Sequence record: MN850568.1
Direction: 5' to 3' (one strand)
Length of the DNA stretch: 42,197 bases
Source of the DNA: Escherichia phage altidsur
Part shown: piece by piece, positions 1 through 42,197 of the stretch
Position numbering within the stretch: the first letter of the stretch is position 1
Layout of the letters: the number at the start of each line of letters is the position of its first letter
Made by a program: the position numbers and the translations under genes
The notes under the pieces: generated by a model
Seen by the model: the letters and a program-made list of their open reading frames with translations, nothing else
Told to the model about the DNA's origin: nothing
Database searches by the model: none

Positions 1-296
1 ATACGTTCGTGCAGCACACCAACATGGTAGCCCGGCAGATGCCCGGCACTGCTGCTGCACTGGGGTGGAGTCGTGATAACGATGCCCAGTTCCAGTTCAT
101 GATGCAGATGGGTTATCAGGCAGGTTCAAGCTGGTATCGTACCGATGGTGCGTACAGCAAACTGGCTGATGCAATCCGTGTTGGCGACCAAGAGAAAGCT
201 GTGCAGGCTCTGGCTGCGACCCCGGCTTATAAGCTGTCGCAGGACGAGCGTAAGCAGTATTACGTCCAAACTCTACTCGCAGGTATGCAGGAATGA
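1..296 (+). CDS. Internal virion protein B, C-terminal end (partial at window start; probable continuation of the ORF that runs off the window 3' end)
   Basis: Open frame from position 3 to the stop at 294-296. The ORF leaving the window at 42197 joins it in frame (2401 + 296 nt = 899 codons). ATGA stop/start overlap with the next gene. Confidence 0.6.
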   Translation, partial: TFVQHTNMVARQMPGTAAALGWSRDNDAQFQFMMQMGYQAGSSWYRTDGAYSKLADAIRVGDQEKAVQALAATPAYKLSQDERKQYYVQTLLAGMQE

Positions 297-3200
297 TTAT
301 CACACAAGAATCGCTCGACAAGTTCATGGCTCCCAAGCAGGGGGCCAACGCTCCCTCGCTGGTTATTCCAGCTCCCGTAAAGACTGCTGACCTCAGCACT
401 CCACTGCAAGATGCCACTCGTCAGGGTGCCGTCGAGCAGTTCGACAAGATGCAGGAACTGGAAGCAACTCCGATGGCCACGGCGTTGAGTGCTTCTGTGA
501 AGAACTGGGACACCACCCAGCTCTTTGATGCCGCGTTCAACAAGCCCACCTTCCAAGCTGACCCGGACTTCAAGCCCAACGAGGCATTGCAGAACGTACA
601 GTTCCCGGTGGGTGCAGATGACCGGACGTTCCTGTTCAAATCCAAATCCATGGACGAGTTCAACTGGCGTACCCAGCAGCTCCAAGAGATGCGTGAGCGT
701 ACCCAGTTGGCTCACACTGCCCCGGTGATGAACGCGGTTCTGCAATTCGCTGACCCGCTGTATCTCGCCACCGACCTGCTCTCGATGGGAGCAGGCACTG
801 CCCTGAAATTAGGTCGCCTCGGAACCGCCGCTGTCGGTGCAGCTTCAACTGCTGCCACTATGGCAGCGGTGGGTAACGAAGCACGCCCAGTGTCTCAGAA
901 CGAGATTATCTTCGCGGCTGCCCTGCACGGGGCAGCCACCACCGCGTTCTATCGTCCCGCCGCCGCGCCAGCTCGTCGCCTTGATGAACTGTCGCCGGAG
1001 GAGTTCGCTGCTGAGATGCAGCGCCGTAACGGTATCGACCCCAACAACCCGCCGCAGTTCGACCCGAACAATGCTATGTCGCCGCTGGCGATGTCGCTCG
1101 GTGTTGGCCCACGCGGTGCCGCTGTCGTTGACGAGGTTCCTGAATCCATCCGGGCTACGGCTCAGCGTGGACTCGACCTCGCACGCCGTGGCGAGCAGAC
1201 CAACCCTAAGCGTCCGTTCCTTGAGTGGTCACTGTTCAAGTCTTTCAGCCAGCACTCTGATGAATCAAGTGCTCTGGCCGGGCGACTGCTGGACGACCCA
1301 CTGAATCCGAACATGACCTCCGCTGCGTCTATCCAGCGCGAGACTCAGGCTCGCTTTGGTGTGCTGCTGAACCAGTATGAGGATACACTGCGCAACGCCC
1401 TGAACGCTGATGGCTGGAGCAACATCCGGCGCTTCCGCGACCCGGTAGGCTATCGCCGGGCGCAGCAGGAGTTTGAAGCTGCTGTGCGTCTGGAGCTGGA
1501 TAAGCGTATGATTGACCCCAGTTTCAAAGGCGCTAACCCAAATGTGGCCAACGCTGCCGACCGACTGGGGGAATACTCCCGTGCCGTTGGCCGTGAGCTG
1601 GAGAACAAGGGTATGGTTGAACCGGGCTTCGTTGAGAAGAACCCGTACTACTACCCGCGCCGGATGAACGTGACCAAGATTGAGCAGGCTGAGCAGTTGC
1701 TCGGCAAGAAACCATTCATGAAGCAGATGACGACTGCTGTGCAGCGCGGTATCGGTACTGACCGTCCGACTGCCAACGTCATTGCCCATGCTATGGTTGA
1801 GCGTGCTCGTCGTAAGGGTTACGGTATCGACAACTCCGGGATGATTATCAACAAGGAGGGTCGTGATGAACTACTCGAAATCATCGCGAACACGAAAGGT
1901 ATGGACGAGGCTGCCAAGGCCCGTGCGTCAGCGCTCCTTCGTGAGTCTGGCTCGGACGCTGGTAGACCGTCAATGCTTAAGAGCCGTATCAACATCGACA
2001 TGATGCACACGCTTGGCCCTAACTTGCAGGTGCGTGACCTGTTCGATGACAGCATCACCAGTATGATGGACAGCTACAACCGACGCATTACTGGGCGACT
2101 GGCTCTGCACGAGGCTGGATTGGGTACTGACGCTGAACGAGCTGCTGCTCGCGAGGCTCTGGCCAAATCTATCCCGGACAGCACTGCACGCCGCAAGGCT
2201 CTCGACCAGTACGACAACATCATGGCCTACTACCAAGGTGCTCCTGTTGGTGAGGAGATGCCGGAGTTCATGCGTCAGTTGTCGGCGCTGACTCAGGCCA
2301 CTGGTCTGGCTGCATCTGGTCTGTGGCAGTTGGTGGAATACGGCACGATGATGCAACGTTTCGGGGCAGTCAATACGTTTCGCGCCATGATGCGTACAAT
2401 TCCCGAAGCACGCGCACTATTTAAGCAAATGAGGGTGTCTACTAAGGAAGGTCGTCAGTTGGCACTTGATGCCGAGGAAGCTCTGACTGCGGCGGTTGCG
2501 AGTGATATTCGTATGCGCCCAATCATGCAGCACTATGACGACATGTTCTCTGCGGATAAGTCTCCGTGGGTCATGCGTATGGAACACCTGCGCGATGCCA
2601 CGATGTTCATCAACATGCAGAAGTACATCCACTTCCACCAGACTCGAACCAACGCTGCGCTCGTAATGCAGACGCTGCGCAAGGCAGCCGAAGGTGATGC
2701 CAAGGCTATTGCAGCCATGAAAACCTACGGTGCCAATGACGCGCTGCTGGCTGACATTCGCAAGCAGGTTGGTACTCATGGCACCAAGCCTGACGCTTGG
2801 GATGAAGGGGTGTTCAATCGCTCCCGCATTGTCATGATGAACGCCATGGATGACGCTATTGTTCGTGCTCGCGTAGGTGAGCTGCCTGCTTTCGCTGAGT
2901 TCAGTACCCTCGGCAAGTTCCTGTTTACGTTCCGTCGATTCGTCGCGGCTACGCACAACAAGACGCTGGTTGGTACTTGGAATCGCGAGGGTGCGCGTGG
3001 TATGGCTACGCTAATGGCGTACCAGTACCCGCTGGCGATGATGGCCACCGCTGCCAACAACGTCATCTCCGGCAAGGCATTCTCTGACCCGGACACTATG
3101 GCCCCGAACAAACTGGCAGGTCAGGCACTGAACTATCTTGGTGCTATCGGCTTTGCCTCTGAGTTCACTGGTGTACTGACCGGGCAGCAGCGTAGCTTCG

Positions 3201-3403
3201 GTGCGCCGGGCCTGCTGTTCCTCGACCGCCTGTATGGTGTCGCCGGGGCCACCTCTGCTACGGCAGGGAGTCTGGCTACTGGTGACATCGACCAAGCCGG
3301 GCATGACGCTCGCAAGGCTGCCGGGAACATCATTCAGGCTCTCCCACTAATCTCCATTGTGCCGGGTGTCCGAGCACTCAACGAAGCAGTTAAGGGCGAA
3401 TAA
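293..3403 (+). CDS. Internal virion (core/ejection) protein C, 1036 aa
   Basis: Very long ORF between the lysozyme-domain internal virion protein and the tailspike, matching T7/phiKMV gene order for the large core protein; ATGA coupling upstream, TAATG coupling downstream. Confidence 0.65.
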   Translation: MIITQESLDKFMAPKQGANAPSLVIPAPVKTADLSTPLQDATRQGAVEQFDKMQELEATPMATALSASVKNWDTTQLFDAAFNKPTFQADPDFKPNEALQNVQFPVGADDRTFLFKSKSMDEFNWRTQQLQEMRERTQLAHTAPVMNAVLQFADPLYLATDLLSMGAGTALKLGRLGTAAVGAASTAATMAAVGNEARPVSQNEIIFAAALHGAATTAFYRPAAAPARRLDELSPEEFAAEMQRRNGIDPNNPPQFDPNNAMSPLAMSLGVGPRGAAVVDEVPESIRATAQRGLDLARRGEQTNPKRPFLEWSLFKSFSQHSDESSALAGRLLDDPLNPNMTSAASIQRETQARFGVLLNQYEDTLRNALNADGWSNIRRFRDPVGYRRAQQEFEAAVRLELDKRMIDPSFKGANPNVANAADRLGEYSRAVGRELENKGMVEPGFVEKNPYYYPRRMNVTKIEQAEQLLGKKPFMKQMTTAVQRGIGTDRPTANVIAHAMVERARRKGYGIDNSGMIINKEGRDELLEIIANTKGMDEAAKARASALLRESGSDAGRPSMLKSRINIDMMHTLGPNLQVRDLFDDSITSMMDSYNRRITGRLALHEAGLGTDAERAAAREALAKSIPDSTARRKALDQYDNIMAYYQGAPVGEEMPEFMRQLSALTQATGLAASGLWQLVEYGTMMQRFGAVNTFRAMMRTIPEARALFKQMRVSTKEGRQLALDAEEALTAAVASDIRMRPIMQHYDDMFSADKSPWVMRMEHLRDATMFINMQKYIHFHQTRTNAALVMQTLRKAAEGDAKAIAAMKTYGANDALLADIRKQVGTHGTKPDAWDEGVFNRSRIVMMNAMDDAIVRARVGELPAFAEFSTLGKFLFTFRRFVAATHNKTLVGTWNREGARGMATLMAYQYPLAMMATAANNVISGKAFSDPDTMAPNKLAGQALNYLGAIGFASEFTGVLTGQQRSFGAPGLLFLDRLYGVAGATSATAGSLATGDIDQAGHDARKAAGNIIQALPLISIVPGVRALNEAVKGE

Positions 3404-5775
3404 TGGCGAACAGCTATAACACCTACGTGGCGAACGGGACGCAGACTGCGTTCCTCGTCACCTTTGAGCAGCGCGTATTTACGCAGATTCAGGTGTACCT
3501 CAACTCCACACTCGTGACGGAAGGGTACACCTACAACTCTGTGACCAAACAGATTGTCTTCTCGACAGCACCTGTCGCCGGGACAATCGTACGCCTGCAA
3601 CGCTACACCTCTGAGACGCTGCTTAACAAGTTTGGTCAGGACGCTGCCTTCACGGGCAGCAACCTCGACGAGAACTTCGAGCAGATTCTGTTTAAGGCTG
3701 AGGAAACTCAGGAGGCATGGCTCGCGCCGCTCGACCGAGCAGTCCGTGTCCCGAACTCCGAAGTCTCCATCAACGCATTACCGAACGTCGCTGGCCGCCG
3801 TAACAAGGCATTGGGCTTTGACAACGCTGGTCAGCCGTTCATGATTCCTCTGGTTGATATTCCTGACTCAGCTCTGGCCATTGCGCTGGCGATGAATGAC
3901 GGCGGTAAGTGGATTGGCACCCTTGGCGGTGGTACGTTCCTCGACCGTCAGGACACTGTGTGTCTGTCAGAGTTCACCAACAACACTGGCTATGCGTCCA
4001 TCGCTGCCGCTGTGCAGGCATGTTTCGACTATGCCAAGGCAAACGGTAAGGTTGTGGATGCACGCGGCTGGGAAGGCACTGTGGACTCCACGGTGACAAT
4101 GGATGGTATTGAGGTCGTCGGCGGTACGTGGCACGGTAAGGCAGATATTCGACTGATTGACTCAACGTTCCGCAACTTCAAGGCATCCACTGTGCGTGTG
4201 GCGTACTGGGGTGGCAAGGTTCGCATTGCTGACTATGAGTTCACCAGTGCGCCGAGCAACTCCAAAGTTACGTCAATCCTGTTCCAAGGCAACATCGCCG
4301 GGGGCAGCTACGTAATCGAGAACGGTATCCACCGTAACGGCAAGTTCGGTATTCTGCAACAGGGTACTGGTGAGGCTATCACCAATGGCATTATCCGCAA
4401 CGTCGCTATGATGGACATGATGGGTGATGGCATTGAGATGAACGTAATCAACAAGCACTATGACGGTGGCCTGCTGATTGAGAACATCTACCTTGAGAAT
4501 ATCGACGGCACCAACGCACCTATTCCACTGTCCAACTGGGGCATCGGTATCGGTATCGCTGGTCAAGGCCCGTTCGGTTGGGACGCTGCTGAGACTCAGT
4601 ACGCGAAGAACGTGACCGTGCGTAACGTCCATGCTCCGCGCGGTGTACGTCAGGTTGTCCACTTCGAAGTTACCCGCGACAGCGTGTGCGAGAACGTGGT
4701 CTGTAACCCTGACCTGTCCGTGTCCACTGGTACTGGCCTGTCTGCTGCTGGCGTAATCACGTACGGCTGCAAACGCATGACCATTGATGGCGTGGTTGGT
4801 GAGCCTATCAACACAGGTGCAACCTCCCCTAACGATATTCGTCTCGTTATGCTGGAGTGGGGTGCTAACCAAGCAGGTGCTGGCGGTACGCCGGGTGCTG
4901 CGTGTCCATCTTTTGACATGACCGTGCGCAACGTGCAGACCCGCACCGGGCGCTTCTATGCAGGTGTCGGCTCCGACGACGATAACACCAACACGTACCA
5001 CCTTGAAAACATTCACTGTTACAAGATGACGCTGTTCGGTGTGGCTACTCTGCTGAACATGACCAACGTTACTGGTGTCGTATTCGACGCAGTTGGCGAT
5101 GACTCCAGCGGCGGTACTTCGTCCAACGGTGTGTACCCGCGTAAGAAGACGTGCCTTAACATGGTGAACGTGAACTTCTACGGGCCGGGTATGACCGAGG
5201 GTGCGCTGTACAGTAAGGCTCGGTACTCGGACATCAGTACGCTGAACTCCAACGTCCGTGCAATCCCGTACACCAACATCCAAGGTAACGTTGGCGCTAT
5301 CCTGTCTCCAGTGAACCGCATCCTGACGCTGCCAAACAACTTGGCAACGCTGACAGGTGCTGAGTTCCCGACTGGTAAAGAGTTCCCGGAAGGTACTGTC
5401 CTGCTGAAAACTGATGGTTCTGGTGGTAACTTCATCGTCACCCAGTTTGGTGCCTACATCCCTAATGATGGCAACAACTTCAAGGTGCGTGCTGCTGCCG
5501 CTGGCCAGACGTATCTGGAGCAGAACCTGACTCCGGCTGGTACTCAGGCATCCACCTCGTGGCTGTACCACAAACCAATCTCTGCTGGCACCCGGTTGAA
5601 CATCCCCGGCGCTGGGCCGAGTGGCGGTACACTGACTGTGACGGTGGTGCGTGCTCCATATCAGGTGGACAACAACATCGGGAACCCGGTGCGCATCGAC
5701 ATCACACCGCCGCTGGTGACTGCTATCCCTGCCGGGACGCAGCTCGCCGCGACTTATCCGGTGGCTTACATCTAA
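3403..5775 (+). CDS. Tail fiber/tailspike protein with T7 gp17-like N-terminal anchor and a beta-helix (depolymerase-like) body
   Basis: The first ~150 aa resemble the conserved N-terminal adaptor of T7-type tail fibers by eye; the rest is Gly/Asn/Thr/Val-rich with repeated G-x-hydrophobic strands typical of right-handed beta-helix spikes; position after the internal virion proteins. Confidence 0.75.
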   Translation: MANSYNTYVANGTQTAFLVTFEQRVFTQIQVYLNSTLVTEGYTYNSVTKQIVFSTAPVAGTIVRLQRYTSETLLNKFGQDAAFTGSNLDENFEQILFKAEETQEAWLAPLDRAVRVPNSEVSINALPNVAGRRNKALGFDNAGQPFMIPLVDIPDSALAIALAMNDGGKWIGTLGGGTFLDRQDTVCLSEFTNNTGYASIAAAVQACFDYAKANGKVVDARGWEGTVDSTVTMDGIEVVGGTWHGKADIRLIDSTFRNFKASTVRVAYWGGKVRIADYEFTSAPSNSKVTSILFQGNIAGGSYVIENGIHRNGKFGILQQGTGEAITNGIIRNVAMMDMMGDGIEMNVINKHYDGGLLIENIYLENIDGTNAPIPLSNWGIGIGIAGQGPFGWDAAETQYAKNVTVRNVHAPRGVRQVVHFEVTRDSVCENVVCNPDLSVSTGTGLSAAGVITYGCKRMTIDGVVGEPINTGATSPNDIRLVMLEWGANQAGAGGTPGAACPSFDMTVRNVQTRTGRFYAGVGSDDDNTNTYHLENIHCYKMTLFGVATLLNMTNVTGVVFDAVGDDSSGGTSSNGVYPRKKTCLNMVNVNFYGPGMTEGALYSKARYSDISTLNSNVRAIPYTNIQGNVGAILSPVNRILTLPNNLATLTGAEFPTGKEFPEGTVLLKTDGSGGNFIVTQFGAYIPNDGNNFKVRAAAAGQTYLEQNLTPAGTQASTSWLYHKPISAGTRLNIPGAGPSGGTLTVTVVRAPYQVDNNIGNPVRIDITPPLVTAIPAGTQLAATYPVAYI

Positions 5776-5784
5776 GGAGAAACC

Positions 5785-6090
5785 ATGGCATCCGTGAACA
5801 AGCAGCTCGACGGGCTGCACCGGATGCTGGTGGAGTATCTGTCCGACCGCTTGGCCGACGCTCGTAGGAAAGATGAACACGGTAATATCATCGAACCTAT
5901 GGCGGCGGCTGAGCTGTCCGTACTTCGCCAGTTCCTGAAAGACAACGGTATTCAGGCTGACAAAGACCACGCAGATGACCTGCTGGCGCTGCAAGAGCAA
6001 CTGAATAACGAAAAGACCGAGGCAGGTCGTAAGGATATTATGACCGCTGCCATTAACTCAATCGCAGAAGATAGTGGGATGATGCACTAA
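5785..6090 (+). CDS. Terminase small subunit (DNA maturase A-like), 101 aa
   Basis: Small ORF immediately upstream of and coupled to the large terminase, similar in size to T7 gp18; RBS-like GGAGA upstream. Confidence 0.55.
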   Translation: MASVNKQLDGLHRMLVEYLSDRLADARRKDEHGNIIEPMAAAELSVLRQFLKDNGIQADKDHADDLLALQEQLNNEKTEAGRKDIMTAAINSIAEDSGMMH

Positions 6091-7850
6091 TGGATTTACA
6101 ACGCCGCATGGTGATGGCAGGAATCGTTCGCGCCCACTACGAGAACAACTTCCCGCTGTTCCTGCATGACTACTTCGCATGGCTGGGCTTTGACCTCACT
6201 GAAATGCAGCTCGACATTGGCCGCTACATGGCCGACAGGACGCTCAAGAACAAGTGCGTCATGGCGCAGCGTGGTGAGGCTAAGTCCACCATCGGTATTG
6301 CCCGTGCTCTATACGAATTTGTGCAGATGCCAAACGCCACTGTGCTGCTGGTATCCGGTTCGGATGACTATGCTGGCACGCTCTCGCACGCTATTGTGTC
6401 TGCCATCATGCAATGGGACAGACTCGAATGGCTGCGCCCGGAGACTCGCGCTGGCGCACGTACGTCATACACTGACGGCTTCGACGTGCATCACGCGTTC
6501 CGTATCCCTGACAAACAGCCCTCTGTAAAAGCGGTCGGTATCTTCGGCCAGTTGCAGGGGAACCACGTATCGCTGTTGATTGCCGATGACGTGGAGACTA
6601 CCAGTAACGGTAGCTCTCCAGCCAACCGCGCCCGTATCAACACCCTGACCAAAGAGTTCGCGGCTATCGCCAACGATGGTGCAGAGATTCTGTACCTCGG
6701 CACTCCGCAGACTCAGGACTCCATCTATAACACGCTCCCGCAGCGTGGCTTCGACGTTCGTATCTGGCCCGGTCGTTTCCCTACGCCGGAAGAAGAAGAA
6801 CGGTACGGCGGCTGTCTTGCCCCGTGGATTAAGCAGAAGATGGAAGGCCACCCGGAACTGCGTACTGGCTACGGTATCCTTGGGAACCGTGGTGCTCAGA
6901 CTGACCCTCAGCGTTATTCTGAGGAGAAGCAGCTCCAGAACGAACGAGATTATCAGCAGGCAGGCTTCCAGTTGCAGTTCATGCTGGACACGTCGCTGTC
7001 TGATGCGCTCAAACAAACGTTACATCTCAGAGACTTAATCTTCTTCCACGGCTCTACGCAGTCTGCGCCGGAGGTTCTGCATTGGTCTAACCACCCGCGC
7101 CATGCCGCCGAGCTGCCACTGGATTTCCCACTTGCTCGCGCTCAGCTATTCTTGGCTGCTGACTTCTCGGACACGTATGTACCATTCGAAAATACCTCGG
7201 CGTTTCTTGACCCTGCTGGTGGTGGGTCGGACGAATCAGTTATCATCGCCACAGCTTCTGTCGGCCCGTTTATCCACGTCATTGGTATGCACGTCTACCA
7301 CGGCGGCCAGACGGAGGAGAACATCAAGGCGGCGGTAGAGTGGCTGTCTGAGGTCGGCGTTAAGCGGCTGGTCATTGAGGATAACATGGGCCACGGAACC
7401 GTGACCAACATGTACCGAGGTGAGATTAAGCGGCAGGGCTTGACCATTGGCTGCGAAGGCGTGTACTCGTCCGGCCAGAAAGAGGTGCGTATCATCAACC
7501 GCCTCGGCCCAATCATGCAGCGCCACCGTGTCGTTGTGCATTGGTGCGTTGTTGAAGAAGACCTGCGGCTGTGCCGGGGGATGAATAACGGTGGTCGCGA
7601 GTTCAGCCTGTTCTGGCAGCTCCAGAACCTGACACAAGACCGTCAATCAATCCCTCATGATGACCGTATTGAAACCCTATCTGCTGCCGTGTACCTGCAC
7701 GCTGAGGTGCTACAGCAGGACGAACATGAAGAAGCTGCCAAGCGCGAGACTGCTGCTGCACGAGAGTTCCTTGCCAACCCCATGGGTTACGACGACTCGA
7801 AGTGGCGCAGCCATAAGCCTGTGCGCGGCGTGCGACGGAGACTACGTTAA
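6090..7850 (+). CDS. Terminase large subunit (DNA maturase B), 586 aa
   Basis: Same length as T7 gp19 (586 aa); ATPase-like segment (LLVSGSDD...LLIADDVETT) followed by a nuclease-like C-terminal half; position after the tail fiber and small terminase. Confidence 0.85.
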   Translation: MDLQRRMVMAGIVRAHYENNFPLFLHDYFAWLGFDLTEMQLDIGRYMADRTLKNKCVMAQRGEAKSTIGIARALYEFVQMPNATVLLVSGSDDYAGTLSHAIVSAIMQWDRLEWLRPETRAGARTSYTDGFDVHHAFRIPDKQPSVKAVGIFGQLQGNHVSLLIADDVETTSNGSSPANRARINTLTKEFAAIANDGAEILYLGTPQTQDSIYNTLPQRGFDVRIWPGRFPTPEEEERYGGCLAPWIKQKMEGHPELRTGYGILGNRGAQTDPQRYSEEKQLQNERDYQQAGFQLQFMLDTSLSDALKQTLHLRDLIFFHGSTQSAPEVLHWSNHPRHAAELPLDFPLARAQLFLAADFSDTYVPFENTSAFLDPAGGGSDESVIIATASVGPFIHVIGMHVYHGGQTEENIKAAVEWLSEVGVKRLVIEDNMGHGTVTNMYRGEIKRQGLTIGCEGVYSSGQKEVRIINRLGPIMQRHRVVVHWCVVEEDLRLCRGMNNGGREFSLFWQLQNLTQDRQSIPHDDRIETLSAAVYLHAEVLQQDEHEEAAKRETAAAREFLANPMGYDDSKWRSHKPVRGVRRRLR

Positions 7851-8518
7851 TGTCCTTGATTACCATCACAGACCAACAGCGGTATGACATCGGCTACCGC
7901 GCCAACATTGCTGCGAACCTTACGCAGCGTTTCGTGAACAACACGACCACTATCACGGCAGCTCAGGCTGCTGACATCGACACGGCCATCCAGCAGCTCA
8001 TGACAGCGTTGGAAGCGGCTGGGTATAGTTCCGTACCGGAAGGCTCAGTAATCGTCGCAGACGGCGCTACAGCGACTGTAGTGAACCAAGACGGCACTGT
8101 GTCCAAGTCGGGTACGGTTGAGGTCGATGGCTCTACTTATCAGATTCGATTCCCGGTGACTGTCGGTATGAAGTCCAACGGTGACTCAATCTCTGTGCAG
8201 AACGTGAACGGTGCCGCTGGCATTACGTCCACTTCCTTCGTGAACACCAACGGCGTGCTGCTGGCAGCCCGGCTCCCGGCGACGGTGGCCTGTATCTCCA
8301 GCGGTAACGGTATCCAAATCCGCAACTCTGCGGGTACGGCTATCGCCAACGCCACGTTTACTGTGTCCAACGGGGTAATCTCGTACGGCACCTTCCCTGC
8401 AACTATCGCTGCTGTGGCTAACGCCGCTGCACTACAGGTTCCGGTGACTGGCACTTACACCGACACTGCAACCTTCACTGTCGCTGGTGGCGTTATCACT
8501 GGCATCACCCTCTCTTAA
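7850..8518 (+). CDS. Hypothetical Gly/Thr/Val-rich protein (possible virion-associated or receptor-binding accessory protein), 222 aa
   Basis: ORF coupled (TAATG) to the terminase stop; beta-strand-rich low-complexity composition; no recognisable catalytic motif. Confidence 0.5.
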   Translation: MSLITITDQQRYDIGYRANIAANLTQRFVNNTTTITAAQAADIDTAIQQLMTALEAAGYSSVPEGSVIVADGATATVVNQDGTVSKSGTVEVDGSTYQIRFPVTVGMKSNGDSISVQNVNGAAGITSTSFVNTNGVLLAARLPATVACISSGNGIQIRNSAGTAIANATFTVSNGVISYGTFPATIAAVANAAALQVPVTGTYTDTATFTVAGGVITGITLS

Positions 8519-8529
8519 GGAGAATCTTT

Positions 8530-8724
8530 ATGGCACTTGTTGACTCTACCGCTGCTGAACGTGCGGAGTTCGTGGCAGCCTGTAATATGGCAGCCAAGTA
8601 TCTGAACGTTTGGACGGAAGACTACTTCTTCGACACCACCAACACCGAGCTGGTTGCTTACTATCAGACGTTCGTGACCCGTGTACAAACGGCGCTCACC
8701 AACCTCACTAACGGCGGCGCATAA
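8530..8724 (+). CDS. Hypothetical protein, 64 aa
   Basis: Short ORF with GGAGA RBS in the gap between flanking genes, same strand and tight spacing. Confidence 0.4.
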   Translation: MALVDSTAAERAEFVAACNMAAKYLNVWTEDYFFDTTNTELVAYYQTFVTRVQTALTNLTNGGA

Positions 8725-8734
8725 GGAGTAGAGT

Positions 8735-9223
8735 ATGAAACTGTCTCGGCTAATGGCCGGGGCAGTCCTCTCATTGTCACTGACATTGACGGGCTGCTCC
8801 GCAACTAGCGCACTGTCTGCTGTAACTTCGGCTGTCTCTCCCAACAAGCCGGAACTCACGGCGCAAGTCGGTGCAGAGAATACGAAGCAAGGTATCGGTG
8901 TGACTGCGAAACAGTCCGACGAAACAAAGGTCGGTGACGTATCAGGTAACGCGAAAGTGGATACCGCTAAGCAGGGTTCGAATGGCACTTCCGTCAAGGA
9001 CGTTACAGGAGGCTCTGTAAACGCTTCTAAGCAGGGGTCGCAAATGACCCAAGGAAACGTACAGGCTCGCACAGTAATCGTCTCACAGAGCGACCCACGC
9101 AGTCTCCTGTGGGCTTTCGGCATGGGCCTTACATGTATCCTTGGTTTAGTCATGTGGTTTGTACCATCTCCGTGGAAAAGGAAAGTGAAAGATGACGGAA
9201 GCAAAGAAGGAGCCAACTCCTAA
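8735..9223 (+). CDS. Lipoprotein with C-terminal transmembrane helix; unimolecular spanin (u-spanin) candidate
   Basis: N-terminal signal peptide ending in a lipobox (LTLTGC), Thr/Ser/Gly/Lys-rich extended middle, C-terminal hydrophobic helix (LLWAFGMGLTCILGLVMWFVP) followed by a charged tail; located directly upstream of the endolysin. Confidence 0.55.
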   Translation: MKLSRLMAGAVLSLSLTLTGCSATSALSAVTSAVSPNKPELTAQVGAENTKQGIGVTAKQSDETKVGDVSGNAKVDTAKQGSNGTSVKDVTGGSVNASKQGSQMTQGNVQARTVIVSQSDPRSLLWAFGMGLTCILGLVMWFVPSPWKRKVKDDGSKEGANS

Positions 9224-9575
9224 CATCCACTCGCGTATGGGTGCAGTGGAGGCTCGTATGCAATCCGTAGAACTTCGACTCGACAAGCACGAGGTACAAA
9301 TCGCCACCCTTGAAAAAGGCGACGCTGCAATGCTGGCCAAGCTCGCGGAGAACGATACCCGCTGGCAGACCGTTCAACAGCAGCTCCTTGTGGTTGAGCA
9401 AATTCAGGACATTCAGAAGACTATGAGCCATATCGGTAAGCTGTTTACGGCGGCGGCTCACGCTGTCAAATGGTGTCTCTTAACCGCATCCCTGTGTAGC
9501 GGTATCTACTTAGCGATTAAGGCTGGCGACCTCACGGCTCTCCAGTCCTTTATCACAACGATTATGGGGATGTAA
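9192..9575 (+). CDS. Lysis-cassette membrane protein with N-terminal coiled coil and single C-terminal TM helix (holin/antiholin/spanin-like candidate)
   Basis: ORF between the lipoprotein and the endolysin; heptad-like N-terminus, one hydrophobic helix (WCLLTASLCSGIYLAI); TAATG coupling to the endolysin start. An alternative start at 9237 would avoid overlap with the upstream gene. Confidence 0.5.
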   Translation: MTEAKKEPTPNIHSRMGAVEARMQSVELRLDKHEVQIATLEKGDAAMLAKLAENDTRWQTVQQQLLVVEQIQDIQKTMSHIGKLFTAAAHAVKWCLLTASLCSGIYLAIKAGDLTALQSFITTIMGM

Positions 9576-10111
9576 TGACTAACTTTGAAATCTGTATGCG
9601 GTTCACCGGGCTGGCAGAAGGCGGTTACGCCAACCTGCCCGGAGACACCGGAGGGGAAACGAATCATGGAATTAGTGACGCTCGTGATGGAAAGCTGGAT
9701 GGTAGAGCTTGCGGTGTCCCTACTGGGCTTGGCGGCACTATTTGTGTGCCTATCCGCAACCTCACCAAAGCGCAAGCCGAAGCAATCTATCGACGGGACT
9801 ACTACAGCCCCATCCGAGGTGACGAGCTTCACCCTGCGATTGCATGTGCCGTGTTCGACTACGGCGTTAACTCAGGTGTCTCCCGTGCGGCGAAAGCTCT
9901 ACAGCGGGTATGCGGCGTTGCACAAGACGGGGTTATTGGCCCTGCTACCGTGGCAGCAGCCAAACGTCTGGAACCTCACTCCGCAGCAGCAGCCATCTGT
10001 GACCTTCGTATTGCGTTCCTAAAGGCTTCTACAGCCCCGACAATCGTTCGGTATAGGGATGCCTTGGTAGCTCGTGCAAAACGCTGTAGCGACTACTGTG
10101 CGACGCTGTAG
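9575..10111 (+). CDS. Endolysin, GH108-type muramidase with C-terminal peptidoglycan-binding-like region, 178 aa
   Basis: N-terminal motif LAEGGYANLPGDTGGETNHGIS and downstream IYRRDYY match the GH108 signature (EGG...DPGG.T..GI...YxxDYW) read by eye; no N-terminal TM/SAR segment. Confidence 0.8.
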   Translation: MTNFEICMRFTGLAEGGYANLPGDTGGETNHGISDARDGKLDGRACGVPTGLGGTICVPIRNLTKAQAEAIYRRDYYSPIRGDELHPAIACAVFDYGVNSGVSRAAKALQRVCGVAQDGVIGPATVAAAKRLEPHSAAAAICDLRIAFLKASTAPTIVRYRDALVARAKRCSDYCATL

Positions 10112-10320
10112 GGGCTATCGAAAGCTGGAGCATTGAACAGGCCGTGGGGAGCAATACCCCCGGCTTGAAAATTGCATGTTTATAGTTGCCCCTCCCTCGA
10201 CCCAAATGACCGCGCGTACCCCCATGACGTGTGCGCGGATTAGCCTCGCGACGTGCGCGATATTGCCTCGCGTGTGCTGCGCGGCGCGTCAAGAGGATTG
10301 CCTGCGTGCGGTATAGCTCG

Positions 10321-10710
10321 TGCGTGTCGCGTTTCACTATCGCCGCGCGGTGCTGTCCTGCTGGCTGGCTGTGTGCCTGCTGTGTGGGCTATCGGTGGCG
10401 GTGTGGTGCTGTCCTATTGGGGACGCTCTGCGCTGGCTGCGTGGTGCTGCTGGCTGCGCGTGGTCGGTCGGGTATCTGTCTCTTTTCGTCGTGGTGTGTG
10501 GTGCTGGTGTGTAGCGGTGTGCGGCGTGGTGCTGCCGTCCTGCTGTGTGGTGTGCTGGTCTACTGTCTGCGCCTGCCAGCTCTGCGCGTCATGCTCTGCT
10601 ACTGTCTCTTACTGTCCTACTGCCTTCACTGTCTGCCGTCTGTCAGTCCTACGGTCTGCCATCCGTCATCCGTTCGGCGCTCGCTTGTTTCGGCTGCGCC
10701 GCGCTCGCTC
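10321..10710. other. A-depleted (G/T/C-only) strand-asymmetric tract; candidate genome-terminus / terminal-repeat-associated region
   Basis: By manual count roughly twenty A residues in ~390 nt on the + strand. Because every stop codon contains A, all three + frames stay open, which produces the overlapping Cys/Arg-rich ORFs in the track. Sits between the last late gene and the early promoters. Confidence 0.6.
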
Positions 10711-10730
10711 TGCGTATCTAGCGATACTAT

Positions 10731-10752
10731 ATCACTATAGACACTTTCATAA
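10731..10752 (-). promoter_or_regulatory. Copy of the 22-bp phage promoter-like motif ATGAAAGTGTCTATAGTGATAT, inverted; + strand reads ATATCACTATAGACACTTTCAT
   Basis: Reverse complement is identical over 22 bp to 31211-31232; contains the CTATAG core reminiscent of the CACTATAG core of T7/SP6-type promoters. Confidence 0.45.
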
Positions 10753-10757
10753 TTATC

Positions 10758-10856
10758 TAATGATTACAGTAACTTATAACCTATCTGATAACGGTATTCT
10801 ATCCAGTGTTATGATTATCTAATCAAACTTTAATCCTAATGATTACAGTAACTTAT
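10758..10856. repeat. AT-rich direct repeats (20-bp TAATGATTACAGTAACTTAT at 10758-10777 and 10837-10856, plus duplicated ATTATCTAA)
   Basis: Exact 20-bp duplication 79 bp apart, read directly, immediately downstream of the A-depleted tract and the inverted promoter-like motif. Confidence 0.6.
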
Positions 10857-10877
10857 CACTTTTCTTGAAAATAATAC

Positions 10878-10907
10878 TTGCCAATCTGTTTTGGTTTATG
10901 CTGTAAT
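10878..10907 (+). promoter_or_regulatory. Host sigma70-type promoter candidate (TTGCCA-N18-TGTAAT)
   Basis: -35-like TTGCCA at 10878-10883 and the same TATGCTGTAAT -10 box as the next two promoters. Confidence 0.35.
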
Positions 10908-10984
10908 TCATCTCGCCGGACAACACAGCGTTAACGTGTTGGACGGTGTAGGACGGTAACACTGCTCTTTAACAATCTGGTGTG

Positions 10985-11013
10985 TTGACAAGGCAAGCTC
11001 ACTATGCTGTAAT
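10985..11013 (+). promoter_or_regulatory. Host sigma70-type early promoter (TTGACA-N17-TGTAAT)
   Basis: Perfect -35 TTGACA at 10985-10990, 17-nt spacer, TATGCTGTAAT box; one of three identically spaced copies upstream of the early region. Confidence 0.55.
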
Positions 11014-11121
11014 GCTTCCACGTCAGCCAGCAAGCTAAACAGTCATTGATAAAGACGTTAAAACACACGTAGGCAAGCTGGTACGGTTTAACTATCTCAG
11101 AACGGGCGCTGATTAAATCGG

Positions 11122-11150
11122 TTGACAGGATGAAATGAGTATGCTGTAAT
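11122..11150 (+). promoter_or_regulatory. Host sigma70-type early promoter (TTGACA-N17-TGTAAT)
   Basis: TTGACA at 11122-11127, 17-nt spacer, TATGCTGTAAT box at 11140-11150. Confidence 0.55.
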
Positions 11151-11201
11151 GCACACCAGATTGACAGGGCAGCAAGCCAGTCAGTCAGAAGTAAAAAGTA
11201 G

Positions 11202-11230
11202 TTGACACGCTGAATACGATGTGATGTAAT
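11202..11230 (+). promoter_or_regulatory. Host sigma70-type early promoter (TTGACA-N17-TGTAAT)
   Basis: TTGACA at 11202-11207, 17-nt spacer, GATGTAAT box at 11223-11230. Confidence 0.5.
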
Positions 11231-11687
11231 CAGCACCGAGTTGAAAGGTTGCAAAACAACCTGCTCTGAGTGAACGTAAACTGGCCACGTAGTGTCACGG
11301 TCTCATGGGTATCCGGCGCAGCTAGGAACTGGTGAGAGGCATCGCTGAAAAGCAACGGTATTGCAACAATGCTAACGCCGTAGGGGTAGTGCCTGATGCA
11401 AGGGAACGGAGAAGCGCGATAGACACAGCGCAGTATCAGTAAAATCCCAAACGTCTTATAAGGCGCGGAGTGAAGCGGGTAGGTAGGCAAGCTGGTAACG
11501 GTGAGCCGGACTGCTGGAGGACTCCTGAGAGTGGATGCAGACAATATCCACGGCGCGAAATGGGCGGGGCGATTTTTCAGGGTAGTGAATCCGACAAGCC
11601 AATCAATGCCACTTAGTGCAACATGTACGGCGCGTCACAATGGGTTCACTATCCACCTGAAAATAGCCAACAACTGGAGAAATAACT

Positions 11688-12080
11688 ATGTACCGTATCT
11701 ATGCAAGCGCATATCGTCAGGGCAACGCTGAATGTGTTAATCTGGCGCTTCATTGCAAGGCACTGCGAACGGTGCAGGATATGTTCGGAGTGGTTCCGGT
11801 CACACTGACAGGCAAGTTCGACAATGCGTACGAGTTAAGCATGGTCTTTCCTGTCGATGGAATCTACGAAATCAGGCAGGCTGTTAAGCTGTTCTGTAAA
11901 GCATTCGAACAGGACTGCATCATGGTAGTGACCAAAGATGATGATGCAATCTTCATGGATTCACCATATCCGGGCAAGCCTGCTGGCAAGTTCGTCAGCA
12001 AGACTGAGGCCGAAATGGAAGCCGGGCAGCACACCGCTTGGACTTACGATGGTGAACAATTTTGGGTAGTGGAGGCGTAA
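11688..12080 (+). CDS. Early hypothetical protein, 130 aa
   Basis: First ORF after the ~450-nt leader; GGAGA RBS 8 nt upstream of the ATG. Confidence 0.55.
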   Translation: MYRIYASAYRQGNAECVNLALHCKALRTVQDMFGVVPVTLTGKFDNAYELSMVFPVDGIYEIRQAVKLFCKAFEQDCIMVVTKDDDAIFMDSPYPGKPAGKFVSKTEAEMEAGQHTAWTYDGEQFWVVEA

Positions 12081-12081
12081 C

Positions 12082-12156
12082 ATGTTTACCGCACTGTGTG
12101 TAGTAGCGGCGGCCTGCTGGGTCATTGACCAGCGACTGAGCCGTCGCCGTGGCTGA
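12082..12156 (+). CDS. Tiny hydrophobic peptide (24 aa, MFTALCVVAAACWVIDQRLSRRRG)
   Basis: ATG 1 nt after the upstream stop, with a strong GGAGG RBS 6 nt upstream; hydrophobic N-terminus with basic tail; not in the ORF track because of length. Confidence 0.3.
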   Translation: MFTALCVVAAACWVIDQRLSRRRG

Positions 12157-12217
12157 TAGCCTATAGCGTCCTGCGGGGCGCTATGTGAAATCAACCAACC
12201 TGACAAGGGGTACTACC

Positions 12218-12748
12218 ATGACAACTGCAATCAAATACACTAGCTTCAAAGACGCTGCCGCTCTGGACAAGGCCATTGAGTCTACCGTCAAGAAGGCGCA
12301 CTCACTCCGTAGCGACATTCAGAACGTTGCGGTCGGCATCATCCTGCACGCTTACCATCACGGCGACTACACTCGTGCTGAATCCTTCGTGAATCAGCTC
12401 GGTCAGGGTATCCGTGGTAAGGCGCTGGTAGACTGGTTCGTCAAGTTCGGCGGCCTGATTATCGGTGAGAACGGCGGGAAACAGGGCTTCATTGGCTGGC
12501 AGGGCGCTGAGTATATCAAGGCGAACATTGACACGGCCAAAGCCACTATGTGGTGGAGCCTGAAACCTGAGCAGGCGTTCGAAGGTTTCGACCTGCAAGA
12601 TGCGCTCGAAAAGCTGATTGCCAAAGCTGAGAAGGCGCTGAACAAGGCGAACGAACTGCGCCACGAAGGGAAGGACGAAGACGCGAACAAGGTTGTCGTT
12701 CCGCAGAACGTGCTGGATGCACTGCGCAAGGCTAAACAAGCTGCGTGA
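12218..12748 (+). CDS. Early hypothetical protein, 176 aa (Lys/Ala-rich C-terminus)
   Basis: ORF with AAGGGG RBS before the internal ATG at 12218; the track ORF begins 33 nt earlier at 12185. Confidence 0.6.
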   Translation: MTTAIKYTSFKDAAALDKAIESTVKKAHSLRSDIQNVAVGIILHAYHHGDYTRAESFVNQLGQGIRGKALVDWFVKFGGLIIGENGGKQGFIGWQGAEYIKANIDTAKATMWWSLKPEQAFEGFDLQDALEKLIAKAEKALNKANELRHEGKDEDANKVVVPQNVLDALRKAKQAA

Positions 12749-12755
12749 TTACTGA

Positions 12756-12778
12756 CAGGCCATTCACTGAGTGGCCTG
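12756..12778 (+). promoter_or_regulatory. Intergenic RNA hairpin (CAGGCC-loop-GGCCTG); candidate RNase III/processing or attenuation site
   Basis: 6-bp perfect inverted repeat with 11-nt loop between two early genes. Confidence 0.35.
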
Positions 12779-12813
12779 AATTGTAACCACACATCAACCC
12801 AAAGGGGCATAGC

Positions 12814-13092
12814 ATGACTTTTAAAGCTGTAGACACTCGCACCAAACCGCTGGCACACTCTTTCCCGGCAGCACTGATGGGAGGCCAGCTCACTGGCACC
12901 ATCGTAGCGACCATTGACGACACTGGCCGCATCGACATCAAGGAAGGCGCGGAGAACCTGCCGCACTTTGCTCAGAGCCGTGACATTCTGGACGAGTCCG
13001 GCGACTTCCTGTGGCTGGTCGATGAAGACCAAGGCACCGAATGGGATGGCACCGTTCGCTGGGGTCGTCAGGAAGACTTCGAAGTGGCATAA
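12814..13092 (+). CDS. Small acidic early protein, 92 aa
   Basis: ORF preceded by a hairpin and AAAGGGG RBS; Asp/Glu-rich with acidic C-terminus (EDFEVA). Confidence 0.6.
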   Translation: MTFKAVDTRTKPLAHSFPAALMGGQLTGTIVATIDDTGRIDIKEGAENLPHFAQSRDILDESGDFLWLVDEDQGTEWDGTVRWGRQEDFEVA

Positions 13093-13106
13093 GCCGGGAT
13101 TGACTC

Positions 13107-13130
13107 AAGCCAGTGTCAAGGCGCTGGCTT
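13107..13130 (+). promoter_or_regulatory. Intergenic RNA hairpin (AAGCCAG-loop-CTGGCTT), part of the repeated hairpin + GGCAAT..TGCC module
   Basis: 7-bp perfect stem with 10-nt loop, followed by GGCAATTCTGCCCCAACC, RBS and ATG. Confidence 0.4.
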
Positions 13131-13168
13131 TATGGCAATTCTGCCCCAACCTATTCGGAGTATTATCC

Positions 13169-13450
13169 ATGACTATCAAAACTGTAACTGCATTCGTGAC
13201 CAAGAAAGCTGGCGAACTGTATGGCTTCGCTGTTTCCCTGAACGAAGGCCAGTACCTGCACCACGTTCGTGAAGAAGGCGAGCCGACTGAGGCCGTAGCC
13301 ATCCTCGAAACGTTGCAGGGTATCCCGCTGCCACACGAGTTCATCATCATGCTCGCTGAGCAGGACGAAGACGACCTGCGACTGCGCCACGGCGACGACC
13401 TGACGATTGAAGAAATCGGCACGTTCGAAGCAGAAGTAGACGACGAGTAA
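13169..13450 (+). CDS. Small acidic early protein, 93 aa
   Basis: Internal ATG of track ORF 12914..13450, chosen because the upstream part overlaps the preceding gene; GGAG RBS; acidic C-terminus (EAEVDDE). Confidence 0.6.
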   Translation: MTIKTVTAFVTKKAGELYGFAVSLNEGQYLHHVREEGEPTEAVAILETLQGIPLPHEFIIMLAEQDEDDLRLRHGDDLTIEEIGTFEAEVDDE

Positions 13451-13460
13451 GCGTTGTCCT

Positions 13461-13484
13461 GCTGCATCCTTGCGAGGGTGCAGC
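13461..13484 (+). promoter_or_regulatory. Intergenic RNA hairpin (GCTGCATCC-TTGCGA-GGGTGCAGC) of the repeated module
   Basis: 9-bp stem with one G-U wobble and loop TTGCGA, followed by GGCAATAATGCC box. Confidence 0.4.
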
Positions 13485-13521
13485 GTGGCAATAATGCCTT
13501 ACTCAATCTGAGGGTTTTAAT

Positions 13522-13863
13522 ATGAGCATCAAACTTGTAATCCTGACCAACATCGCAGCTTCCGCATTCGGCGCAGACGTACCGGAAGAAGCGCGTACTG
13601 CTGAGTGGGTGGCGTTCACCTCCGACGACGAGGGCTACCTGATTGCAGGCCGCAACCGCGACGGCGACTCTGCCGAGGACATCGTGGCGCACTTCGACGC
13701 TGACGAAGGCTTCGCTGGGTTCGCAGCTTCTGGCCTGCCGCTGGAACTGTTCGGCATGATGAACGGCGTGCCTTTCATCGACCGTGAGAAGCTGGGCGCA
13801 GACGTGTCTGTCACCGAGCTGAAAGTGTACGGCGAAGAAGATGACGTAGACTTCTCTGCGTGA
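13522..13863 (+). CDS. Small acidic early protein, 113 aa
   Basis: ORF after the conserved module (ACTCAATCTGAGGGTTTTAATATG); strongly Asp/Glu-rich. Confidence 0.6.
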   Translation: MSIKLVILTNIAASAFGADVPEEARTAEWVAFTSDDEGYLIAGRNRDGDSAEDIVAHFDADEGFAGFAASGLPLELFGMMNGVPFIDREKLGADVSVTELKVYGEEDDVDFSA

Positions 13864-13869
13864 TACCTT

Positions 13870-13893
13870 ACTGCCTCGTTGCGACGGGGCAGT
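13870..13893 (+). promoter_or_regulatory. Intergenic RNA hairpin (ACTGCCTCG-TTGCGA-CGGGGCAGT) of the repeated module
   Basis: 9-bp stem with one G-U wobble and the same TTGCGA loop as 13461-13484, followed by GGCAATCATGCC box. Confidence 0.4.
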
Positions 13894-13928
13894 GCGGCAA
13901 TCATGCCCCAACCTACTGAGGATTTAAT

Positions 13929-14204
13929 ATGTCCACTATCAATGTGTTTTCCCTGAACAACGGCGGTCTGGCTTTCATCGTTGGCGAGACTGTTGACAAT
14001 GCACCTTCACTGGGTGTGCAGCCGAAGCCGGACGCAAGCCATGACGAAGTGATTGGCGAAGTGCGCGAGGCGCTGGAAGACCTCGGCGGTATGCTGATTG
14101 CCATTCAGGGTGGCAAGCTGTCGGTTGAAAAGCTGAATGCACTGGAGCCTCGCTTCATCACCAGCTTTGAAGCTGACAACGTAGACGCGGCTGACTTCGA
14201 GTAA
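13929..14204 (+). CDS. Small acidic early protein, 91 aa
   Basis: ORF after the conserved module (CCAACCTACTGAGGATTTAATATG); acidic C-terminus. Confidence 0.6.
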   Translation: MSTINVFSLNNGGLAFIVGETVDNAPSLGVQPKPDASHDEVIGEVREALEDLGGMLIAIQGGKLSVEKLNALEPRFITSFEADNVDAADFE

Positions 14205-14239
14205 GCCGACCACTAACCCACCAGTAACAGGAGAACAAC

Positions 14240-14476
14240 ATGGCTAAGTTTGAACTGGTACGCTTCACCGACCCGAACGATGGTGAAGTAACCTATGCAC
14301 AATTCGCTGACGACCGCCAGCAGGTGGCAGTGTACACCAGCAAGACCTTTGCTTTCGAACAGTTCGGTGAGGAACTGCACTTTGACAGCGTGAGCTACGT
14401 GCTGCTGTCCGGTGGTGAGTACGCCGATGCAGTGCAGGCCGCACTGGATGAAGGCGAAGTCATCAAGACTGCGTGA
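14240..14476 (+). CDS. Small acidic early protein, 78 aa
   Basis: ORF with AGGAGA RBS; Asp/Glu-rich. Confidence 0.6.
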   Translation: MAKFELVRFTDPNDGEVTYAQFADDRQQVAVYTSKTFAFEQFGEELHFDSVSYVLLSGGEYADAVQAALDEGEVIKTA

Positions 14477-14483
14477 TTTCTGT

Positions 14484-14507
14484 CAGCCCATCCATAGCGG
14501 TGGGCTG
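14484..14507 (+). promoter_or_regulatory. Intergenic RNA hairpin (CAGCCCA-loop-TGGGCTG) of the repeated module
   Basis: 7-bp perfect stem with 10-nt loop, followed by GGCAATCATGCC box, RBS and ATG. Confidence 0.4.
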
Positions 14508-14544
14508 TAGGGCAATCATGCCACAACTAACTGAGGGTTTTACC

Positions 14545-14829
14545 ATGGCTAAAGTAACTGCATACTACTCCGCACAAGAGAAAGACATCGTGGCTGTTGT
14601 TGGTGACGGCTTCGAAGAAGGCAACTATGCGCTGTGCATTTCCGGCTGCAAAGAAGTACCGAAGCTGAACACGGTTGATGATGCTGTGGCTGCGCTGCCG
14701 TCGCTGCAAGCTGACATCGAACGCATGGGTGAGCTGGCCTTCCTGCTGCACGGTGGTTCGCTGAACGCTACTGCTTCGGTTGACATGCCTGCCAAGGGCT
14801 ACGAAGAAGTCGGTAGCTTCGAGGTCTAA
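14545..14829 (+). CDS. Small acidic early protein, 94 aa
   Basis: Internal ATG of track ORF 14473..14829, directly after the conserved module (ACTGAGGGTTTTACCATG). Confidence 0.6.
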   Translation: MAKVTAYYSAQEKDIVAVVGDGFEEGNYALCISGCKEVPKLNTVDDAVAALPSLQADIERMGELAFLLHGGSLNATASVDMPAKGYEEVGSFEV

Positions 14830-14831
14830 GC

Positions 14832-15167
14832 ATGGCGTTGCATCCGGTCAAGGTATTCCGTGGGCCTGACATTACGGATGGGCAAGACGTGGCGGTACTG
14901 CTGTACCGCCTGCCCGATGGTCAGGAAGGGCTGGTCGTCATCGACCAGATTGAAATCTTAGGGCAGCAGATGTTGACGAGTGAGGCGAGCGACGAGCAAA
15001 TCATCGAACGCTTCAAGGCGTACGCCGGGCGCAGGCCATTCATCATCGACCTGCTGAACGAGCTGCACTACAGCGCCGCGCCGCTGGCTATCCAGACGTG
15101 GCTCAAGATTCTCACTCCCATCTACGAGGGTGAGATGTATCTGTTTGGTATTGACAACGAGGAATAA
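14832..15167 (+). CDS. Early hypothetical protein, 111 aa
   Basis: Tightly packed ORF on the same strand, 2 nt after the upstream stop. Confidence 0.55.
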   Translation: MALHPVKVFRGPDITDGQDVAVLLYRLPDGQEGLVVIDQIEILGQQMLTSEASDEQIIERFKAYAGRRPFIIDLLNELHYSAAPLAIQTWLKILTPIYEGEMYLFGIDNEE

Positions 15168-15169
15168 TC

Positions 15170-15415
15170 ATGGGTAAGAAAGTAACTTTGAAAGTAGTTA
15201 AGCGCCGCCCCGGATTCACCGTGGGTACTGAGTACCCGGCAGTGCTGATTGCTGAGGGCGAGAATCTGGTCAAGGCATTCCCTAAGCTGGCCTCGGTGTA
15301 CGGCAAGGGCGCTGAGGATGTGGCAGGCTACGAAACTGTAGCCGTACTGGACGAGCGTGGCCATCCGTGTGACTTCTTCACGCAGGGCTATCACGACTGG
15401 TTCGAAATCGTTTAA
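15170..15415 (+). CDS. Small early protein, 81 aa; paralog-like to 15446..15688
   Basis: Shares an overall pattern and C-terminal H..x..EIV ending with the next ORF (HDWFEIV vs HTIEIVE). Confidence 0.6.
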   Translation: MGKKVTLKVVKRRPGFTVGTEYPAVLIAEGENLVKAFPKLASVYGKGAEDVAGYETVAVLDERGHPCDFFTQGYHDWFEIV

Positions 15416-15445
15416 CCAACCACCTAACCAAGAGAGGGTAACAAC

Positions 15446-15688
15446 ATGGCACGTTCTATTCTGATTCGCATCATCGGCCACACCGCACAGCCGTCCCATT
15501 TCTCCGGCGCAGTGCGTGACACTACCATCGGTAAAGAGTACGCCGCTCTGCTGGTTGAAGCTGGCGAAGAAATCCCGGACGGCTGGGAAACTGACGAGCA
15601 AGGCATCGCGTTTGTTGATGACGTGGGTGATGACTGCTTCGCATACAGCTCGGCGCACCTCGGACACACCATCGAAATCGTCGAGTGA
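15446..15688 (+). CDS. Small early protein, 80 aa; paralog-like to 15170..15415
   Basis: AGAGGG RBS; tandem arrangement with a similar C-terminus. Confidence 0.6.
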   Translation: MARSILIRIIGHTAQPSHFSGAVRDTTIGKEYAALLVEAGEEIPDGWETDEQGIAFVDDVGDDCFAYSSAHLGHTIEIVE

Positions 15689-15744
15689 TAAGCTACAGCC
15701 TCTGCTTGCGGGGGCTGTGTCATTATCAAACGAGCGAGGTGAGC

Positions 15745-15897
15745 ATGAGCGGCAGCACATACAATGCGCACGCCAACCAGATAAGCTACGCAGGGTACTG
15801 CGCACTGGGCGGGGCGAGCAACCCGAACCTAATGAGCCGGGCGGTGTATCTCGGCGGTCACTACATGCACCACGAATACTATTTAATCAGGGGGTAA
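15745..15897 (+). CDS. Small hypothetical protein, 50 aa
   Basis: Internal ATG with GAGGTGAGC RBS inside track ORF 15685..15897; preceded by a hairpin-like inverted repeat at about 15702-15725. Confidence 0.35.
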   Translation: MSGSTYNAHANQISYAGYCALGGASNPNLMSRAVYLGGHYMHHEYYLIRG

Positions 15898-15899
15898 CT

Positions 15900-16184
15900 A
15901 TGGTACTGGCATCTGAAAGTATTATCGAACAGGCTGGCGCAATCCGTGAAGCTGAGCATCTGCGTGGGGTAGCCGCAACGCTCGGTCACTGTGCTGGCAA
16001 CGGCGGTCTGCGTGGGCATTCAGTCGGCGGCGTATTTCCCTGCGTGATATTCTCGCGGGGCAACCCACATGAACACCTCGACTGGTGCTTCCTCGCACCG
16101 AACGGCGACGAGTTCGACGGCTTCGTAAGTTATGAAGATGCGTATGCAGCCGCGCAGGTATGGCTGGAACAACGAGAGGTGTGA
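15900..16184 (+). CDS. Early hypothetical protein, 94 aa
   Basis: Internal ATG of track ORF 15516..16184 with AGGGGG RBS; the upstream part of that ORF overlaps other genes out of frame. Confidence 0.5.
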   Translation: MVLASESIIEQAGAIREAEHLRGVAATLGHCAGNGGLRGHSVGGVFPCVIFSRGNPHEHLDWCFLAPNGDEFDGFVSYEDAYAAAQVWLEQREV

Positions 16185-16186
16185 GT

Positions 16187-16486
16187 ATGAGTAAGTGGAA
16201 AGATAACGTAGCCAAGCTACAGCGTTGGTTGGTCGATGCCTTTGGCGCACCGCCAGCCCCTGTGCATGACGACTCGCCGTTCAAGTACGTCGAGAAGAAA
16301 ACGCAGGAGCTTAAGCTGGGTGACTACGTGGTAGCATACGGCGGTTACATCCAGCGCATCGGTGCCGTGGAGTATGACGGTAGCCGACTGGTCGTAACCA
16401 AGTTAGGGCATGGGCCTGAGCGTGAGTGGCAGGCGTACGAAGATGACGAGTTCACCGTCCGTATTCTGAAAGAGGATAACAAATGA
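16187..16486 (+). CDS. Early hypothetical protein, 99 aa
   Basis: ATG 3 nt after the upstream stop, with GAGAGGTG RBS; ATGA coupling to the next gene. Confidence 0.5.
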   Translation: MSKWKDNVAKLQRWLVDAFGAPPAPVHDDSPFKYVEKKTQELKLGDYVVAYGGYIQRIGAVEYDGSRLVVTKLGHGPEREWQAYEDDEFTVRILKEDNK

Positions 16487-16995
16487 TTGACTTCAAAACT
16501 TTTAACCCGAAGCAGTTAGAAGTGATTAAGCTGCTGGCTGCACACATCGACAGCGAGCCTATGCTCAGTGAGCTGGTCGAGTTCAAGGGTGGCTACCTGC
16601 CGAAGCAAAGCTACATCGGCGCAGTGCGTGCCGGGCGCGAGGGTATGCTGGACATTGTTCCGGCCACTCGTACTGGTGCGCTGCTGGCACGCAACGTCAG
16701 CGTCATCATCGGCATGAACATGCGAGCTGCACAGGCAGCGGGTGACGAGGAGTTGCAGGTCGAGCTGCGTCTGGCTGGCAAGATGGCAGCGCAGGCTATG
16801 TCCTCGGTTGATATTGCTGAGAAGTATCACGACTGGTACATGGCGTGCTCCAATGTGCCGGGGGATATTAGTGAGACGGCGCTGGGTCTGCTGTTCGTGG
16901 GCGAGTTCATTGACACAACGATGCGTACCATCAAGGGCAACGTTGAGCAGATGATTCGTGCAATGCTGGAGTCGAAGAATGCAACGCGACACTAA
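16483..16995 (+). CDS. Hypothetical protein, 170 aa
   Basis: Translationally coupled ORF of ordinary composition. Confidence 0.6.
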   Translation: MIDFKTFNPKQLEVIKLLAAHIDSEPMLSELVEFKGGYLPKQSYIGAVRAGREGMLDIVPATRTGALLARNVSVIIGMNMRAAQAAGDEELQVELRLAGKMAAQAMSSVDIAEKYHDWYMACSNVPGDISETALGLLFVGEFIDTTMRTIKGNVEQMIRAMLESKNATRH

Positions 16996-17149
16996 GCTGG
17001 CCGTAGTCAAATCACCCACCGGATTATTCTGGTGGGTTGTTAATAAACTCCAGCCGAATAAACCTTTGGCTGTGCGTGATACAAAGTGGGAAGCCGAGAG
17101 TAAACTCGAAGACCTGCAACGCATAGTGCGTAATGCTATTCCGGCGTAG
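16979..17149 (+). CDS. Small hypothetical protein, 56 aa
   Basis: Internal ATG of track ORF 16958..17149, overlapping the upstream stop by 17 nt; weak support. Confidence 0.3.
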   Translation: MQRDTKLAVVKSPTGLFWWVVNKLQPNKPLAVRDTKWEAESKLEDLQRIVRNAIPA

Positions 17150-17183
17150 TCATCTACTCATGCCTGTTATTATTTAGCAGGCA

Positions 17184-17205
17184 TTATGAAGGTGTCTATA
17201 TTGGC
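17184..17205 (+). promoter_or_regulatory. Phage promoter-like motif copy (TTATGAAGGTGTCTATATTGG), preceded by hairpin 17160-17184
   Basis: Matches the 22-bp motif at 31211-31232 in 17 of 20 core positions; perfect 7-bp stem ATGCCTG/CAGGCAT immediately upstream; precedes the gene at 17223. Confidence 0.4.
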
Positions 17206-17222
17206 CAACGTGAGGATGAAAT

Positions 17223-17426
17223 ATGTTCCGAGTTATATTGTTGTTCCTGTTCCTCGTTATTATTTGGGGAGCTTTATGGATGGCGCTGGCAGTGTTCGCA
17301 CTGATACCAGCCATCGGTGAGTCGGCTACTTCTTCGGTGGGTACGCTGCTCGGTATGCTGGTAGGCTGGGGCTTGATGCACGTAAGCCTGAGCGTAGGTC
17401 AGAGCCGGAGGTGGATTAGATGGTAA
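17223..17426 (+). CDS. Small membrane protein (two predicted TM helices), 67 aa
   Basis: Hydrophobic segments LLFLFLVIIWGALWMALAVFALI and LLGMLVGWGLMHV; downstream of a promoter-like motif. Confidence 0.5.
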   Translation: MFRVILLFLFLVIIWGALWMALAVFALIPAIGESATSSVGTLLGMLVGWGLMHVSLSVGQSRRWIRW

Positions 17427-17860
17427 AGCCTAAGTACAAAATCGGTGACGAGATTGTAGGTCACAACGACACTGGCACCCGGTCAGGTAAGCTGGGTATC
17501 GTCGCATGGGTTAACCCTGACCGCCGAGCATGGGAGCGCAGTGGCGAGACCCGCTACATCGTGAGCTGGATTGGTGAGCGGCTGAATGCACAGCCGGACA
17601 TCAGCCACTACAAGTCTGATTGGCTGGAGGATAATACCAGTCTGGTCAGCCGCAAGCCGGAAGACCGGGGCCGCTACATGTGCTTGGTCGAAGGTAGCAA
17701 TGCACCGCCGAAGGTTGAGCACATCACTGAACTGGATGCGCGGGAAGAAGCTGAGCGTTTGGCTGAGCGCAACGGAGGTACTGTCCGTGTGCTGCAAGTT
17801 GTAGCCAGCGTGAAGATGAAGAAGAAGATTCAGTACATACCAGAGTGGGATAACGAATGA
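17420..17860 (+). CDS. Hypothetical protein, 146 aa
   Basis: Translationally coupled ORF upstream of the primase. Confidence 0.55.
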   Translation: MVKPKYKIGDEIVGHNDTGTRSGKLGIVAWVNPDRRAWERSGETRYIVSWIGERLNAQPDISHYKSDWLEDNTSLVSRKPEDRGRYMCLVEGSNAPPKVEHITELDAREEAERLAERNGGTVRVLQVVASVKMKKKIQYIPEWDNE

Positions 17861-18567
17861 TGAAATCAGTGAGCAACGACGAGTGGCCGGAGCTGGCGAA
17901 GCGTCTGCCAGTAGGACAAAAGCGAAGGACGTTTCACAGTTGCTCGCGGTCATTCAGTAAGACCAACTTTGAGTATGGCCGTGCGCCGGATTACATATGG
18001 TGCAAGTGCCACCGCTGTGGGTACAGTCGCAAGCATGACCTGACTCATGCTGTGTACGTGCCGCCAGCCGAGGTGCAGGTGAAGGTGCCGACTGATGTGG
18101 TGCCTATCACTGAGGTGATTGCGAAGCAGCCCCGCCTTCTCCTGCCTGTGCTGGAGCGCGAGAACCTGATGCCGCACCTGTCCATCCTGACTGCAAGCCC
18201 AACGTATGGCAGGCTGTATCTGCCGGACGACACGGGCAGCTATTGTGGTCTGGACTATACCGGGCGGCAGTTCATACCGTGGCGCTCACCGCACAAGCAT
18301 AGCTTGGCAATGAAGGTACACCCACGCGGCGATGCTGAAACGAATTGCCTGTGGGTTTACGGTGAGGTGGACGAGTATCTCCAGCAGGTACGGGACGGGG
18401 GCAACTGTGCTTTCGTACCGAACGTGGACGACACGACATTGCAGGCGCTGGTCAGTGTGACGCTGGCCTACGGCTACAACCTCGTGGTCATCTGCCACCA
18501 CCCAAGTGCTCAACGTATCCGCAGGGAACTGCGTGTGGTAGGGCGAGTGCAGATAGTAGGAGAGTGA
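17857..18567 (+). CDS. DNA primase-like protein with zinc-ribbon (CxxxC...CxxC), 236 aa
   Basis: Cys cluster CSRSF...CKCHRCG near the N-terminus; sits directly upstream of the helicase, like the split primase/helicase of phiKMV-type phages. Confidence 0.55.
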   Translation: MMKSVSNDEWPELAKRLPVGQKRRTFHSCSRSFSKTNFEYGRAPDYIWCKCHRCGYSRKHDLTHAVYVPPAEVQVKVPTDVVPITEVIAKQPRLLLPVLERENLMPHLSILTASPTYGRLYLPDDTGSYCGLDYTGRQFIPWRSPHKHSLAMKVHPRGDAETNCLWVYGEVDEYLQQVRDGGNCAFVPNVDDTTLQALVSVTLAYGYNLVVICHHPSAQRIRRELRVVGRVQIVGE

Positions 18568-18568
18568 T

Positions 18569-19834
18569 GTGCTTGACAAGCTGTTGTTAACGGTGATGCG
18601 CGAGCGCGGGAAGTACAACTCCCTGCGACACGCCATCCCGGAAGATACAATGAGCCAGACCACGGGCTATATGCTGCGTGCTTACGGCTCATACTTTGAC
18701 GCGTTCCCGGACAGTGACTTCATTGACATTGAGACACTGGGTACGCATGTTCGTTTGAAGACAGGCAGCACGCCTGAACAGATGGCAGCCTTCGATTCGT
18801 TGTGCGCTCAGCTCAAAGAGTACAAGCCGACGAAGGAACAGAAGGAGGGCATCCTTGACCAGCTCGTAGAGTTGGACACTGCTGGTCGTGCGAACCTGCT
18901 AATGCAGAGGTACGACAATGGTGAAGAACTGGATATTATCTATGAGCTTGGCCGTCTGGCTGAGGGCGCACGCCGCAGTCGGGGTCAATCATCCGTTACC
19001 GATTACGTCGATGACGATGTTGTGGACATTATTAATCGGACTGATGATGACCAAGGCTTTAAGTTCGGTCTCATGTGCCTGCAAGATAGCGTACGCGTAC
19101 TGCTTCCCGGCGACTCCGTTGCAATCGCTGCCCGACCTGACAGTGGGAAGACCAGCTTCATCGCGTTTAACCTTACGCGAATGGCGGCGACAGCAGCGAA
19201 GCTCTATCCGGGCAGACCAATCCTGTGGTTCAACAACGAAGGGCAGGGCATCAACATCATCCCGCGCATCTATCAGGCGGCGCTCAACTGTACGCTCCCG
19301 GAACTGAAAGAGCTGGGTGAGGACAGGAGCAAGCTGCACGCTGCGTATGCCAAGGCACTGGGTGCGCCAGCCAATGTGATTCGTGTGAAGGATATGCACG
19401 GTGCAACGCTGGCGAAAGCTGAGCAGGTTATCGAAGCGATGAACCCGTGCATTGTGGTGTGGGATATGCTTGCCAACTTCAAGCTGTCTGTGTCTGACCC
19501 GTCCAGTAACAAGGCGAGTCAGGTCGAGCAGCTATGGCAGGAGGTACGTGAGCTGGCTGTGCGTCACAACTTCGTGTCGCTGGCTACGGTTCAGGTATCT
19601 GCTGATGGTGCCGACGATATGTTCCCGGCACTGGATGCACTCAAGGATTCCAAGACTGGTATCCAAGGGGCGACTGATGTTATCGTGATGCTCGGCAGTG
19701 TGGATGACCCATCACTGGCAGCACGGCGCGGTGTCAGTACGCCGAAGAACAAACGCCAGATTGCTGGGCGTCCAAGCAACGTGCGGTCACAGGTACACTT
19801 CTTTGCCGACCGCTGCCAATACGAGGATATGTAA
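18569..19834 (+). CDS. DNA helicase (DnaB/T7 gp4 helicase-domain family), 421 aa
   Basis: Walker A (ARPDSGKTSF); Walker B-like IVVWDML and further downstream helicase-like segments; GTG start overlapping the upstream stop. Confidence 0.8.
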   Translation: MLDKLLLTVMRERGKYNSLRHAIPEDTMSQTTGYMLRAYGSYFDAFPDSDFIDIETLGTHVRLKTGSTPEQMAAFDSLCAQLKEYKPTKEQKEGILDQLVELDTAGRANLLMQRYDNGEELDIIYELGRLAEGARRSRGQSSVTDYVDDDVVDIINRTDDDQGFKFGLMCLQDSVRVLLPGDSVAIAARPDSGKTSFIAFNLTRMAATAAKLYPGRPILWFNNEGQGINIIPRIYQAALNCTLPELKELGEDRSKLHAAYAKALGAPANVIRVKDMHGATLAKAEQVIEAMNPCIVVWDMLANFKLSVSDPSSNKASQVEQLWQEVRELAVRHNFVSLATVQVSADGADDMFPALDALKDSKTGIQGATDVIVMLGSVDDPSLAARRGVSTPKNKRQIAGRPSNVRSQVHFFADRCQYEDM

Positions 19835-20196
19835 TGAGCCATTTAAAGGTAGGCGACCGAGTAGTAAACATTGATGCACGCAGTGTGCATTACGGTGCGA
19901 AGGGTACTGTGGTTGACATCAACGACAAGTACGTGAGCATTGACCGCGATGATGGTGCGCGTGGTTCTGGTATCAGCGGCTCGTGGACTGCACGCCATGC
20001 GTCGTGGGCGCGGATTGGTGACGCGCCGCATGTGGCAGCCACGCCGGAACCGGAGGCGACTGCCGAGGACTGGAGTTACGCTGAGGCTGAGCGTCTGTAC
20101 CAAGCGGCGTGCGATGCCATGTCAGTGTACAACCAGTACGTTGAGCGTAAGCCAACGACCAGCTACCTGCCCGGCAGCGTGCCGAGTAAGTGGTGA
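19834..20196 (+). CDS. Hypothetical protein, 120 aa
   Basis: TAATG-coupled ORF; N-terminal KVGDRVV...GTVVDI resembles a small beta-barrel fold. Confidence 0.5.
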   Translation: MSHLKVGDRVVNIDARSVHYGAKGTVVDINDKYVSIDRDDGARGSGISGSWTARHASWARIGDAPHVAATPEPEATAEDWSYAEAERLYQAACDAMSVYNQYVERKPTTSYLPGSVPSKW

Positions 20197-20360
20197 AGGG
20201 TCGCAGCTATCGCCGTTGCTCTTGCGGCGGCAGTCTGCTGGCTGAGCAGACCAAGGGCAAGGCCACTGGCAAGACGCTGGTGATTTACGAGTGTGAAAAG
20301 TGTGGAGTAAAGCAGTATGGAAGAACGCACGTATCGAGCGGCACCCTTAAACCAACGTGA
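20193..20360 (+). CDS. Zinc-ribbon mini-protein (55 aa, GTG start; CxC...CxxC)
   Basis: GTG overlapping the upstream TGA stop; four Cys arranged C-S-C ... C-E-K-C; not in the ORF track. Confidence 0.3.
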   Translation: MKGRSYRRCSCGGSLLAEQTKGKATGKTLVIYECEKCGVKQYGRTHVSSGTLKPT

Positions 20361-20508
20361 GCAAGCAACCATCCGGGCGCAGTACCGGAAGGGTGATGCG
20401 TTCCGTGGTGCTGAGGCGCTGGCCGAACGTTTCAATGTGCCGCCTGCTGATGTGGTGGCAGTGGTGAACTTCACTTATCGCAAGGGGAAACAGAAGCATG
20501 ATAAGTAA
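20317..20508 (+). CDS. Small basic hypothetical protein, 63 aa
   Basis: ORF in the gap before the nucleotidyltransferase-like gene; overlaps the zinc-ribbon ORF, so at most one reading may be correct here. Confidence 0.35.
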   Translation: MEERTYRAAPLNQREQATIRAQYRKGDAFRGAEALAERFNVPPADVVAVVNFTYRKGKQKHDK

Positions 20509-21181
20509 TGCAGAAGTCAAGCGCGTATGGGCAGAGGACATCTGCCGTCTGCTGCAATCACATGAGCTGAACTTTGTGGTTGCCGGGGGAGGGGCAAGGG
20601 ATACAGCGCTGGGTGTTGAGCCGAAGGACTATGACATCGTGGTCTTCGGTTGGGGTGGGGATGTAAGCCGCGTGGTCGGTAGATTGGAATGGTTGGACAC
20701 CAACCTCGAAGCGTATGCCAAGCAGCACAACCTGCCGTATGAGTACATGCCAAGCTACCACGACGCAGCCGAGGGCGGCGACTTCGGTTCCCGTCTGTAC
20801 GGTGTGTTCAAGCTCGGCCCGGTTGACATCATCATTAGTAAATGTGGCTGCTGGTCACAGGTGCTGAGCGAGTTCGACTTCAACCTGAACCAGTTCTACT
20901 TCCCGTCCAGTATCCCGCGATACTCCGGGCAGTACAGCCGTGACCCCGGTGAGTTCATGGCGTACCCGTACGAGCCGAAGCTAACAGCCGAGGACGTGCA
21001 GTGGTATCCGGCGCTGGCCAGTCTGGTTGAAAGCTACGACGACCTGCTGACTCTCCGTGTCTGCCGACCGGATGCCAGCCTGAGTCGTGTGGCCTACATG
21101 CTGGAGAAGCACGAGACACACCGCGAGCGCATCGAAGCATACGTCAATCGTATGCCAGACCATTTGGGTGGCACAGCATAG
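20498..21181 (+). CDS. Pol-beta-superfamily nucleotidyltransferase-like protein (CCA-adding/poly(A) polymerase head-domain motif), 227 aa
   Basis: Motif VAGGGARDTALGVEPKDYDIVVF fits the GGxVRD...DxD signature of class II nucleotidyltransferases, read by eye. Confidence 0.5.
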   Translation: MISNAEVKRVWAEDICRLLQSHELNFVVAGGGARDTALGVEPKDYDIVVFGWGGDVSRVVGRLEWLDTNLEAYAKQHNLPYEYMPSYHDAAEGGDFGSRLYGVFKLGPVDIIISKCGCWSQVLSEFDFNLNQFYFPSSIPRYSGQYSRDPGEFMAYPYEPKLTAEDVQWYPALASLVESYDDLLTLRVCRPDASLSRVAYMLEKHETHRERIEAYVNRMPDHLGGTA

Positions 21182-21191
21182 CGGGGGATGA

Positions 21192-23657
21192 ATGGCAATA
21201 AGAGCACAGGTAATCGACGTTGAGACTGAGAACCATGAGTGGTATGGGGAGCTGGCATCGCCGCGCTGCCCAGATAACTATGTGGTTATGCAGGGCCAGC
21301 GTGACTGTGTGCTGACCAAGGATGGCTGGGTATTCTACGAGCGCGAGGAGTATCGGTACAGTTCTCGTGAGGACTGGTTGCAGAACAAGAGTCTGCACCT
21401 GCATCCTGACACGAACATTCTGGTAGCTCACAACGCGCCGTATGAATTGAGCTGGTGGTTCGAGCATTACGGTGACGAGTTCATTGCCTTCCTCAAACGA
21501 GGTGGCCGTGTATTCTGTACCGCGTATGCTGAGTACCTGCTGACGCATCAGCAATCCCAGTACCCATCCTTGAACGAGACAGCACCGAAGTATGGTGGTA
21601 CTCACAAGGTGGATGCAGTCAAGGCAATGTGGGAGTCAGGCTACCTGACCAGCCAGATTGACCCTGAGCTGCTGAGCGAGTATCTGTCCGGGCCGTCCGG
21701 GGATATTGAGAACACGACCAAGCTGTTCGTTGGTCAGTGGGCTGAACTGACAAAGCAGGGCATGTTGCCGATGGCACTGACCCGCTTCGAAGGTATGCTC
21801 ATGTGGGCGTACATGATGCACGCTGGTCTGCATGTTGACCGTGAGGTAGCCGAGCGCAACCGTCGCGAGTTACAGGATGCAATCAGTGGGCTGACTGAAA
21901 CGCTGCTGAGTTACCTGCCAGCCGACATGCCGAAGGAAGCGCGTGAGCAATTCAAGTTCACGTCAGCTTATCACATGAGCGCCTTCGTGTTCGGTGGTGT
22001 GATGAAGTACAAGGCGCGAGTCGAGCGCCGGGATGCCGAGGGCAATCTCATTTACGTGAAGGTGGATGCACCACTGTTCAAGCGAGGCAAGGACAAGTGG
22101 CTCAAGCATACCAGCGAGTGTGAGTGGGATGACGAGACTGGGTTGTGGTATGACCCGGTTGAGAAGGTACACCAGACTATCTACACCAGCGGCAAGCACA
22201 AGGGCGAGCCGAAGTTTGAGAAGCTGGCTACCGACGAGGTGGATACCAAGTGGGGTGAGGTGCTGTTCCGTATGCCGGGGCTTCTGCGTGTGCAGGACAA
22301 ACGAGCGAAGGAGATTGCAGACAACCTCGAATGGGAAGACCCGAAGAAGCCGGGCGAGTATCTCCGGCGCACAGGTGATTGGGTAGGTAAGCGTAGGCTG
22401 GCCGATGGTTCCCCGGTATTCAGTACGGCGGGTGAGGTGCTGGACATTCTGGCAGCTCGTAAGATTCCCGGCGTGGTGGAGATTGCTGACCGGGCCAAGG
22501 CACAGAAAGACCTCGGCACCTACTACCTCAGCGAGACGTTCGATGAAGAAGGTAACGTGACTGGCCAGTCGGGGATGATGCAGTTCATCCAGCCGGACAG
22601 TATCGTACACCACACCATCAACATGACCGCGACCGAGACGACGCGCTTATCTTCGGCGCGACCGAACAGCCAGAACTTGCCACGTAAAGGTACGAGTAAG
22701 GTTAAGCAGATGTTCACCTCCCGCTTTGGTGAAGGTGGCCGCATCGTTGAAGCTGACTACTCGGCACTGGAAGTGGTGGGGCTGGCCGGGTTCAGTAAGG
22801 ATAAGAACCTGATTCGTGCATTGCTCGACGGTATCGACATGCACTGTATGCGTCTGTCAGCTCAGCTCAACGAGCCATACGAGGACGTGCTTAAGAAGTG
22901 CAAGGATGAATCCCATCCCGACCATGCACGATACAGTCAGATGCGTACTGACATTAAGCCGAAGGCGTTCTCATATCAGTATGGTGCAACAGCGCGAGGT
23001 ATTGCGTACTCGACTGGTTGCTCTGAGGAAGAAGCTCAAGCGTTCATCGACAACGAGAAGGGTCTGTTCCCGGAAGTTGAAGAATGGTTCGACGCGGTTA
23101 TCTTCCCTGCCGTAGAGAAAAGTGGACAGAGCAATGTATTCAAGGAGCAGGACGAGAACGGGCGGTGGCAGGTGTATCGCCGTGGTCACTTCCGTTCGCC
23201 GGGTGGAACTTGTTATTCATTCCGTCAGTACGAGAAATGGAACAAGGCGGCGCGTGCTCACCTGATGGAATACAAACCAACTCAGATGCGTAACTATCCC
23301 ATTCAGGGTGAGACAGCATTTTGGGTACAGGGAATCGGTGGCTTGCTGTTCCGCTGGCTGCTATCGAATGACTTCTTTGGTGGGCGTGTGGTTCCCATCA
23401 ACCAAGTGCATGACGCATTCTATTTCGACATTGCACCTGACTGCCCTCACGAGTTCTTCGTTGGACTCAAGGCAATCATGGAGAGCATCCCGGAATACTA
23501 TAACCACGTATGGCCAGAGTATAACCTGACAGTGCCGTTCCCGGCAGAGGTGGAAGCAGGGCCAAGCATGTACGAGAAGCACCACGTAGAGACGACAGCC
23601 GATGAAGTGCTGGAGTTTAAGAGACAATTCCTGACGAGTAAGGGTATCGCATTATGA
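21192..23657 (+). CDS. DNA polymerase, family A, with 3'-5' exonuclease domain, 821 aa
   Basis: Exo I DVETE near the N-terminus; motif A DYSALEV, motif B RTDIKPKAFSYQYGA, motif C QVHDAF. Confidence 0.9.
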   Translation: MAIRAQVIDVETENHEWYGELASPRCPDNYVVMQGQRDCVLTKDGWVFYEREEYRYSSREDWLQNKSLHLHPDTNILVAHNAPYELSWWFEHYGDEFIAFLKRGGRVFCTAYAEYLLTHQQSQYPSLNETAPKYGGTHKVDAVKAMWESGYLTSQIDPELLSEYLSGPSGDIENTTKLFVGQWAELTKQGMLPMALTRFEGMLMWAYMMHAGLHVDREVAERNRRELQDAISGLTETLLSYLPADMPKEAREQFKFTSAYHMSAFVFGGVMKYKARVERRDAEGNLIYVKVDAPLFKRGKDKWLKHTSECEWDDETGLWYDPVEKVHQTIYTSGKHKGEPKFEKLATDEVDTKWGEVLFRMPGLLRVQDKRAKEIADNLEWEDPKKPGEYLRRTGDWVGKRRLADGSPVFSTAGEVLDILAARKIPGVVEIADRAKAQKDLGTYYLSETFDEEGNVTGQSGMMQFIQPDSIVHHTINMTATETTRLSSARPNSQNLPRKGTSKVKQMFTSRFGEGGRIVEADYSALEVVGLAGFSKDKNLIRALLDGIDMHCMRLSAQLNEPYEDVLKKCKDESHPDHARYSQMRTDIKPKAFSYQYGATARGIAYSTGCSEEEAQAFIDNEKGLFPEVEEWFDAVIFPAVEKSGQSNVFKEQDENGRWQVYRRGHFRSPGGTCYSFRQYEKWNKAARAHLMEYKPTQMRNYPIQGETAFWVQGIGGLLFRWLLSNDFFGGRVVPINQVHDAFYFDIAPDCPHEFFVGLKAIMESIPEYYNHVWPEYNLTVPFPAEVEAGPSMYEKHHVETTADEVLEFKRQFLTSKGIAL

Positions 23658-24547
23658 CCGCATCTGTATTGAACCGCATGAACTCCATCGTCGAACAGTA
23701 CGTTGACGAGGAAGAACTTGACTTTAACGAAGCCACGTCTGGTGGTGGTAAGCTGCTGCCGGAAGGTAAGGCACTGGCACGTCTGGTTGGCTACATTGAA
23801 GTGGGGCCGAGCGTAACCAAGCAGGCACCGGACAAGCCGCCTGTCAATAAGTTCTTCCTCCAGTTCGCGCTGTGGGGCAAGGCCAAGAACGGCGAGACTT
23901 ACCACGAAGTTGTCAATGGTAAGATGGTGCCGGGCAAGGTGCGCACGCAGTTCATCGCTGTGAAGAAAGACCTCAACAGCAAGTCCGGCGCATACAAACT
24001 GTTCAAGCGTATGAACCCGGACAAGACTGCGAAGCACTTCGCGCAGCTTCTGAACCACACCTTCATCGTTCCGATTATCCACAACGAATCGGGCGAGGGC
24101 GAGAACAAGAAGGTGTACGCCAACATCGACCTTGAGAACATCATGCTCGCGGTTGACCCGGTGACTGACCAGCCGTACCCGGTGCCGGAGGTTGAGGACG
24201 AGACGCTGTTCAAGCTGTTCCTGTGGAACCGTCCGACCAAGGAAGACTGGGAATCCCTGTACATCGAAGGTAAGAACGACGATGGCAAATCCAAGAACTG
24301 GATTCAGGATAAGCTGCTGGAATCTCCAGAGTTCCCCGGCTCTCCGCTTGACCTGCTGCTGAATGGTGCAGGTGCTGGCTCTGCAATCGCTGAGCTGCCG
24401 GAGCTGGGTGACGTGGGTGCGCCGGAGGAAGTGGCCGAGGTCAAGGAAGAAGTGAAGGAGCTGGAGACGGCTGGCGCTGCTGACAAGACCAGCACCAAAG
24501 AGCCGGACGTAACTGGCGAGGCTGACTTCGGGCTGCCGAGTCTGTAA
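23654..24547 (+). CDS. Hypothetical protein with acidic C-terminal tail (possible ssDNA-binding protein), 297 aa
   Basis: ATGA-coupled to the polymerase; C-terminus is strongly acidic (EEVAEVKEEVKELE...GEADFGLPSL), reminiscent of phage SSB tails; assignment speculative. Confidence 0.5.
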   Translation: MTASVLNRMNSIVEQYVDEEELDFNEATSGGGKLLPEGKALARLVGYIEVGPSVTKQAPDKPPVNKFFLQFALWGKAKNGETYHEVVNGKMVPGKVRTQFIAVKKDLNSKSGAYKLFKRMNPDKTAKHFAQLLNHTFIVPIIHNESGEGENKKVYANIDLENIMLAVDPVTDQPYPVPEVEDETLFKLFLWNRPTKEDWESLYIEGKNDDGKSKNWIQDKLLESPEFPGSPLDLLLNGAGAGSAIAELPELGDVGAPEEVAEVKEEVKELETAGAADKTSTKEPDVTGEADFGLPSL

Positions 24548-24566
24548 CTGACGCAGGCACAGGGAC

Positions 24567-25559
24567 GTGCCACGGGGGAAACCAATGAGCAGATTGAAAC
24601 GTCTACTCCACAACGCCGAGGAACTTGATGACCAGTTTGATGGTTACGTGTCTGGTCGTATCCTGCTGTGCGATGCTGACTCCACAGTCTACGTCGCGGC
24701 GGCAACCACGAAGAACATCGAGACAGCGAAGACGCGCTTCTGCTCAGGGGTGCTGACTGCTAAGTTCTTGGCCGCCGCCCAGTCTGTGCGTATCGAGCTG
24801 ACCGCTGCCGAGTGCAGCAAGGCTGGTCGGTACAAGCTGCGCGGTGTCAAGCCGTATCAAGGCAACCGCGACAAGGACAGAAAGCCCGGTCTGGTTGAGC
24901 CGTTGCGTAAGGCGATTGGCCGGAACATGTTCAACGTTCCTGATGGCGAGGACTGGTACGTCCACCTGAACTTTGAGTTCGAGGCAGACGACACCTTAAT
25001 CATGGACGCGTGGACGATTGGGCTGGAGGATGCTGTCATCTACAGTGCGGATAAAGACCTGCGCTGCTGGCCGGGCAGGTTCCTCGACCCATACGATAAC
25101 AAGGTGCTGGAGCCATGCAAAGGTATCGGCACATTGTGGTGGCATGAAACCAAGAGTGACAAGTCGCTCATTGGCCATGGCCCGATATTCTTTTGGGCGC
25201 AGATGCTGATGGGTGACACGGCAGACAACATCGCTGGTGTCAAGAAACTTGGCAAGCAGGCAGCTTACAATATGCTGAACGAGTATCAGGAAACTGATGA
25301 CGAGTCGGCAGTGGCTGAGCTGGTGCTGAGAGAATACATGGTGCGTGACCAGAACCCATGGCCGGAGGCTGTTGCTCTGTGGCTGTACCGCACGCCGACC
25401 TACTCATTCGCAGCTCACTTGAATACGCTGACCTTGAGCAAGGAGCTGCGTATCTGGTTGCATAAGAAATTGAGTGAGGAATGGTATGCGGAAAGTGACT
25501 GGCGCGACCTTGTTGCAGATGCGGAAGAATGCGATGGGCTGTCCTTGCCCACTCTGTAA
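24567..25559 (+). CDS. Putative 5'-3' exonuclease, 330 aa
   Basis: Position between DNA polymerase and endonuclease VII as in T7/phiKMV-type replication modules; size close to T7 gp6; Asp-rich N-terminal region. Call is synteny-based. Confidence 0.5.
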   Translation: MPRGKPMSRLKRLLHNAEELDDQFDGYVSGRILLCDADSTVYVAAATTKNIETAKTRFCSGVLTAKFLAAAQSVRIELTAAECSKAGRYKLRGVKPYQGNRDKDRKPGLVEPLRKAIGRNMFNVPDGEDWYVHLNFEFEADDTLIMDAWTIGLEDAVIYSADKDLRCWPGRFLDPYDNKVLEPCKGIGTLWWHETKSDKSLIGHGPIFFWAQMLMGDTADNIAGVKKLGKQAAYNMLNEYQETDDESAVAELVLREYMVRDQNPWPEAVALWLYRTPTYSFAAHLNTLTLSKELRIWLHKKLSEEWYAESDWRDLVADAEECDGLSLPTL

Positions 25560-25866
25560 CGAGCCGATGGTAGACCTCAAGCTCATGGTTGTTGACCACG
25601 ACCATGTGAGTGGGGAGATTCGCGGGGTCATCTGTCGCTGGTGTAATGCTCAGCTCGGTAAGGTAGAGAACTCTGCCAACCGAGCGAAGCGCCAGCGCAC
25701 TGTGGATGATTGGCTGGACAGCGCTATCGAGTGGCGACGTAAGCAACACACTGGTCTGATGTACCCAACGCACAAGACCGAGGCAGAGAAGAAGGCGGCA
25801 GTAGCCGACAGACGTAAGAAGGCAGCAGCCGCGAAAGCGCGAGCCTTATTGACTAAGGGGAAATGA
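25486..25866 (+). CDS. Endonuclease VII-type (His-Me finger/HNH-like) resolvase
   Basis: CPCPLCNEP...VVDHDHVSGEIRGVICRWCNAQLG matches the T4 endonuclease VII zinc/His-Me motif; start uncertain (25474-25534) and overlaps the exonuclease 3' end out of frame. Confidence 0.7.
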   Translation: MRKVTGATLLQMRKNAMGCPCPLCNEPMVDLKLMVVDHDHVSGEIRGVICRWCNAQLGKVENSANRAKRQRTVDDWLDSAIEWRRKQHTGLMYPTHKTEAEKKAAVADRRKKAAAAKARALLTKGK

Positions 25867-26990
25867 TGACCAAGTTAACGAATCACCAACTCAAAGAAGA
25901 CATTGCCGAAGGGCTTGGCACCAAAGCCATTGCGGATAAGCACGACATGACCGAGAGTGCCATCCGATACCGGAAGCGCCAGCTTGCCAAGAGCGGCTGG
26001 AGTCCTGAGCACGACATGACGAAGGAAGTACCGGAGCCGTATGCAGTCAAGGGTACGTCCACGCTGTACGATAAGGACGGCAACGTTGTCATGCAGTGGG
26101 TGAAGACTGCGCTCGACCGTGAGCAAGAGCTGGCTATGCTACAGGCAGCAGTTGATGCAATCAGTGAGAGCATCGTGCCGGAGCCGCCGCGCTTGTATGC
26201 AGGTCGCACAGCGCCAGCCGATTTGCTTAACCTGTTCGTCCTGACTGACTACCACCTCGGTATGCTGGCGTGGGCTGAGGAGACTGGCGACGACTGGGAT
26301 ATGAAGATTGCGGAAGACCTGCTGGTCAAGTGGTTCGCCGCCGCCATCGACAGTGCGCCGCCAGCTCAGGTTGCTATCTTCGGACAGCTCGGTGACTTCC
26401 TGCACTGGGATGGGCTGGATGCAGTAACGCCGTCGAGTGGTCATGTGCTGGATGCTGACACGCGATTCCAGAAGTTGGTGCGTGTGGCCATTCGAGCGCA
26501 GCGCCGCATCATTGGTATGCTGCTGGAGAAGTTCCCGCAGGTTCACGTAGTGTGTGCCGAGGGCAACCATGACATGGCCAGCTCTATCTGGATGCGTGAG
26601 CTGCTGCATGTACTGTACGCCGACGAGCCGCGTGTTACTGTTGACCGCAGCCCTGACCCGTACTACTGCTATGAGCATGGTGAGACGGCACTGTTCTTCC
26701 ACCATGGCCACAAGCGTAAGGCAGAACAACTGGAGACTGTACTGGTCGCCAAGTTCCGCGAAGTGTATGGCCGAACCAAACATGCTTATGCACACGTTGG
26801 CCACCTGCATCACAAGAAGGTACTGGAGTCTGGTGTTATGGTTGTCGAGCAGCACCGTACGCTGGCGGCGAAGGATGCCTACGCTTCTCGTGGTGGTTGG
26901 CTGAGCGAGCGCAGCGCGAGCGTGATTACGTACCATACCCGGTACGGCGAGGTTGCACGATTCACGATTAGCCCGGAGATGTTAGAGTGA
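25863..26990 (+). CDS. Calcineurin-like metallophosphoesterase with N-terminal HTH-like region, 375 aa
   Basis: Metallophosphatase motifs in order: LGDFLHWDG, AEGNHD, FFHHGH, VGHLHH; N-terminal ~40 aa helix-turn-helix-like. Confidence 0.65.
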   Translation: MMTKLTNHQLKEDIAEGLGTKAIADKHDMTESAIRYRKRQLAKSGWSPEHDMTKEVPEPYAVKGTSTLYDKDGNVVMQWVKTALDREQELAMLQAAVDAISESIVPEPPRLYAGRTAPADLLNLFVLTDYHLGMLAWAEETGDDWDMKIAEDLLVKWFAAAIDSAPPAQVAIFGQLGDFLHWDGLDAVTPSSGHVLDADTRFQKLVRVAIRAQRRIIGMLLEKFPQVHVVCAEGNHDMASSIWMRELLHVLYADEPRVTVDRSPDPYYCYEHGETALFFHHGHKRKAEQLETVLVAKFREVYGRTKHAYAHVGHLHHKKVLESGVMVVEQHRTLAAKDAYASRGGWLSERSASVITYHTRYGEVARFTISPEMLE

Positions 26991-27211
26991 CACGAACCCT
27001 GTACCAAGAAGATGTGGTACAGCTTAAAGAAGATGGCCTCTCGATTGAGTGGGAGGCCAACACTCAGGTTGAGCTGTACAAAGATGGCACCGTCTGCATT
27101 TCTCAGGACGGTGAGGAAGTCTGGTTGCCTTGGGCGTACGTCCGAGACGTTATCTTTGCTCTTGAGGAAGCACACGATGCACATGAAAGACACCGTAGTA
27201 GTAGACCTTGA
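26987..27211 (+). CDS. Small hypothetical protein, 74 aa (GTG start)
   Basis: GTG overlapping the upstream TGA; overlaps the next gene by ~35 nt; weak. Confidence 0.35.
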   Translation: MTRTLYQEDVVQLKEDGLSIEWEANTQVELYKDGTVCISQDGEEVWLPWAYVRDVIFALEEAHDAHERHRSSRP

Positions 27212-27680
27212 TGGTACGCTGGCCGATGGCCGCTGGCGTTTGCACCTGCTGCCTCCACCGGAGCGTCGGCACCTTGACGAAGCGTGGGCCGAGTTCAACT
27301 TGGCTGGCGCTGACGACCCTGCGTTTCAGGATACGATTGACATTGTGAACGCTCTGGCCCTCACGTATCGCATTGTCATCCTGACTGGACGCGGGGCCGT
27401 GGCCCGTGAAGTAACAGAGCAGTGGCTCGACGAAGCTGGCGTTGTTTACGACAAGCTAATCATGAGAGAGATTGGTGACTGCCGTAAGGACACAGAGATG
27501 AAGCTATCCGCTCTGGAGGATATTGGTATCGAGAACATCGTGTGTGCTTTCGATGACCTGCCGCACATCGTGGACTTCATGCGAAGCCTCGGCATCACAG
27601 TGTATGAAGTGACCCGGTACGAGGACAACCATGAGTACGTCCACGCCAATGCCAAATACGATGGAGACAAAGATGAGTAA
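27177..27680 (+). CDS. HAD-superfamily phosphatase (polynucleotide 3'-phosphatase-like), ~167 aa
   Basis: HAD motif I VVVDLDGTLAD near the N-terminus and a late acidic motif (FDDLPH); internal ATG of track ORF 27012..27680. Confidence 0.6.
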   Translation: MHMKDTVVVDLDGTLADGRWRLHLLPPPERRHLDEAWAEFNLAGADDPAFQDTIDIVNALALTYRIVILTGRGAVAREVTEQWLDEAGVVYDKLIMREIGDCRKDTEMKLSALEDIGIENIVCAFDDLPHIVDFMRSLGITVYEVTRYEDNHEYVHANAKYDGDKDE

Positions 27681-28257
27681 ACGTGGTGACAAGTTCTGTC
27701 TGGATATTAACCGCGACTACCAAAGCCCACGGCTCAACGCTATGCGGGACAACGGCATCATCCTGACGTACGATGAACCCTATGATGTACCTAATGACAG
27801 CAGGGATTATTACACCTACGTTTGGGACGGCAGGACGGAACATCTGGTACTGGAGCCTTATGAGGTACAGCCAGTCCAGACTGCGTTCATTGAGAACGAC
27901 CCATATGACCCGGCCTCTGATGTTGAGGTGGCCGTGGCCATTGGTCAGGGTGTTGGTGGGCCGGGCGGTATGAAGTTCGACGGCGGCAAACCGCGCATGG
28001 CCCTGCTGTTCGACGGTTGCCCGAATGCACTGGAGGCTGTAGCCAGCGTGCTAACCTTCGGTGCTCAGAAGTACGCAGCTCACTCGTGGCAGACCGTACC
28101 GGAAGGTGAGGAACGCTACAAGTCAGCGCTGCTTCGTCACCTGACCGCAGTGGGTAAGGGTGAGGAGACTGACCCGGAATCCAATCTGCACCATCTGGCG
28201 CACGCTGCTTGCAATGCGCTGTTCATTCTGGAACTTGCTTTAAGGAAAACGAAATGA
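27673..28257 (+). CDS. Conserved phage protein resembling dATP/dGTP pyrophosphohydrolase-type nucleotide hydrolase domains, ~194 aa
   Basis: Segment KFDGGKPRMALL...FGAQKYAAHSWQ...RYKSALLRHL...ESNLHHLAHAACNALFILE; family assignment from memory only. ATG overlaps the upstream stop (ATGAGTAA). Confidence 0.5.
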   Translation: MSKRGDKFCLDINRDYQSPRLNAMRDNGIILTYDEPYDVPNDSRDYYTYVWDGRTEHLVLEPYEVQPVQTAFIENDPYDPASDVEVAVAIGQGVGGPGGMKFDGGKPRMALLFDGCPNALEAVASVLTFGAQKYAAHSWQTVPEGEERYKSALLRHLTAVGKGEETDPESNLHHLAHAACNALFILELALRKTK

Positions 28258-28433
28258 GTGCTTTACTTTATGTGATTGCTTTGTTCTGGTTCGTGTACTT
28301 TACACTGGCCACCCTCAGCGCGTGCAAGTCTTATAACTTGACGCACTACCCGACACGGGCTGGCTCTGCTGGTTTCGTTGTGTGGGTACTGTTGGCTGTA
28401 CTGCCAACTTGGTTCATCTGCTATCTGGCGTAG
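28254..28433 (+). CDS. Small two-TM membrane protein (holin-like topology), 59 aa
   Basis: ATGA-coupled internal ATG of track ORF 28209..28433; hydrophobic helices LLYVIALFWFVYFTLATL and FVVWVLLAVLPTWFICYLA. Confidence 0.5.
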   Translation: MSALLYVIALFWFVYFTLATLSACKSYNLTHYPTRAGSAGFVVWVLLAVLPTWFICYLA

Positions 28434-28441
28434 GGGATTGT

Positions 28442-28747
28442 ATGAGTCGTTATCAGAGAGCTGTCGATGACACAGCGGTAGACAAGAATGTGTGCGGTGC
28501 GTGCCATGGGAGTGGCACCTACCGGGGCATGTTGATTGGTGGGCAGGTAGTCCTGATGGATTGCGAAGCCTGCGGCGGTACGGGTACGAATAACAGCACG
28601 CTTCAACACGAGGTGCTGGCAGACTTAGGGCAGCGCAACCAAGCGCAGCCCGGTTATGATAAGCCTACCTATGGCGTTGGTATTGTCGAAGAATTTCAAG
28701 ACGATGCGGCTGAGGTTGAGCGGTTAGCTGGACAAATTAAGGAGTAG
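28442..28747 (+). CDS. Zinc-finger protein (DnaJ-like CxxCxGxG repeats), 101 aa
   Basis: CGACHGSGTY and CEACGGTGT motifs; internal ATG of track ORF 28382..28747 with GGGG RBS. Confidence 0.5.
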   Translation: MSRYQRAVDDTAVDKNVCGACHGSGTYRGMLIGGQVVLMDCEACGGTGTNNSTLQHEVLADLGQRNQAQPGYDKPTYGVGIVEEFQDDAAEVERLAGQIKE

Positions 28748-28749
28748 TT

Positions 28750-31182
28750 GTGGACTTACTTGCTGAGCAGATTCGACTTGAAGAAGAAGCACGAGCCAGA
28801 CACCGCGAGGGCTGGCTGGACAATATCAAAGAAGCCATGGCTAGTGGCCGGGCCGGGTCGGTGCCGTTGCTCCAGCGTATGATGGTAGAGGCGTATCCTC
28901 TTGTCGAAGCTGCGATGCAAGAAACCCTGAACGAAACGACCCGTGGGTACGGTGCGCAGTACCGGACGTACATGCGTGAGATTGGCACCAAGGCGTGTGC
29001 CTCTCTTGCACTGAGCATGGCGGTGTCCGGTGCTGCGTCGGAGCAGGCGGTGCTGAGTCTGCTTAAGAGTATGGGTAAAGCGCTGATGGCTGAGGTGGTG
29101 TATCTCCGGGCGAAGCAGACCGGGCCACAGCAGGCAGCGTACATGGAGCGCGTGAAGCAGGACGTTAAGAAGTCCCGGTCGAAGTCAGCCAACCACGTCT
29201 ACAACAAAGCGCGTGCGTCGGCGGCGAACGTTGGGGTCGAGATTGATGTGCTGCCGCAGCGTGCTCTGATTACCATTGGCAAGCTGATGATGAAATGCGT
29301 GGAGCCAACTGGGTTGGTGGCTACGATTCGCGTCGGCGGCAACCAACGTCAGCGCGGTACGGCACACTTCGCACTGCATGAGGATGTGCTGGCTACGATG
29401 AACGACTGGCTGGACATGCCGCGTGCTGATGGCATGTGCTGCCCACCGTTGATTATCCCACCGAAGCAGATTGCACCGAACGGTCGCAGCGGTATGTGGC
29501 ACTCGGATGGGCAGGCGGCGATGTACCGGGTAATGAGTCGCATGAACCACAAAGGGTATCGTGCATTGAACGTTGACCCGACCCCTGTTATAGAGCCGTG
29601 TATGATGCTCAGCAGCGTTCCGTACCGAATTAACCCAATGGTACTGGAGTTCCTGAGAACGAACCGTACAGGCGTTATGGGGCTGCCTGTGCCGCCTCGT
29701 GAGCCTAAGCTCCCATTCACCATCCCGGCTGGTGTCAGCTTCGCGCAGTACATCAGCAAGTTCCCACCAGAGATGCAGCAGCAGATGGATGCCGAGGCTC
29801 ATGAGTACAAGGTTAAGACTCGCTTGTATTACAATGAGTTGCGTAAGTTCACGTCGCAGATGCTGGCGCTGAATGGTGCAGTCAAAGAGGCAGAGCGCTA
29901 TGCGCATTATGACCGGGTATACCTCCCGACCTACGCTGATACACGGGGCCGAATTTATTATTCTTCGACCCTTAACCCTCAGTCCATCGACGCAGTGCGA
30001 GCGCTGCTCGAACTTGCTGAACCAGTGGCTCTCGGAAGTGAGGGGTTATTCTGGCTCAAGGTACATGTTGCGAATTGCTTCGGCTACGACGCGACAGACT
30101 TCGAAGACCGGGCGGCGTGGACGGACAAGACACTCCCCCGACTACGTGAGGCGTGCCGTCTTCCAGAGGCATTTGATTCGTTCTGGTCAGAGGCCGATAG
30201 CCCTATCAGCGCGTGGGCTGCATCTGTTGAACTCATTCGCGCTATCGACTCAGGAAATCCTGCGGCTTATCCCTGCCGAGTGGTTACACAATGGGACGCT
30301 ACCTGTTCAGGATTACAGCACCTCAGTGCGATGTTACGAGATGAGGTTGGAGGTGCTGCTGTCAATCTTATCGACAGCGTGGGAAGAAAAGCAGACATAT
30401 ATCTCAAGACGGCAGCAGCGGCGATGCAGGCTCTTGAAGAAAGTGAGGCAGCAGCGCCGACGCAAATGGGTACGTGGCTTGTTAGCATCGGCATCGTTCG
30501 GGCTATGGCCAAGAAGCCAGTGATGACCTACGTGTACGGGGCAACCCGGCATGGTATGGTTGATTACTACTGCCTGTATCTGCGTGAGAACCGGGTCAAG
30601 CTGCCGGACGGCAAGAGCCTGCTGGAGTGTGCGCAGTTCATCGCAGAGTTCATGTGGAACGCTATCCCTCGCGTTGTGCCGAAGGCGGCTGAGCTGATGG
30701 CATGGTTGCAGGCTATCGCAGTTGAGGCGGCAGCCAACGGCGAGTACGTGGAAATCATCGCACCGTCAGGGTTGCGGGTGGTTAACCTGTACCAAGCCAG
30801 TAAGGAGACGATGCTCAACAACATCAACCTCATGGGTATCCACAGCATTAAGCTGCGTGAGTATCTGGACAAGCCGGACAGCCGGAAGTGTGCTGCTGCG
30901 ATTGCTCCGAATTTCGTACACGCTATGGATGCCAGCCACATGATGAAGGTGCTGTGGGAGATGTGGAACAACGGGGTGTACATGGTATCCATCCATGACT
31001 CGTTCGGTGTTGCGGCGGCACATGCTGGTCTGCTGCATAAGGTCATTCGTGAAAAGTTCGTACAGATGTATGAGCAACATGACCCAATTCAACAGCTTGC
31101 GGTAAGATACAATGCTGTTGCACCAGAACGGGGTAATCTGGACATCCAGCTTGTGAAACAATCAAGCAAGTTTTTCTGCTAA
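28750..31182 (+). CDS. DNA-directed RNA polymerase, T7-like single-subunit, 810 aa
   Basis: Motif WDATCSGLQHLSAMLRD (compare T7 DGSCSGIQHFSAMLRD) and IHDSFG catalytic motif; GTG start; located directly upstream of the structural module. Confidence 0.9.
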   Translation: MDLLAEQIRLEEEARARHREGWLDNIKEAMASGRAGSVPLLQRMMVEAYPLVEAAMQETLNETTRGYGAQYRTYMREIGTKACASLALSMAVSGAASEQAVLSLLKSMGKALMAEVVYLRAKQTGPQQAAYMERVKQDVKKSRSKSANHVYNKARASAANVGVEIDVLPQRALITIGKLMMKCVEPTGLVATIRVGGNQRQRGTAHFALHEDVLATMNDWLDMPRADGMCCPPLIIPPKQIAPNGRSGMWHSDGQAAMYRVMSRMNHKGYRALNVDPTPVIEPCMMLSSVPYRINPMVLEFLRTNRTGVMGLPVPPREPKLPFTIPAGVSFAQYISKFPPEMQQQMDAEAHEYKVKTRLYYNELRKFTSQMLALNGAVKEAERYAHYDRVYLPTYADTRGRIYYSSTLNPQSIDAVRALLELAEPVALGSEGLFWLKVHVANCFGYDATDFEDRAAWTDKTLPRLREACRLPEAFDSFWSEADSPISAWAASVELIRAIDSGNPAAYPCRVVTQWDATCSGLQHLSAMLRDEVGGAAVNLIDSVGRKADIYLKTAAAAMQALEESEAAAPTQMGTWLVSIGIVRAMAKKPVMTYVYGATRHGMVDYYCLYLRENRVKLPDGKSLLECAQFIAEFMWNAIPRVVPKAAELMAWLQAIAVEAAANGEYVEIIAPSGLRVVNLYQASKETMLNNINLMGIHSIKLREYLDKPDSRKCAAAIAPNFVHAMDASHMMKVLWEMWNNGVYMVSIHDSFGVAAAHAGLLHKVIREKFVQMYEQHDPIQQLAVRYNAVAPERGNLDIQLVKQSSKFFC

Positions 31183-31207
31183 TAAATAGTGATATGTATC
31201 ATTGACT

Positions 31208-31233
31208 TATATGAAAGTGTCTATAGTGATATG
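31208..31233 (+). promoter_or_regulatory. 22-bp phage promoter-like motif ATGAAAGTGTCTATAGTGATAT, flanked by direct repeats of TAGTGATATGTATCA
   Basis: Identical over 22 bp to the reverse complement of 10731-10752; partial copies at 17184-17205 and 31498-31519; lies in the gap between the RNA polymerase gene and the structural genes. Confidence 0.5.
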
Positions 31234-31293
31234 TATCACGCTACCGGTAGCCCCGTCAGTGGCGGGGGTTACTGCCACTAAGAGAGGATTGTA

Positions 31294-31485
31294 ATGGGTA
31301 AAGAATCTCCATTAGAAAGAGTTACCTTCACGAAAGCTCAGTTAGCTCTACTGGAAAAACACTTCGGAACTTGGGCGGCGGTAGGTAAGACTGTAACCCC
31401 TGATACCAACCTGCCACTGATTAACAGAGAAGCTGGTAAGCAGGATGTGCTGGACTTCATCCGTGAACGTGTCATTGGGTTGTAG
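31294..31485 (+). CDS. Small hypothetical protein, 63 aa
   Basis: ORF with AGAGAGGA RBS downstream of the promoter-like motif. Confidence 0.5.
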   Translation: MGKESPLERVTFTKAQLALLEKHFGTWAAVGKTVTPDTNLPLINREAGKQDVLDFIRERVIGL

Positions 31486-31497
31486 GGAGAGTTGTCG

Positions 31498-31519
31498 TTA
31501 TGAAAGTGTCTACTATGGG
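31498..31519 (+). promoter_or_regulatory. Phage promoter-like motif copy (TTATGAAAGTGTCTACTATGGG)
   Basis: First 13 core positions identical to the 31211-31232 motif; overlaps the first ATG of the next ORF. Confidence 0.35.
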
Positions 31520-31919
31520 AAATACATCACACACGACAATGCCACTCGACATTCGCCGTGCTGTGGCCGAGGGCATTCAAGCTGAGCGGCCATGGTCTGA
31601 CTTATCTCCCGATGTGATTGTTGACAGCATGTACGAGGCCACCGCCTCCGGTTGTGTTGACGTTTACATCACTGACGATGACGACAGCCTCATGGCCGTT
31701 GCACACATCGGCAGGTTATTCGATATTCATGTGGGCGAGATGGTGGTCGTTATGGCCTCATACGTCTGGCCCCCGTACAGAAACCGTGGAGTGATGCGTG
31801 CCATCCTCCGTGTACTCAAAGACGTGGCCCGTTCAGAGGGTGTACGTTGGTGCGGTTACTCCCATATGGTGCGGCCTTACGTTCAGGAGTACCGCTTCAT
31901 TGATTTGGAGAAACCGTAA
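31515..31919 (+). CDS. Hypothetical protein, possibly GNAT-like acetyltransferase, ~134 aa
   Basis: Motif YRNRGVMRAILRVL resembles GNAT motif A; start placed at the second ATG because the first (31500) lies inside the promoter-like motif. Confidence 0.45.
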   Translation: MGNTSHTTMPLDIRRAVAEGIQAERPWSDLSPDVIVDSMYEATASGCVDVYITDDDDSLMAVAHIGRLFDIHVGEMVVVMASYVWPPYRNRGVMRAILRVLKDVARSEGVRWCGYSHMVRPYVQEYRFIDLEKP

Positions 31920-32179
31920 TGGGTAGCGTAGGCAAAGTATTCAAGGGCATTGGCTCGGTCTTCGGGCTGGGTAGCCAAAAGCCTCAGTACACTATCAAGA
32001 CTGACCCCGCTCAGATTAAAGCCGAGACGATGCAGGCTAACCTTGCCGCCGACCTCGGTAACGAGAACACCCCAACCATTCAGGCAGGTGGCCAAGTAAG
32101 CTCGGCCTCTGATACGCTGGGTGGTCGCCGCCGTCGCACCGGAACTGGTGTGGCAAGTAACCTCGGCATTGGGAGCTAA
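31919..32179 (+). CDS. Small Gly-rich protein upstream of the portal (possible virion protein), 86 aa
   Basis: TAATG-coupled ORF immediately before the portal gene, in the position of T7 gp6.7/7.3-type small virion proteins. Confidence 0.5.
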   Translation: MGSVGKVFKGIGSVFGLGSQKPQYTIKTDPAQIKAETMQANLAADLGNENTPTIQAGGQVSSASDTLGGRRRRTGTGVASNLGIGS

Positions 32180-32181
32180 GC

Positions 32182-33747
32182 ATGACTCAAGACGCGCAGA
32201 ACGTCAGCTATGAGTCTCTGTGGCAGAAGTACCGGGATAGCAACGTTGTCACCAAAGCGCGGGAGTACAGCCGCTATACACTGGCTAAGCTGGTGAGCGA
32301 GTACGACCGCAGTGACGTGGACGACATGAACCGCCAGCAGATTACTCGTGATTACCAGTCTGTCGGCGCTCTGCTCGTCAACAACCTAGTTGCCAAACTG
32401 GGTGAGTTCCTGTTCCCGGCTTCCGCTCGATTCGTGAAGCTGAAATTAAACAAGGTGTCTGACCAACAGCGGCAGTCTATGTCGCAAGTTAATCAGGCGC
32501 TTATCACTATTGAAAAGGCCATCGTAGACAAAGCCAAAGAGAATGGCGGCTACGCTGACCTGCTCCAAGCAATTGCCCAACAAGCTGTGACCGGAAACGC
32601 CGCGCTGTACCGCGATATGGAAACTGGTTCGTACCGAGTGTACGGATTGGAATCCTTCGTGGTGCAGCGCGACGGTCGTGGCGTTGTGGTGGATGCTATC
32701 GTGAAGGAGCGCATCCAGTGGGATTCTCTGCCCAAGGACTTTCAGAATGAACTGAACTCCAAAGGCTTCCGCTGCGGTGGGAACAAACGCGTATGGCTGT
32801 ACACTCGTGTGCTCCGCGTCCAGAAGGACAGCGGCACGTACGGCTACGAAATCACGCAGCAGATTGGTAACTACCAAGGTTGCGTCTATACCCCCGGTAA
32901 GGATTACTACCCTGAAAAAGTCTGCCCATGGTTATTCCCAGTGTGGTCTTTGAAGTCTGGCGAGCATTACGGTCGCGGGATTGTCGAAGACCACGCTGGG
33001 GATTTCGCACGTCTGTCCATGCTGTCTGAGCATTCGGCTCTGTACATGCAGGAAGCGCTGCGCGTGCTGTGGATGCTCACTGGTTCTGGCGGCAACGCCG
33101 ATGACATTGAGAGCGCAGAGACTGGTCAGGTCATTCCACTCCAGAACGGCACATCGCTGTCCGGCTTGGAGGTCGGGGATTACCAGAAAGTTCAACAGGC
33201 CCGTGACGAAATCAACCAGATTGTGCAGCGATTGGCGCAAGCCTTCATGTACACTGGCGAGTTCCGTGACTCCGAACGTACCACCGCCACCGAAGTGCAG
33301 CAGGTAGCAACCAGCGCCGAACGTGGGCTGGGTGGCCCGTACTCAATGCAGGCTAAGACCCTCCAGATTCCTCTGGCGTACGTCCTGCTCGCGGAGATTG
33401 ACGAGTCCACCGTACCTGACATCGTAGGCAATATCCTGTCGCTTCAAGTTGAAGCTGGTCTGGATGCCCTCGGTCGCAGCATTGAAGCAGAGACGCTGAT
33501 TCGTGCGCTCTCTGACTCGCAGGCAGCAATGGTTGCTGTCCAAAATATTAATGGCGTTGCTAACACCATCGACCCACAGAAAGTCCTTGAGGTTATCTTC
33601 GCATCCAACGGTGTTGCGCTTGACGACTATCGTAAGTCGGCACAAGACTTGGCCCAAGAAGGGCAGGCCATCGACAATGCAGCTCAGGCTGCCGCAGGCG
33701 TTCAGCCGGGCGCAGTCGATGTAGCGCCTAACATCGCACAGATTTAA
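32182..33747 (+). CDS. Portal (head-tail connector) protein, 521 aa
   Basis: Size and position (first large gene of the structural block, followed by scaffold and capsid) match T7 gp8-type portals. Confidence 0.8.
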   Translation: MTQDAQNVSYESLWQKYRDSNVVTKAREYSRYTLAKLVSEYDRSDVDDMNRQQITRDYQSVGALLVNNLVAKLGEFLFPASARFVKLKLNKVSDQQRQSMSQVNQALITIEKAIVDKAKENGGYADLLQAIAQQAVTGNAALYRDMETGSYRVYGLESFVVQRDGRGVVVDAIVKERIQWDSLPKDFQNELNSKGFRCGGNKRVWLYTRVLRVQKDSGTYGYEITQQIGNYQGCVYTPGKDYYPEKVCPWLFPVWSLKSGEHYGRGIVEDHAGDFARLSMLSEHSALYMQEALRVLWMLTGSGGNADDIESAETGQVIPLQNGTSLSGLEVGDYQKVQQARDEINQIVQRLAQAFMYTGEFRDSERTTATEVQQVATSAERGLGGPYSMQAKTLQIPLAYVLLAEIDESTVPDIVGNILSLQVEAGLDALGRSIEAETLIRALSDSQAAMVAVQNINGVANTIDPQKVLEVIFASNGVALDDYRKSAQDLAQEGQAIDNAAQAAAGVQPGAVDVAPNIAQI

Positions 33748-33757
33748 TGGAGAATAC

Positions 33758-34990
33758 ATGTTTGGTGAATCCCAACCTACTGCCGCACCCGCTCCCCAAA
33801 ACGTACCCGCTGGCCCGACCTATGCTCCCTCTGGTCACAGCGGTAATGATTATGGTGGAAGCCCACAGGTGGTACAGAACCCAGCGTTAGGCCGTCTCGG
33901 TACGCCAATCGAGTTACCTCGTGGTGGTGCTACCCCGCAGCCTGCGCAGCCGTTCGGACAGCAGCCGGGCCTGATTCCTTATCAGGAGCAGAATCCGTAT
34001 GCACAGCCCCAACAGGGAAACCCAAGTCCTTACGCACCCGTACCTCAGCAGAACCCGTATGGTGCTCCGCAGCAGACCTCTCCGTTTGCGGCACCACCAA
34101 TTCCGGTTAATGGGTATCAGAATCCGGGCGCAACGCCTCCGGGCCAAGCGGCTCCGGCACAACAGTTCCAACAGCCAGTAGCTCCGCAGCCTTACGCTTT
34201 CGACCCGTATGGTCGTCAGCCGGGCGCACAGCCGCAGGCACAGCAGCCTCAACAGCAGCAGCCGCAGCCATTCCAACAGTTGCAGCAGCAGCCGGGCCAG
34301 CCCCCGCAGCAGTTCCAGAATCCCAACCTCACGGCTGAGAAACTGGCTACTCAGGAAGGTGGCTTGACCTCCGAGCAGGTTGCTCAGATTTTCCCGGACG
34401 ATACCAGTCGCGCCGTATTCCAAGGTATGGACACCATTGCCCGTGGCCAGAACATCGACCTGCTTGCAGCGTTCGGTTCTGCTTACGAGCGTCGTGACCC
34501 GTCGCTGGTGAACGACCGCTATCTGGCTCAGTTCGACCCACAGACTGTATCAATCCTCAAAGGTCAATTCGGCGCACTGGTTGCGGCTGGTCAGCAGCGT
34601 GACGCTGCAATCGAGCAGCAGGTTTACCAGATGGCTGGTGGCGAGGAGCGATGGGGTCTGGCTGTACAGGCATTCAACACCGCCGCCGACAAAGGCACGG
34701 TCGATGCCGTTGTAGCGGCTGTGAACTCCGGCGACCCTAATCAGGTGCGTCTGGCAGTGAACACCATTCTCCAGTTCGCTGGTTCCGCAGGGAATATGAT
34801 TCAGCGTTCTGGTCAAACTTTGACGCCTAATGGTGGCGGTCAAGCACCTCGTGAGGTTATGACCAACGAGGCATTCCGTCAGCATCTTGGCTGGCTTGAG
34901 CAGGCGCATCCTGTTGGTTCCCCGGAATACAACAAGCATTACGCCGCACTGGTAGAGCAGCGCCGTCAGGCTAAAGCTCAAGGTTACTAA
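33758..34990 (+). CDS. Scaffolding protein with a long Pro/Gln-rich low-complexity N-terminal region, 410 aa
   Basis: Position between portal and major capsid; residues ~1-190 are dominated by P/Q/A/G repeats, the C-terminal half is ordinary. Confidence 0.6.
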   Translation: MFGESQPTAAPAPQNVPAGPTYAPSGHSGNDYGGSPQVVQNPALGRLGTPIELPRGGATPQPAQPFGQQPGLIPYQEQNPYAQPQQGNPSPYAPVPQQNPYGAPQQTSPFAAPPIPVNGYQNPGATPPGQAAPAQQFQQPVAPQPYAFDPYGRQPGAQPQAQQPQQQQPQPFQQLQQQPGQPPQQFQNPNLTAEKLATQEGGLTSEQVAQIFPDDTSRAVFQGMDTIARGQNIDLLAAFGSAYERRDPSLVNDRYLAQFDPQTVSILKGQFGALVAAGQQRDAAIEQQVYQMAGGEERWGLAVQAFNTAADKGTVDAVVAAVNSGDPNQVRLAVNTILQFAGSAGNMIQRSGQTLTPNGGGQAPREVMTNEAFRQHLGWLEQAHPVGSPEYNKHYAALVEQRRQAKAQGY

Positions 34991-35010
34991 TTTCTTCGTA
35001 AGGATTTTCC

Positions 35011-36003
35011 ATGGCTGATAACGCTTATACCCCGAACCAGTTCCGTCCACACTGGGGTGGCGCGAACTCTGATAACGACATTCACCTTGAGGTGTATGAC
35101 CGTGATGTTCAAACCCAGTTCATCTACAACTCCATCTTCCGTTCCGGTCTGACCAACTTCAAGTCTGTGGCTAACCAGTCCAACACTTGGCGTGGCGACC
35201 GTCTCGGCTCTGTGACCGTTAAAGGTCGTCGCTCTGGTGAGGCGCTGGACAACCAGCCAGTTCGCTCTGAGAAACTGATTGTCACTGTGGATACCGTGTC
35301 TTACATCCGTATCCCGATTGACTATCAGGACGACTGGACTGCGCCGGACTTCCGCGCTGAGCTGACCCGTAACATGGGTACTGCACAGGCGAAGGCGTTC
35401 GACCAAGCGCACGTCATCCAGCTCCAGAAGTCTGCTGACTTCGTGCCTCCGGCTTCTCTGGCTGGCGCGTTCAACGCAGGTATCAAGGAGCAGGTCACTC
35501 TGACTGGCACCGTGGCATCTGAGGAAGATGATGCGTCTGCGCTGGTACACGGCCACAAGAAAGCTATCGAGGCGTTCATCCGTCGCGATGCCGACCTTGG
35601 CCGACTGGTTACGCTGATTGACCCGGCGTGGTTCAGCATTCTGCTGGAGCACAAGAAACTGATGAACGTTGAGTTCACTGGTGGTCGTGGTGTCAACGAC
35701 TTCGCAATGCGTCGTGTTGCGTACGTCAACGGTATCCGCATCATCGAGAGCAACGCGTTCCCGCAGGCGGCAATCACTGACCACATCCTCGGCCCTGACT
35801 TCAACGTCACCGCCGACGAGATTCAGCGCAAGATGATTATCTTCGACCCGTCTCTGGCTCTGGTCACTGTCGAAGCCCAGCCGCTGTTCAACCGCGTATG
35901 GGATGACGAACGTGAACTGACCAACGTTCTGGATAGCTTCCACATGTACACCGTGGGCCAGCGTCGTCCAGACGTGGTTGCTGTAGTTACCACTGAGACC
36001 TAA
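35011..36003 (+). CDS. Major capsid protein, 330 aa
   Basis: Strong RBS (AAGGATTTTCC-ATG); size and position match T7 gp10-type capsid; followed by a terminator hairpin. Confidence 0.85.
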   Translation: MADNAYTPNQFRPHWGGANSDNDIHLEVYDRDVQTQFIYNSIFRSGLTNFKSVANQSNTWRGDRLGSVTVKGRRSGEALDNQPVRSEKLIVTVDTVSYIRIPIDYQDDWTAPDFRAELTRNMGTAQAKAFDQAHVIQLQKSADFVPPASLAGAFNAGIKEQVTLTGTVASEEDDASALVHGHKKAIEAFIRRDADLGRLVTLIDPAWFSILLEHKKLMNVEFTGGRGVNDFAMRRVAYVNGIRIIESNAFPQAAITDHILGPDFNVTADEIQRKMIIFDPSLALVTVEAQPLFNRVWDDERELTNVLDSFHMYTVGQRRPDVVAVVTTET

Positions 36004-36013
36004 TGGTAAACTC

Positions 36014-36036
36014 GAAGCCCTTCTCTGAGGGGCTTC
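36014..36036 (+). terminator. Stem-loop terminator candidate after the capsid gene (GAAGCCC-loop-GGGCTTC)
   Basis: 7-bp perfect inverted repeat with 9-nt loop 11 nt after the capsid stop, followed by a T-containing stretch; analogous in position to T7 T-phi. Confidence 0.45.
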
Positions 36037-36059
36037 TATGATTATCACTGGGAGGTTTT

Positions 36060-36608
36060 ATGACTCTACTCGAAGCAGTCAACATTGTTCTTCGAGCATT
36101 GTCTGAACACACTGTATCATCCACCGAGATTCGAAACCCGTCCGTTACCCTTGCACTTGACAAGATTGGTATCGCGCAGGAAGAAGTTCTCACCGATGGT
36201 TGGTGGTTCAACAATATTCGAATCACCATCCCCCGCGAAACGGATGGTCGTGTCAAATACCCCGCCGACGCATTGAGCTTCATCCCTGATGGGTTTGAGT
36301 GTATCGTGCGTGGCGGGTATCTTTACAACGCTAATTCCCAAACCTTTGTTTTTACAGAAGATGTTCCGGGATTGGTGACTTACGATTTAGGCTGGGATGA
36401 CCTACCCAGTCCGGTACAACGACTCGTTGCATATCAAGCAGCTATCTCCGCGTACTCGGATGACATGGGTGACAATCCCCCGGCCAGTGTTACTGGTGGT
36501 TATGCCATGGCCCTGCAACAGTGCCAGTCTATCCATACCCGCCAGCGTCGATTCAATGCTCGCCAGCGCAAGAGCTGGTGGCGCTATGAGAGTGCTCGGA
36601 GAGGATAA
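36060..36608 (+). CDS. Tail tubular protein A, 182 aa
   Basis: Size and position after capsid match T7 gp11; GGGAGG RBS. Confidence 0.7.
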   Translation: MTLLEAVNIVLRALSEHTVSSTEIRNPSVTLALDKIGIAQEEVLTDGWWFNNIRITIPRETDGRVKYPADALSFIPDGFECIVRGGYLYNANSQTFVFTEDVPGLVTYDLGWDDLPSPVQRLVAYQAAISAYSDDMGDNPPASVTGGYAMALQQCQSIHTRQRRFNARQRKSWWRYESARRG

Positions 36609-39052
36609 TGCCAGTATACCAAGGCGCTTATAAATCCATCCTCGGCGGCGTGAGCCAGCAGGTCTATACTGACCGCCAGCTATCGCAGGTTGAGGAACAG
36701 GTCAATATGACCTCTGACACCGTGCGTGGCCTGCGTAAACGCCCCGGCACCCGACTGCACCGTACTGTGGATTCCACTAACGCGAACGTCTGGAGCCTTG
36801 GTAACTTCGGCCACCTGCGATTCACTACCACTAACTTAGGCTGGGGCATCACCACGTTCATCGTGAATACGAAGACCGGGTATGTCACAGCCATCGTCGA
36901 GACGGAGACTGTCCAGTTCATGGGCCAGTCCAACTATCTCGTCACGAACAACCCCGACGACATCGTGTTCGCTACCGTAGGCAACACCATGTACGTTGCC
37001 AACTGCTCCAAGCTGCCCGTGCTTCTGGAGAACGAGACGCGTATGAATCCGGGTCGCCGGGGTTACTTCTTTGTGCTGGCAGGCGCATACGGCAAGCAGT
37101 TTACCGTCCGTATCGAGACCAGCGGTGGGGCAGTCTCTGCTACATACACCACCCCTGAATCTGGCGCTACAGGCGCGGCAGCCGCATCTACCCCGGAGCG
37201 CATCATTAGCGAGTTGAAGACTCAGCTCGACGCTGCCATCGGCGGCGCTACCGGGCTGGAGGTTGTGCAGGTGGACGGTGCGTACATGTACCTCCAGACC
37301 ACTGCTGCATACACTGACCTGAACGTTTCCACCAACACTGGCTCCAGCTATGCGATTGCCTCGAACACTCACCGCGTTGACCTGACCACTAAGCTCCCGG
37401 CACGTCTGCCGACTCAGGCTGGTGGCTTCATCATGACCGTGGGCGACGACAGCTTCGCGCAGTATTTCCAGTGGGATTACGCCAACTCGCGCTGGGTGGA
37501 GAAAGGTGCGTGGGGTTCCCCGACCGGGATTAACCCAAGCACAATGCCGCTGGTGTTCAGCACGACTTCGACCACCAACCAGCACACGTTCGCCCAAGGC
37601 TCATGGCCGGGCCGACTGGCTGGCGACGACAAGACCAACTCAATCCCAGCATTCACTGATGCTGATGGTGTGGGTATCACTGGTCTGGCTTCGTTCCAAG
37701 GTCGCCTGATTGTGTTCTCCGGCCCGTACATTACCATGGGTTCCAGCAACAAGGAAGACAGAACCAACTTCTTCCGTACGACTGTGACGCAGGTACTGGA
37801 CGACGACCGCATTGAGTTCACTGCAACCAGCTTCGCCGGGGCATCGTTCCGGTACGGCATCCCGTTCAACTCTGACCTGATTCTGGCCAGCGAGGAACAC
37901 CAAGCCGTTATCCCCGGACGTAACCAAATCCTGACACCGAACAACGCCACCGCTGTGTTGACCTCGACGTACCAGATGGATACGGGTGTAGCGCCGACTA
38001 CTTCTGGCCGCAGCCTGTATTACGCGTACCCGCGCTCGAACAGCTCATTCTCCATCAAAGAGATGCTACCGTCCGGCTACACGGATTTGCAGTACGTGAG
38101 TCAGGATGTGACCGACCACCTGCCGACCTATCTGGAAGGGGCTAACTCGTACATCTCTGCCAGCACCACGAACAACATCGTTGTGTTTGGCTCAACCACT
38201 GAGAAGTCCACGCTCTACGTGAACGAGTACCTGTGGTCAGGTGACGAGAAGGTGCTGTCCTCTTGGCATCGCTGGGAGGTGTACGGTACTGTGCAGGCTG
38301 CGTGGTTCGTCCGTGAAGTGTTGGTGCTTTTGGTTGAGCAGCAGGGCCACATGAACCTGCTCACGCTGTCCATGCGAGATTCCCCTGACCCGACTGACCC
38401 GGCGCGATTCCTCCCGGCCATTGACTACGCCCAGTTGATGACTGTGACGAACCCGGCCACGGACAGCTCGTACATTCAGTTCGCTGCCACTGGCGAGCAG
38501 AAGGCGCTGTGGGACATTATCCAGTACCGCTACCAGACTGAGGGCAACTGGGATTTCATGACGAACGTAGTGCCGTCTGGTAACTACATCGGGGCTGAGG
38601 TCGGGGTTAAGTCCATCGACACCACGAACCGACGCGTGTACCTCCAGCCTTCATATGGCAGCAGCTCACTGTACGTGGGCCTGCGATTCACTGCCCTGTT
38701 CAGCCCTACGCCTCCGCGTGTGTTTAATCAGGACGGTTCGTACATGGACGTGAACAAGATGGTTATCATGCACTACAACTTTACGTTGCGGTACACGAGC
38801 CTGTTCAACATCACGGCCAGCGACCGGGGCGCGTACTCGGCACTGAACATCATCAGCAGCCCTATCCGGTACACCAGTAAAGAGCTGGGTCTGGAGTCTG
38901 CGATGTTGGCCAAGCGTGCGCACTTGAAGGTTCGCATGGGTCTTGAGGTGGAGTCCAGCAGCATGGTCGTGGATTCGTCTACGGCAGGCGACCTGAACAT
39001 TCAGGGGCTTGGCTACTACATCAAGTTCTACAACAAAGTTCGGAGAATTTAA
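36608..39052 (+). CDS. Tail tubular protein B, 814 aa
   Basis: Size and position match T7 gp12; translationally coupled to tail tubular A. Confidence 0.75.
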   Translation: MPVYQGAYKSILGGVSQQVYTDRQLSQVEEQVNMTSDTVRGLRKRPGTRLHRTVDSTNANVWSLGNFGHLRFTTTNLGWGITTFIVNTKTGYVTAIVETETVQFMGQSNYLVTNNPDDIVFATVGNTMYVANCSKLPVLLENETRMNPGRRGYFFVLAGAYGKQFTVRIETSGGAVSATYTTPESGATGAAAASTPERIISELKTQLDAAIGGATGLEVVQVDGAYMYLQTTAAYTDLNVSTNTGSSYAIASNTHRVDLTTKLPARLPTQAGGFIMTVGDDSFAQYFQWDYANSRWVEKGAWGSPTGINPSTMPLVFSTTSTTNQHTFAQGSWPGRLAGDDKTNSIPAFTDADGVGITGLASFQGRLIVFSGPYITMGSSNKEDRTNFFRTTVTQVLDDDRIEFTATSFAGASFRYGIPFNSDLILASEEHQAVIPGRNQILTPNNATAVLTSTYQMDTGVAPTTSGRSLYYAYPRSNSSFSIKEMLPSGYTDLQYVSQDVTDHLPTYLEGANSYISASTTNNIVVFGSTTEKSTLYVNEYLWSGDEKVLSSWHRWEVYGTVQAAWFVREVLVLLVEQQGHMNLLTLSMRDSPDPTDPARFLPAIDYAQLMTVTNPATDSSYIQFAATGEQKALWDIIQYRYQTEGNWDFMTNVVPSGNYIGAEVGVKSIDTTNRRVYLQPSYGSSSLYVGLRFTALFSPTPPRVFNQDGSYMDVNKMVIMHYNFTLRYTSLFNITASDRGAYSALNIISSPIRYTSKELGLESAMLAKRAHLKVRMGLEVESSSMVVDSSTAGDLNIQGLGYYIKFYNKVRRI

Positions 39053-39053
39053 T

Positions 39054-39794
39054 ATGGGTTGGGCAGCTTTTGCTAAAGCTGGTGCCGACGCTACGAACTC
39101 CTTCATCACCACCTATGCTCAAGGACGAGCAGAGCGTGCGCAGATGAAGGCGGTTCAGGCAGAGAACGAACGCCTGAACAAGCAAACGTGGCAGGCAATG
39201 GGCCAGCGCATCAACACCGTGAATCTCCAGCGCGGCCTGCTCCGGCAGCAGACTGGCACCGACCTGTACAACATCAACAAGGAAGCTAACCGGGCATCCG
39301 GCGCGAGCATTAACAATGCCGCCGCTGCCGGGATTGAAGGTGCCTCTGTGGACGAGGCGGTTACGGACATCAGCCGCCAGAATCAGGAAAGCCAAGCGCA
39401 GACCCGATTCAATGAGCAGATTCAGGAGATGAACCTCGACACCAGTATCAACGACATCATCGACACCGCCGTCGCAGCTCAGCGTTATTCGCAGAAGCCA
39501 GCGAGCAACAGCATGATTGTGGGCCGCGCCATTGGCGTGTCTGCCATGCAGTTTGCTTCGAGCCTCGCGCAGACCAGCTTCGACTACATGCCGACTGAGG
39601 GTGCGAAGGGTACGGGTACACAGAGCGGCAGTGCTGGCGCTACAGCGTCAACGTTCGATAACCTCGGCTCCAGTACAGCGAGTTATGGAACAACTAACTG
39701 GATGCAGAAGGCTGGGGAATTTAACCCTGTGCCTGCGCAGTATCAATCAAATCGTTACATGGGCTACGGCTCAGGTTCAATCTTTGGGGGCTAA
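39054..39794 (+). CDS. Internal virion protein A, ~247 aa
   Basis: ATG 2 nt after the upstream stop (track ORF starts earlier at 39009, overlapping the upstream gene); Gln/Ala-rich. Confidence 0.6.
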   Translation: MGWAAFAKAGADATNSFITTYAQGRAERAQMKAVQAENERLNKQTWQAMGQRINTVNLQRGLLRQQTGTDLYNINKEANRASGASINNAAAAGIEGASVDEAVTDISRQNQESQAQTRFNEQIQEMNLDTSINDIIDTAVAAQRYSQKPASNSMIVGRAIGVSAMQFASSLAQTSFDYMPTEGAKGTGTQSGSAGATASTFDNLGSSTASYGTTNWMQKAGEFNPVPAQYQSNRYMGYGSGSIFGG

Positions 39795-39796
39795 TC

Positions 39797-42197
39797 ATGG
39801 CTACTATGCGTGACCAGCGTGGCGCTAACCTTAATGCTGCGCAGCAGGGATTACCAAGTGTGCAGCAGGCGCAGACTCCGTTTAGTCTCGCAGGCCGCGA
39901 TACTCGCATCGACACGTTTCCTACCGAGTCCATTCAACGCGTACTGAACATGGCCAGCGCACTTGCTGGCCGTGTCACTGAGCGTGCGAACGAGGAAGAA
40001 TACCTCAAGGGGGCTAACGCCGCCGCGAGTGGCAAGGCTGTCGAGGATTTGGATTCGAACTGGCTTACCGCTCAGTTCCAGAAAGCTGGTTACAACGACC
40101 AGTACAAACGAATGGAAATGGCGAAGGTCGCCTCAGACATCTCGGCTAACATGCCGCAGTATGCGAAGATGGCACCCGACGAGTTCTTGAAGGTGGTGGA
40201 CGAGAAGACCACTGGCCTGTTCGAGAACACTGATGGTATGACGCTGAACGGGCGTAAGTCACTGCTGGAGAACCAGCTCACGTTCAGCAACACCCTTATC
40301 CGTACGCAGGCTGCCCAGCATGGTAAGTATCTGGTTGAGCAGCGTGCGGCGATGTACAACACGCAGGGTAACACTCTAGTTACTCTGGCGGCTCAGGCCA
40401 AGGCCACTGGCGATGGCGGCGCGTACGCTAACGCTACGGCAGCAACCATGGCATGGGCCAAGTCTATTCTGGCAGACGACAAGCTGCCACTGGAGACTCG
40501 CCGGACGCAGGTGACTTCCATGATGGGGCTGATGCTCCAGCAGGATTTGCGTACCCCGGTCGAGACTGCTGTGAACTCCGGGCTATTCAACGAGCTGCCT
40601 GCCGACGATTTGGCCAAGCTGCAAGGTCAGATTCGTGAATCCAAATCTCGTACTGAGGTTCAGGATAACATGGGTCTGCTGGCGCAGAAGGGTCAACTTG
40701 ATGCGCGTCAGGCAGTATTCGGTGACGTTACGCCGGAACAGTACACGCAGACGCTCCAGCAGATGGTGGACAATAAGCTGATTAGCGCTGGTGGTTTCAG
40801 CTCTGCTATCGAGTCCTTCTACAAGGATTACGCCAAGCAAGCCAAGGCCAGCCAGCTCGGTCAGGCTTACGCCACCGGGAACCAGACGTACATGCTCCAG
40901 CAGGGCGCGAGTGAGCAGGATGGTGCTGACGCATTCATCAAGGCTCGCATGAAGCAACCGGGCGCGACGGCAAGTTCCGTGGCGTTCGACCTGCTGCAAG
41001 TGGGTGCGCAGACTGGCTTCCCTTCTGCGTACAAGTCTGCTGCCAAGTTGATTGAACCATCCCTGTCGAACTTCGGCACCGTGGACGAAATGAACCCGGA
41101 CGCTGCCCGTACCGTAACCGGGCTGATTGACCGCGTAACTGTGGCCGAGAATCAGGGTGACAAGACTGCATGGACTAAGCTCCTGTCAGGTCTGTCAGAA
41201 GAAAACCAAGAGAAGATGGTGTACATGCGCGAGCAGATTAAGGCTGGCCGCACCATCGACCAAGCTGGTCAGGGTTACATCAAGCAGCAGCAGGACTACG
41301 CTGGCTTGACCCCGGCACAGAAATCTCAAATCCTCACGCAGCGTCAATCTGACGTTAACTCTGTGGTGAATGGGCTGGAGGCTCAGGGCTTCCTCTCTCG
41401 CACTTGGCAGGGTCTGGCTGGTCTGTTCTCAGATACTCAGCAGAACCTGTTCCAAGCACGCGTCGCATCTGGTGACATTACTGCCGCGCAGGAAATGTCG
41501 GAGGTGTCTGCCGCGTACCGCGAGGAGCTGCAAGCTGTAGTCCTCAAGAACCCGAACGTGACGAAGGATGGTATGGAAGCACTCGCATCTGCGAAGCTGG
41601 CCAACCGTGTCCTGCGCGTTGGTGAAACCACATTCAGCCCCGGCTCTGTGCTTATCGCACCGAGAGGCCAAACTGTTCAGTCTATGCTCGGCTTGCCTGC
41701 TGACGTAGCCCCCGACCGTATCGGTCGCGCTATCGCCGCACTTGACCAGACCAAGGCACCAGAAGGCTTCGAGTCGTCCTACTCGTTTATGCCAGATGGC
41801 TCTCTGAACGTTCAGTTCTTCAACAAGCAAGGTGACGTTTCCCCGAACTCGGTACGCATTCTGCCGCAGCTCGTGCAGGAACGCATCCGTGAAGACGACC
41901 GTGCAGCAGCCACTGCCAACAACGAAGTGTATGGCGACGGGAAACTCTTTGTTGATAAGACCAGTAACGTGGGTATCCGCGTGAATGGCGTTAATACTGC
42001 TGGGGTAGACGAGCAGCGTATGCTTGTTGCCCGTGGCAAACTGATTGACTTCGAAGGTATCCGCAGCACCACCTATCGCGACAGCACTGGTGTACAGACT
42101 AACGGTGTCGGTATCTCCGACCGTAGCCCGTACTTTGCCCAAGGCCAAGCGTCTGGTATGAAAGGCGGTACTGAGTGGTCGCCGCGAACTATCCACG
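39797..42197 (+). CDS. Internal virion protein B with C-terminal lysozyme-like domain (5' part; runs off the window and appears to continue at 1-296)
   Basis: Uninterrupted + frame from the ATG at 39797 to the window end (800 codons); near the end, FEGIRSTTYRDSTGVQTNGVGIS fits the E-G-x-R...Y-x-D...G...T-x-G-x-G lysozyme motif. phiKMV gp36 is known to carry a C-terminal lysozyme domain. Confidence 0.7.
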   Translation, partial: MATMRDQRGANLNAAQQGLPSVQQAQTPFSLAGRDTRIDTFPTESIQRVLNMASALAGRVTERANEEEYLKGANAAASGKAVEDLDSNWLTAQFQKAGYNDQYKRMEMAKVASDISANMPQYAKMAPDEFLKVVDEKTTGLFENTDGMTLNGRKSLLENQLTFSNTLIRTQAAQHGKYLVEQRAAMYNTQGNTLVTLAAQAKATGDGGAYANATAATMAWAKSILADDKLPLETRRTQVTSMMGLMLQQDLRTPVETAVNSGLFNELPADDLAKLQGQIRESKSRTEVQDNMGLLAQKGQLDARQAVFGDVTPEQYTQTLQQMVDNKLISAGGFSSAIESFYKDYAKQAKASQLGQAYATGNQTYMLQQGASEQDGADAFIKARMKQPGATASSVAFDLLQVGAQTGFPSAYKSAAKLIEPSLSNFGTVDEMNPDAARTVTGLIDRVTVAENQGDKTAWTKLLSGLSEENQEKMVYMREQIKAGRTIDQAGQGYIKQQQDYAGLTPAQKSQILTQRQSDVNSVVNGLEAQGFLSRTWQGLAGLFSDTQQNLFQARVASGDITAAQEMSEVSAAYREELQAVVLKNPNVTKDGMEALASAKLANRVLRVGETTFSPGSVLIAPRGQTVQSMLGLPADVAPDRIGRAIAALDQTKAPEGFESSYSFMPDGSLNVQFFNKQGDVSPNSVRILPQLVQERIREDDRAAATANNEVYGDGKLFVDKTSNVGIRVNGVNTAGVDEQRMLVARGKLIDFEGIRSTTYRDSTGVQTNGVGISDRSPYFAQGQASGMKGGTEWSPRTIH

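Follow-up and report, generated by a model that had tools for sequence, protein, structure and literature searches.

The window analyzed here, i.e. the whole stretch of 42,197 nucleotides from Escherichia phage altidsur (sequence record MN850568.1), represents a Bonnellvirus genome with 99.8% identity to phage aldrigsur. The initial annotation had drawn attention to an open reading frame with a GGxxRD...DxD motif next to the DNA polymerase gene, and this was confirmed, with the gene on the plus strand (Table 1). The product, which phage mellemsur encodes with 100% identity, contains NFVVAGGGARDTALGVEPKDYDIVVF, so that the motif written out is AGGGARD...DYD, with GGxxRD at residues 30-35 (nt 20585-20602) and DxD at residues 44-46 (nt 20627-20635).

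Table 1. Features of the nucleotidyltransferase (NTase) locus, with positions in the window and the basis of each assignment.
Feature	Position (nt)	Strand	Basis or remark
63-aa basic ORF, upstream context	20317..20508	+	ORF list; PHROG 31596
227-aa minimal nucleotidyltransferase ORF	20498..21181 (stop codon included)	+	ATG start; PHROG 1614, dN/dS
Motif A, aa 26-47 (FVVAGGGARDTALGVEPKDYDI)	20573..20638	+	GG loop, R34-D35, metal-binding carboxylates D44 and D46
Beta-strand VDIII, aa 109-113, with D110 (h[DE]h)	20822..20836	+	strand in both AF2 models
Variant motif B, aa 126-135, FDFNLNQFYF	20873..20902	+	HMM alignment with class II RRDhTINA
Clade-specific insertion, aa 136-185 (PSSIPRYSGQYSRDP...YPYEP...)	20903..21052	+	alignments, pLDDT profile
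C-terminal segment, aa 186-218	21053..21151	+	helix 195-218; R197 (nt 21086-21088), SxxR context
Family-A DNA polymerase, 821 aa	21192..23657	+	starts 10 nt past the NTase stop
PHROG 1614 members in Autographivirales			J8-65 gp17, LIMEzero gp22, gh-1 NP_813759, fHe-Kpn01 Gp22

The NTase gene is located between the helicase and DNA polymerase genes. This places it in the middle (DNA-metabolism) block of the genome, a podophage genome that also encodes a single-subunit RNA polymerase (28750-31182). Its 821-aa downstream neighbor is called DNA polymerase I in aldrigsur, and orthologous contigs match PF00476. A promoter and terminator scan of the gap between the two genes returned no promoter-like or terminator-like site. 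On the upstream side, the stop of the 63-aa ORF overlaps the NTase start by 11 nt, and translational coupling is therefore likely. This small ORF is kept only in the Bonnellvirus/LIMEzero-like clade and is not a family-wide partner. More generally, the small ORFs upstream and downstream of the NTase are non-homologous across clades, so that no obligate partner gene was found among them. Antisense ORFs opposite the NTase frame are treated as spurious, because this frame is constrained and because all listed genes of the annotated relatives of this genome are on one strand. The constraint is seen as purifying selection, with dN/dS values of 0.12-0.14 in comparisons with J8-65 and LF82-23 and with nucleotide differences that fall mostly in third codon positions. 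Elsewhere in the genome, the phage encodes a stand-alone HAD_PNKP 3'-phosphatase 6 kb downstream of the NTase (a phosphatase-only PNKP homologue; PF25109, E 1.2e-14) and a MazG-like gene. A tRNA scan of the genome detected no tRNA genes, and an Rfam scan gave no relevant match.

Searches of Pfam, NCBIfam and PDB with the single sequence yielded only sub-threshold matches limited to motif A (for example 14.6 bits against the PolyA_pol model PF01743, with a gathering score of 23), and a family profile was therefore needed. The protein matches PHROG 1614, 'nucleotidyltransferase', with E 1.6e-42 over residues 6-224. Searched against the PDB, the family profile identified 14 distinct sequences at E<1e-4, all of them class II CCA-adding enzymes, A-adding enzymes or poly(A) polymerases (PAP). 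The best match had E 4.2e-9, and the alignment with PAP I runs through motif B. The alpha/beta core fold of NTases was also found. The HMM search and the structure check suggested in the initial annotation thus both agree with the Pol-beta-type NTase that it had proposed, and a merely coincidental motif did not materialize. The generic superfamily pattern hG[GS]x9-13[DE]h[DE]h is by itself weak evidence, with two occurrences in the six-frame open segments of the genome versus 0.33 expected from shuffles; its class-II form, GGxxRDx6-12DxD, occurs once versus 0.01 expected. A chance motif or a degenerate, non-functional gene, for which one could cite the sub-threshold single-sequence searches, is refuted by the PHROG match (1e-42), by the profile and fold results, by the invariance of catalytic residues and by the low dN/dS. 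The ORF almost certainly encodes a real class-II-like NTase. It is a selectively maintained, stand-alone enzyme, predicted from its sequence to be catalytically intact. A catalytic 'head' of about 140 residues, including motif A with GGxxRD...DxD, is homologous to class II tRNA NTases and bacterial poly(A) polymerase, and is followed by about 90 further residues that end in a helix with an invariant arginine.

All 151 homologues have G30, G31, R34, D44, D46 and R197, and almost all have D110 (149/151) and D127 (150/151). The Pol-beta superfamily patterns hG[GS], [DE]h[DE]h and h[DE]h are represented by A29-G30-G31, D44-Y-D46-I and V109-D110-I111, respectively. The motif A stretch aligns with motif A of class II enzymes. 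We infer that D110 is the third catalytic carboxylate; the equivalent position of fHe-Kpn01 Gp22 has been named as a catalytic pattern (PMC7291057). In the HMM alignment of motif B, kFDfNiNqf stands opposite rRDFTINSL of E. coli PAP I, with near-invariant F126, D127, N129 and N131. The D-x-N-x-N core aligns, and both arginines of the RRD(h)TxN motif are replaced: RRD was not present in any of 139 sequences, position -1 is F in 134 of them, and position -2 is variable.

The insertion of about 50 residues downstream of motif B (mean pLDDT 64-95 in 10-residue blocks) is a feature of the Bonnellvirus/LIMEzero clade. It is missing from the gh-1, Klebsiella and Vibrio phage homologues, and members of 180-200 aa do without it. 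The helix 195-218 is predicted with high confidence, and hhalign places it opposite the SxxR helix of Gad2. By eye, the C-terminal helix (R-x-x-K...GW in many members) resembles the motif-D helix of class II enzymes (EDxxR-x-x-R...GF). We do not claim that the two are the same, because an HMM of the segment scores negative against Cca, PAP I and three other PolyA_pol proteins. Neither motif D nor motif E of the class II enzymes was matched significantly by the C-terminal segment.

The NTase and its relatives, which are 150-230 aa long, form a family whose genes occur only in the middle (DNA-metabolism) block of T7/phiKMV-like podophages. The match to the small NTases of PHROG 1614 is full-length, with the same invariant residues and the same genomic block; only two representative clusters are within E<1e-30. 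At least 264 phage records contain a member, and the counts show a host bias. The distribution of the family is patchy and its position in the block varies: the gene may precede the DNA polymerase, follow it, or lie before endonuclease VII or before primase/helicase. Among Pectobacterium Autographiviridae, 37 of 46 have the NTase, versus only 60 of more than 500 others (PMC7693777). The claim that such a gene is not part of the T7 set was borne out, as the family HMM scores 144 bits for the NTase of this genome versus 4.9 bits at best in T7 nt 5000-21000. The gene is nevertheless not unusual for this phage order, since it belongs to an annotated accessory family. Orthologues at 82-88% nucleotide identity already carry the annotation 'nucleotidyltransferase', and some relatives are labeled 'tRNA nucleotidyltransferase' in phage records and papers. 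As a sequence feature, the gene is thus ordinary: GenBank already contains the exact protein, a PHROG exists for the family, and two papers deal with it. Longer family members show uninformative extensions only, and no domain fusions. In the literature, we found no biochemical characterization of the family and no substrate for any member. Expression of fHe-Kpn01 Gp22 has been reported to be toxic in E. coli (PMC7291057). Gp22 is a member of the family (BLASTP E 3e-13; hhalign probability of 99.7% to the family), and this toxicity is that of a 30%-identical homologue and not of the altidsur protein.

[quoted passage not shown] This holds insofar as the nearest relatives are class II CCA-adding enzymes, A-adding enzymes and PAP. 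Motif A (GGxxRD...(P)KDxD), the strand with the third carboxylate and the core of motif B (DxT/NxN) are common to these and the altidsur NTase. The protein is, however, not a bona fide CCA-adding enzyme, as the EDxxR template, the motif-B RRD and the neck, body and tail are all missing. It has 227 residues versus about 400-470 in class II enzymes, xFD instead of RRD in motif B, and neither the EDxxR motif nor the PolyA_pol_RNAbd domain that class II enzymes have. CCA-adding enzymes, of about 350-470 aa in total, bind and measure tRNA through their neck, body and tail; these domains are absent here, and in the family a median of only 59 residues comes after motif B. An EDxxR sequence downstream of motif B is not found in the altidsur NTase and is found in only 2 of 139 family members, and the homologues of gh-1, RothJ and VP93 have a deletion of this region. 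A stand-alone 'CCA-adding enzyme head domain' is known from S. pneumoniae (NP_344798.1, PDB 2la3). It is bacterial and not from a phage, it is structurally more distant from the altidsur NTase than the full-length class II enzymes are, and its PDB title gives no function.

These differences bear on the repair of tRNA 3' ends (CCA or A76) after damage by host nucleases, a function proposed in the initial annotation. In altidsur, such an enzyme might work together with the HAD_PNKP phosphatase. Such a role would agree with CCA-adding and A-adding enzymes as the nearest homologues and with the label 'tRNA nucleotidyltransferase' of some relatives, and the combination of NTase and PNKP phosphatase would parallel the annotated NTase-phosphohydrolase fusion of E. 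coli Cca. We nevertheless consider it improbable. The EDxxR motif (motif D), which acts as an amino-acid template for CTP and ATP and tolerated no substitution of D or R in selection experiments (PMC11784652), is missing, as are the body and tail domains, with only the short stretch after motif B in their place. The phage has no tRNA genes, and toxicity would not be expected of a repair enzyme. HAD_PNKP does not co-occur with the NTase in the gh-1, fHe-Kpn01, L017 and L018 contexts. A joint pathway of NTase and HAD_PNKP was also rejected as a candidate in its own right, the phosphatase being missing from the neighborhoods of several distant members.

Our best guess, with a probability of roughly 0.4, is that the NTase carries out untemplated addition of NMP to RNA 3' ends as a host-manipulation or counter-defence accessory. 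Two metal ions would be held by D44, D46 and D110, as in the class II relatives, and the transfer of NMP from NTP to a 3'-OH would need no nucleic-acid template. Specific CCA synthesis would not be possible, because the enzyme has no EDxxR template and no body and tail to measure the tRNA. Most likely, one or a few untemplated nucleotides would be added to accessible RNA 3' ends, either of host tRNA acceptors or of other RNAs. The protein would then be an accessory host-manipulation or counter-defence factor and not a component of the replication machinery.

Several observations touch on this proposed role. An accessory nature is suggested by the absence from T7, the presence in at least 264 phage records, the host bias and the shifting position, and a host-directed activity by the toxicity of Gp22 in E. 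coli. Over-produced PAP I is also toxic, via tRNA 3' tailing. Arguing against RNA tailing, the NTase has no recognizable RNA-binding domain. The family is also strongly acidic, with a median pI of 4.9 versus 9.7 for PAP I. As an argument against RNA binding this acidity is weak, because the polymerase, helicase and exonuclease of the phage are acidic too. The RRD arginines of class II motif B contact the NTP. They are replaced here, and the donor might therefore not be an rNTP. Candidate residues for taking over the contacts made by RRD and EDxxR are R99, K105 and R197.

The same arginines help class II enzymes to select ribonucleotides, and their loss could also be taken to favor a DNA-directed replication function, such as that of a terminal deoxynucleotidyl-type transferase with primers, nicks or genome ends as substrates. 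The gene is always inside the replication/recombination block and often adjoins the DNA polymerase, as one would expect for such a function. However, the NTase is dispensable for replication, as T7 and most relatives do not have it; the gene has no fixed place in the block; and non-replication accessory genes are found in the same block (T7 gp2, gp5.5 and gp5.9, by annotation). The class II relatives, moreover, act on RNA. We regard a DNA-directed role as highly improbable.

A nucleotide rather than a nucleic acid might also be the acceptor. If the 3'-OH were provided by a second nucleotide, the product would be a linear or cyclic oligonucleotide that could compete with or mimic host immune or stress signals. 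A precedent comes from the small MNT-like NTases of phages BCP1 and Av05, whose products cGAMP and c-di-AMP inhibit TIR-STING and which have MazG-like Atd1 genes in their vicinity (bioRxiv 10.1101/2022.06.09.495361). They, too, are small Pol-beta NTases encoded by phages, and an anti-defence role has been proposed for them. The MazG-like gene of altidsur, the acidity of the family and its lack of a nucleic-acid-binding domain are consistent with this scenario. On the other hand, the BCP1/Av05 clade is related to MNT and KNT and has the signature GS-x-AY[GAN]T-x4-SDxD, versus GGxARD-x8-DxD here. Neither this signature nor the NP-x-h2[DE] site is found in the altidsur NTase, which reads GGGARDTALGVEPKDYD. 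Every significant sequence homologue is an RNA 3'-end polymerase, and the PADLOC cyclase models gave no match. Synthesis of a nucleotide product is thus quite unlikely.

The MenT/AbiEii (DUF1814) toxins, which act on the tRNA acceptor end, are similar to the altidsur NTase in being stand-alone NTases of similar size that are toxic on expression (here for Gp22). The structural similarity is real, but lower than that to class II enzymes. There was no Pfam or PADLOC match to this group, and no conserved antitoxin-like partner across the family.

A new lead comes from the comparison with Gad2, the anti-Gabija NTase of SPbeta-like phages (Pfam PF26128, 'Gad2'), which is needed for the resistance of SPbetaL7 to Gabija and of which the SPbetaL7 version is toxic on expression (bioRxiv 10.1101/2023.05.01.538930). 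Gad2 and the family described here are both phage-encoded NTases with known toxic versions. For the comparison we used an alignment of 40 Gad2 sequences; Gad2 was located via the SPbetaL7 record, after phi3T 100-116 kb had given nothing. The Pfam set that we used apparently did not contain the Gad2 model, as SPbetaL7 Gad2 itself was unmatched. In hhalign, the family aligned to Gad2 with a score of 41.8 (P 1.9e-5, 130 columns), versus 14.3 +/- 2.9 for column-shuffled controls (maximum 23.4). Derived features are common to both, namely the IAGG...DxD register, an 'FDF' motif B without RR, and the SxxR helix, and precomputed PF26128 matches on family members exist, although they are weak or faint. 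The similarity appears to be weak but real.

A Gad2-type counter-defence role, in which catalysis would neutralize Gabija or other immunity via a complex or ligand and not by bulk RNA tailing, would also fit the patchy, host-biased distribution of the NTase. We consider it unlikely all the same. The likeness is at the superfamily level, with an hhalign probability of 77.6%, and the family HMM gives Gad2 members 9-29 bits versus 35-39 bits for class II enzymes. Gad2 has 400 residues, and its C-terminal half is without counterpart in the altidsur NTase: the alignment covers Gad2 residues 17-161 only, where the query ends, so that the architecture of about 400 aa is not reproduced. Gad2 has Q at the position of the family's nearly invariant D110 and is without the RD of GGxxRD, which the altidsur NTase has. 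The Gad2 profile had no sequence match at all in the PDB, and we found no mechanism for Gad2 in the literature.

More broadly, the family might be an evolutionary and functional bridge from class II RNA NTases to Gad2. Its members would then be widespread 'head-only' enzymes of counter-defence that have a modified nucleotide pocket and disarm host immunity; this is doubtful at present. In the pocket, xFD would replace RRD and the SxxR helix would replace EDxxR, and the action would be 3'-end tagging of RNA or tRNA, or formation of a nucleotide product. If true, this would provide the first biochemical handle on Gad2-type enzymes and a new minimal class of template-independent polymerase. Identification of the substrate would make clear how small a part of the class II scaffold suffices for template-independent polymerization and, given the weak link to Gad2, might also reveal a phage counter-defence mechanism.

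The initial annotation had placed a nucleotidyltransferase-like gene (NTase) next to the DNA polymerase gene, and its location proved exact; the ORF is on the + strand, and the gene after it is that of the family-A DNA polymerase. The translation contains NFVVAGGGARDTALGVEPKDYDIVVF, the previously noticed GGxxRD...DxD arrangement that class II nucleotidyltransferases typically show. By itself, the generic superfamily pattern carries little weight as evidence: six-frame open segments of the window hold it twice, versus 0.33 in shuffles; the class-II form of the motif occurs once, versus 0.01 expected. Selection on the reading frame is purifying: compared with two relatives, dN/dS is 0.12-0.14, and third codon positions hold 63-83 of the 97-129 differences.

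Features of the NTase region, other genes of the window and related loci
Sequence	Feature	Coordinates	Strand	Remarks
Window	S-adenosylmethionine lyase, first early gene	11688-12080	+	PF23780, E 1e-27; T3 SAMase type, anti-restriction
Window	120-aa ORF between helicase and NTase	19834-20196	+	C-terminus conserved with LIMEzero gp19-like proteins; Xrn1 SH3-like PF18129, E 6e-5 (weak, under Pfam cut-off)
Window	63-aa basic ORF upstream of NTase	20317-20508	+	Strongly basic, pI 10; phrog_31596; stop codon overlaps NTase start by 11 nt
Window	NTase ORF	20498..21181	+	ATG start, 227 aa
NTase protein	Clade-specific insertion	residues 136-185		Missing from gh-1, Klebsiella and Vibrio phage homologues
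Window	Family-A DNA polymerase	21192..23657	+	821 aa; start 10 nt after NTase stop
Window	222-aa ORF, 'polynucleotide kinase' in relatives	27012-27680	+	HAD phosphatase of PNKP (PF25109, E 1.2e-14)
Window	MazG-like protein	27631-28257	+	dATP/dGTP diphosphohydrolase N-terminal domain (PF18909, E 3.8e-33); shares ~50 nt with preceding ORF
L002 (phage LF82-23)	Endonuclease gene between primase and helicase	10382-10780		Extra relative to window and J8-65
L009 (bacterial metagenome contig, 169 kb)	Three successive genes with repeated PolyA_pol head domains	4871-12620		1, 3 and 2 heads listed; 377, 1455 and 751 aa
L014 (Bacillus phage SPbetaL7)	Gad2	1064-2263
OQ921347.1	Gad2 source sequence	109563-110765

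The window spans essentially an entire podophage genome. Its identity over the 2 kb tested was 99.8% with Escherichia phage aldrigsur and 98.4% with phage mellemsur; J8-65, Lidtsur, LF82-23 and others, classed as Bonnellvirus (Autographivirales), are 79-88% identical. The mellemsur ORF for a 100% identical NTase protein is labelled 'hypothetical protein', and the orthologues in RefSeq J8-65, RefSeq Lidtsur and LF82-23 are already annotated 'nucleotidyltransferase'. The 63-aa basic ORF is kept only in the Bonnellvirus/LIMEzero-like clade, its place being taken in ECBP5-like phages by an unrelated 90-aa ORF. Scans revealed no promoter-like or terminator-like sites within the NTase gene cluster, and neither tRNA genes nor Rfam matches in the window.

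Some other genes deserve comment. The product of the 222-aa ORF, in which no kinase domain was found beside the phosphatase, is probably a stand-alone polynucleotide 3'-phosphatase, and its true start probably lies inside the ORF because the J8-65 gene has 175 aa. One of the PHROGs matching the MazG-like protein, phrog_5033, bears the odd description 'endolysin; inhibits RNA polymerase'. In J8-65 and LF82-23, the apparent equivalent of the S-adenosylmethionine lyase (equal size and position) is labelled 'SAM-dependent methyltransferase', apparently a mis-annotation. The extra LF82-23 gene probably encodes a homing endonuclease.

The nucleotidyltransferase fold is established. Searches with the single NTase sequence stayed below threshold and were limited to motif A; Pfam PolyA_pol reached 14.6 bits (cut-off 23), the NCBIfam PcnB and CCA models 11-18 bits, and phmmer found no match in the PDB. 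The PHROGs family phrog_1614 ('nucleotidyltransferase') matched NTase over its full length (E 1.6e-42), and when 1.84 billion representative proteins were searched exhaustively with a profile, 379 clusters came up (E<=1e-3), nearly all 150-230 aa long. A profile from 106 of these clusters matched 14 distinct PDB sequences under E 1e-4 (best E 4.2e-9), all of them class II CCA-adding, A-adding or poly(A) polymerase enzymes, and the alignment to E. coli PAP I spans motif A through motif B. Values tabulated under homology for PDB entries are 10.5 (4wby), 9.9 (1miv), 9.9 (3aql), 9.2 (3h37) and 8.6 (3wfo). What the initial annotation observed is confirmed, and its reading of the gene is borne out in part. 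The multi-head cluster of the metagenome contig, a weak match of the family profile, adjoins a polA gene.

The active site is intact. Among 151 homologues, G30, G31, R34, D44, D46 and R197 are invariant and D35, P42, D110, F126, D127, N129 and N131 at least 90% conserved; D44, D46 and D110 are predicted to make up the expected metal-binding triad. Where class II motif B reads RRDhTINA, the aligned family signature is FDxN[IL]NQ[FY], in which both arginines are replaced (position -1 is F in 134 of 139 sequences, position -2 variable). The EDxxR motif (motif D), an amino-acid template reading CTP and ATP (PMC11784652), was not found downstream of motif B in NTase, and only 2/139 members have it. 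Motif B is followed by a median of ~59 residues in the family, versus ~300 in Cca and PAP I. R197 sits in the C-terminal helix, which to the eye looks like the motif-D helix of class II enzymes; this likeness was rejected as statistically unsupported. Because of the short tail, the absent EDxxR and the altered motif B, NTase is a class-II-type head with a short helical tail and not a CCA-adding enzyme. The CCA-adding/poly(A) polymerase signature read earlier therefore stands as class II relationship, but not as true CCA-adding identity, template and tRNA-measuring domains being absent; this explicit demonstration is new.

NTase belongs to a known, annotated accessory gene family. By tblastn, members occur in at least 264 phage records (Pseudomonas 133, Vibrio 43, Klebsiella 37, Escherichia 16, then Dickeya, Proteus, Yersinia, Pantoea and others). 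This gene was earlier reported, as 'tRNA nucleotidyltransferase-like', in 37/46 Pectobacterium Autographiviridae and in only 60 of >500 others, with LIMEzero at the root of its tree (PMC7693777); the LIMEzero member falls in the clade of our NTase. Every context examined was a T7/phiKMV-like podophage in which the gene falls within the DNA-metabolism block, at differing positions. It lies immediately 5' of the DNA polymerase gene (Bonnellvirus, ECBP5, L017), immediately 3' of it (fHe-Kpn01, RothJ), one gene further on (VP93), before endonuclease VII (L018), or between amidase and primase/helicase (gh-1), and no partner ORF was found conserved across clades. The family search, run over nt 5000-21000 of T7, found no member there, in agreement with the earlier statement that the gene is outside the canonical T7 set. 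This absence and the variable position make a function on DNA ends highly improbable.

Gp22 of Klebsiella phage fHe-Kpn01, in which three NTase patterns were noted, is toxic upon expression in E. coli (PMC7291057), and we verified its membership (BLASTP 30% identity, E 3e-13; hhalign 99.7%). Such toxicity, along with the missing EDxxR template and tRNA-binding domains, renders true tRNA-end repair very unlikely. Our literature search turned up no study that characterises a member biochemically.

The similarity to Gad2, also new here, is weak but real. Precomputed Pfam annotations flagged PF26128 ('Gad2') on several relatives. Gad2 of SPbeta-like phages is a 400-aa anti-Gabija protein and predicted NTase; SPbetaL7 needs it to resist Gabija, and the SPbetaL7 version is toxic upon expression. 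Comparing a 40-sequence Gad2 alignment with the small family, hhalign scored 41.8 (P 1.9e-5, probability 77.6%, 130 columns), versus 14.3 +/- 2.9 (maximum 23.4) in 60 column-shuffled controls. The two pair at IAGG...DxD, the arginine-less 'FDF' motif B and an SxxR helix, but Gad2 lacks the RD of motif A, has an invariant Q in place of D110, the third catalytic carboxylate, and carries a C-terminal half of 220 residues without counterpart in NTase. The small-family HMM gives Gad2 9-29 bits, versus 35-39 for class II enzymes. The alignments suggest a lead rather than membership, and a Gad2-like counter-defence on another target is rather unlikely. Since the Gad2 profile itself matched no PDB sequence at E<=10, the small podophage family, apparently related to both, may bridge Gad2 and class II enzymes.

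That NTase makes a nucleotide product is a reading with a precedent in unrelated MNT-like phage NTases making competitor cyclic dinucleotides, and we consider it unlikely. The family is acidic (median pI 4.9), which argues mildly against autonomous RNA binding, but not decisively because other nucleic-acid enzymes of the same phage are also acidic. Like class II enzymes, NTase would transfer NMP from NTP to a 3'-OH by two-metal catalysis, untemplated; its product could not be a defined CCA because the EDxxR template and tRNA-measuring domains are missing. The acceptors would be RNA 3' ends, either tRNA acceptor ends or other RNAs. As the likeliest activity we tentatively propose, with a probability of roughly 40%, that NTase performs such untemplated RNA 3'-end tailing, which would serve the phage in host manipulation or counter-defence.

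Follow-up and report, generated by a model that had tools for sequence, protein, structure and literature searches.

The endonuclease VII gene of Escherichia phage altidsur very probably starts within the upstream exonuclease gene

The 42,197-nt sequence of Escherichia phage altidsur analysed in this study (MN850568.1; hereafter the window) very probably contains a true overlap between two co-directional genes, in which a gene encoding endonuclease VII begins at ATG 25486, 74 nt inside the 3' end of a 5'-3' exonuclease gene. This placement is drawn from comparative sequence analysis, namely from conservation of the start codon and its Shine-Dalgarno (SD) site, frame-specific patterns of substitution, N-terminal homology, and the length and predicted helix of the N-terminus. 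The original prediction, made from the window alone, had proposed that the endonuclease start overlaps the exonuclease 3' end in another frame, and the comparison with relatives bears this out, with a +1 frame and a shared stretch of 25486-25559. The features of the junction are as follows.

24585-25559, plus strand: 5'-3' exonuclease gene, with ATG 24585 as annotated in phage aldrigsur and stop codon TAA at 25557-25559
25476-25480, plus strand: SD site GAGGA, 5 nt upstream of ATG 25486
25486-25866, plus strand: proposed endonuclease VII gene (126 aa), from ATG 25486 to stop codon TGA at 25864-25866
25486-25559, plus strand: putative 74-nt dual-coding overlap (exonuclease C-terminal tail and endonuclease VII N-terminus)
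25519-25521, plus strand: in-frame ATG (Met12) that is not a start, lacking an SD site and replaced by Leu in 9 of 15 relatives
25534-25536, plus strand: in-frame ATG (Met17), probably an internal Met; six records, among them aldrigsur, annotate it as the start
25546-25557, plus strand: first zinc-ligand pair, Cys21-x-x-Cys24, aligned with T4 Cys23 and Cys26; both columns are invariant in the alignment
25567-25569, plus strand: in-frame ATG (Met28) past the exonuclease stop, not a plausible start; annotated as the start in six relatives

The window derives from a Bonnellvirus phage (Autographiviridae / Autoscriptoviridae, Stentvirinae), and over 24400-26100 it shares 98.8% identity with Escherichia phage aldrigsur and 80-92% with 18 further records. 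The order of genes is DNA polymerase, a 297-aa hypothetical protein, the 5'-3' exonuclease, endonuclease VII and a phosphoesterase. In the list of open reading frames (ORFs), that of endonuclease VII spans 25474-25866 and lies in the +1 frame with respect to the exonuclease. The overlap encodes the last 24 residues of the exonuclease in one frame (the C-terminal tail YAESDWRDLVADAEECDGLSLPTL, followed by the stop codon) and, in the +1 frame, what would be the first 24 residues of endonuclease VII (MRKVTGATLLQMRKNAMGCPCPLC). The N-terminal stretch MRKVTGATLLQMR belongs to the product of the 25486 start and would be missing if translation began only at ATG 25534.

Candidate start codons were compared across 16 Bonnellvirus genomes (the window and 15 relatives), which align without gaps over 25380-25640. 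Five in-frame starts lie within the exonuclease gene, GTG 25474, ATG 25486, GTG 25495, ATG 25519 and ATG 25534, while ATG 25567 is found in the same frame 8 nt downstream of the exonuclease stop. The earlier claim that the possible ATGs, at 25474 to 25534, all fall inside the exonuclease is thus right for 25486, 25519 and 25534; however, position 25474 is a GTG, and ATG 25567, which six relatives use, lies outside, such that the statement is true only of starts upstream of the first Cys. ATGs 25486, 25534 and 25567 are invariant among the 16 genomes, as is GTG 25495, while position 25519 is CTT or CTA (Leu) in nine of the 15 relatives and position 25474 is GTG, ATG or TGG, the last of these in J8-65 and smaasur. 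The GAGGA SD site is retained together with ATG 25486 in all 16 genomes.

The predicted duplex between the 16S anti-SD sequence and the region preceding ATG 25486 has an energy of -8.4 kcal/mol in the window (the relatives range from -6.3 to -7.5), compared to -3.5 kcal/mol for 25534, -2.2 for 25474, -1.5 for 25519 and -1.8 for 25567 (full range -1.8 to +0.9); the SD site of ATG 25486 is therefore the sole strong one among the candidates. By way of calibration, the median for the 53 starts annotated in aldrigsur is -6.4 kcal/mol. Only two of these are as weak as -3.5, one of them (the second weakest) being the annotated endonuclease start itself, and every one is stronger than the pairing at 25567. 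A value of -8.4 kcal/mol is reached by only 2.4% of all coding-strand ATGs. RNA folding of 25440-25570 gave a z-score of -0.41, providing no indication of a regulatory hairpin at the start site. Under the proposed arrangement, the exonuclease would be read to TAA 25557-25559 and endonuclease VII would be read in the +1 frame from ATG 25486, where the GAGGA at 25476-25480 would serve ribosome initiation; ribosomes translating the exonuclease may additionally keep this start site open through translational coupling.

Two other readings of the junction were considered and rejected. A 177-aa ORF on the minus strand (25240-25773) spans the junction and is not a gene, being interrupted by internal stops in 10 of the 15 relatives. 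A fusion of exonuclease and endonuclease by frameshifting has no support. In the window and eight relatives, the endonuclease frame has a TGA at 25471-25473, four codons upstream of ATG 25486; in genomes with TGG in place of this TGA, the upstream peptide is not conserved as coding sequence.

The downstream gene was assigned to the endonuclease VII family by Pfam PF02945 (49.7 bits against a cut-off of 23.6, E 3.6e-13) and by phrog_423 'endonuclease VII' (E 1.6e-30), in which residues 7-121 fall on profile positions 9-135. Members of this family are dimeric enzymes that cleave four-way junctions and branched DNA, and the zinc ligands of T4 endonuclease VII are Cys23, Cys26, Cys58 and Cys61. 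In the alignment, Cys21, Cys24, Asp37, His38, His40, Cys53 and Asn54 of the window protein are invariant; Cys21, Cys24 and Cys53 align with T4 Cys23, Cys26 and Cys61, and Asp37, His38, His40 and Asn54 align with T4 Asp40, His41, His43 and Asn62. Cys50 aligns with T4 Cys58 and is replaced by His in some homologues. By alignment to T4, all four zinc ligands and the catalytic His-Me finger residues are present, and the gene product is predicted to be a Holliday-junction or branch resolvase of the T4 gp49 family.

The N-terminal length of the protein is informative with respect to its start. A phmmer search against the PDB chains of T4 endonuclease VII (E 1.3e-5; the T4 reference sequence is identical to 1e7d_A) placed query residue 15 on T4 residue 17, which means that the two N-termini differ by about two residues, and the 25486 product would therefore appear to have a normal N-terminal length for the family. 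The original prediction favoured 25486 on the grounds that T4 endonuclease VII has about 20 residues before its first Cys. The actual figure is 22 residues before Cys23 (PDB 1e7d), in agreement with that estimate; with translation from 25486, the first Cys would be preceded by 18 residues and the Cys aligned with T4 Cys23 by 20. An AlphaFold2 model built from the homologue alignment has a mean pLDDT of 89.4, with residues 1-10 averaging 93, and residues 6-16 are predicted with pLDDT above 90 to form a helix that precedes the first zinc ligand. According to this model, the helix is present only with the 25486 start and would be lost from products of 25534 or 25567. The only significant PDB match of the model in Foldseek was T4 endonuclease VII (1e7l_A; E 7e-4, TM-score 0.61, 106 aligned columns).

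The window protein and T4 endonuclease VII (gp49; PDB 1e7d, 1en7, 2qnc) thus have in common PF02945, the CxxC...CxxC ligands, the D-H-x-H and N residues, the fold, and about 20 N-terminal residues ahead of the first ligand. However, their identity is only about 20-23%, their lengths are 126 and 157 aa, respectively, and the two genes differ in genomic context. In addition, the segment before the first ligand is 20 residues long in the window protein but 22 in T4, and past residue 100 the window protein continues as a basic Lys/Ala-rich helix where T4 has its C-terminal domain.

Closer homologues locate the N-terminus more precisely. A tblastn search with the 126-aa product matched 925 phage records, and in about half of a 60-record spread the local alignments began at query residues 1-3. 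For eleven distant loci the DNA itself was read, and the annotated starts of PhiM1, Prado, ErraM and LKA1 correspond to query residue 1, with that of ZPAH7 one codon earlier. These starts are not in doubt, since these phages have either an overlap of only 1-17 nt with the preceding gene or small ORFs in between. The N-termini read MRKLTRSQV in PhiM1, MRKLTRSQM in ZPAH7 (after the initiator Met), MKRLTAAQV in Prado, MQKLTYSQV in ErraM, MRKLTRTQL in LKA1 and MRKVTGATL in the window, all of them of the form M-[RKQ]-[KR]-[LVI]-T. The alignment with endonuclease VII homologues that had been put forward as a check on the start therefore points to 25486, with MRKVTGATL matching the M-R-K-L/V-T-x-A/S-Q pattern of these proteins. 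The genes in question (LKA1 gp33, PhiM1 gp25, Prado gp20, ErraM gp18 and ZPAH7 gp24) resemble that of the window in the N-terminal M-R-K-L-T-x-S/A-Q motif and in their position downstream of an exonuclease in the replication module, but differ from it in their short overlaps or intervening ORFs and are only 34-44% identical.

Substitution patterns across the overlap were examined with Nei-Gojobori counts for six clade representatives. Over 25486-25533, pN/pS was 0.23 in the endonuclease frame compared to 1.44 in the exonuclease frame, while the unambiguous flanks gave 0.18 where only the exonuclease is encoded and 0.12 where only the endonuclease is. The RZ4 and forsur clades illustrate this pattern through their changes at 25509-25521, as the endonuclease frame keeps T-L-L-Q-(M/L)-R while the exonuclease frame goes from L-V-A-D-A to S-V-A-A-S. 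Columns at exonuclease codon position 3 made up 58% of the variable columns in the exonuclease-only flank, but only 20% in 25486-25533 (Fisher p 0.04) and 19% over the whole overlap (Fisher p 0.006 against the same flank). Variable columns were also fewer in the overlap (16 of 71) than in the exonuclease-only flank (112 of 285; Fisher p 0.009), which is what dual coding would predict. The first 21 nt of the overlap contain just two variable columns (p 0.005 against the exonuclease-only flank), and this near-invariance is compatible with constraint imposed by both frames or by the initiation region. Since 25486-25533 contains only 10 variable columns, and since the sequence pairs are not independent of one another phylogenetically, these statistics are considered supporting evidence for the 25486 start rather than proof. 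As expected of a real overlap, variability is reduced, the endonuclease N-terminus matches that of its orthologues, and the exonuclease stop occupies the same position in all 16 genomes.

Taken with the conserved ATG and GAGGA and the shared N-terminal motif, the endonuclease-frame substitutions upstream of 25534 uphold the original preference for 25486. The accompanying view that the start and the degree of overlap cannot be fixed from sequence is correct for a single genome; however, once relatives are included, the start would appear to be fixable with high confidence.

There are several alternative placements of the start. The most credible, though unlikely, is that both ATG 25486 and ATG 25534 are used, yielding a full-length protein and a nested shorter product, as T4 gene 49 reportedly does. 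Both codons are conserved; however, the weak SD site at 25534 does not favour a second initiation event, no sequence feature requires a second product, and conservation of Met17 needs no role as a start codon, since this residue lies within a conserved peptide.

Initiation only at ATG 25534, giving a 110-aa protein and a 26-nt overlap, is a good deal less probable still. This codon precedes the exonuclease stop by 23 nt, a distance within the reach generally attributed to termination-reinitiation, and it is present in all 16 genomes and used in six GenBank records. That it is conserved fits either reading, however, as it encodes a residue within a conserved peptide. The SD pairing of -3.5 kcal/mol is weak, substitutions in the 16 codons upstream of 25534 behave as in sequence coding in the endonuclease frame, these codons carry the motif seen at the N-terminus of distant homologues, and the shortened product would lose the confidently predicted helix of residues 6-16. 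The use of 25534 in databases also has a plausible technical explanation. Among 14 annotated Bonnellvirus records, the equivalent of 25486 (74-nt overlap) is annotated in two (J8-65 RefSeq and ROV85), that of 25534 (26-nt overlap) in six (aldrigsur, LF82-23, forsur, mellemsur, smaasur and megetsur), and that of 25567 (no overlap) in the other six (Lidtsur RefSeq, glasur, HHU8, Kc261, RZ4 and usur). Prodigal allows overlaps between genes on the same strand only up to 60 bp (PMC2848648); because of this cap a 74-nt overlap is not callable, and the best permitted start is 25534, which is probably the origin of the six 25534 calls. The 25567 calls may come from other pipelines that avoid overlap altogether.

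A start at GTG 25474 or GTG 25495 in place of ATG 25486 is highly improbable. Both codons are in frame, the ORF is open from 25474, and 25495 is conserved throughout; however, 25474 lacks an SD site (-2.2 kcal/mol) and is TGG in J8-65 and smaasur, and GTG 25495 lies 14 nt from GAGGA, a spacing that is too long, and encodes the residue that is L/V/I in the MRK[LVI]T motif and that comes after the initiator Met in homologues. Finally, a start at ATG 25567, which would give an overlap-free protein of 99-100 aa and is a conserved codon used in the six Bonnellvirus records and, in equivalent form, in the RefSeq entry of LIMEzero, can be dismissed almost entirely, as it has no SD site (-1.8 to +0.9 kcal/mol), homology clearly reaches further upstream, and the invariant Cys21 and Cys24 (T4 Cys23 and Cys26) would be removed.

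With the start placed at 25486, 12 of the 14 records are most likely N-terminally short for endonuclease VII, and six Bonnellvirus models as well as the LIMEzero RefSeq model lack two zinc ligands. Two protein families also look like they were built from N-terminally truncated gene models, namely phrog_11865, whose 95 positions match residues 35-120 (window 25588-25845), and phrog_20005, whose 69 positions match residues 57-120 (window 25654-25845). The correct start is already annotated in the J8-65 RefSeq entry: the orthologues J8-65 gp22 (YP_009101371, from the Bonnellvirus type species) and Pantoea phage ROV85 gp49 start exactly as proposed here, and the aligned proteins are 92-96% identical to that of the window, with nothing of substance differing. 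The feature is therefore of a known kind, an ordinary but real gene overlap, and is a matter of annotation rather than new biology. Its value lies mainly in annotation quality, since short models are common among Bonnellvirus phages and occur also in LIMEzero RefSeq and Bp-AMP4, and a resolvase expressed from a shorter database model is predicted to be a defective protein.

The prior for an overlap of 74 nt is low, because a survey of 338 prokaryotic genomes found none that was real above 60 bp; all co-directional overlaps beyond that length were judged to be misannotations, and the longest accepted as real was 56 bp (PMC2478687). The holD/rimI pair of Enterobacteria, which provided that longest accepted case (Palleja et al. 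2008, PMC2478687), resembles the present case in being a conserved co-directional overlap in which both protein ends are conserved, but it spans 32-56 bp and occurs in cellular genomes, compared to 74 nt in the window and 80 nt in LIMEzero, both of which are phages. In LIMEzero (Waewaevirus, the sister genus), whose endonuclease is 66% identical to that of the window, the endonuclease ORF (698-1078 of the extracted locus) has an ATG preceded by AAGGAG (-7.7 kcal/mol) and shares 80 nt with the exonuclease, while the RefSeq model (ORF26) begins after the exonuclease stop and is without the first CxxC. Burkholderia phage Bp-AMP4 offers a further case (701-1078 of its locus), with a GTG start, a GAGGA and a 65-nt overlap with the exonuclease; its annotated gp20c is a 69-aa fragment that lacks the CxxC and DHDH motifs. 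Similar overlaps thus occur elsewhere, and the 80-nt overlap of LIMEzero implies that the long overlap predates Bonnellvirus. The overlap described here represents a modest but well-supported exception to the rule that overlaps of co-directional genes are artefacts when they exceed 60 bp.

The other partner in the overlap is annotated as an exonuclease in relatives and matches phrog_107 (exonuclease; E 3.8e-59) over residues 11-294 of 324, such that the family match ends near nt 25466. The Pfam model 5_3_exonuc (C-terminal SAM fold) scored 31.9 bits, below its cut-off of 40, and the N-terminal domain model had no match. By these profile matches, the whole of the overlapped tail would lie outside the family-conserved exonuclease core. 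Related exonucleases have C-terminal tails that are variable and acidic, and among the distant relatives compared, no alignable homology to the tail was found beyond Bonnellvirus and LIMEzero. The LIMEzero tail is recognisably related (…EPWYVDEDWRAGVSGDADECIGETLPVLP), the two having in common a W-Y..D-W-R...E-C-x-G..L-P-x-L pattern within the acidic tail. In the distal part of the exonuclease tail, pN/pS in the exonuclease frame is 0.8-1.4, and selection on this part may be weak. The overlap would thus encode a variable acidic exonuclease tail on the one hand and the N-terminal helix and first CxxC zinc ligands of the endonuclease on the other. The endonuclease N-terminus is likely to be the ancestral reading, because it is common to T4 and many Autographiviridae.

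It is conceivable, though doubtful, that the overlap of 74-80 nt goes back to the common ancestor of Bonnellvirus and Waewaevirus and has been maintained because both readings matter, with the exonuclease tail being a functional extension overprinted on the ancestral endonuclease N-terminus, and with translation through the start coupling the two nucleases and setting their ratio. If true, this would rank it among the longest same-strand overlaps that are well supported for a pair of conserved enzymes in a tailed phage.

Other gene boundaries in the neighbourhood are also ambiguous. The exonuclease start itself is given as GTG 24567 in the ORF list versus ATG 24585 in the aldrigsur annotation, and the Lidtsur RefSeq exonuclease is much shorter, at 873 nt. 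An extra 65-aa hypothetical ORF is found between the 297-aa gene and the exonuclease in LF82-23, J8-65, Lidtsur, mellemsur, megetsur, RZ4 and smaasur (e.g., at 1348-1545 of locus L002 and 1299-1496 of locus L003), where it overlaps the exonuclease start by 44 nt. This ORF is not annotated in aldrigsur, forsur, glasur, usur, ROV85 or Kc261, and in the window the gap between the 297-aa gene and the exonuclease is only about 37 nt (24548-24585). Further downstream, 26987-27680 may contain another long same-strand overlap or start ambiguity, as the polynucleotide kinase/phosphatase is a 222-aa ORF from 27012 in the ORF list versus a 167-aa product in the aldrigsur annotation. That 167-aa product overlaps the upstream 74-aa gene by 35 nt, which is the longest annotated overlap of the aldrigsur genome.

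Follow-up and report, generated by a model that had tools for sequence, protein, structure and literature searches.

The window analysed here is the whole 42,197-nucleotide sequence of Escherichia phage altidsur (MN850568.1), a Bonnellvirus (T7-like podovirus) with 98.4% identity to Escherichia phage aldrigsur over the region discussed. Between the genes for endonuclease VII (25474..25866, + strand; PF02945, E=3.6e-13; phrog_423, E=1e-30; the start annotated in aldrigsur is equivalent to position 25534) and the single-subunit phage RNA polymerase (28750..31182, +; an 810-aa ORF, given as RNA polymerase in the aldrigsur and LF82-23 annotations) lies a tightly packed cluster of genes, all on the + strand, most of which overlap or abut their neighbours and each of which is preceded by a Shine-Dalgarno-like sequence. 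Internal promoter or terminator signals in the cluster do not rise above chance, no Rfam or tRNA matches fall in its region, and no homologues were found for the long opposite-strand ORFs across it. Its neighbours are exonuclease, endonuclease VII and DNA polymerase genes, and the cluster is the tail end of the Bonnellvirus DNA-metabolism (middle) gene block. Gene positions, strand and flanking genes are as the initial annotation placed them, and profile searches of the cluster proteins uphold its domain calls.

The first gene (25866..26990, +; alternative ATG at 25863) encodes a 374-aa HTH-metallophosphoesterase (MPE) that matches PHROG 704 at E=1e-146 and Pfam Metallophos at E=0.019 only, under the curated cut-off. 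In a 19-sequence alignment, motifs I-V of the catalytic domain (about aa 118-374; 26217..26987, +) are invariant (D128, H130, D177, N234, H235, H280, H315, H316), as are the further columns T188, H193, D196, D198, R200, K203, E328 and D337; judged by this alignment, all catalytic residues of the altidsur protein are present. The domain contains a conserved insert specific to this MPE family, TPxSGHxLDxDxRxxK, and has the EQHRTLAAKDAYASRGGW motif at its C-terminal end. Ahead of it stands a three-helix HTH domain (about aa 1-45; 25866..26000, +; model helices 6-14, 19-26 and 30-42), and homologues match the Pfam families HTH_28, HTH_23, HTH_24, GerE, HTH_8 and HTH_50, which bears out the initial description of a calcineurin-type enzyme behind an HTH-like N-terminus. 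By fold, the Mre11, SbcD and PolD-DP1 exonucleases give the longest aligned stretches; no SbcC/Rad50 partner was found for the altidsur MPE. The protein belongs to a large uncharacterised phage MPE family.

The second enzyme is a standalone PNKP-type HAD phosphatase of 167 aa (27177..27680, +), whose HAD motif had also been recognized initially and which scores above the cut-off for HAD_PNKP (PF25109, E=1.2e-14; phrog_415, E=4e-55), its DxDGT, T, K and DD motifs being readable in the sequence. Its PDB matches are Pnkp1 (4xrp, E=9e-8) and T4 PNK (1ltq, 5uj0). The protein has no P-loop kinase domain, and its relatives, at 150-264 aa, are HAD-only in every case; the 'polynucleotide kinase' labels that such HADs carry in GenBank are misnomers.

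The third enzyme gene (27673..28257, +) encodes a 194-aa protein with an N-terminal SH3-like beta domain (about 27673-27939, +) and a C-terminal dNTP pyrophosphohydrolase-type domain (about 27967-28248, +), an assignment that the initial annotation had left unverified and that a match to PF18909 (dGTP_diPhyd_N, DUF5664; E=4e-33) now secures. The domain is 43% identical to gp51 of Arthrobacter phage Wayne over 77 aa and keeps the family invariants K133, Y134, R155, H156, G163, E164, D167 and H174. The Wayne gp51-type homologue hydrolyses dATP, dUTP and dGTP (PMC12884076). The altidsur phage has no PurZ, DatZ or DpoZ and its DNA is ordinary, which rules out removal of dATP as the purpose of the enzyme here; since the homologue acts on dATP, dUTP and dGTP, the likeliest role in such a phage seems to be a dUTPase-like or house-cleaning one. 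Three genes of the cluster are predicted to encode enzymes that process the phosphates of nucleotides or nucleic acids.

The remaining genes are small. A gene for a conserved 74-aa protein (26987..27211, +), missing from the initial list, overlaps both the stop codon of the MPE gene and the beginning of the HAD gene; it differs from its LF82-23 counterpart by 18 synonymous codons and one nonsynonymous codon, evolves under purifying selection and also occurs in Lidtsur, J8-65 and LIMEzero. Its product has no match in PHROG and a single marginal one in Pfam, to IN_DBD_C (21 residues, 21.7 bits against a cut-off of 21). The 59-aa two-TM peptide (28254..28433, +; hydropathy segments 1-25 and 36-59) is absent from LF82-23, its phmmer matches being limited to three near-identical sources. 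Directly upstream of the RNA polymerase gene, a 101-aa zinc-finger protein (28442..28747, +) carries two CxxCxGxG motifs and matches phrog_6060 (E=1e-13) and, below the cut-off, DnaJ_CXXCXGXG (E=7.7e-4); the gene is kept in this position in Bonnellvirus, J8-65, Lidtsur and LIMEzero. The initial annotation had correctly described the two-TM and DnaJ-like proteins and had taken four consecutive genes together, which goes too far, since recurrence side by side holds for the three enzymes; the genes for the zinc-finger, two-TM and 74-aa proteins occur in this lineage alone and are passengers that do not accompany the enzyme cassette elsewhere.

In several phage lineages that are unrelated to one another, MPE, HAD and DUF5664 genes recur directly beside each other on the same strand. 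We examined flanks of up to 8 kb at 93 MPE loci, made up of 80 IMG/VR loci (the best 80 matches, not a random draw), annotated phage records and the window, which form 28 clusters at 70% identity. All 18 HAD genes in these flanks lie on the same strand as the MPE and less than 400 nt from it (six independent clusters), and all 18 DUF5664 genes lie less than 1.5 kb away (nine clusters), six of them abutting or close to an MPE without a HAD. At least one partner is found in 14 of the 28 clusters; 64 of the 93 loci have none inside 1.5 kb, and the MPE can therefore act alone. The slot between endonuclease VII and RNA polymerase carries such pairs in the podoviruses Bonnellvirus, Reminis, LIMEzero, L015 and L056, while Kagunavirus-like siphoviruses place an MPE-HAD-dNMP kinase set in an opposite-strand island within the tail genes. 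LIMElight and Drulisvirus have the HAD-DUF5664 pair with the MPE absent, and in Aeromonas phage Bolek an unrelated MPE occupies the same slot beside a HAD and a dNMP kinase. A T4 gp1-type dNMP kinase sits at the DUF5664 position in some other lineages, its profile matching the T4 dNMP kinase 1dek (E=5e-8) and not PNK; a T7 gp1.7-like nucleotide kinase adjoins the MPE in MPK9, and roseophage EE36P1 has the order dCMP deaminase, DUF5664, thymidylate synthase, MPE. Many recurring pairs share overlapping stop and start codons. The grouping is no accident of the altidsur genome. All the families were known before and the cluster genes already annotated in relatives; modest new leads come from the recurring linkage and from the MPE family, which is large and uncharacterised.

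What could be the role of such a grouping? We tentatively favour, at somewhat less than an even chance, a mobile accessory cassette of MPE, HAD and DUF5664 that helps to break down DNA, salvage deoxynucleotides and sanitise their pool. We infer the following scheme for what the MPE and HAD act on, how the enzymes are coupled and what they do physiologically. The HTH would bind DNA, and the binuclear metal centre of the MPE would cut host DNA, damaged DNA or oligonucleotides at their phosphodiester bonds; the HAD would take 3'-phosphates off the resulting ends, oligonucleotides or 3'-nucleotides, and the dephosphorylated products could pass to further degradation, to extension or to the 5'-nucleotide pool. 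The DUF5664 enzyme would convert unwanted dNTPs to dNMP and PPi, and the gp1-type dNMP kinase found in its place in other phages would return dNMPs towards dNTPs. Nucleotide-pool manipulation is the best-supported part, in view of the biochemistry of the DUF5664 homologue (PMC12884076) and the dNMP kinase, nucleotide kinase, dCMP deaminase and thymidylate synthase neighbours. The initial annotation's contrast with core replication is reasonable, the genes being accessory and variably present among related phages.

Several observations weigh against the salvage and sanitation cassette. The altidsur MPE is not detectably related to characterised phage MPE nucleases, most MPE loci stand without a nearby partner, and an enzyme degrading dATP and dGTP is counter-intuitive in a phage with canonical DNA. 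T7-like phages recycle host DNA with an endonuclease and an exonuclease alone, and altidsur already encodes both.

The same genes might instead form an end-healing module, in which the MPE would trim and the HAD 3'-phosphatase clean phage DNA or RNA ends broken by host nucleases, ready for extension or ligation, with DUF5664 functionally unrelated. The best solved HAD relatives, Pnkp1 of the Pnkp1-Rnl-Hen1 RNA repair system and T4 Pnkp, agree with such a module, as do the HAD_PNKP score, the exonuclease-like MPE fold, an HTH suggestive of nucleic-acid binding and the adjoining exonuclease, endonuclease VII and DNA polymerase genes; standalone DNA 3'-phosphatases exist, such as yeast Tpp1, and Ralstonia phage Reminis has a gene for an ATP-dependent DNA ligase three positions downstream of its HAD gene, following DUF5664 and a small ORF. 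We nevertheless consider end healing unlikely: a 5'-kinase domain is absent and the close HAD relatives all lack one, a ligase annotation is absent from a near-identical genome, the MPE has no SbcC/Rad50 partner, and mononucleotides are indicated by the repeated linkage with DUF5664, nucleotide kinase, dCMP deaminase and thymidylate synthase. Repair of cleaved tRNA, raised as an example by the initial annotation, would require a polynucleotide kinase and a ligase, both of which are lacking, and is therefore unlikely, the kinase that accompanies MPE and HAD elsewhere being a gp1-type dNMP kinase.

That the genes have no joint function, the slot being merely permissive and collecting independent accessory genes that each act alone, would fit its differing content among relatives (with or without an MPE, with either DUF5664 or a kinase, and with additional small genes), the lineage-specific small genes and the many MPE genes without a HAD or DUF5664 neighbour. 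It is rendered improbable by the recurrence of MPE-HAD, MPE-DUF5664, HAD-DUF5664 and HAD-dNMP kinase pairs in entirely different contexts, including a siphovirus tail-gene island, an N4-like nucleotide-metabolism cluster and environmental contigs, by the overlapping codons of many pairs, and by the non-homologous MPE that fills the same position beside the HAD in Bolek.

Counter-defence, with at least one enzyme destroying nucleotide immune signals, triggers or toxic nucleotides (cyclic oligonucleotides, m6-dAMP, viperin ddhNTPs), strikes us as quite unlikely. In its favour, the genes are mobile accessories whose presence varies, and the Guernseyvirinae cassette shares a moron-like island with a superinfection-immunity gene. 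Record lengths and organism names, without a formal tally, suggest that DUF5664 is concentrated in podovirus-like phages with short records (about 40-46 kb) and their own RNA polymerase, and the chain-terminating ddhNTPs made by prokaryotic viperins target polymerases of this phage type. Defence systems such as PUA-Cal-HAD use the same enzyme classes on nucleotides, and a phage role in countering nucleotide-based defences has been predicted for phosphodiesterases, calcineurin-like ones included (PMC7824862). However, the hydrolysis of signalling nucleotides that the initial annotation proposed has no direct support: the window has no PADLOC matches, no PADLOC defence model is related in sequence, and no relation of the cassette enzymes to known anti-signal enzymes was found. 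The latter differ in fold, Acb1 being 2H and Apyc1 a metallo-beta-lactamase; a small-molecule role would leave the HTH of the MPE unexplained, and the recurring partners are ordinary enzymes of nucleotide metabolism.

For the salvage and sanitation cassette, known systems offer partial parallels. Wayne gp51, a standalone DUF5664, and the DUF5664-DUF550 'MazZ' of Acinetobacter phage SH-Ab 15497 are dATP/dGTP(/dUTP) pyrophosphohydrolases of Z-genome phages (PMC12884076). The altidsur protein shares with them PF18909 membership and a variable N-terminal extension before a C-terminal DUF5664, but it is partnered by an MPE and a HAD, not by PurZ or Dut-NDT. T5 needs its calcineurin-like pre-early protein A1 to degrade host DNA, and A1 is encoded alongside the dNMP phosphatase dmp (PMC7824862), while gp48 of mycobacteriophage A10ZJ24 is an MPE DNase in vitro and in vivo (PMC12287305). 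The altidsur MPE resembles A1 and gp48/Bxb1 gp47 in superfamily, catalytic motifs and early/middle-region expression, and the T5 operon, which encodes a small two-TM protein besides its MPE and nucleotide phosphatase, is comparable to the altidsur cluster. There is no family-level relationship, however: against A1 and Bxb1 gp47 (a stand-in for the gp48 family), hhalign probabilities are 0.8% and 9% and profile scores at most 5 bits, and the altidsur MPE differs in its HTH and distinctive insert. T5 dmp matches no Pfam family at E<=0.01; we take it to be an HD-type 5'-deoxynucleotidase rather than a HAD. In PUA-Calcineurin-CE-HAD defence, HAD and Calcineurin-CE act on deoxynucleotides as a two-step cascade, and MazG can replace the calcineurin (bioRxiv 10.64898/2026.01.15.699771). 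Both systems link calcineurin-like MPE, HAD phosphatase and MazG-like NTP pyrophosphatase classes, although the altidsur cassette is phage-encoded, has no PUA sensor domain and contains a PNKP-type HAD; the likeness would be an analogy of parts, and we do not claim homology. The altidsur HAD is HAD_PNKP with the same motifs as T4 PseT, the Pnkp1 phosphatase domains and yeast Tpp1, yet it has only the phosphatase half of PseT and no RNA or DNA ligase partner in the genome. T4 turns host DNA into nucleotides through the Mre11-Rad50-like exonuclease gp46/47, the 3'-phosphatase PseT and the dNMP kinase gp1, and relatives of the cassette link genes for an MPE, a HAD_PNKP and a gp1-type dNMP kinase. 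In T4 the genes are dispersed and the MPE is paired with a Rad50-like ATPase, whereas altidsur has no ATPase partner and carries DUF5664 instead of the kinase.

The stretch between the endonuclease VII and RNA polymerase genes of Escherichia phage altidsur (25863-28747) is 98.4% identical over its 2,885 bp to that of Escherichia phage aldrigsur (MN850592), whose 42-kb genome is co-linear with the whole window. It is 84-89% identical along most of its length to other phages of Bonnellvirus, a genus placed in Autographiviridae or, in the newer taxonomy, in Autoscriptoviridae/Stentvirinae. The gene order runs from primase, helicase, DNA polymerase, a phrog_862 protein, 5'-3' exonuclease and endonuclease VII through the studied region to the RNA polymerase, which in Bonnellvirus phages lies downstream of the DNA-metabolism genes. 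All genes of the region are on the plus strand, each has a Shine-Dalgarno-like sequence at its start, and most junctions overlap or abut: the stop of the metallophosphoesterase (MPE) gene (25866-26990) overlaps the start of a 74-aa gene (26987-27211), which overlaps the HAD phosphatase gene (27177-27680) by 35 nt; this overlaps the DUF5664 gene (27673-28257) by 8 nt, which in turn overlaps the gene for a two-TM peptide (28254-28433) by 4 nt, while gaps of 8 and 2 nt precede the zinc-finger gene (28442-28747) and the RNA polymerase gene, respectively. Promoter and terminator scans of the region returned signals at chance level, giving no indication of a transcription unit within it; Rfam and tRNA scans of it produced zero matches, no homologues of its long minus-strand ORFs were found, and NCBIfam and PADLOC scans were uninformative. 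Elsewhere in the window, co-linearity with annotated aldrigsur gene 44 identifies a putative anti-restriction SAMase at 11688-12080. The analysis bore out the initial annotation in its four domain calls (a calcineurin-type MPE behind an HTH-like N-terminus, a HAD phosphatase, a dNTP pyrophosphohydrolase-like segment and a DnaJ-like zinc finger) and in its two-TM peptide; the genes that it listed stand, and the conserved 74-aa gene has to be added to them.

The 374-aa MPE carries the PF00149 motifs D128-x-H130, G176-D177, G233-N234-H235-D236, H280 and G312-H313-x-H315-H316 and the beta-alpha-beta-alpha-beta sandwich of the MPE fold. In an alignment of 19 diverse homologues, with identity down to 28%, the liganding residues D128, H130, D177, N234, H235, H280, H315 and H316 are invariant and G176, D236 and H313 are kept in at least 90%, and conservation extends to a family-specific insert (T188, H193, D196, D198, R200, K203) and a C-terminal EQHRTLAAKDAYASRGGW element. 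The protein matches phrog_704 at E=1e-146; against PF00149 it scores 15.8 bits, below the gathering cut-off of 21.5, and 7 of the 19 homologues match that model at E<=0.05. Its first 45 residues form a three-helix bundle, and its homologues match HTH_28, HTH_23, HTH_24, GerE, HTH_8, HTH_50 and sigma-70 region 4. This HTH-MPE family is uniform in length and has more than 6,000 close relatives (4,918 clusters at 50% identity in a representative-library search), being present in 2,046 of 50,697 phage records, or about 4% of sequenced phages. Podovirus and siphovirus members share 50-60% identity, a very strong conservation, and the family extends over Guernseyvirinae, Dhillonvirus, Drexlerviridae, Jedunavirus, N4-like roseophages, Vibrio and Campylobacter phages and a lambdoid Pseudomonas phage. 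Some 100 nt around motif I (window ~26245-26344) are 84-91% identical in DNA to the MPE genes of Kagunavirus and Jerseyvirus siphoviruses, the rest of the gene being too diverged for megablast; the patch reflects either extreme constraint or recombination.

No experimental work on the HTH-MPE family was found in the literature, and a PDB sequence search with the MPE gave no meaningful match. Neither the Rad50/SbcC ATPase partner nor the nuclease capping domain of Mre11/SbcD was found for it. Kinship to T5 A1 (hhalign probability 9%) and to Bxb1 gp47, compared as representative of the A10ZJ24 gp48 family (0.8%), was rejected, a 135-sequence HMM scoring at most 5 bits against either; the same two methods rejected kinship to the MPE of Aeromonas phage Bolek.

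The HAD protein scores 55 bits against PF25109 (HAD_PNKP; cut-off 27.6), and its motifs I-IV can be read directly as VVVDLDGT, ILTGR, RKD and FDD (DxDGT, T, K and DD), aligning to the phosphatase domains of T4 PNK (T4 Pnkp) and Pnkp1. Judged from sequence, it belongs to a type whose members take 3'-phosphates off nucleic acids and 3'-nucleotides. All of its 167 aa are accounted for by HAD, with no N-terminal P-loop 5'-kinase domain, and the 120 relatives listed, of 149-264 aa, contain HAD Pfam domains only. 'Polynucleotide kinase' is hence a misnomer for the family. GenBank widely applies that name, or 'kinase-phosphatase', to HAD-only HAD_PNKP proteins of about 150-264 aa that have no P-loop.

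The DUF5664 protein matches PF18909 (dGTP_diPhyd_N) over its C-terminal 95 residues at E=4e-33 (113.8 bits, cut-off 27). The domain retains the invariant residues of DUF5664 and is 43% identical over 77 residues to gp51 of Arthrobacter phage Wayne (E=4e-11, hhalign probability 97.6%); a PDB sequence search with the protein gave no meaningful match. The standalone Wayne protein hydrolyses dATP, dUTP and dGTP to dNMPs, and the DUF5664-DUF550 fusion of the Acinetobacter Z-phage SH-Ab 15497 hydrolyses dATP and dGTP; conversion of dNTPs to dNMPs and PPi is established for these two proteins only (PMC12884076). A role in Z-genome (2-aminoadenine) synthesis, a pathway marked by PurZ together with DatZ, MazZ or DpoZ, does not apply here, since PurZ is absent: the 54 annotated aldrigsur genes include no PurZ/PurA-like gene, and every window ORF of at least 300 aa is accounted for. 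Among many phages of 42-46 kb the catalytic domains share 70-93% identity, while their N-terminal extensions are unrelated, being an SH3-like beta domain in the window (27673-27939), Cys-rich in LIMElight ORF35 and missing in Drulisvirus, a pattern suggestive of shuffled domains or of a targeting module that varies. PHROG families phrog_5033 and phrog_2252 name DUF5664 proteins 'endolysin; inhibits RNA polymerase', and in GenBank many Vibrio and Pseudomonas phages have their DUF5664 genes under the product name 'endolysin'; it looks like a propagating mis-annotation.

How often do these enzymes travel together? Linkage was assessed in the 80 IMG/VR loci that match the MPE best, together with annotated phage records, by searching ORFs with iterated profiles. 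Within flanking sequence of at most 8 kb, HAD genes occur at 18 loci from 6 MPE clusters (70% identity), always on the same strand and less than 400 nt from the MPE gene (18/18). DUF5664 genes likewise occur at 18 loci, from 9 clusters, all 18 within 1.5 kb of the MPE gene, and at 6 loci the DUF5664 gene directly adjoins the MPE gene or is near it while HAD is missing. In Kagunavirus-like siphoviruses and two podovirus contigs the MPE-HAD pair is followed by a P-loop kinase; altogether, half of the MPE clusters (14/28) have at least one of the three partners. Fusions of the Rosetta-stone kind involving HAD, DUF5664 or MPE are absent among the relatives listed.

The associations span several contexts. 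One is the endonuclease VII-RNA polymerase slot of podoviruses. In the tail-gene block of Guernseyvirinae the MPE gene and a superinfection-immunity gene (PF14373) sit together in an island on the opposite strand, as in Salmonella phage SETP13 (5360-7189), and in Escherichia phage EcoPhCCP1 (5386-7966) HAD and a dNMP kinase of the gp1 type join the MPE. A third, the nucleotide-metabolism cluster of roseophage EE36P1, holds MPE and DUF5664; in the nin region of a lambdoid phage the MPE adjoins a T7 gp1.7-like nucleotide kinase; and LIMElight and Drulisvirus have a HAD-DUF5664 pair without MPE. The EE36P1 cluster (1130-4101) reads dCMP deaminase, DUF5664, thymidylate synthase and MPE, with DUF5664 where the dUTPase of a dTMP-synthesis cluster would be expected, a position that suggests a dUTPase-like role. 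Aeromonas phage Bolek (1821-4192) has endonuclease VII, a non-homologous MPE of 338 aa, a small ORF, HAD, dNMP kinase and RNA polymerase in succession, its MPE looking like a non-orthologous replacement in the same slot.

The most economical reading, which we hold tentatively and at somewhat less than an even chance, is that MPE, HAD and DUF5664 form an accessory cassette helping to turn DNA into usable, clean precursors. It draws on the neighbours, consistently deoxynucleotide-metabolism enzymes, on the 3'-phosphatase type of the HAD protein and on the DNA-binding-type domain of the MPE; the substrates of MPE and HAD are inferred. The MPE would cleave DNA or oligonucleotides, HAD would then strip 3'-phosphates, and DUF5664 would hydrolyse unwanted dNTPs; in other phages a dNMP kinase would return dNMPs towards dNTPs. 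T4 gp46/47, PseT and gp1 provide a precedent set for the breakdown of DNA to nucleotides. The calcineurin-like T5 A1 is needed for host DNA degradation and is encoded in one pre-early operon with the dmp nucleotidase (PMC7824862), and further precedents are a mycobacteriophage MPE DNase (PMC12287305) and the PUA-Cal-HAD system, with its HAD and calcineurin-like enzyme working one after the other.

An alternative that we consider unlikely is that the region is a permissive slot holding unrelated genes. This would account for the lineage-specific small genes: the zinc-finger, two-TM and 74-aa genes differ in distribution from the three linked enzymes. It leaves unexplained, however, why the same enzyme pairs recur in unrelated contexts. 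The 74-aa gene differs from its counterpart in the related phage LF82-23 by 18 synonymous and 1 nonsynonymous codons, which indicates strong purifying selection and hence a real gene; its product matches no known family besides a marginal 21-residue Pfam hit, and it is lineage-specific, so that the idea of a conserved small partner downstream of the MPE across lineages was rejected. The 101-aa zinc-finger protein has two CxxCxGxG repeats (CGACHGSG, CEACGGTG) and falls outside the DnaJ-type family PF00684 (20.1 bits, cut-off 32.7; two repeats instead of the four that make up two zinc centres; no J domain). It resembles just a single DnaJ zinc centre. Its gene lies directly before the RNA polymerase gene in Bonnellvirus, J8-65, Lidtsur and LIMEzero, and its PHROG name is 'anti-termination protein Q-like'; it is possibly an RNA polymerase-associated factor.

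Equally doubtful is an end-healing or repair module, for which the closest solved relatives of HAD and the nuclease-like fold matches speak, while polynucleotide kinase and ligase are absent and the partner kinase elsewhere is a dNMP kinase. The 189-aa 'dNMP kinase' beside MPE-HAD in Kagunavirus-like phages could have favoured end-healing as a split-off PNK kinase; its profile does not match PNK but T4 dNMP kinase (1dek, E=5e-8), which points the other way. Together with the lack of any annotated ligase or PNK in the 98%-identical genome, this match tells against the repair of cleaved tRNA that the initial annotation offered as an example, a pathway that calls for a kinase and an RNA ligase (Rnl1/Rnl2 or RtcB) next to the phosphatase. 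Counter-defence through destruction of immune nucleotides is less probable still: it fits the accessory, mobile character of the genes and has an analogy in defence enzymes, but direct support is absent. Its stricter form, in which the trio is a counter-defence device rather than a salvage pathway and detoxifies or erases nucleotide-derived immune molecules, we rate slightly lower again. The trio would then, for example, hydrolyse the ddhNTPs made by prokaryotic viperins, chain terminators that poison phage RNA polymerases (the RNA polymerase gene lies directly downstream of the cassette), or destroy dNMP-type alarm signals such as m6-dAMP freed during host-DNA degradation. In that case HTH-MPE would be an anti-immunity enzyme family that has gone unrecognised in about 2,000 sequenced phages. 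A PADLOC 2023 scan, which may predate PUA-Cal-HAD, gave a single chance-level match among six proteins, to the zinc finger.

The finding is largely ordinary in that the families are known and near-identical phages in GenBank already have these genes annotated; the genus, genes and family assignments are already public and the DUF5664 biochemistry is published. What is new is the verification of the domain calls, the recurrent linked set of three enzymes, with a dNMP kinase in the DUF5664 position in some lineages, and the recognition of HTH-MPE as a very large and conserved, uncharacterised family. Tight recurrent linkage turns the precursor-supply reading into a testable pathway hypothesis, in which small virulent phages handle DNA breakdown products and police the dNTP pool. 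DUF5664, studied so far only in Z-genome phages, turns out to be widespread among phages whose DNA is ordinary and may there substitute for a dUTPase, and the propagating mis-annotations of DUF5664 as 'endolysin' and of HAD-only proteins as 'polynucleotide kinase' are exposed.

Among known systems, the PseT type of T4 combines an N-terminal 5'-kinase with a 3'-phosphatase, whereas the window HAD has the phosphatase half only. The T5 pre-early operon (124-4134) encodes the DNA-binding A2, a two-TM membrane protein, A1, two small ORFs and the dmp nucleotidase; it is alike in composition to the window block, each having a DNA-binding domain, an MPE, a nucleotide phosphatase and a two-TM peptide, with no detectable homology between them. 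In PUA-Cal-HAD the dNTPs are processed in sequence by HAD and calcineurin-like enzymes, and the calcineurin can be exchanged for a MazG-like enzyme (bioRxiv 10.64898/2026.01.15.699771). That system, PUA-Calcineurin-CE-HAD, fuses a PUA-like sensor to Calcineurin-CE and has HAD as a partner, whereas the window proteins contain no PUA domain.

Follow-up and report, generated by a model that had tools for sequence, protein, structure and literature searches.

The genome of Escherichia phage altidsur (MN850568.1), analysed here as a window of 42,197 nt, contains a 22 bp sequence present in two identical copies on opposite strands, one of which lies between the gene for a phage RNA polymerase and the structural genes. 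This raises the question of what reads the sequence, and in which direction. An earlier note on this DNA, made from the letters alone, suggested a family of promoters for the phage RNA polymerase. That suggestion is supported by the conserved positions of the copies, by their concerted variation among related phages, by the layout of the mapped promoters of phage LUZ19 and by the annotation of phage LIMEzero. It is highly likely that the motif is the cognate promoter of the single-subunit RNA polymerase encoded at 28750–31182 of this Bonnellvirus genome, at which this enzyme would initiate transcription.

Genome setting

The window belongs to the genus Bonnellvirus (Autographiviridae; J8-65/LIMEzero group); in the region compared by megablast, its identity to Escherichia phage aldrigsur is 97%. 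Its sequence is a circular permutation of the linear genome. The main features of this setting are:

293 to 10111: structural and lysis genes
After the structural and lysis genes: noncoding stretch of 1.6 kb
11688: start of the early genes
28750..31182, + strand: single-subunit RNA polymerase gene (810 aa), the presumed reader of the motif
31294: structural genes resume, directly past the RNA polymerase gene

Terminal repeats are annotated in the type phage, J8-65, at 1–259 and 40723–40981. Judged by homology, the window genome would have its physical left end near 10197 and the end of its terminal repeat near 10400–10460. The noncoding block at 10197–10720, which follows the endolysin gene, is 60–67% GC and has a + strand nearly without A (AT skew reaching −0.85). 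The terminal repeat of J8-65 aligns to the left part of this block (TCGACCC... at 10197). A unique element within the block, GGGTATCTGTCTCTTTT at 10470–10486 (+), is present in 15 out of 15 Bonnellvirus genomes, and in J8-65 its start is 12 nt beyond the right edge of the annotated repeat. It resembles ATCTGTT, the T7 class II pause signal at the concatemer junction.

Further to the right are TTGACA-N14-TG(C/A)TGTAAT units at 10984–11015, 11121–11152 and ~11203–11232 (+). These look like strong host-type early promoters and fail the strict σ70 criterion, the second hexamer being TGTAAT. The strict σ70 scan found no promoter in 10000–11800 and none in 31000–31700. Between the promoter-like units and the first gene, a homologue of SAM hydrolase/methyltransferase, is a noncoding region of ~450 nt (11230–11687) that is conserved throughout the genus and could be a structured leader or processing region. 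An Rfam scan of the whole window, 11230–11687 included, identified no family above threshold.

Five copies of the motif

The 22-mer ATGAAAGTGTCTATAGTGATAT occurs exactly twice in the window, at 31211–31232 (+) and 10729–10750 (−), and no match to it was found in any of 100 shuffled sequences. The exact repeat on two strands that had been described is therefore real, and counted as an inverted repeat its length is 23 nt (31210–31232 and 10729–10751). The + strand copy had been placed correctly, although the minus strand copy, given as 10731–10752, was 2 nt off. Likewise, the partial rightward copies exist but had been shifted by 2 nt, their true positions being 17186–17207 (ATGAAGGTGTCTATATTGGCCA) and 31500–31521 (ATGAAAGTGTCTACTATGGGAA).

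A search of the whole window with the 13-nt core ATGAARGTGTCTA, allowing at most one mismatch, gave 5 matches against 0.07 expected. A short sequence repeated far above chance, in a genome encoding its own polymerase, is a property of T7-type cognate promoters. Where four copies had been listed there are thus five, the overlooked one being at 2429–2441 (+). The description of the copies as all intergenic or at gene starts fits the four that were listed and fails for the fifth, which is inside ORF 293..3403. The five sites, numbered from the left end of the linear genome, and the hairpin that precedes one of them are:

Site 1, 10729..10751, − strand: full copy in the left-end noncoding region, pointing left to the terminal repeat and genome end; core from 10750 down to 10736; predicted start between G10735 and G10733
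Hairpin, 17160..17185, + strand: ATGCCTGTTATTATTTAGCAGGCAT, immediately upstream of site 2 (−14.1 kcal/mol, z = −4.05)
Site 2, 17186..17203, + strand: ATGAAGGTGTCTATATTG, directly after the strong hairpin
Site 3, 31210..31232, + strand: full copy, 29 nt past the RNA polymerase stop codon and upstream of the structural-gene block; core ATGAAAGTGTCTATA at 31211–31225 (+); predicted start between G31226 and G31228
Site 4, 31500..31517, + strand: ATGAAAGTGTCTACTATG, its ATG being the start codon of a 139-aa gene (31500..31919)
Site 5, 2429..2446, + strand: ATGAGGGTGTCTACTAAG, inside the internal-virion-protein gene 293..3403

Four of the five copies (17186, 31211, 31500 and 2429) are on the gene strand, ahead of DNA-metabolism or structural genes, and the fifth is antisense. 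This arrangement, upstream of and co-oriented with the middle and late blocks, is that of T7-type promoters, with an antisense fifth copy as in LUZ19. Site 2 is positioned 5' of a 67-aa ORF at 17223, which is followed by the primase, helicase and DNA polymerase genes. A terminator is annotated at the place in LIMEzero homologous to the hairpin (7255–7284), and the hairpin probably closes the early region, as a terminator or processing structure. The full + strand copy at site 3 does lie between the polymerase stop codon (31182) and the next ORF (31294), as had been reported, and site 4 is a second promoter-like copy 289 nt downstream of it. Sites 4 and 5 are both within coding sequence and are unlike sites 1 to 3 past the core (CTACTAWGG versus CTATAKTG), therefore they may be weaker or inactive. 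Site 1 is ~540 nt from the inferred left end, at the border between the A-depleted GC-rich block and an AT-rich block.

Conserved positions and concerted variation

The comparative set consisted of 14 Bonnellvirus genomes, scanned with the pattern ATGAA[AG]G-NNN-CT[AG]T, and LIMEzero. The window and 13 of the 14 genomes have the pattern at three conserved sites (1, 2 and 3); the post-polymerase copy of Lidtsur, ATGAAAGTAACTGAA, falls just outside it. All five positions are common to the 14 relatives and LIMEzero, with the core ATGARRG-NNN-CTA and an invariant G 17 nt past the A of the ATG. Site 3 keeps its position and its type-specific block in 14 relatives. The minus orientation and the position of site 1 are kept in all 14 (at 548 in J8-65, to the right of the repeat at 1–259) and in LIMEzero (at 656).

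Within the conserved core there is a variable block, which is TGT in 8 genomes (the window and 7 relatives), TGA in ROV85, RZ4 and glasur, CTA in Kc261 and usur, and TAA, with CTGT, in J8-65 and Lidtsur. Within each genome the block is the same at almost every site. One-base departures occur at secondary sites of J8-65 and Lidtsur, and site 5 of J8-65 has diverged. At site 2 the phages of the GTGA type have ATGAAGGTGACTATA and those of the GCTA type ATGAAAGCTACTATA. The change extends into coding sequence: the N-terminus of the 139-aa protein that begins at site 4 is MKVS here, MKVT in the GTGA phages and MKAT in the GCTA phages. Site 5 also covaries, with ATGAGGGCTACTA in Kc261 and usur and ATGAGAGTGACTA in ROV85, RZ4 and glasur, and the encoded MRVS becomes MRVT or MRAT (VS to VT or AT). 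A look-alike at 8735, ATGAAACTGTCTC (ATGAACTGTCTC-type, at the spanin start codon), served as a negative control and is identical across all promoter types.

LIMEzero belongs to a different genus and its polymerase is 70% identical; it has the five-site layout with its own version of the motif, [T/G]ATGAAGGCAAGCACTAAGG. The copies are at 656 (−), 7294, 20330, 20740 and 33866. The copy at 20740 is the start of ORF36 and is the counterpart of site 4, and that at 33866 is inside ORF45 and is the counterpart of site 5. An identical multi-base change at five unlinked sites, with the flanks unchanged, suggests selection by one co-evolving reader.

Direction of reading

In the window's clade both full copies are alike on either side of CTATAG, and for this reason the direction of firing had previously been left ambiguous. 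It can now be fixed by comparison with more distant copies. In J8-65, Lidtsur and LIMEzero the copies have only the ATGAAAG-side half in common. Sites 2, 4 and 5 likewise share only the ATGARRG-block-CT half, the other side being divergent. In addition, the G located 17 nt past the A of the ATG is invariant in 13 out of 13 aligned sites from three phages. Since only the 5' half is shared and the G is invariant, the element reads from ATGAAAG toward the G. A conserved upstream region with an initiating purine at a fixed distance, followed by transcribed sequence that varies, is the asymmetric anatomy of T7-type promoters.

The element is predicted to be ~18 bp, with the consensus (T/A)ATGARRG-NNN-CTA-NNNN-G and the ATGARRG end upstream. 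The variable block of 3–5 nt is proposed to be the specificity determinant. Initiation is expected at or just before the invariant G, 15–17 nt past the A of the ATG. At site 3 the start would be either G31226, which fits the T7-like CTATA|G pattern, or G31228, which is the invariant G.

The polymerase and its specificity loop

The polymerase encoded in the window aligns with T7 RNA polymerase over nearly the full length (E = 9e-58). It is 98.8% identical to that of aldrigsur, 76.3% to that of J8-65 and 70.4% to that of LIMEzero. More distant are the polymerases of LUZ19 (~31%), KP34 (~32%), Dev-CD-23823 (27.5%) and T7 (~26%). The segment that aligns with the promoter-reading loop of T7 is:

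30796..30858, + strand: loop-coding segment, polymerase residues 683–703 (ASKETMLNNINLMGIHSIKLR), aligned to the T7 specificity loop (residues 738–758)

By promoter type, the loop sequences are TMLNNINLMGIHS, IALNNINLMGIHG, SPM-HLHLMGVHQ, and TTM-GIKLMGVHA or AAM-GLNLMGVHG, and that of LIMEzero is TSM-RLNLLGVHA. The position aligned to R746 of T7 is LNN, M-H, M-G and M-R by promoter type. Polymerases of the GTGT and GCTA types are 90.6% identical overall and only 50% identical in the 18-aa loop, which is among the most divergent 0.8% of alignment windows. The loop is a divergence outlier only where the GTGT or GTGA type is compared with the GCTA type (rank 0.008); between GTGT and GTGA it is unremarkable (83% identical, rank 0.29). 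J8-65 and Lidtsur have the same promoter type, yet their loops differ at 6 of 17 positions. The association of loop and promoter is drawn from few clades and is confounded by shared ancestry. Covariation of the specificity loop thus gives partial support to the pairing of this polymerase with the motif, and as a proof of the pairing it was rejected, given the unremarkable loops of the GTGT and GTGA types and the different loops of J8-65 and Lidtsur.

Comparison with known promoters

The promoters of phiKMV-type polymerases had been regarded as poorly defined. This is out of date following the work on KP34 in 2019 (PMC6834552), LUZ19 in 2024 (PMC10914365) and CD23823 in 2025 (PMC12272871). In LUZ19, ONT-cappable-seq (long-read 5'-end mapping) identified four phage-specific promoters, P001, P007, P008 and P009, with the motif GgtTATGTCACacACAnnGG. 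One of these is on the opposite strand in the early region, two are directly past the polymerase gene and one is in the structural region, and this layout is kept in 15 other Phikmvvirus species (PMC10914365).

We located the LUZ19 motif at 736–748 (−), 21118 (+), 21315 (+) and 35593 (+). The first of these is between the terminal repeat (1–472) and the annotated σ70 promoters (913 onward). The copy at 21118 is 8 nt past the polymerase gene, with that at 21315 ~200 nt further downstream, and the copy at 35593 is inside gp37, an internal-virion-protein homologue with an endolysin domain. Four of the five positions in the window (sites 1, 3, 4 and 5) match the mapped LUZ19 starts. The two phages also share the genome type, a polymerase gene that ends the middle region, a small number of promoters per genome and TATG near the 5' end of the motif. 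The motifs are otherwise unrelated in sequence, the polymerases are ~31% identical, and the window has an extra copy ahead of the genes for DNA metabolism. Transcript evidence backs the LUZ19 sites, those of the window being predicted from sequence.

The GenBank record of LIMEzero (NC_015585) carries the label 'putative phage specific promoter' at 7294–7313 and 20330–20349, the positional counterparts of sites 2 and 3. These elements follow the skeleton of the window motif (ATGAAGG, variable block, ACTAAGG), with CAAGC in place of TGTCT as the variable block; the two polymerases share 70% identity. The record has these two sites only; those at 656 (−), 20740 and 33866 were found in the present analysis.

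The strong promoter of KP34, T(A/G)ATGTTACAGGAGTA, has been validated in vitro and is found at 475–490, at 22197–22212 just past the polymerase gene, and at 33721–33736 in the structural region (PMC6834552). The same three-location logic (left end, past the polymerase gene, structural region) is seen in the window, as is a 5' TAATG/TATG element. However, the left-end copy of KP34 is on the + strand, the core differs and the polymerases are ~32% identical. The window motif does not match the validated 16-nt KP34 promoter (TRATGTTACAGGAGTA), with TATG alone in common.

The promoter of Dev-CD-23823, AATGTATACCCCTATATACAC, has been validated in vitro with A as +1 (PMC12272871). It shares the skeleton (A/T)ATG-N7-CTATA, one natural variant being TATGTATACCCCTATAGACAC, and one copy is just past the polymerase gene. 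The differences are a polymerase that is 27.5% identical, a total of six copies and a left-end copy that points rightward. Past the polymerase gene of Dev-CD-23823, at 19321 (−) and 19334 (+), is a divergent back-to-back promoter pair, one of which is antisense into the gene. The register in which the window motif aligns with the KP34 and CD23823 promoters is uncertain, the polymerases being only ~27–32% identical.

Compared with the promoters of T7, SP6 and T3 (e.g. TAATACGACTCACTATAGGGAGA), the motif similarly has ~17 bp upstream of the initiating G, an initiation region of CTATAG or ACTAAGG and a specificity block around −6 to −10, and promoter and loop may co-evolve here as well. The sequence from −17 to −8 is unrelated, the T7 polymerase is ~26% identical, and the window has 5 copies rather than 12–18. 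T7 is not known to have an antisense promoter copy at the genome end. The literature searched describes no promoters for Bonnellvirus, and reports no RNA or in vitro transcription data for the genus.

The leftward copy at the genome end

Site 1 (10729–10751, −) is identical to site 3 (31210–31232, +), making it a copy of the putative late-promoter motif on the strand opposite to all genes. It is positioned between the left terminal repeat, the boundary of which is inferred by homology in the window, and the host-type early promoters. The same order is present in J8-65 (repeat 1–259, motif 548–534 (−), TTGACA units from ~793) and in LIMEzero (motif 656 (−), annotated host promoters from 801). 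Strand and position are those of P001, the antisense promoter of LUZ19, and the leftward copy would be its counterpart. Antisense transcripts from the LUZ19 promoter reach the right end (PMC10914365).

Transcription from the leftward copy would cross the terminal repeat and, on concatemers, enter the right end of the preceding genome. Its most likely role would be to insulate the early region, by directing polymerase head-on at late transcription that passes through the concatemer junction, and this follows the hypothesis offered for LUZ19 (PMC10914365). A role in end replication or end processing is also possible. With this copy, the unusual antisense left-end promoter of LUZ19 would extend beyond the Pseudomonas phages to enterobacterial relatives, which argues for an ancient arrangement kept by selection over a peculiarity of LUZ19.

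Alternative explanations

A likeness of the motif to the core of T7 and SP6 promoters had been noted, and the element could be read on the opposite strand. A promoter ATATCACTATAG-ACAC would then fire rightward from 10729 into the early genes and leftward from 31232, antisense to the polymerase gene. The reverse strand does carry CACTATAG, as in T7 and SP6 promoters, and in the window's clade the similarity of sites 1 and 3 extends on that side as GYGATAC(T)ATATCACTATAG. Such a rightward promoter, placed ahead of the early ones, would be akin to phiOL of T7. The CACTATAG side is, however, unconserved in J8-65, Lidtsur and LIMEzero and at sites 2, 4 and 5. Four of the five copies would fire against genes, and the left-end copy in LUZ19 is the antisense one. 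The conserved part would be transcribed, with no conserved upstream region left for binding, and for that reason the likeness to T7 and SP6 is taken to be incidental and was misleading; firing from the opposite strand is very improbable. It is yet more improbable that the copies are shared translation starts of small proteins (ATG AAA GTG TCT, encoding MKVS) or relics of duplicated gene starts. An ATG begins every copy, that of site 4 is a genuine start codon, and some records call genes from the motif ATG (usur_19; J8-65 gp11). The left-end copy, though, stops after 7 codons, and the ORF from site 3 ranges from 12 to 88 aa among the relatives and is frame-shifted in glasur. The ATG of site 2 is 37 nt upstream of the start of ORF 17223 and out of frame with it, site 5 is in the middle of a 1036-aa gene, and the look-alike at 8735, a real start codon, does not covary.

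That the sequence is a chance or neutral repeat without function, such as a recombination scar, can be given almost no credence. By themselves the 22-mers are a single pair, but none is expected by chance, five positions are kept in two genera, and each clade has an identical multi-base substitution at every site with the flanking motif bases fixed. The comparative data already contradict such a reading. Concerted change of this kind needs merely some co-evolving trans-acting factor, and another DNA-binding protein of the phage (a transcription regulator, or a replication or packaging factor) could in principle be that factor. A short dyad, GTGATA-nn-TATCRC, just past the core of sites 1 and 3 would suit such a protein, and the association with the specificity loop of the polymerase is partial. 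The dyad is nevertheless absent from sites 2, 4 and 5, from J8-65 and from LIMEzero. The element is asymmetric with an invariant G at a fixed distance, as for an initiation site. Four of its positions match mapped LUZ19 promoters, and the promoter layout of KP34 is similar. In the course of the analyses above, which dealt with the motif and the polymerase, no candidate regulator gene came up. Binding by another protein is therefore considered unlikely.

Proposed transcription programme and significance

With the motif read as the promoter of the phage polymerase, early and middle genes, among them the gene for the phage polymerase, would be transcribed by the host enzyme. The phage polymerase would then start at 17186, boosting expression of the DNA-metabolism genes and of its own gene. 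It would also start at 31211, 31500 and 2429, to transcribe the structural, packaging and lysis genes.

The motif very probably adds a new example to a known class of signal, the phage polymerase promoters. If true, this is a solid but unsurprising gain in annotation, and were it wrong the cost would be small. For a phage polymerase family not described in large-scale promoter mining, it supplies a specific promoter that can be tested. The combination of clade-specific blocks and closely related polymerases makes these promoters candidate orthogonal transcription parts. At the two sites located in genes (4 and 5), a regulatory signal would be dictating amino-acid changes in the overlapping coding sequence.

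A bolder reading has two parts, which as a joint proposal are tentative. One is that the polymerases and promoters of Bonnellvirus and LIMEzero form a natural gradation with at least five specificities, each distinct from the others. The blocks TGTCT, TGACT, CTACT, TAACT and CAAGC, with polymerases that are 70–91% identical, may represent this gradation. Were it so, at least one switch, that from TGT to CTA, would be traceable to a handful of residues in the specificity loop, and ready-made orthogonal transcription pairs would be available. The other part is that the leftward promoter, conserved from the Pseudomonas phiKMV phages to the enterobacterial phages and located beside a T7-like pause motif at the margin of the terminal repeat, may be essential at the concatemer junction, whether for insulation, end replication or packaging.

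Sequence features beside the promoter copies

Several other features in the vicinity of the copies were considered. A host σ70 promoter at site 3 was rejected, the TTGACT at 31202 being only 14 nt from TATAGT and the strict scan being empty. The 5' hairpin GUGAUA-nn-UAUCRC was also rejected as a functional part, with z ~0 against shuffled sequences and no counterpart at the other sites or in the other genera.

The sequence just past the core of site 3 is duplicated right behind the polymerase stop codon, forming a local direct repeat, ATAGTGATATGTATCA, at 31186–31201 and 31224–31239 (+). Most of the closest relatives of the window have the upstream copy, which Kc261, usur and glasur lack. The leader that separates site 3 from the first late gene (31240–31293, +; GCTACCGGTAGCCCCGTCAGTGGCGGGG...) opens with ~30 nt that are identical in the 12 relatives with the CTATAGTGATA core. 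Folded as a whole, the leader reaches −26.7 kcal/mol (z = −1.9), and it may stabilise the mRNA or take part in its processing.

A direct repeat, CTAATGATTACAGTAACTTAT, with copies at 10757–10786 and 10836–10865 (+), lies in AT-rich sequence immediately right of the leftward copy and looks like the strong promoter of KP34, TAATGTTACAGGAGTA. Changes in its first copy are seen in LF82-23, Ec1-ASingh, BHUENT7 and RZ4. The KP34-like sequence within it, TAATGATTACAGTAAC (10758 and 10837), was rejected as the main promoter: it has two copies, at the left end only and none near the late genes, and the first is altered in several relatives.

Genes are annotated from the motif ATG in some records, as with usur_19 (20844–21110) and J8-65 gp11 (5664–5903). 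In both, starts further downstream that have ribosome-binding sites are better, and the annotated starts are probably over-extended. The glasur record (MN850583) has as its position 1 the 3' part of the left-end motif (TATCACTATAG...), with the core running from 21 down to 7, and this may be a coincidence of assembly or a boundary in read coverage.

Follow-up and report, generated by a model that had tools for sequence, protein, structure and literature searches.

The head scaffolding protein of Escherichia phage altidsur (MN850568.1) begins with an uncharged, Pro/Gln-rich tail of about 190 residues, which is real, coding, conserved, predicted to be disordered, and organised in motifs. Judging from sequence comparison, this tail is an enlarged, clade-specific version of one found across phiKMV-type scaffolds. 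As to its role, we give an even chance to multivalent weak binding in procapsid assembly via aromatic "stickers." The window analysed is the whole stretch of 42,197 nucleotides, and the features in and around the scaffold gene are collected in Table 1.

Altidsur is a Bonnellvirus with 99% identity to phage aldrigsur. Genes for the portal, the scaffold, and the major capsid protein follow each other in this order on one strand, and the scaffold gene is a single unbroken frame of 410 codons plus stop, whose annotated start has a Shine-Dalgarno (SD) score of 4. The product matches PHROG 36307 over its full length (E 1.5e-214) and PHROG 1018 over residues 148–410 (E 4e-14), and its structural matches in BFVD by Foldseek are Autographiviridae scaffolds only (LIMEzero, 8e-29; RSB3, 1e-8). 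Given its neighbours, portal on one side and capsid on the other, and its two PHROG matches, the gene product is assigned by homology to the phiKMV-type head scaffolding proteins, and the first-pass annotation was right to see it in the scaffold position. A profile of 14 homologues retrieved nothing from the PDB at E ≤ 1, and the best Foldseek match in the PDB was no lower than E 0.65. No promoter or terminator was found within the scaffold gene. An open reading frame on the minus strand (33914..34423) was rejected as an antisense shadow of the CAG/CCG-rich coding sequence; the genome is transcribed from one strand.

Table 1. Features of the portal–scaffold–capsid region of phage altidsur (nucleotide positions in the window; aa, residues of the scaffolding protein).
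Feature	Position	Strand	Basis or remark
Portal (head-tail connector) gene	32182..33747	+	Pfam PF12236, E 3e-49; PHROG 449; annotated as portal protein in aldrigsur
Portal stop codon TAA	33745-33747	+	Directly 5′ of the scaffold gene
Shine-Dalgarno sequence GGAG	33749..33752	+	5 nt ahead of the scaffold ATG; same spacing in 14/14 Bonnellvirus genomes
Scaffolding protein gene	33758..34990	+	PHROG 36307 and PHROG 1018; position between portal and capsid genes
Disordered (predicted), uncharged P/Q-rich tail, aa 1-191	33758..34330	+	Composition; AF2 pLDDT <50, no secondary structure; dN/dS 0.22-0.35; net charge -2
Motif A, PQNVPAGP, aa 13-20	33794..33817	+	Resembles the family-wide N-terminal QNVPPG[LI]P / GFxVPP
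Motif B, VVQNPALGRLGTPIELP, aa 38-54	33869..33919	+	Best-conserved tail element
Clade-specific aromatic motif array, aa 64-151	33947..34210	+	QPF, NPY, SPY, NPY, SPFAAPP, NGY, PPGQAAP, QPYAFDPY
Poly-Q/P segment, aa 152-190	34211..34327	+	Length-variable part of the tail
Conserved scaffold domain, aa 191-410	34328..34987	+	All-helical from aa 205 (predicted)
Basic C-terminal helix, ..EYNKHYAALVEQRRQAKAQ.., aa 389-407	34922..34978	+	Nearly invariant family-wide; AF2 helix, pLDDT ~80
Major capsid protein gene	35011..36003	+	PHROG 267, E 1.4e-79; HK97-like fold (AF2 pLDDT 85-95)

The C-terminal part of the protein is the part shared most widely. AF2 predicts 11 helices in residues 205–407 (pLDDT 70–85), and this domain is matched by 170 representatives at E ≤ 1e-3. 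In tblastn it is 25–30% identical to phiKMV gp31 and KP34 gp41 (PHROG 1018), which occupy the same gene position and have a homologous C-terminal helical domain. The basic helix near its end is a candidate coat-binding element. Furthermore, the scaffold domain is probably a remote homologue of T7 gp9, a protein with the same role and gene order, and a long low-complexity region precedes the conserved domain in both. Residues 219–402 of altidsur align colinearly with residues 125–301 of gp9 in hhalign (168 columns, E 1.3e-4, probability 53%), and pairwise BLASTP gives E 0.013. Against Pfam PF05396, T7 gp9 scores 255 bits while the altidsur scaffold stays under the threshold, with no match of the whole protein at E ≤ 0.1 and none of the C-terminal domain at E ≤ 1. 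The claim that the protein is about 100 residues longer than gp9 holds (410 vs. 307 residues); in the profile alignment, 218 residues precede the shared domain in altidsur and 122–124 in T7.

The tail belongs to the same reading frame. The scaffold ORF is intact in all of the 14 Bonnellvirus genomes, with 406–411 residues and a GGAG sequence in every case, and the –1 and +1 frames contain many stops. In the annotated frame, dN/dS is well under 1 for every sub-segment of the tail, with many synonymous changes; the values are 0.22–0.35 in residues 1–190 against 0.08–0.10 in the C-terminal half, and because this purifying selection is two to three times weaker than on the C-terminal domain, some of the tail may be under loose constraint only. 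The pattern across genomes indicates that the tail is translated and selected together with the helical scaffold domain. Nested scaffold genes are known from lambda and P2, and it could be imagined that the tail of altidsur is likewise a separate product, or that the functional scaffold starts internally; this is extremely improbable. In the record of Cronobacter phage RZ4, only a 277-aa CDS is annotated, from an internal ATG, but this Met is present in just three of the 14 genomes and has no SD sequence. An SD sequence at TTG codon 203 occurs in only two of the 14, and an in-frame internal start with a conserved SD sequence was not found in any position, nor was a conserved frameshift. A heptamer, GGGAAAC, is present at codon 86, but it is a consequence of conserved Q-G-N codons and is absent in Lidtsur, and purifying selection acts on the annotated frame from codon 1, the alternative frames being rich in stops. 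Internal start, frameshift, and nested gene were rejected on the stops, the unconserved starts, and the loss of the heptamer. The first-pass annotation had itself named absence of the region from functional relatives, and a separate gene reached through a missed frameshift, as grounds for abandoning its view; relatives down to 49% identity all keep the tail, and one intact frame without a conserved internal start runs through the 14 genomes.

In the altidsur proteome, the scaffold tail is the extreme for P/Q richness and low charge. Residues 1–191, which coincide exactly with the ~190-residue P/Q-rich N-terminus originally noticed (nucleotides 33758–34330), consist of 23.0% proline, 22.5% glutamine, 11.0% alanine, and 10.5% glycine, so that P and Q together make up 45%. 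The highest P+Q fraction in a 100-residue window is 0.56 in the tail vs. 0.20 in the next-best of the 42 plus-strand ORFs, and 87 P or Q among 191 residues has a binomial tail of 5e-42 at the proteome frequency of 0.085. Charged residues number eight in residues 1–191 vs. 41 in residues 192–410 (binomial tail for eight or fewer, 3e-12). The disorder that the first-pass annotation suspected is also what AF2 predicts, with pLDDT <50 across nearly all of residues 1–201, and another, independent run agrees; when the whole protein is modelled, the tail shows no docking onto its own helical domain. Of the "degenerate P/Q/A/G repeats" described at the outset, the bias in composition stands and the repeats do not. 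At the DNA level, Tandem Repeats Finder reports one weak array (2.3 copies of 15 nt) and no true repeat, and self-alignment of the protein is no better than that of shuffled sequences (P = 0.21). Aromatic residues recur at a spacing of nine more often than expected (4 vs. 1.0; P = 0.008, uncorrected), a signal that is lost after correction for 24 lags.

A composition of this kind recalls prion-like domains, and the orthologue in phage J8-65 was listed as prion-like, with an LLR of 32.4, in a PLAAC survey (Tetz and Tetz, 2017; PMC5694896 supplement). Glutamine and asparagine account for about 28% of the altidsur tail. Nevertheless, a switch of the tail to a self-propagating, beta-rich aggregate is very improbable. 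Frequent proline strongly disfavours cross-beta stacking in amyloid cores, and proline (23%) is spread throughout this tail, the longest proline-free stretch being 11 residues (SGHSGNDYGGS) and the rest seven at most. AF2 predicts no beta structure, and an irreversible aggregate would block the exit of the scaffold.

Within the tail, conservation is unevenly distributed over several elements. Motif A was likened to the N-terminal family motif by eye, and the likeness has moderate statistical support: among 144 family representatives, 43 have a similar pattern at about position 10, vs. 16 expected in shuffles. In motif B, V39, N41, P42, A43, L44, G45, and P54 are invariant among 14 diverse homologues, and 19 of the 144 representatives contain the pattern [NSD]P[AM]L[GS], vs. 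0.2 expected; motif B is also the sole tail segment in which AF2 places a short helix (residues 42–47). In the aromatic array, positions 81, 92, 101, 110, 120, 146, 148, and 151 are aromatic in 86–100% of the 14 homologues. These eight positions, mostly within [NSQ]P[YF], recur at intervals of 9–11 residues against a background of P, Q, A, and G, in a clade-specific insert of ~90 residues. The gaps between aromatic residues are more regular in altidsur than in shuffles (variance 25 vs. 76, P = 0.011); the variance is below the shuffled one in 12 of the 14 homologues and reaches P < 0.05 in only eight, and these related sequences are not independent tests. Conservation and even spacing of the aromatic residues are therefore best called suggestive. 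N79, P80, Y81, P91, Q97, P100, P109, and P114 do not vary even among homologues as distant as 49% overall identity, which points to a conservation of the tail that is sequence-specific and goes beyond mere composition. The array belongs to this clade: [NSQ]P[YF] motifs number seven in altidsur and two to six in the seven representatives of the clade (five or six in the six full-length ones), with a mean of 0.06 in the 137 other family representatives, and aromatics per 100 tail residues are 8–9 vs. 1.9 (median) for the remaining family members. Of the 14 gap columns in the alignment of Bonnellvirus sequences, 12 fall in the poly-Q/P segment behind the array (P+Q up to 0.77 per 30 residues), in which only 16 of 45 columns are invariant.

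Comparison within the family suggests where the enlarged tail came from. In the 144 representatives, the median length of the N-terminal extension is 75 residues, and its fractions are 0.30 P+Q, 0.06 D+E, and 0.03 K+R, so on sequence grounds P/Q-rich, uncharged tails are the norm among phiKMV-type scaffolds. For example, phiKMV gp31 has its own uncharged, P/Q/A-rich N-terminus of ~120 residues, in which "LPPGLANLVANIPP" resembles motif B of altidsur, while in the scaffolds of KP34, PPWS2, and Proteus 309 the tail, unlike that of altidsur, is short and charged. The view of the altidsur N-terminus as something unusual has thus to be narrowed: its length, ~2.5 times the family median, and its aromatic motifs, of which the others have essentially none, are peculiar, but a disordered N-terminus itself is common in the family. 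The distance from motif B to the helical domain is 19–37 residues in 13 ordinary members vs. 109–154 in this clade, which has inserted ~120 residues between the family-wide motif NPALG..P and the domain. When residues 1–158 were searched by tblastn against all phage records, the matches were 19 Bonnellvirus records only, and a scan of IMG/VR gave eight loci only, all in the same clade. In word-indexed protein searches, the full-length query, saturated by low-complexity words, gave 18 matches and the C-terminal domain gave five. Capture from a P/Q-rich host gene (zipA or ftsK, for instance) finds no support, as no DNA similarity to the tail was found by blastn in 5,426 E. coli genomes.

Could the insertion be a slippage by-product, tolerated by the phage without a function of its own? 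Indels at the poly-Q/P end distinguish close relatives, a DNA repeat is annotated there in two records, selection is weaker than on the C-terminal domain, and family members with tails of 26–60 residues exist and are evidently functional. Yet such a neutral expansion is quite unlikely. The tail is kept at 155–190 residues throughout a clade whose C-terminal domains have diverged to 50% identity, with dN/dS well below 1 in all of its sub-segments and conserved aromatic positions; altidsur has essentially no DNA tandem repeat, and the mixed usage of P and Q codons argues against slippage.

A more serious alternative, possible though on balance doubtful, treats the tail as a flexible tether with a passive role. 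In E. coli ZipA, the P/Q domain is unstructured and regarded as a flexible tether; like the altidsur tail, it is a Pro/Gln-rich segment with a binding element on one side and a folded domain on the other. By analogy, the sole task of the P/Q stretch would be to determine how far motifs A and B extend from the scaffold layer, e.g., in the direction of the portal or the core in the procapsid center, and length and composition alone would matter. The predicted disorder is consistent with this, as are the family-wide occurrence of motif B, the fact that the changed part is the spacer behind it, and the tolerance of residues 152–190 for indels and substitutions. A pure tether, however, would conserve composition only, and residues 64–151 argue against it because NPY, SP[FY]AAPP, PPGQAAP, and Y.F.PY are invariant or nearly so while the C-terminal domains are at about 50–70% identity; ZipA differs from altidsur in just these conserved aromatic motifs. 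Conservation of length and composition without sequence is a description that fails for residues 64–151 and holds only for residues 152–190. Moreover, a geometric need for longer reach is not evident, because relatives with short spacers do not differ in genome size or in the length of their capsid protein.

The reading in which the tail binds weakly and multivalently through its aromatic residues accommodates these motifs. Sticker-and-spacer domains are known from FUS/hnRNPA1-type prion-like domains and the E. coli SSB linker, and carboxysome CsoS2 and adenovirus 52K are disordered, multivalent scaffolds of shells. With the former, the altidsur tail shares disorder (predicted by AF2), low charge (net –2 over 191 residues), evenly spaced aromatics (eight columns conserved at 86–100%), and a polar spacer, which is unusually proline-rich (23%) in altidsur; with the latter, it shares a disordered region on an assembly factor of an icosahedral shell. 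The multivalent binding that the first-pass annotation put forward is thus in keeping with the conserved, evenly spaced motifs, but a fusion modelled by AF2 lends it nothing: residues 1–133, connected with the capsid protein through a Gly/Ser linker of 40 residues (85-row alignment), had pLDDT 27–43 and showed no docking, which is weak evidence since the model contained a capsid monomer only. No report of phase separation or multivalent binding by any phage scaffold was found in the literature searched, and papers on Bonnellvirus do not mention the scaffold tail.

What the tail binds, and to what effect, we only infer, as follows. The helical domain with its basic C-terminal helix would build a scaffold layer beneath the shell, an arrangement known from other tailed phages, and the tail would point into the lumen of the procapsid. 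There, numerous weak interactions would link the aromatic stickers to the tails of other scaffold molecules and perhaps also to core proteins or the inside of the shell; such contacts would raise the local concentration of scaffold and thereby promote nucleation and stabilisation of the procapsid. On DNA entry, the tail could leave intact because it is flexible and uncharged. The 99%-identical genome has no annotated protease gene. Release would differ from that in P22 and T7. In P22, the scaffold layer is made of helical domains of gp8 (PMC12005531), and the mobile segment is ~40 residues long, disordered, and negative, while the altidsur tail has ~190 uncharged residues; sequence homology between the two scaffolds was not detected. 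The charge of the P22 tail has been proposed to drive scaffold release during DNA packaging, and since the altidsur tail is uncharged, such a mechanism is inapplicable to it: repulsion by DNA could not act on the tail. The tail of T7 gp9 is also acidic (27–33% D+E, net –34) and almost without P and Q.

A stronger form of the proposal is that the tail makes the scaffold a condensate former, in which demixing or a condensate-like density would give a liquid-like core, to which capsid protein is recruited and from which procapsids nucleate. We consider this unlikely. The density in question would be roughly 100 mg/ml if a T7-sized procapsid holds ~140 copies, as estimated from T7 copy numbers. 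If true, it would be the first capsid assembly driven by phase separation in a bacteriophage, and it would offer a neutral-tail alternative to the model of release by charge repulsion.

Scaffolding proteins are the least understood part of head assembly in tailed phages, and cryo-EM cannot see the regions of them that are disordered. In the current view, derived from P22 and extended to T7, a disordered acidic N-terminus helps the DNA to expel the scaffold. The phiKMV-type branch of the T7 supergroup carries uncharged, P/Q-rich tails instead of acidic ones, and in one clade this tail has grown into a conserved aromatic array. Should multivalent contacts be what the array mediates, altidsur would provide a tractable system in E. 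coli K-12 for the part that disorder plays in capsid nucleation and scaffold exit. Or, if the tail is dispensable, it may serve as a permissive site for fusing cargo in nanocontainers derived from the phage.

The gene, for which GenBank already gives a scaffolding protein, shares 99% identity with its aldrigsur counterpart and 77–95% with the scaffold genes of further Bonnellvirus phages (Autographiviridae). Genes in the window are unidirectional, and the RNA polymerase gene lies directly upstream of the structural genes, a phiKMV-like order. A match to PHROG 36307 spans the whole protein, and one to the general scaffold family PHROG 1018 is limited to residues 148–410. The C-terminal domain shares 25–30% identity with phiKMV gp31, with KP34 gp41 and with some 380 further phage scaffolds; the J8-65 record remarks that likeness to LIMEzero gp39 is restricted to the “C-terminal half.” The family profile aligns colinearly with T7 gp9 residues 125–301, the segment defined by Pfam PF05396 as the T7 capsid assembly domain (E 1.3e-4, probability 53%), and the window scaffold itself falls below threshold against PF05396. 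Because of these PHROG, identity, profile and Pfam results, sequence comparison places the protein among the phiKMV-type scaffolds, with a probable remote relationship to T7 gp9.

Coordinates of the scaffold gene, its neighbors and the features discussed in the text
Feature	Record	Position	Strand	Remarks
Portal gene	window	ends 10 nt before scaffold ORF	+	Pfam PF12236, E 3e-49
Scaffold ORF	window	33758..34990	+	410 residues
N-terminal tail	window	33758-34330	+	aa 1-191
Slippery heptamer GGGAAAC	window	34015-34021		codon 86, -1 type
Two-allele segment	window	34160-34210		aa ~135-151
Rejected ORF	window	33914-34423	-	169 codons, Leu/Arg-rich
Major capsid gene	window	35011-36003, starts 20 nt after scaffold ORF	+	PHROG 267
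Scaffold frame, Cronobacter phage RZ4	LC778449	301-1536		411 codons + GGAG ribosome site, intact
Scaffold homologue, then major capsid protein, Pseudomonas phage HHBS14_1	PQ287643	~1318-3130	+	

The first-pass annotation described a scaffold about 100 residues longer than T7 gp9 with a first half of degenerate P/Q/A/G repeats. The length holds (410 vs. 307 residues), and the dominance of these residues was placed exactly: Pro accounts for 23.0% of the tail, Gln for 22.5%, Ala for 11% and Gly for 10.5%, and the tail has only 8 charged residues compared with 41 in the C-terminal 219. Among the 42 ORFs of the phage, the maximum P+Q fraction per 100-residue window is 0.56 in the scaffold and 0.20 in the runner-up; the P/Q excess has a binomial probability of 5e-42, and the shortage of charged residues one of 3e-12. 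The feature is thus real and non-random. The word “repeats” is poorly supported: Tandem Repeats Finder detected a single weak 2.3-copy array in the DNA, and protein self-alignment of the tail did not exceed that of shuffled sequence (P = 0.21). Since Pro and Gln codons are mixed and a DNA tandem repeat is lacking, the bias is maintained at the protein level. Capture from a P/Q-rich host gene is unsupported, as a search of 5,426 E. coli genomes with the tail DNA gave no hits; by tblastn, the tail module was found in Bonnellvirus scaffolds only.

The suggested disorder is borne out by modeling. AlphaFold2, run with an 18-sequence alignment, predicts residues 1–201 with pLDDT below 50 and without secondary structure over nearly all of their length, except for a short helix at 42–47, and residues 205–407 as eleven helices (pLDDT 70–85). 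Foldseek found no match in the PDB and, in a viral predicted-structure library, only Autographiviridae scaffolding proteins. The literature searched does not discuss the anatomy or function of the tail. A catalogue of prion-like domains in phage proteins (Tetz and Tetz, 2017 supplement, PMC5694896) includes the J8-65 scaffold, with a PLAAC LLR of 32.4, and several scaffolds of Acinetobacter podophages. That the tail is an amyloid prion is nevertheless very improbable, being contradicted by its proline content: proline occurs throughout, and apart from a single 11-residue stretch, no run free of it exceeds 7 residues.

A separate or nested gene, or a missed frameshift, is hardly credible as the source of this region. 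All 14 Bonnellvirus genomes carry one unbroken frame of 406–411 codons with GGAG 5 nt upstream of ATG; no internal start in this frame is both conserved among them and preceded by a ribosome-binding site, and alternative frames are packed with stops. By the Nei-Gojobori method, dN/dS is 0.22–0.35 for codons 1–190 and 0.08–0.10 for codons 191–410, with plentiful synonymous changes in both. On these substitution patterns, purifying selection acts on the tail in the frame as annotated, though 2–3 times more relaxed than on the C-terminal half; nearly all indels are found in codons ~155–190. Programmed frameshifting at the sole slippery heptamer was rejected: the heptamer, which 13 of the 14 genomes have in the form GGGAAAC or GGGAAAT and Lidtsur has lost, is a product of conserved Gln-Gly-Asn codons, and the −1 frame meets a stop after ~30 codons. 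The minus-strand ORF was also rejected, as a mirror of CAG/CCG-rich coding in a genome transcribed from one strand.

Some records differ from this gene structure. The RZ4 record begins a 277-aa “hypothetical protein” at an internal ATG and leaves the first 134 codons unannotated; this start, a Met in only 3 of the 14 genomes, lacks an SD, and the short CDS is therefore a gene-calling artefact. In HHBS14_1, scaffold and capsid ORFs sit between a head-tail adaptor and a tail protein, and the record covers both with one hypothetical protein of 1632 nt on the minus strand, probably a mis-annotation. Two partial hypothetical proteins labeled Cutibacterium acnes at NCBI (P0019 and P0188), on contigs of ~1 kb, are 75% and 88% identical to the scaffold C-domain and capsid protein of the altidsur phage, most likely through enterobacterial podophage contamination of the assembly.

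An exhaustive search of 1.84 billion representatives yielded 170 relatives, 144 of them usable for N-terminal measurements. The residues preceding the conserved domain number 75 at the median (IQR 59–87), with median fractions of 0.30 P+Q, 0.06 D+E and 0.03 K+R; because of these medians, an uncharged P/Q-rich N-terminus is the norm in phiKMV-type scaffolds, phiKMV gp31 having one of ~120 residues. The first reading was broadly right but overstated how exceptional the tail is. T7 gp9 also has ~122 residues before its conserved domain, but these are 27–33% Asp+Glu, with a net charge of −34 vs. −2 for the altidsur tail. The longest tails, of 155–190 residues, belong to the clade of the window, made up of Bonnellvirus, LIMEzero and a few metagenomic relatives; the next longest has 131. 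Outside the clade, identity is 55–65% for the capsid protein, with hundreds of metagenomic proteins, vs. 25–41% for the scaffold C-domain; therefore, the scaffold evolves far faster than the shell.

The tail is a clade-specific, aromatic-motif-bearing expansion of this common form. Motif A (PQNVPAGP) resembles “QNVPPG[LI]P”/“GFxVPP,” which 43 of 144 representatives carry near position 10 (16 expected), and 19 of 144 have the motif B pattern [NSD]P[AM]L[GS] (0.2 expected by shuffling). Motif B lies 19–37 residues from the helical domain in 13 ordinary members vs. 109–154 in the clade, which therefore gained a spacer insert of ~120 residues. In 14 homologues with overall identity down to 49%, V39, N41-P42-A43-L44-G45, P54, N79-P80-Y81, P91, Q97, P100, P109 and P114 are invariant, and positions 81, 92, 101, 110, 120, 146, 148 and 151 are aromatic in 86–100%. 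Aromatics number 8–9 per 100 residues in the clade vs. a median of 1.9 in the other 137 representatives; [NSQ]P[YF] motifs number 7 in the window and 2–6 in clade representatives (5–6 in the six that are full-length), with a mean of 0.06 in the other 137. The aromatics are spaced more evenly than by chance in the window (gap variance 25 vs. 76 shuffled, P = 0.011), a 9-residue spacing standing out (P = 0.008, uncorrected); the variance is below shuffled in 12 of 14 sequences, with P < 0.05 in 8 of these 14 related sequences. Neutral expansion is quite unlikely, contradicted as it is by dN/dS, length conservation and the conserved aromatic positions.

The scaffold gene is mosaic across the window and its 13 relatives. 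Its two-allele segment occurs as QQFQQPVAPQPYAFDPYG or QQPGLAPNNPAYGFNPYG, and which allele is present is unrelated to how similar the C-halves are. In synonymous divergence, the N- and C-halves are discordant between pairs (forsur/J8-65, 0.36 vs. 0.94; window/forsur, 0.54 vs. 0.28), a sign of recombination within the gene. Among distant scaffold lineages, two have aromatic-rich tails of their own: that of P0163 is FUS-like and rich in Gly/Tyr/Gln (9.8 aromatics per 100 residues), and that of P0023 is shorter and combines Trp/Tyr/Phe with P/Q. Sticker-rich tails may have several separate origins in the scaffold family.

This bona fide scaffold thus bears an obligatory, uncharged, motif-bearing N-terminal half that is predicted to be disordered. 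In P22, the scaffold binds coat protein by its C-terminus, its N-terminus is mobile in the procapsid, and charge-repulsion release has been proposed for the acidic N-terminus. By analogy, the altidsur tail should project into the procapsid lumen; being neutral, it cannot be subject to release of that type. No prohead protease is annotated in the 99%-identical aldrigsur genome, so the scaffold presumably exits intact. A pure tether, the tail serving only as a flexible spacer, would account for the longer spacer and for the variability of residues 152–190, but is rather doubtful, as it leaves the conserved motifs of residues 64–151 unexplained. Because specific, regularly spaced aromatic-proline motifs are conserved, weak multivalent contacts are preferred over a passive spacer; candidate partners would be other tails, the shell interior, or the portal and core. 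In an AlphaFold2 fusion of residues 1–133, a 40-residue linker and the capsid protein, pLDDT was 85–95 in the well-folded capsid protein and 27–43 in the tail; as evidence on contact with the capsid this is negative, though weak, the model being of a monomer and without a contact read-out. An unlikely reading, though the main attraction of this tail, would be that it drives condensate-like scaffold assembly.

Follow-up and report, generated by a model that had tools for sequence, protein, structure and literature searches.

Among the phages related by architecture to the one studied here, phiKMV and Ar-KM have ejection proteins for which presence in the virion and ejection at infection have been established (10.64898/2026.05.18.726046; PMC5380687). 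In the case of phiKMV gp36, a C-terminal lysozyme has been demonstrated experimentally, gp36C being active (Lavigne 2004, Briers 2006, reviewed in PMC5380687), while the lysozyme domain of Ar-KM gp42 comprises residues 740-881 (10.64898/2026.05.18.726046). The mechanism of the ejection channel has also been described (10.64898/2026.05.18.726046, PMC8954989, PMC5380687). Escherichia phage altidsur (MN850568.1) was sequenced from Nextera libraries and assembled de novo with CLC/SPAdes, without terminus determination (Olsen et al. 2020, PMC7552041). The whole stretch of DNA analysed here (the window, 42,197 bp, 55.72% GC) is almost certainly a unit-length Bonnellvirus assembly opened in the middle of a gene, in which the copies of the terminal repeat were collapsed, the ejection-protein gene can be rejoined and the predicted left physical end is at about 10197. 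The coordinates of the features are collected in Table 1.

Table 1. Features located in the altidsur window and the matches or alignments behind each of them
Feature	Position	Strand	Basis
gp36-like / T7 gp15-like ejection-protein gene, 5′ part	39797..42197	+	codons 1-800 and first base of codon 801; open frame; PHROG 2083 full length
gp36-like / T7 gp15-like ejection-protein gene, 3′ part	1..296	+	remaining two bases of codon 801, then codons 802-898 and stop 294-296
Upstream ejection protein (T7 gp14-like, phiKMV gp35-like)	39054..39794	+	PHROG 4295 'internal virion protein'; PF24072 T7_gp14
Downstream ejection protein (T7 gp16-like, phiKMV gp37-like), 1036 aa	293..3403	+	PHROG 342, E = 6e-168; 91.5% identical to J8-65 gp39
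T4-lysozyme-like (GH24-type) domain, first part, aa ~730-800	41984..42197	+	continues in 1-293; profile match, PF00959
Catalytic motif E753-x8-D762-x5-T768	42053..42100	+	aligned to T4L E11/D20/T26
Large terminase subunit, T7 type	6090..7850	+	PHROGs 17672/38; PF22530 Terminase-T7_RNaseH-like
Lysis cluster past the terminase	8530..10111	+	PHROGs 1804 and 315; PF05838 Glyco_hydro_108
Non-coding terminal/early control region	10112..11687	.	between last gene (endolysin) and first gene (SAM lyase)
Predicted direct terminal repeat, one copy in the window	10197..10461	.	J8-65 exact 259-bp repeat aligns here; homology
Single-subunit RNA polymerase, end of replication module	28750..31182	+	PHROG 414, E = 8e-213
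Portal protein	32182..33747	+	PHROG 449; PF12236

The ejection-protein gene across the opening of the record

To begin with, the two open frames at the ends of the window were translated. The frame starting at 39797 on the + strand contained 800 codons without a stop plus one leftover base (2401 nt) and was still open at 42197, while at the start of the window frame 3 remained open until its stop. An 800-codon open frame in DNA of 55.7% GC is far beyond chance. Joined end to start, both pieces gave 2697 nt, that is, 898 aa plus a stop, in agreement with the 899 codons counted in the original prediction, and the junction between 42197 and 1 was found to split codon 801 (G/AT, Asp801). As an in-frame join alone has a chance probability of 1/3, the weight was placed on homology.

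A tblastn search with the joined protein returned 140 phage records in which a single piece spanned at least 80% of it, with a best identity of 98% over residues 1-898, and the profile of PHROG 2083 ('internal virion lysozyme motif') aligned from end to end (query 1-898 to 2-905 of 908, E = 1e-211). Moreover, the exact 898-aa joined protein appeared as a single called gene on five independent ENA/Logan contigs, which match the window base-for-base through the junction. At the DNA level, a 120-nt stretch with the junction at its middle aligned to phage aldrigsur without gaps (119 identical positions), and glasur, J8-65, Lidtsur and LIMEzero likewise aligned across the junction exactly to the base and without gaps. 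The virion protein predicted to span the junction thus does so, being one gene in the five contigs and read through without gaps in aldrigsur, and the search for virion-protein homologues of the joined product found them along its full length. The gene start was the same in the annotation of the relatives, 2-3 nt past the stop of the upstream gene, and the overlap with the next gene (4 nt, ATGA) was the same as between J8-65 gp38 and gp39. The split look of the ejection-protein gene is a matter of record layout, without new biology.

Judged by its sequence, the 898-aa protein is a T7 gp15-like/phiKMV gp36-like ejection protein of the periplasmic tunnel. PDB entries 28sd, 9sfd and 9sfn (an 898-aa internal virion protein) matched over residues 43-844 (E = 3.6e-34), and the alignment with phiKMV gp36 covered residues 34-842; T7 gp15, its counterpart in position and structure, gave no direct match at the sequence level. 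The gene is preceded by a nozzle gene (PF25675) and a T7_gp14 gene (PF24072, matched by way of the identical 246-aa gene that contigs L007-L011 carry) and followed by the gene for the 1036-aa protein of PHROG 342. From the phiKMV and Ar-KM homologues, we infer that the altidsur protein is located in the virion, where it would lie within the capsid, stacked onto the portal, until it leaves through the tail upon infection. The gp14-like, 898-aa and gp16-like proteins would then form a channel crossing the periplasm, and local cutting of the peptidoglycan by the C-terminal T4-lysozyme-type domain (E753, D762, T768) may allow this channel to reach the inner membrane.

The C-terminal lysozyme domain

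The lysozyme domain comprises residues ~730-898 and spans the junction, D801 itself sitting within it. The lysozyme-like motif that had been noticed just before the junction was located 33-48 residues ahead of it, and its catalytic E and D were invariant in six homologues, phiKMV gp36 included. Furthermore, PF00959 was matched by all six family members, and a profile built from six C-terminal domains matched T4 lysozyme over residues 11-156 (E ~2e-9). For the altidsur protein taken singly, Pfam Phage_lysozyme scored 18.8 bits with the full length and 21.7 bits with the domain alone, against a gathering cut-off of 22.3, a shortfall that is marginal in view of that family-profile match to the PDB T4 lysozyme. 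The AlphaFold model of the domain had a pLDDT of 73, with values <50 in the beta-sheet region. The top Foldseek neighbours were all T4 lysozyme or T4 gp5 (TM 0.5-0.62), with non-significant E-values (at least 0.28) because the beta region of the model was poor, so the sequence-profile result was relied on instead.

The Pfam score slightly under the threshold, the insertions relative to phiKMV gp36 (the domains being only 26% identical) and the low-confidence beta-sheet region would also be compatible with a degenerate, non-catalytic lysozyme fold, whose role in the channel would be limited to structure or to peptidoglycan binding. This is unlikely, given the alignment of all three residues with the catalytic triad of T4 lysozyme, E and D showing no variation in the six homologues, and given that phiKMV gp36C is an active lysozyme (PMC5380687). 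The same source agrees with what the original prediction said of phiKMV gp36, a virion protein with a C-terminal lysozyme; in length, too, gp36 has 898 aa. By extension from these homologues, the altidsur domain would be an active enzyme.

Predicted physical ends and layout of the record

The exact 259-bp repeat present at both ends of the J8-65 record was used to place the physical ends by homology. It mapped to the window from 10197 up to ~10461, within the interval 10112-10985 proposed beforehand for the ends. The left boundary (CCTCCC/TCGAC) is an 11-mer identical in five genomes, while the right boundary falls in low-complexity, poorly alignable sequence and is approximate (about ±20 bp). 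The papers on J8-65 and Kc261 contain no description of how the termini were determined. From the J8-65 repeat and the T7-type terminase, the most likely start of the altidsur virion DNA is ~10197, with a direct repeat of ~265 bp at both ends. As the repeat is present once in the window, the virion DNA is predicted to be ~42.46 kb long, the record being ~265 bp shorter. Independent contigs also crossed the non-coding region with a single copy of the repeat. Contig ends were considered as evidence for the termini and discarded as uninformative, since the contigs read straight through the terminal region, as expected for a collapsed repeat.

No assembler overlap or terminal repeat was found between the window's own ends, and related GenBank records begin at many different positions, as they would if the virion DNA itself were circularly permuted and terminally redundant (headful packaging), with no fixed ends and any opening equally valid. 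Such packaging is very improbable, however: the differing starts stem from assemblies deposited without terminus determination, phiKMV has a terminal repeat (414 bp) as does the type species J8-65, the large terminase subunit is of the T7 type (PF22530) and 93.5% identical to that of J8-65, and the left repeat boundary is conserved. The virion DNA is probably non-permuted with fixed ends, as the sequences of its relatives suggest. The description of the genome as circularly permuted thus holds for the record, which was opened inside a gene, but probably not for the virion DNA, as the relatives have fixed ends.

A phage with short terminal repeats would replicate through concatemers, and shotgun assembly would collapse both copies of the repeat; the assembly would then close on itself and the contig would be opened at an arbitrary point, here codon 801. 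The sister records were likewise opened at other arbitrary points, and the opening of the aldrigsur record lies 459 bp upstream, within the same gene. Whether this coincidence was meaningful was considered and set aside, as the openings of the nine sister records are scattered and a pair within 459 bp is, by estimate, not unexpected.

Regarding completeness, 41,896 of the 42,197 bases aligned to aldrigsur in circular order, with 97.9-98.7% identity in the aligned blocks (vs. a published identity of 97.1%; PMC8402661), and, an early-gene cassette of ~300 bp apart, both genomes were collinear round the circle. Moreover, the J8-65 genome, bounded by its terminal repeats, mapped round the circle across the junction (J8-65 position 30554 to window position 42197, and 30557 to 3), and everything between these repeats is contained in the window. 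The window is accordingly the whole genome, as had been considered probable, with the terminal repeat in one copy only. That it is not exactly one genome unit (missing or duplicated sequence at the junction, or a fragment) and that the join is in frame fortuitously has a practically negligible probability, in spite of the one-in-three chance of such a join and the greater length of genome-length metagenomic relatives (42,240-43,201 bp), since the junction is base-exact and ungapped in five named phages and five contigs, the joined product has the 898 aa of its homologues, phiKMV gp36 among them, and indels and HNH-endonuclease insertions in other places account for the extra length of the relatives.

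As a separate observation, a motif of 19-23 nt was the best candidate for a promoter of the phage RNA polymerase, and in LIMEzero it matches the elements annotated in that record as 'putative phage specific promoter'. Forward copies lie before the replication module, just past the RNA polymerase gene and at the next-but-one ORF, while one inverted copy per genome was found in all six genomes, ~270-530 bp inside the predicted terminal repeat. The sequence of the motif co-varies among phages and stays matched within each genome. The presumed start base in the window, the G of TATAG, would be at 17202 and 31227 in forward copies and at ~10734 on the minus strand. It is a tentative suggestion, and a rather doubtful one, that leftward transcription begins at the inverted copy and runs across the terminal repeat and the concatemer junction, with a possible part in priming replication or processing concatemers, comparable to the requirement for T7 RNA polymerase in the maturation of T7 concatemers. 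A consensus scan for sigma-70 promoters and terminators in positions 10000-11800 returned nothing; three TTGACA-N17-TGTAAT sites, candidates by eye and by conservation only, were rejected by the scan on account of position 2 in their -10 hexamer.

The rejoined ejection-protein gene is an ordinary, already known feature that opens or alters no biological question, and the value of the finding is practical, not conceptual. Records opened inside a gene lose that gene in automatic annotation. In the aldrigsur record, only a 234-aa C-terminal fragment of the ejection protein was called, the 647-aa N-terminal part being unannotated, and a spurious 129-aa ORF was called on the opposite strand. Gene counts, pangenome clusters and surveys of ejection proteins or lysins that use such records are slightly wrong, and the altidsur record falls one terminal repeat short of the predicted virion DNA. 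If it were re-opened at the predicted left end and given the repeat a second time, the record would again have the biological layout.

Classification and comparison with known systems

All the assigned genes were found on the + strand, and no RNA genes were detected in the whole window by Rfam at the gathering threshold or by tRNA scans. The RNA polymerase gene precedes the portal gene, as had been stated, but not directly, as three small ORFs lie between them. The lysis genes follow the terminase gene as predicted, the cluster containing a 64-aa ORF (a holin candidate by position only), an Rz-like spanin gene (8735-9223), a 127-aa ORF and the endolysin gene (9575-10111); an exact-sequence look-up of the endolysin gave no match. 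The same order is found in phiKMV, with the RNA polymerase gene ending the DNA-metabolism module beside the structural genes and lysis after the terminase.

The label 'phiKMV-like' is appropriate for this architecture, which also includes ejection genes of the gp35/36/37 type, in the old broad sense of the term, but the phage itself belongs to Bonnellvirus (Autographiviridae). Against the ICTV genus level of ~70% nucleotide similarity plus collinearity, the aldrigsur values given above extended over 41.9 of 42.2 kb, the top hits were all Bonnellvirus, and the type species J8-65 showed 80-88% identity over 33.7 kb. The relatives of altidsur are classified in Bonnellvirus, outside Krylovirinae. 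Membership of Phikmvvirus or Krylovirinae does not agree with protein identities to phiKMV of only 24-43% (42.7% for the large terminase subunit), and no phiKMV DNA match to the window was found in nucleotide searches.

Among the known systems, aldrigsur (MN850592) is the most similar, being collinear round the circle and cut inside the same gene, and it differs in the early-gene cassette at window positions 15193-15680 and in the point of opening. The ejection protein resembles J8-65 gp38, which has 898 aa, is 89% identical and shares its neighbours and the 4-nt overlap. The J8-65 record differs in that it begins at the physical terminus and contains the repeat twice, its RNA polymerase is only 76% identical to that of altidsur, and its promoter-like motif is different. 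With phiKMV gp36 and Ar-KM gp42, the altidsur protein shares the length of 898 aa, the middle position in a three-gene ejection operon and the C-terminal T4-lysozyme-like domain, although the identity is only ~25% and those phages are Krylovirinae infecting Pseudomonas. Moreover, the N-terminal lobe of the lysozyme domain contains two short insertions in Bonnellvirus compared with phiKMV gp36, which has a residue other than Thr at the T26 position. The profile match to T4 lysozyme (GH24, PF00959) extends over the whole fold with the equivalents of E11, D20 and T26 present, but the altidsur domain is only ~15-18% identical and is part of a large virion protein, not a free endolysin. Finally, T7 gp15/gp16 belong to the same gp14-/gp15-/gp16-like module, with a trans-envelope channel and local cleavage of peptidoglycan; while the muralytic domain of T7 is a lytic transglycosylase at the N-terminus of gp16, that of altidsur is a lysozyme of the T4L type, forming the C-terminal part of the gp15-like protein.

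Gene reading across the window ends

Translation of the window showed a plus-strand frame open from 39797 to 42197 (800 sense codons plus a single remaining base) and, at the start of the window, a frame 3 open until a stop at 294-296, confirming both frames of the original prediction. Joined end to start, 39797-42197 and 1-296 comprise 2,697 nt, or 898 aa and a stop, so that the predicted 899 codons were exact, codon 801 (Asp, G/AT) being split by the junction. As an in-frame join alone has a one-in-three chance of occurring, the test was whether real genes read across this point. A total of 152 out of 50,697 phage records matched the joined protein by tblastn, 140 of which presented one single alignment covering at least 80% of it. 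Several phages of Escherichia and Enterobacter reached 98% identity across residues 1-898, followed by J8-65 (the Bonnellvirus type species) at 89%, Lidtsur at 80% and LIMEzero at 63%, whereas about 120 phiKMV-type phages of Pseudomonas stayed below 60%. Moreover, positions 2-905 out of 908 of PHROG 2083 ('internal virion lysozyme motif') corresponded to joined residues 1-898 (E 1e-211); the search proposed with the original prediction thus found homologues covering the junction. As DNA, a 120-nt stretch with the junction at its centre aligned ungapped to aldrigsur (119/120 identical), glasur, J8-65, Lidtsur and LIMEzero. The most direct evidence came from an exact-sequence look-up: five independent contigs from ENA and Logan, of which three measure 42.2-43.2 kb, encode precisely this 898-aa protein in a single called gene, have the same gene neighbours, and align at 98-99% across 42197/1 with no additional base. 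The junction is genuine down to the single base.

Among the phage records searched, the nearest to the window was Escherichia phage aldrigsur (MN850592, genus Bonnellvirus), with a published identity to altidsur of 97.1% (PMC8402661). It aligned over 41,896 of the 42,197 window bases in circular order, the sole non-collinear spot being an early-region cassette of small genes that is exchanged between the two (window 15193-15680). Its record is cut in the same ejection-protein gene, at codon 647, 459 bp upstream of the window's cut, and its circularly joined ends give an 898-aa protein 99.9% identical to that of the window. In the aldrigsur record (1-1942 and 41625-42379), only a 234-aa C-terminal fragment of the split gene is annotated as a CDS, the N-terminal 647 aa have no annotation, and a 129-aa ORF called on the opposite strand (740-1129) is probably spurious. 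The practical weight of the cut gene is in annotation only.

Terminal repeat and record ends

The J8-65 record begins and ends with the same 259 bp, an exact repeat annotated as repeat_region, with no statement in its paper on how it was determined; the terminal repeat of phiKMV is 414 bp. All the J8-65 sequence between the repeats maps round the window circle, its positions 30554 and 30557 aligning with window 42197 and 3. In the five-genome alignment of the non-coding stretch, the J8-65 repeat starts at window 10197, at a boundary (CCTCCC/TCGAC) identical in all five genomes, and ends at ~10461, within poorly alignable T/G-rich sequence. By homology, the predicted repeat falls within 10112-10985, where the physical ends had been placed. 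This stretch was single-copy in both the window and the independent contigs, and therefore the virion DNA would be ~42.46 kb. TerL is of the T7 type (PF22530), 93.5% identical to that of J8-65 and 42.7% to that of phiKMV. The record is permuted but, judging from these comparisons, the virion DNA very probably is not. Thus, of the complete, circularly permuted genome originally proposed, the complete unit and the permuted record stand, while the permutation would not extend to the virion and one repeat copy is missing.

The window (42,197 bp, 55.72% GC) agrees with altidsur (MN850568), the ninth sister in the table of Olsen et al. 2020 (42,197 bp, 55.7% GC; PMC7552041), whose genomes came from Nextera libraries and CLC or SPAdes de novo assembly with no terminus determination (PMC7552041), so that the sister records open at scattered, arbitrary positions. 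A record cut inside a gene is an ordinary outcome of assembling phages that have terminal repeats; here the genome is a published one and the gene affected is of a well-characterised family. Moreover, position 1 of glasur (MN850583) corresponds to window 10730, so that its record opens exactly at its copy of a 23-nt inverted repeat, and it ends 2 nt short of that copy; the repeat probably broke the contig there in the assembly graph, which again suggests that the starts of these related records arose by accident during assembly. Two HNH-endonuclease genes absent from the window are present in a metagenomic relative (ERZ27276042 k141_3322, 43,185 bp) with 98% identity, at its positions 16881-17279 and 19234-19635; the insertions lie next to the helicase gene and ahead of the genes for the nucleotidyltransferase and DNA polymerase.

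Coordinates of features in the window and of the segments aligned with aldrigsur
Feature	Window position	Strand	Remark
Segment aligned with aldrigsur	1-15193		aldrigsur 41920-26747
Segment aligned with aldrigsur	15680-41738		aldrigsur 26056-1
Segment aligned with aldrigsur	41739-42197		aldrigsur 42379-41921
Terminase genes	5785-7850		lysis genes next, up to 10111
Non-coding stretch	between 10111 and 11688		from endolysin (last gene, stop at 10111) to SAM lyase (first gene, ATG at 11688); five-genome alignment
Intergenic elements	13107-13145, 13869-13907, 14484-14522		shortly before the start codons of early ORFs
Promoter-like motif copy	17186-17204	+	before replication module
RNAP gene	28750-31182		end of replication module
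Promoter-like motif copy, weaker	31500-31518	+	start codon of next-but-one ORF
Portal	32182 (start)		after RNAP gene and three small ORFs
Catalytic motif	42053-42100		just before junction
Lysozyme domain	aa ~730-898		spans junction

Gene order and intergenic motifs

The gene order is phiKMV-like, with the lysis genes after the terminase as predicted, although the RNAP gene does not directly precede the portal gene, three small ORFs lying between them. Close kinship to phiKMV did not hold: the proteins are 24-43% identical, and the phage record search gave no DNA-level match of phiKMV to the window. On sequence grounds, the phage is a Bonnellvirus, not a Phikmvvirus. The tailspike (3403-5775) is of the colanic-acid depolymerase type (PHROG 6117, PF27800 WcaM), as in J8-65, whose tailspike has shown colanidase activity.

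Positions 10729-10751 (-) and 31210-31232 (+), 20.5 kb apart, form a perfect inverted repeat of 23 nt, the latter copy lying 28 nt past the RNAP stop. Its 19-nt core ATGAAAGTGTCTATAGTGA was found at 10732-10750 (-), 17186 (+, 3 mismatches) and 31211 (+), with none expected by chance; the full motif, (T)ATGAAAGTGTCTATAGTGA(TAT), is promoter-like. Four of the five relatives had the four-site pattern with a sequence of their own, while Lidtsur had just two of the sites at the threshold used, the inverted one at the left end and the one after the RNAP gene; these two recur in all five. The motif co-varies between phages and matches within each genome: GTGACTATAG at all sites in glasur, ATGAAAGTAACTGT.... 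in J8-65, and ATGAAGGCAAGCACTAAGGA in LIMEzero, similar to the 'putative phage specific promoter' annotations of its record. In every genome, the copy lying just inward of the predicted terminal repeat has the inverted orientation. Of the large proteins, RNAP differed most between the window and J8-65 (76% identical, vs. 89-94% for structural proteins), which fits co-evolution of polymerase and promoter.

Covering and following the predicted repeat, window 10230-10720 is non-coding, G/T-rich on the plus strand (AT skew of -0.28 in the 10-11 kb bin) and made up of short degenerate repeats (GGTGCTG, CTGTCCT, ACTGTCT); relatives share its character, although its sequence is poorly kept. It is reminiscent of the arrays of short repeats on either side of the terminal repeat in T7. 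Directly right of the predicted repeat, the block GGGTATCTGTCTCTTTTCG (10470-10488) is kept in all five genomes amid unalignable sequence, and its ATCTGTC plus T-run resembles ATCTGTT, the class II pause signal of T7 RNAP at the T7 concatemer junction. Three candidate early promoters of the same geometry (TTGACA-N17-TGTAAT, TG before each) lie at 10985-11013, 11122-11150 and 11202-11230, with a weaker site at 10878-10907; the three are kept in relatives and occupy the place in which host-type early promoters are annotated for phiKMV and LIMEzero. A stricter consensus scan reported none of them, as the second base of the -10 hexamer is G. Ahead of the first gene, an untranslated leader of ~470 nt (11213-11687) is better conserved than its flanks, with long identical blocks even in Lidtsur (~70-80% identical overall). 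It had no match in Rfam and might represent a small ORF, a site of processing or a leader with RNA structure. Finally, the three early intergenic elements have, in order, a 9-11-bp stem, a small conserved hairpin (GGCA-AUCA/AUUC-UGCC) and CCAAC...GAGG, the stems differing in sequence with two-sided changes that keep pairing. They may serve in RNA processing or in the control of translation, in the manner of the RNase III sites between T7 early genes.

The 898-aa ejection protein

The gene is flanked by a gp14-like gene (PF24072, PHROG 4295) and a 1036-aa gp16-like gene (PHROG 342), with the nozzle gene upstream. Residues 43-844 matched an 'internal virion protein' of 898 aa whose structure is solved (PDB 28sd/9sfd/9sfn; E 3.6e-34). 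A profile of six C-terminal domains matched residues 11-156 of T4 lysozyme (E ~2e-9), E753, D762 and T768 aligning with its E11, D20 and T26, and the catalytic E and D were invariant in all six sequences. All six also matched Pfam Phage_lysozyme, for which the window protein itself just missed the cut-off of 22.3 bits (18.8 full-length, 21.7 for the domain alone). The AlphaFold model of the domain had a pLDDT of 73 and a poor beta region, and its top neighbours were essentially all T4 lysozyme or T4 gp5, with non-significant E-values. The lysozyme-like motif was found just before the junction, as predicted, and the domain straddles it.

The phiKMV homologue, gp36, is also 898 aa long and ~25% identical to the window protein; its C-terminal domain, as the original prediction held, is a lysozyme, active and very thermostable according to Lavigne 2004 and Briers 2006 as cited in PMC5380687. 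In the phiKMV-like phage Ar-KM, a 2026 cryo-EM preprint describes the homologue gp42 as a T7 gp15-like periplasmic-tunnel protein, with eight copies stacked on the portal before ejection and a T4-lysozyme-like domain (740-881) predicted to face outward at cell-wall height (10.64898/2026.05.18.726046). By analogy, the window protein would most likely act as Ar-KM gp42 and phiKMV gp36 do, combining a periplasmic tunnel with a cell-wall lysozyme. The muralytic domain is on gp16 in T7, whereas in Ar-KM it is on the gp15-like gp42 (10.64898/2026.05.18.726046; background in PMC8954989).
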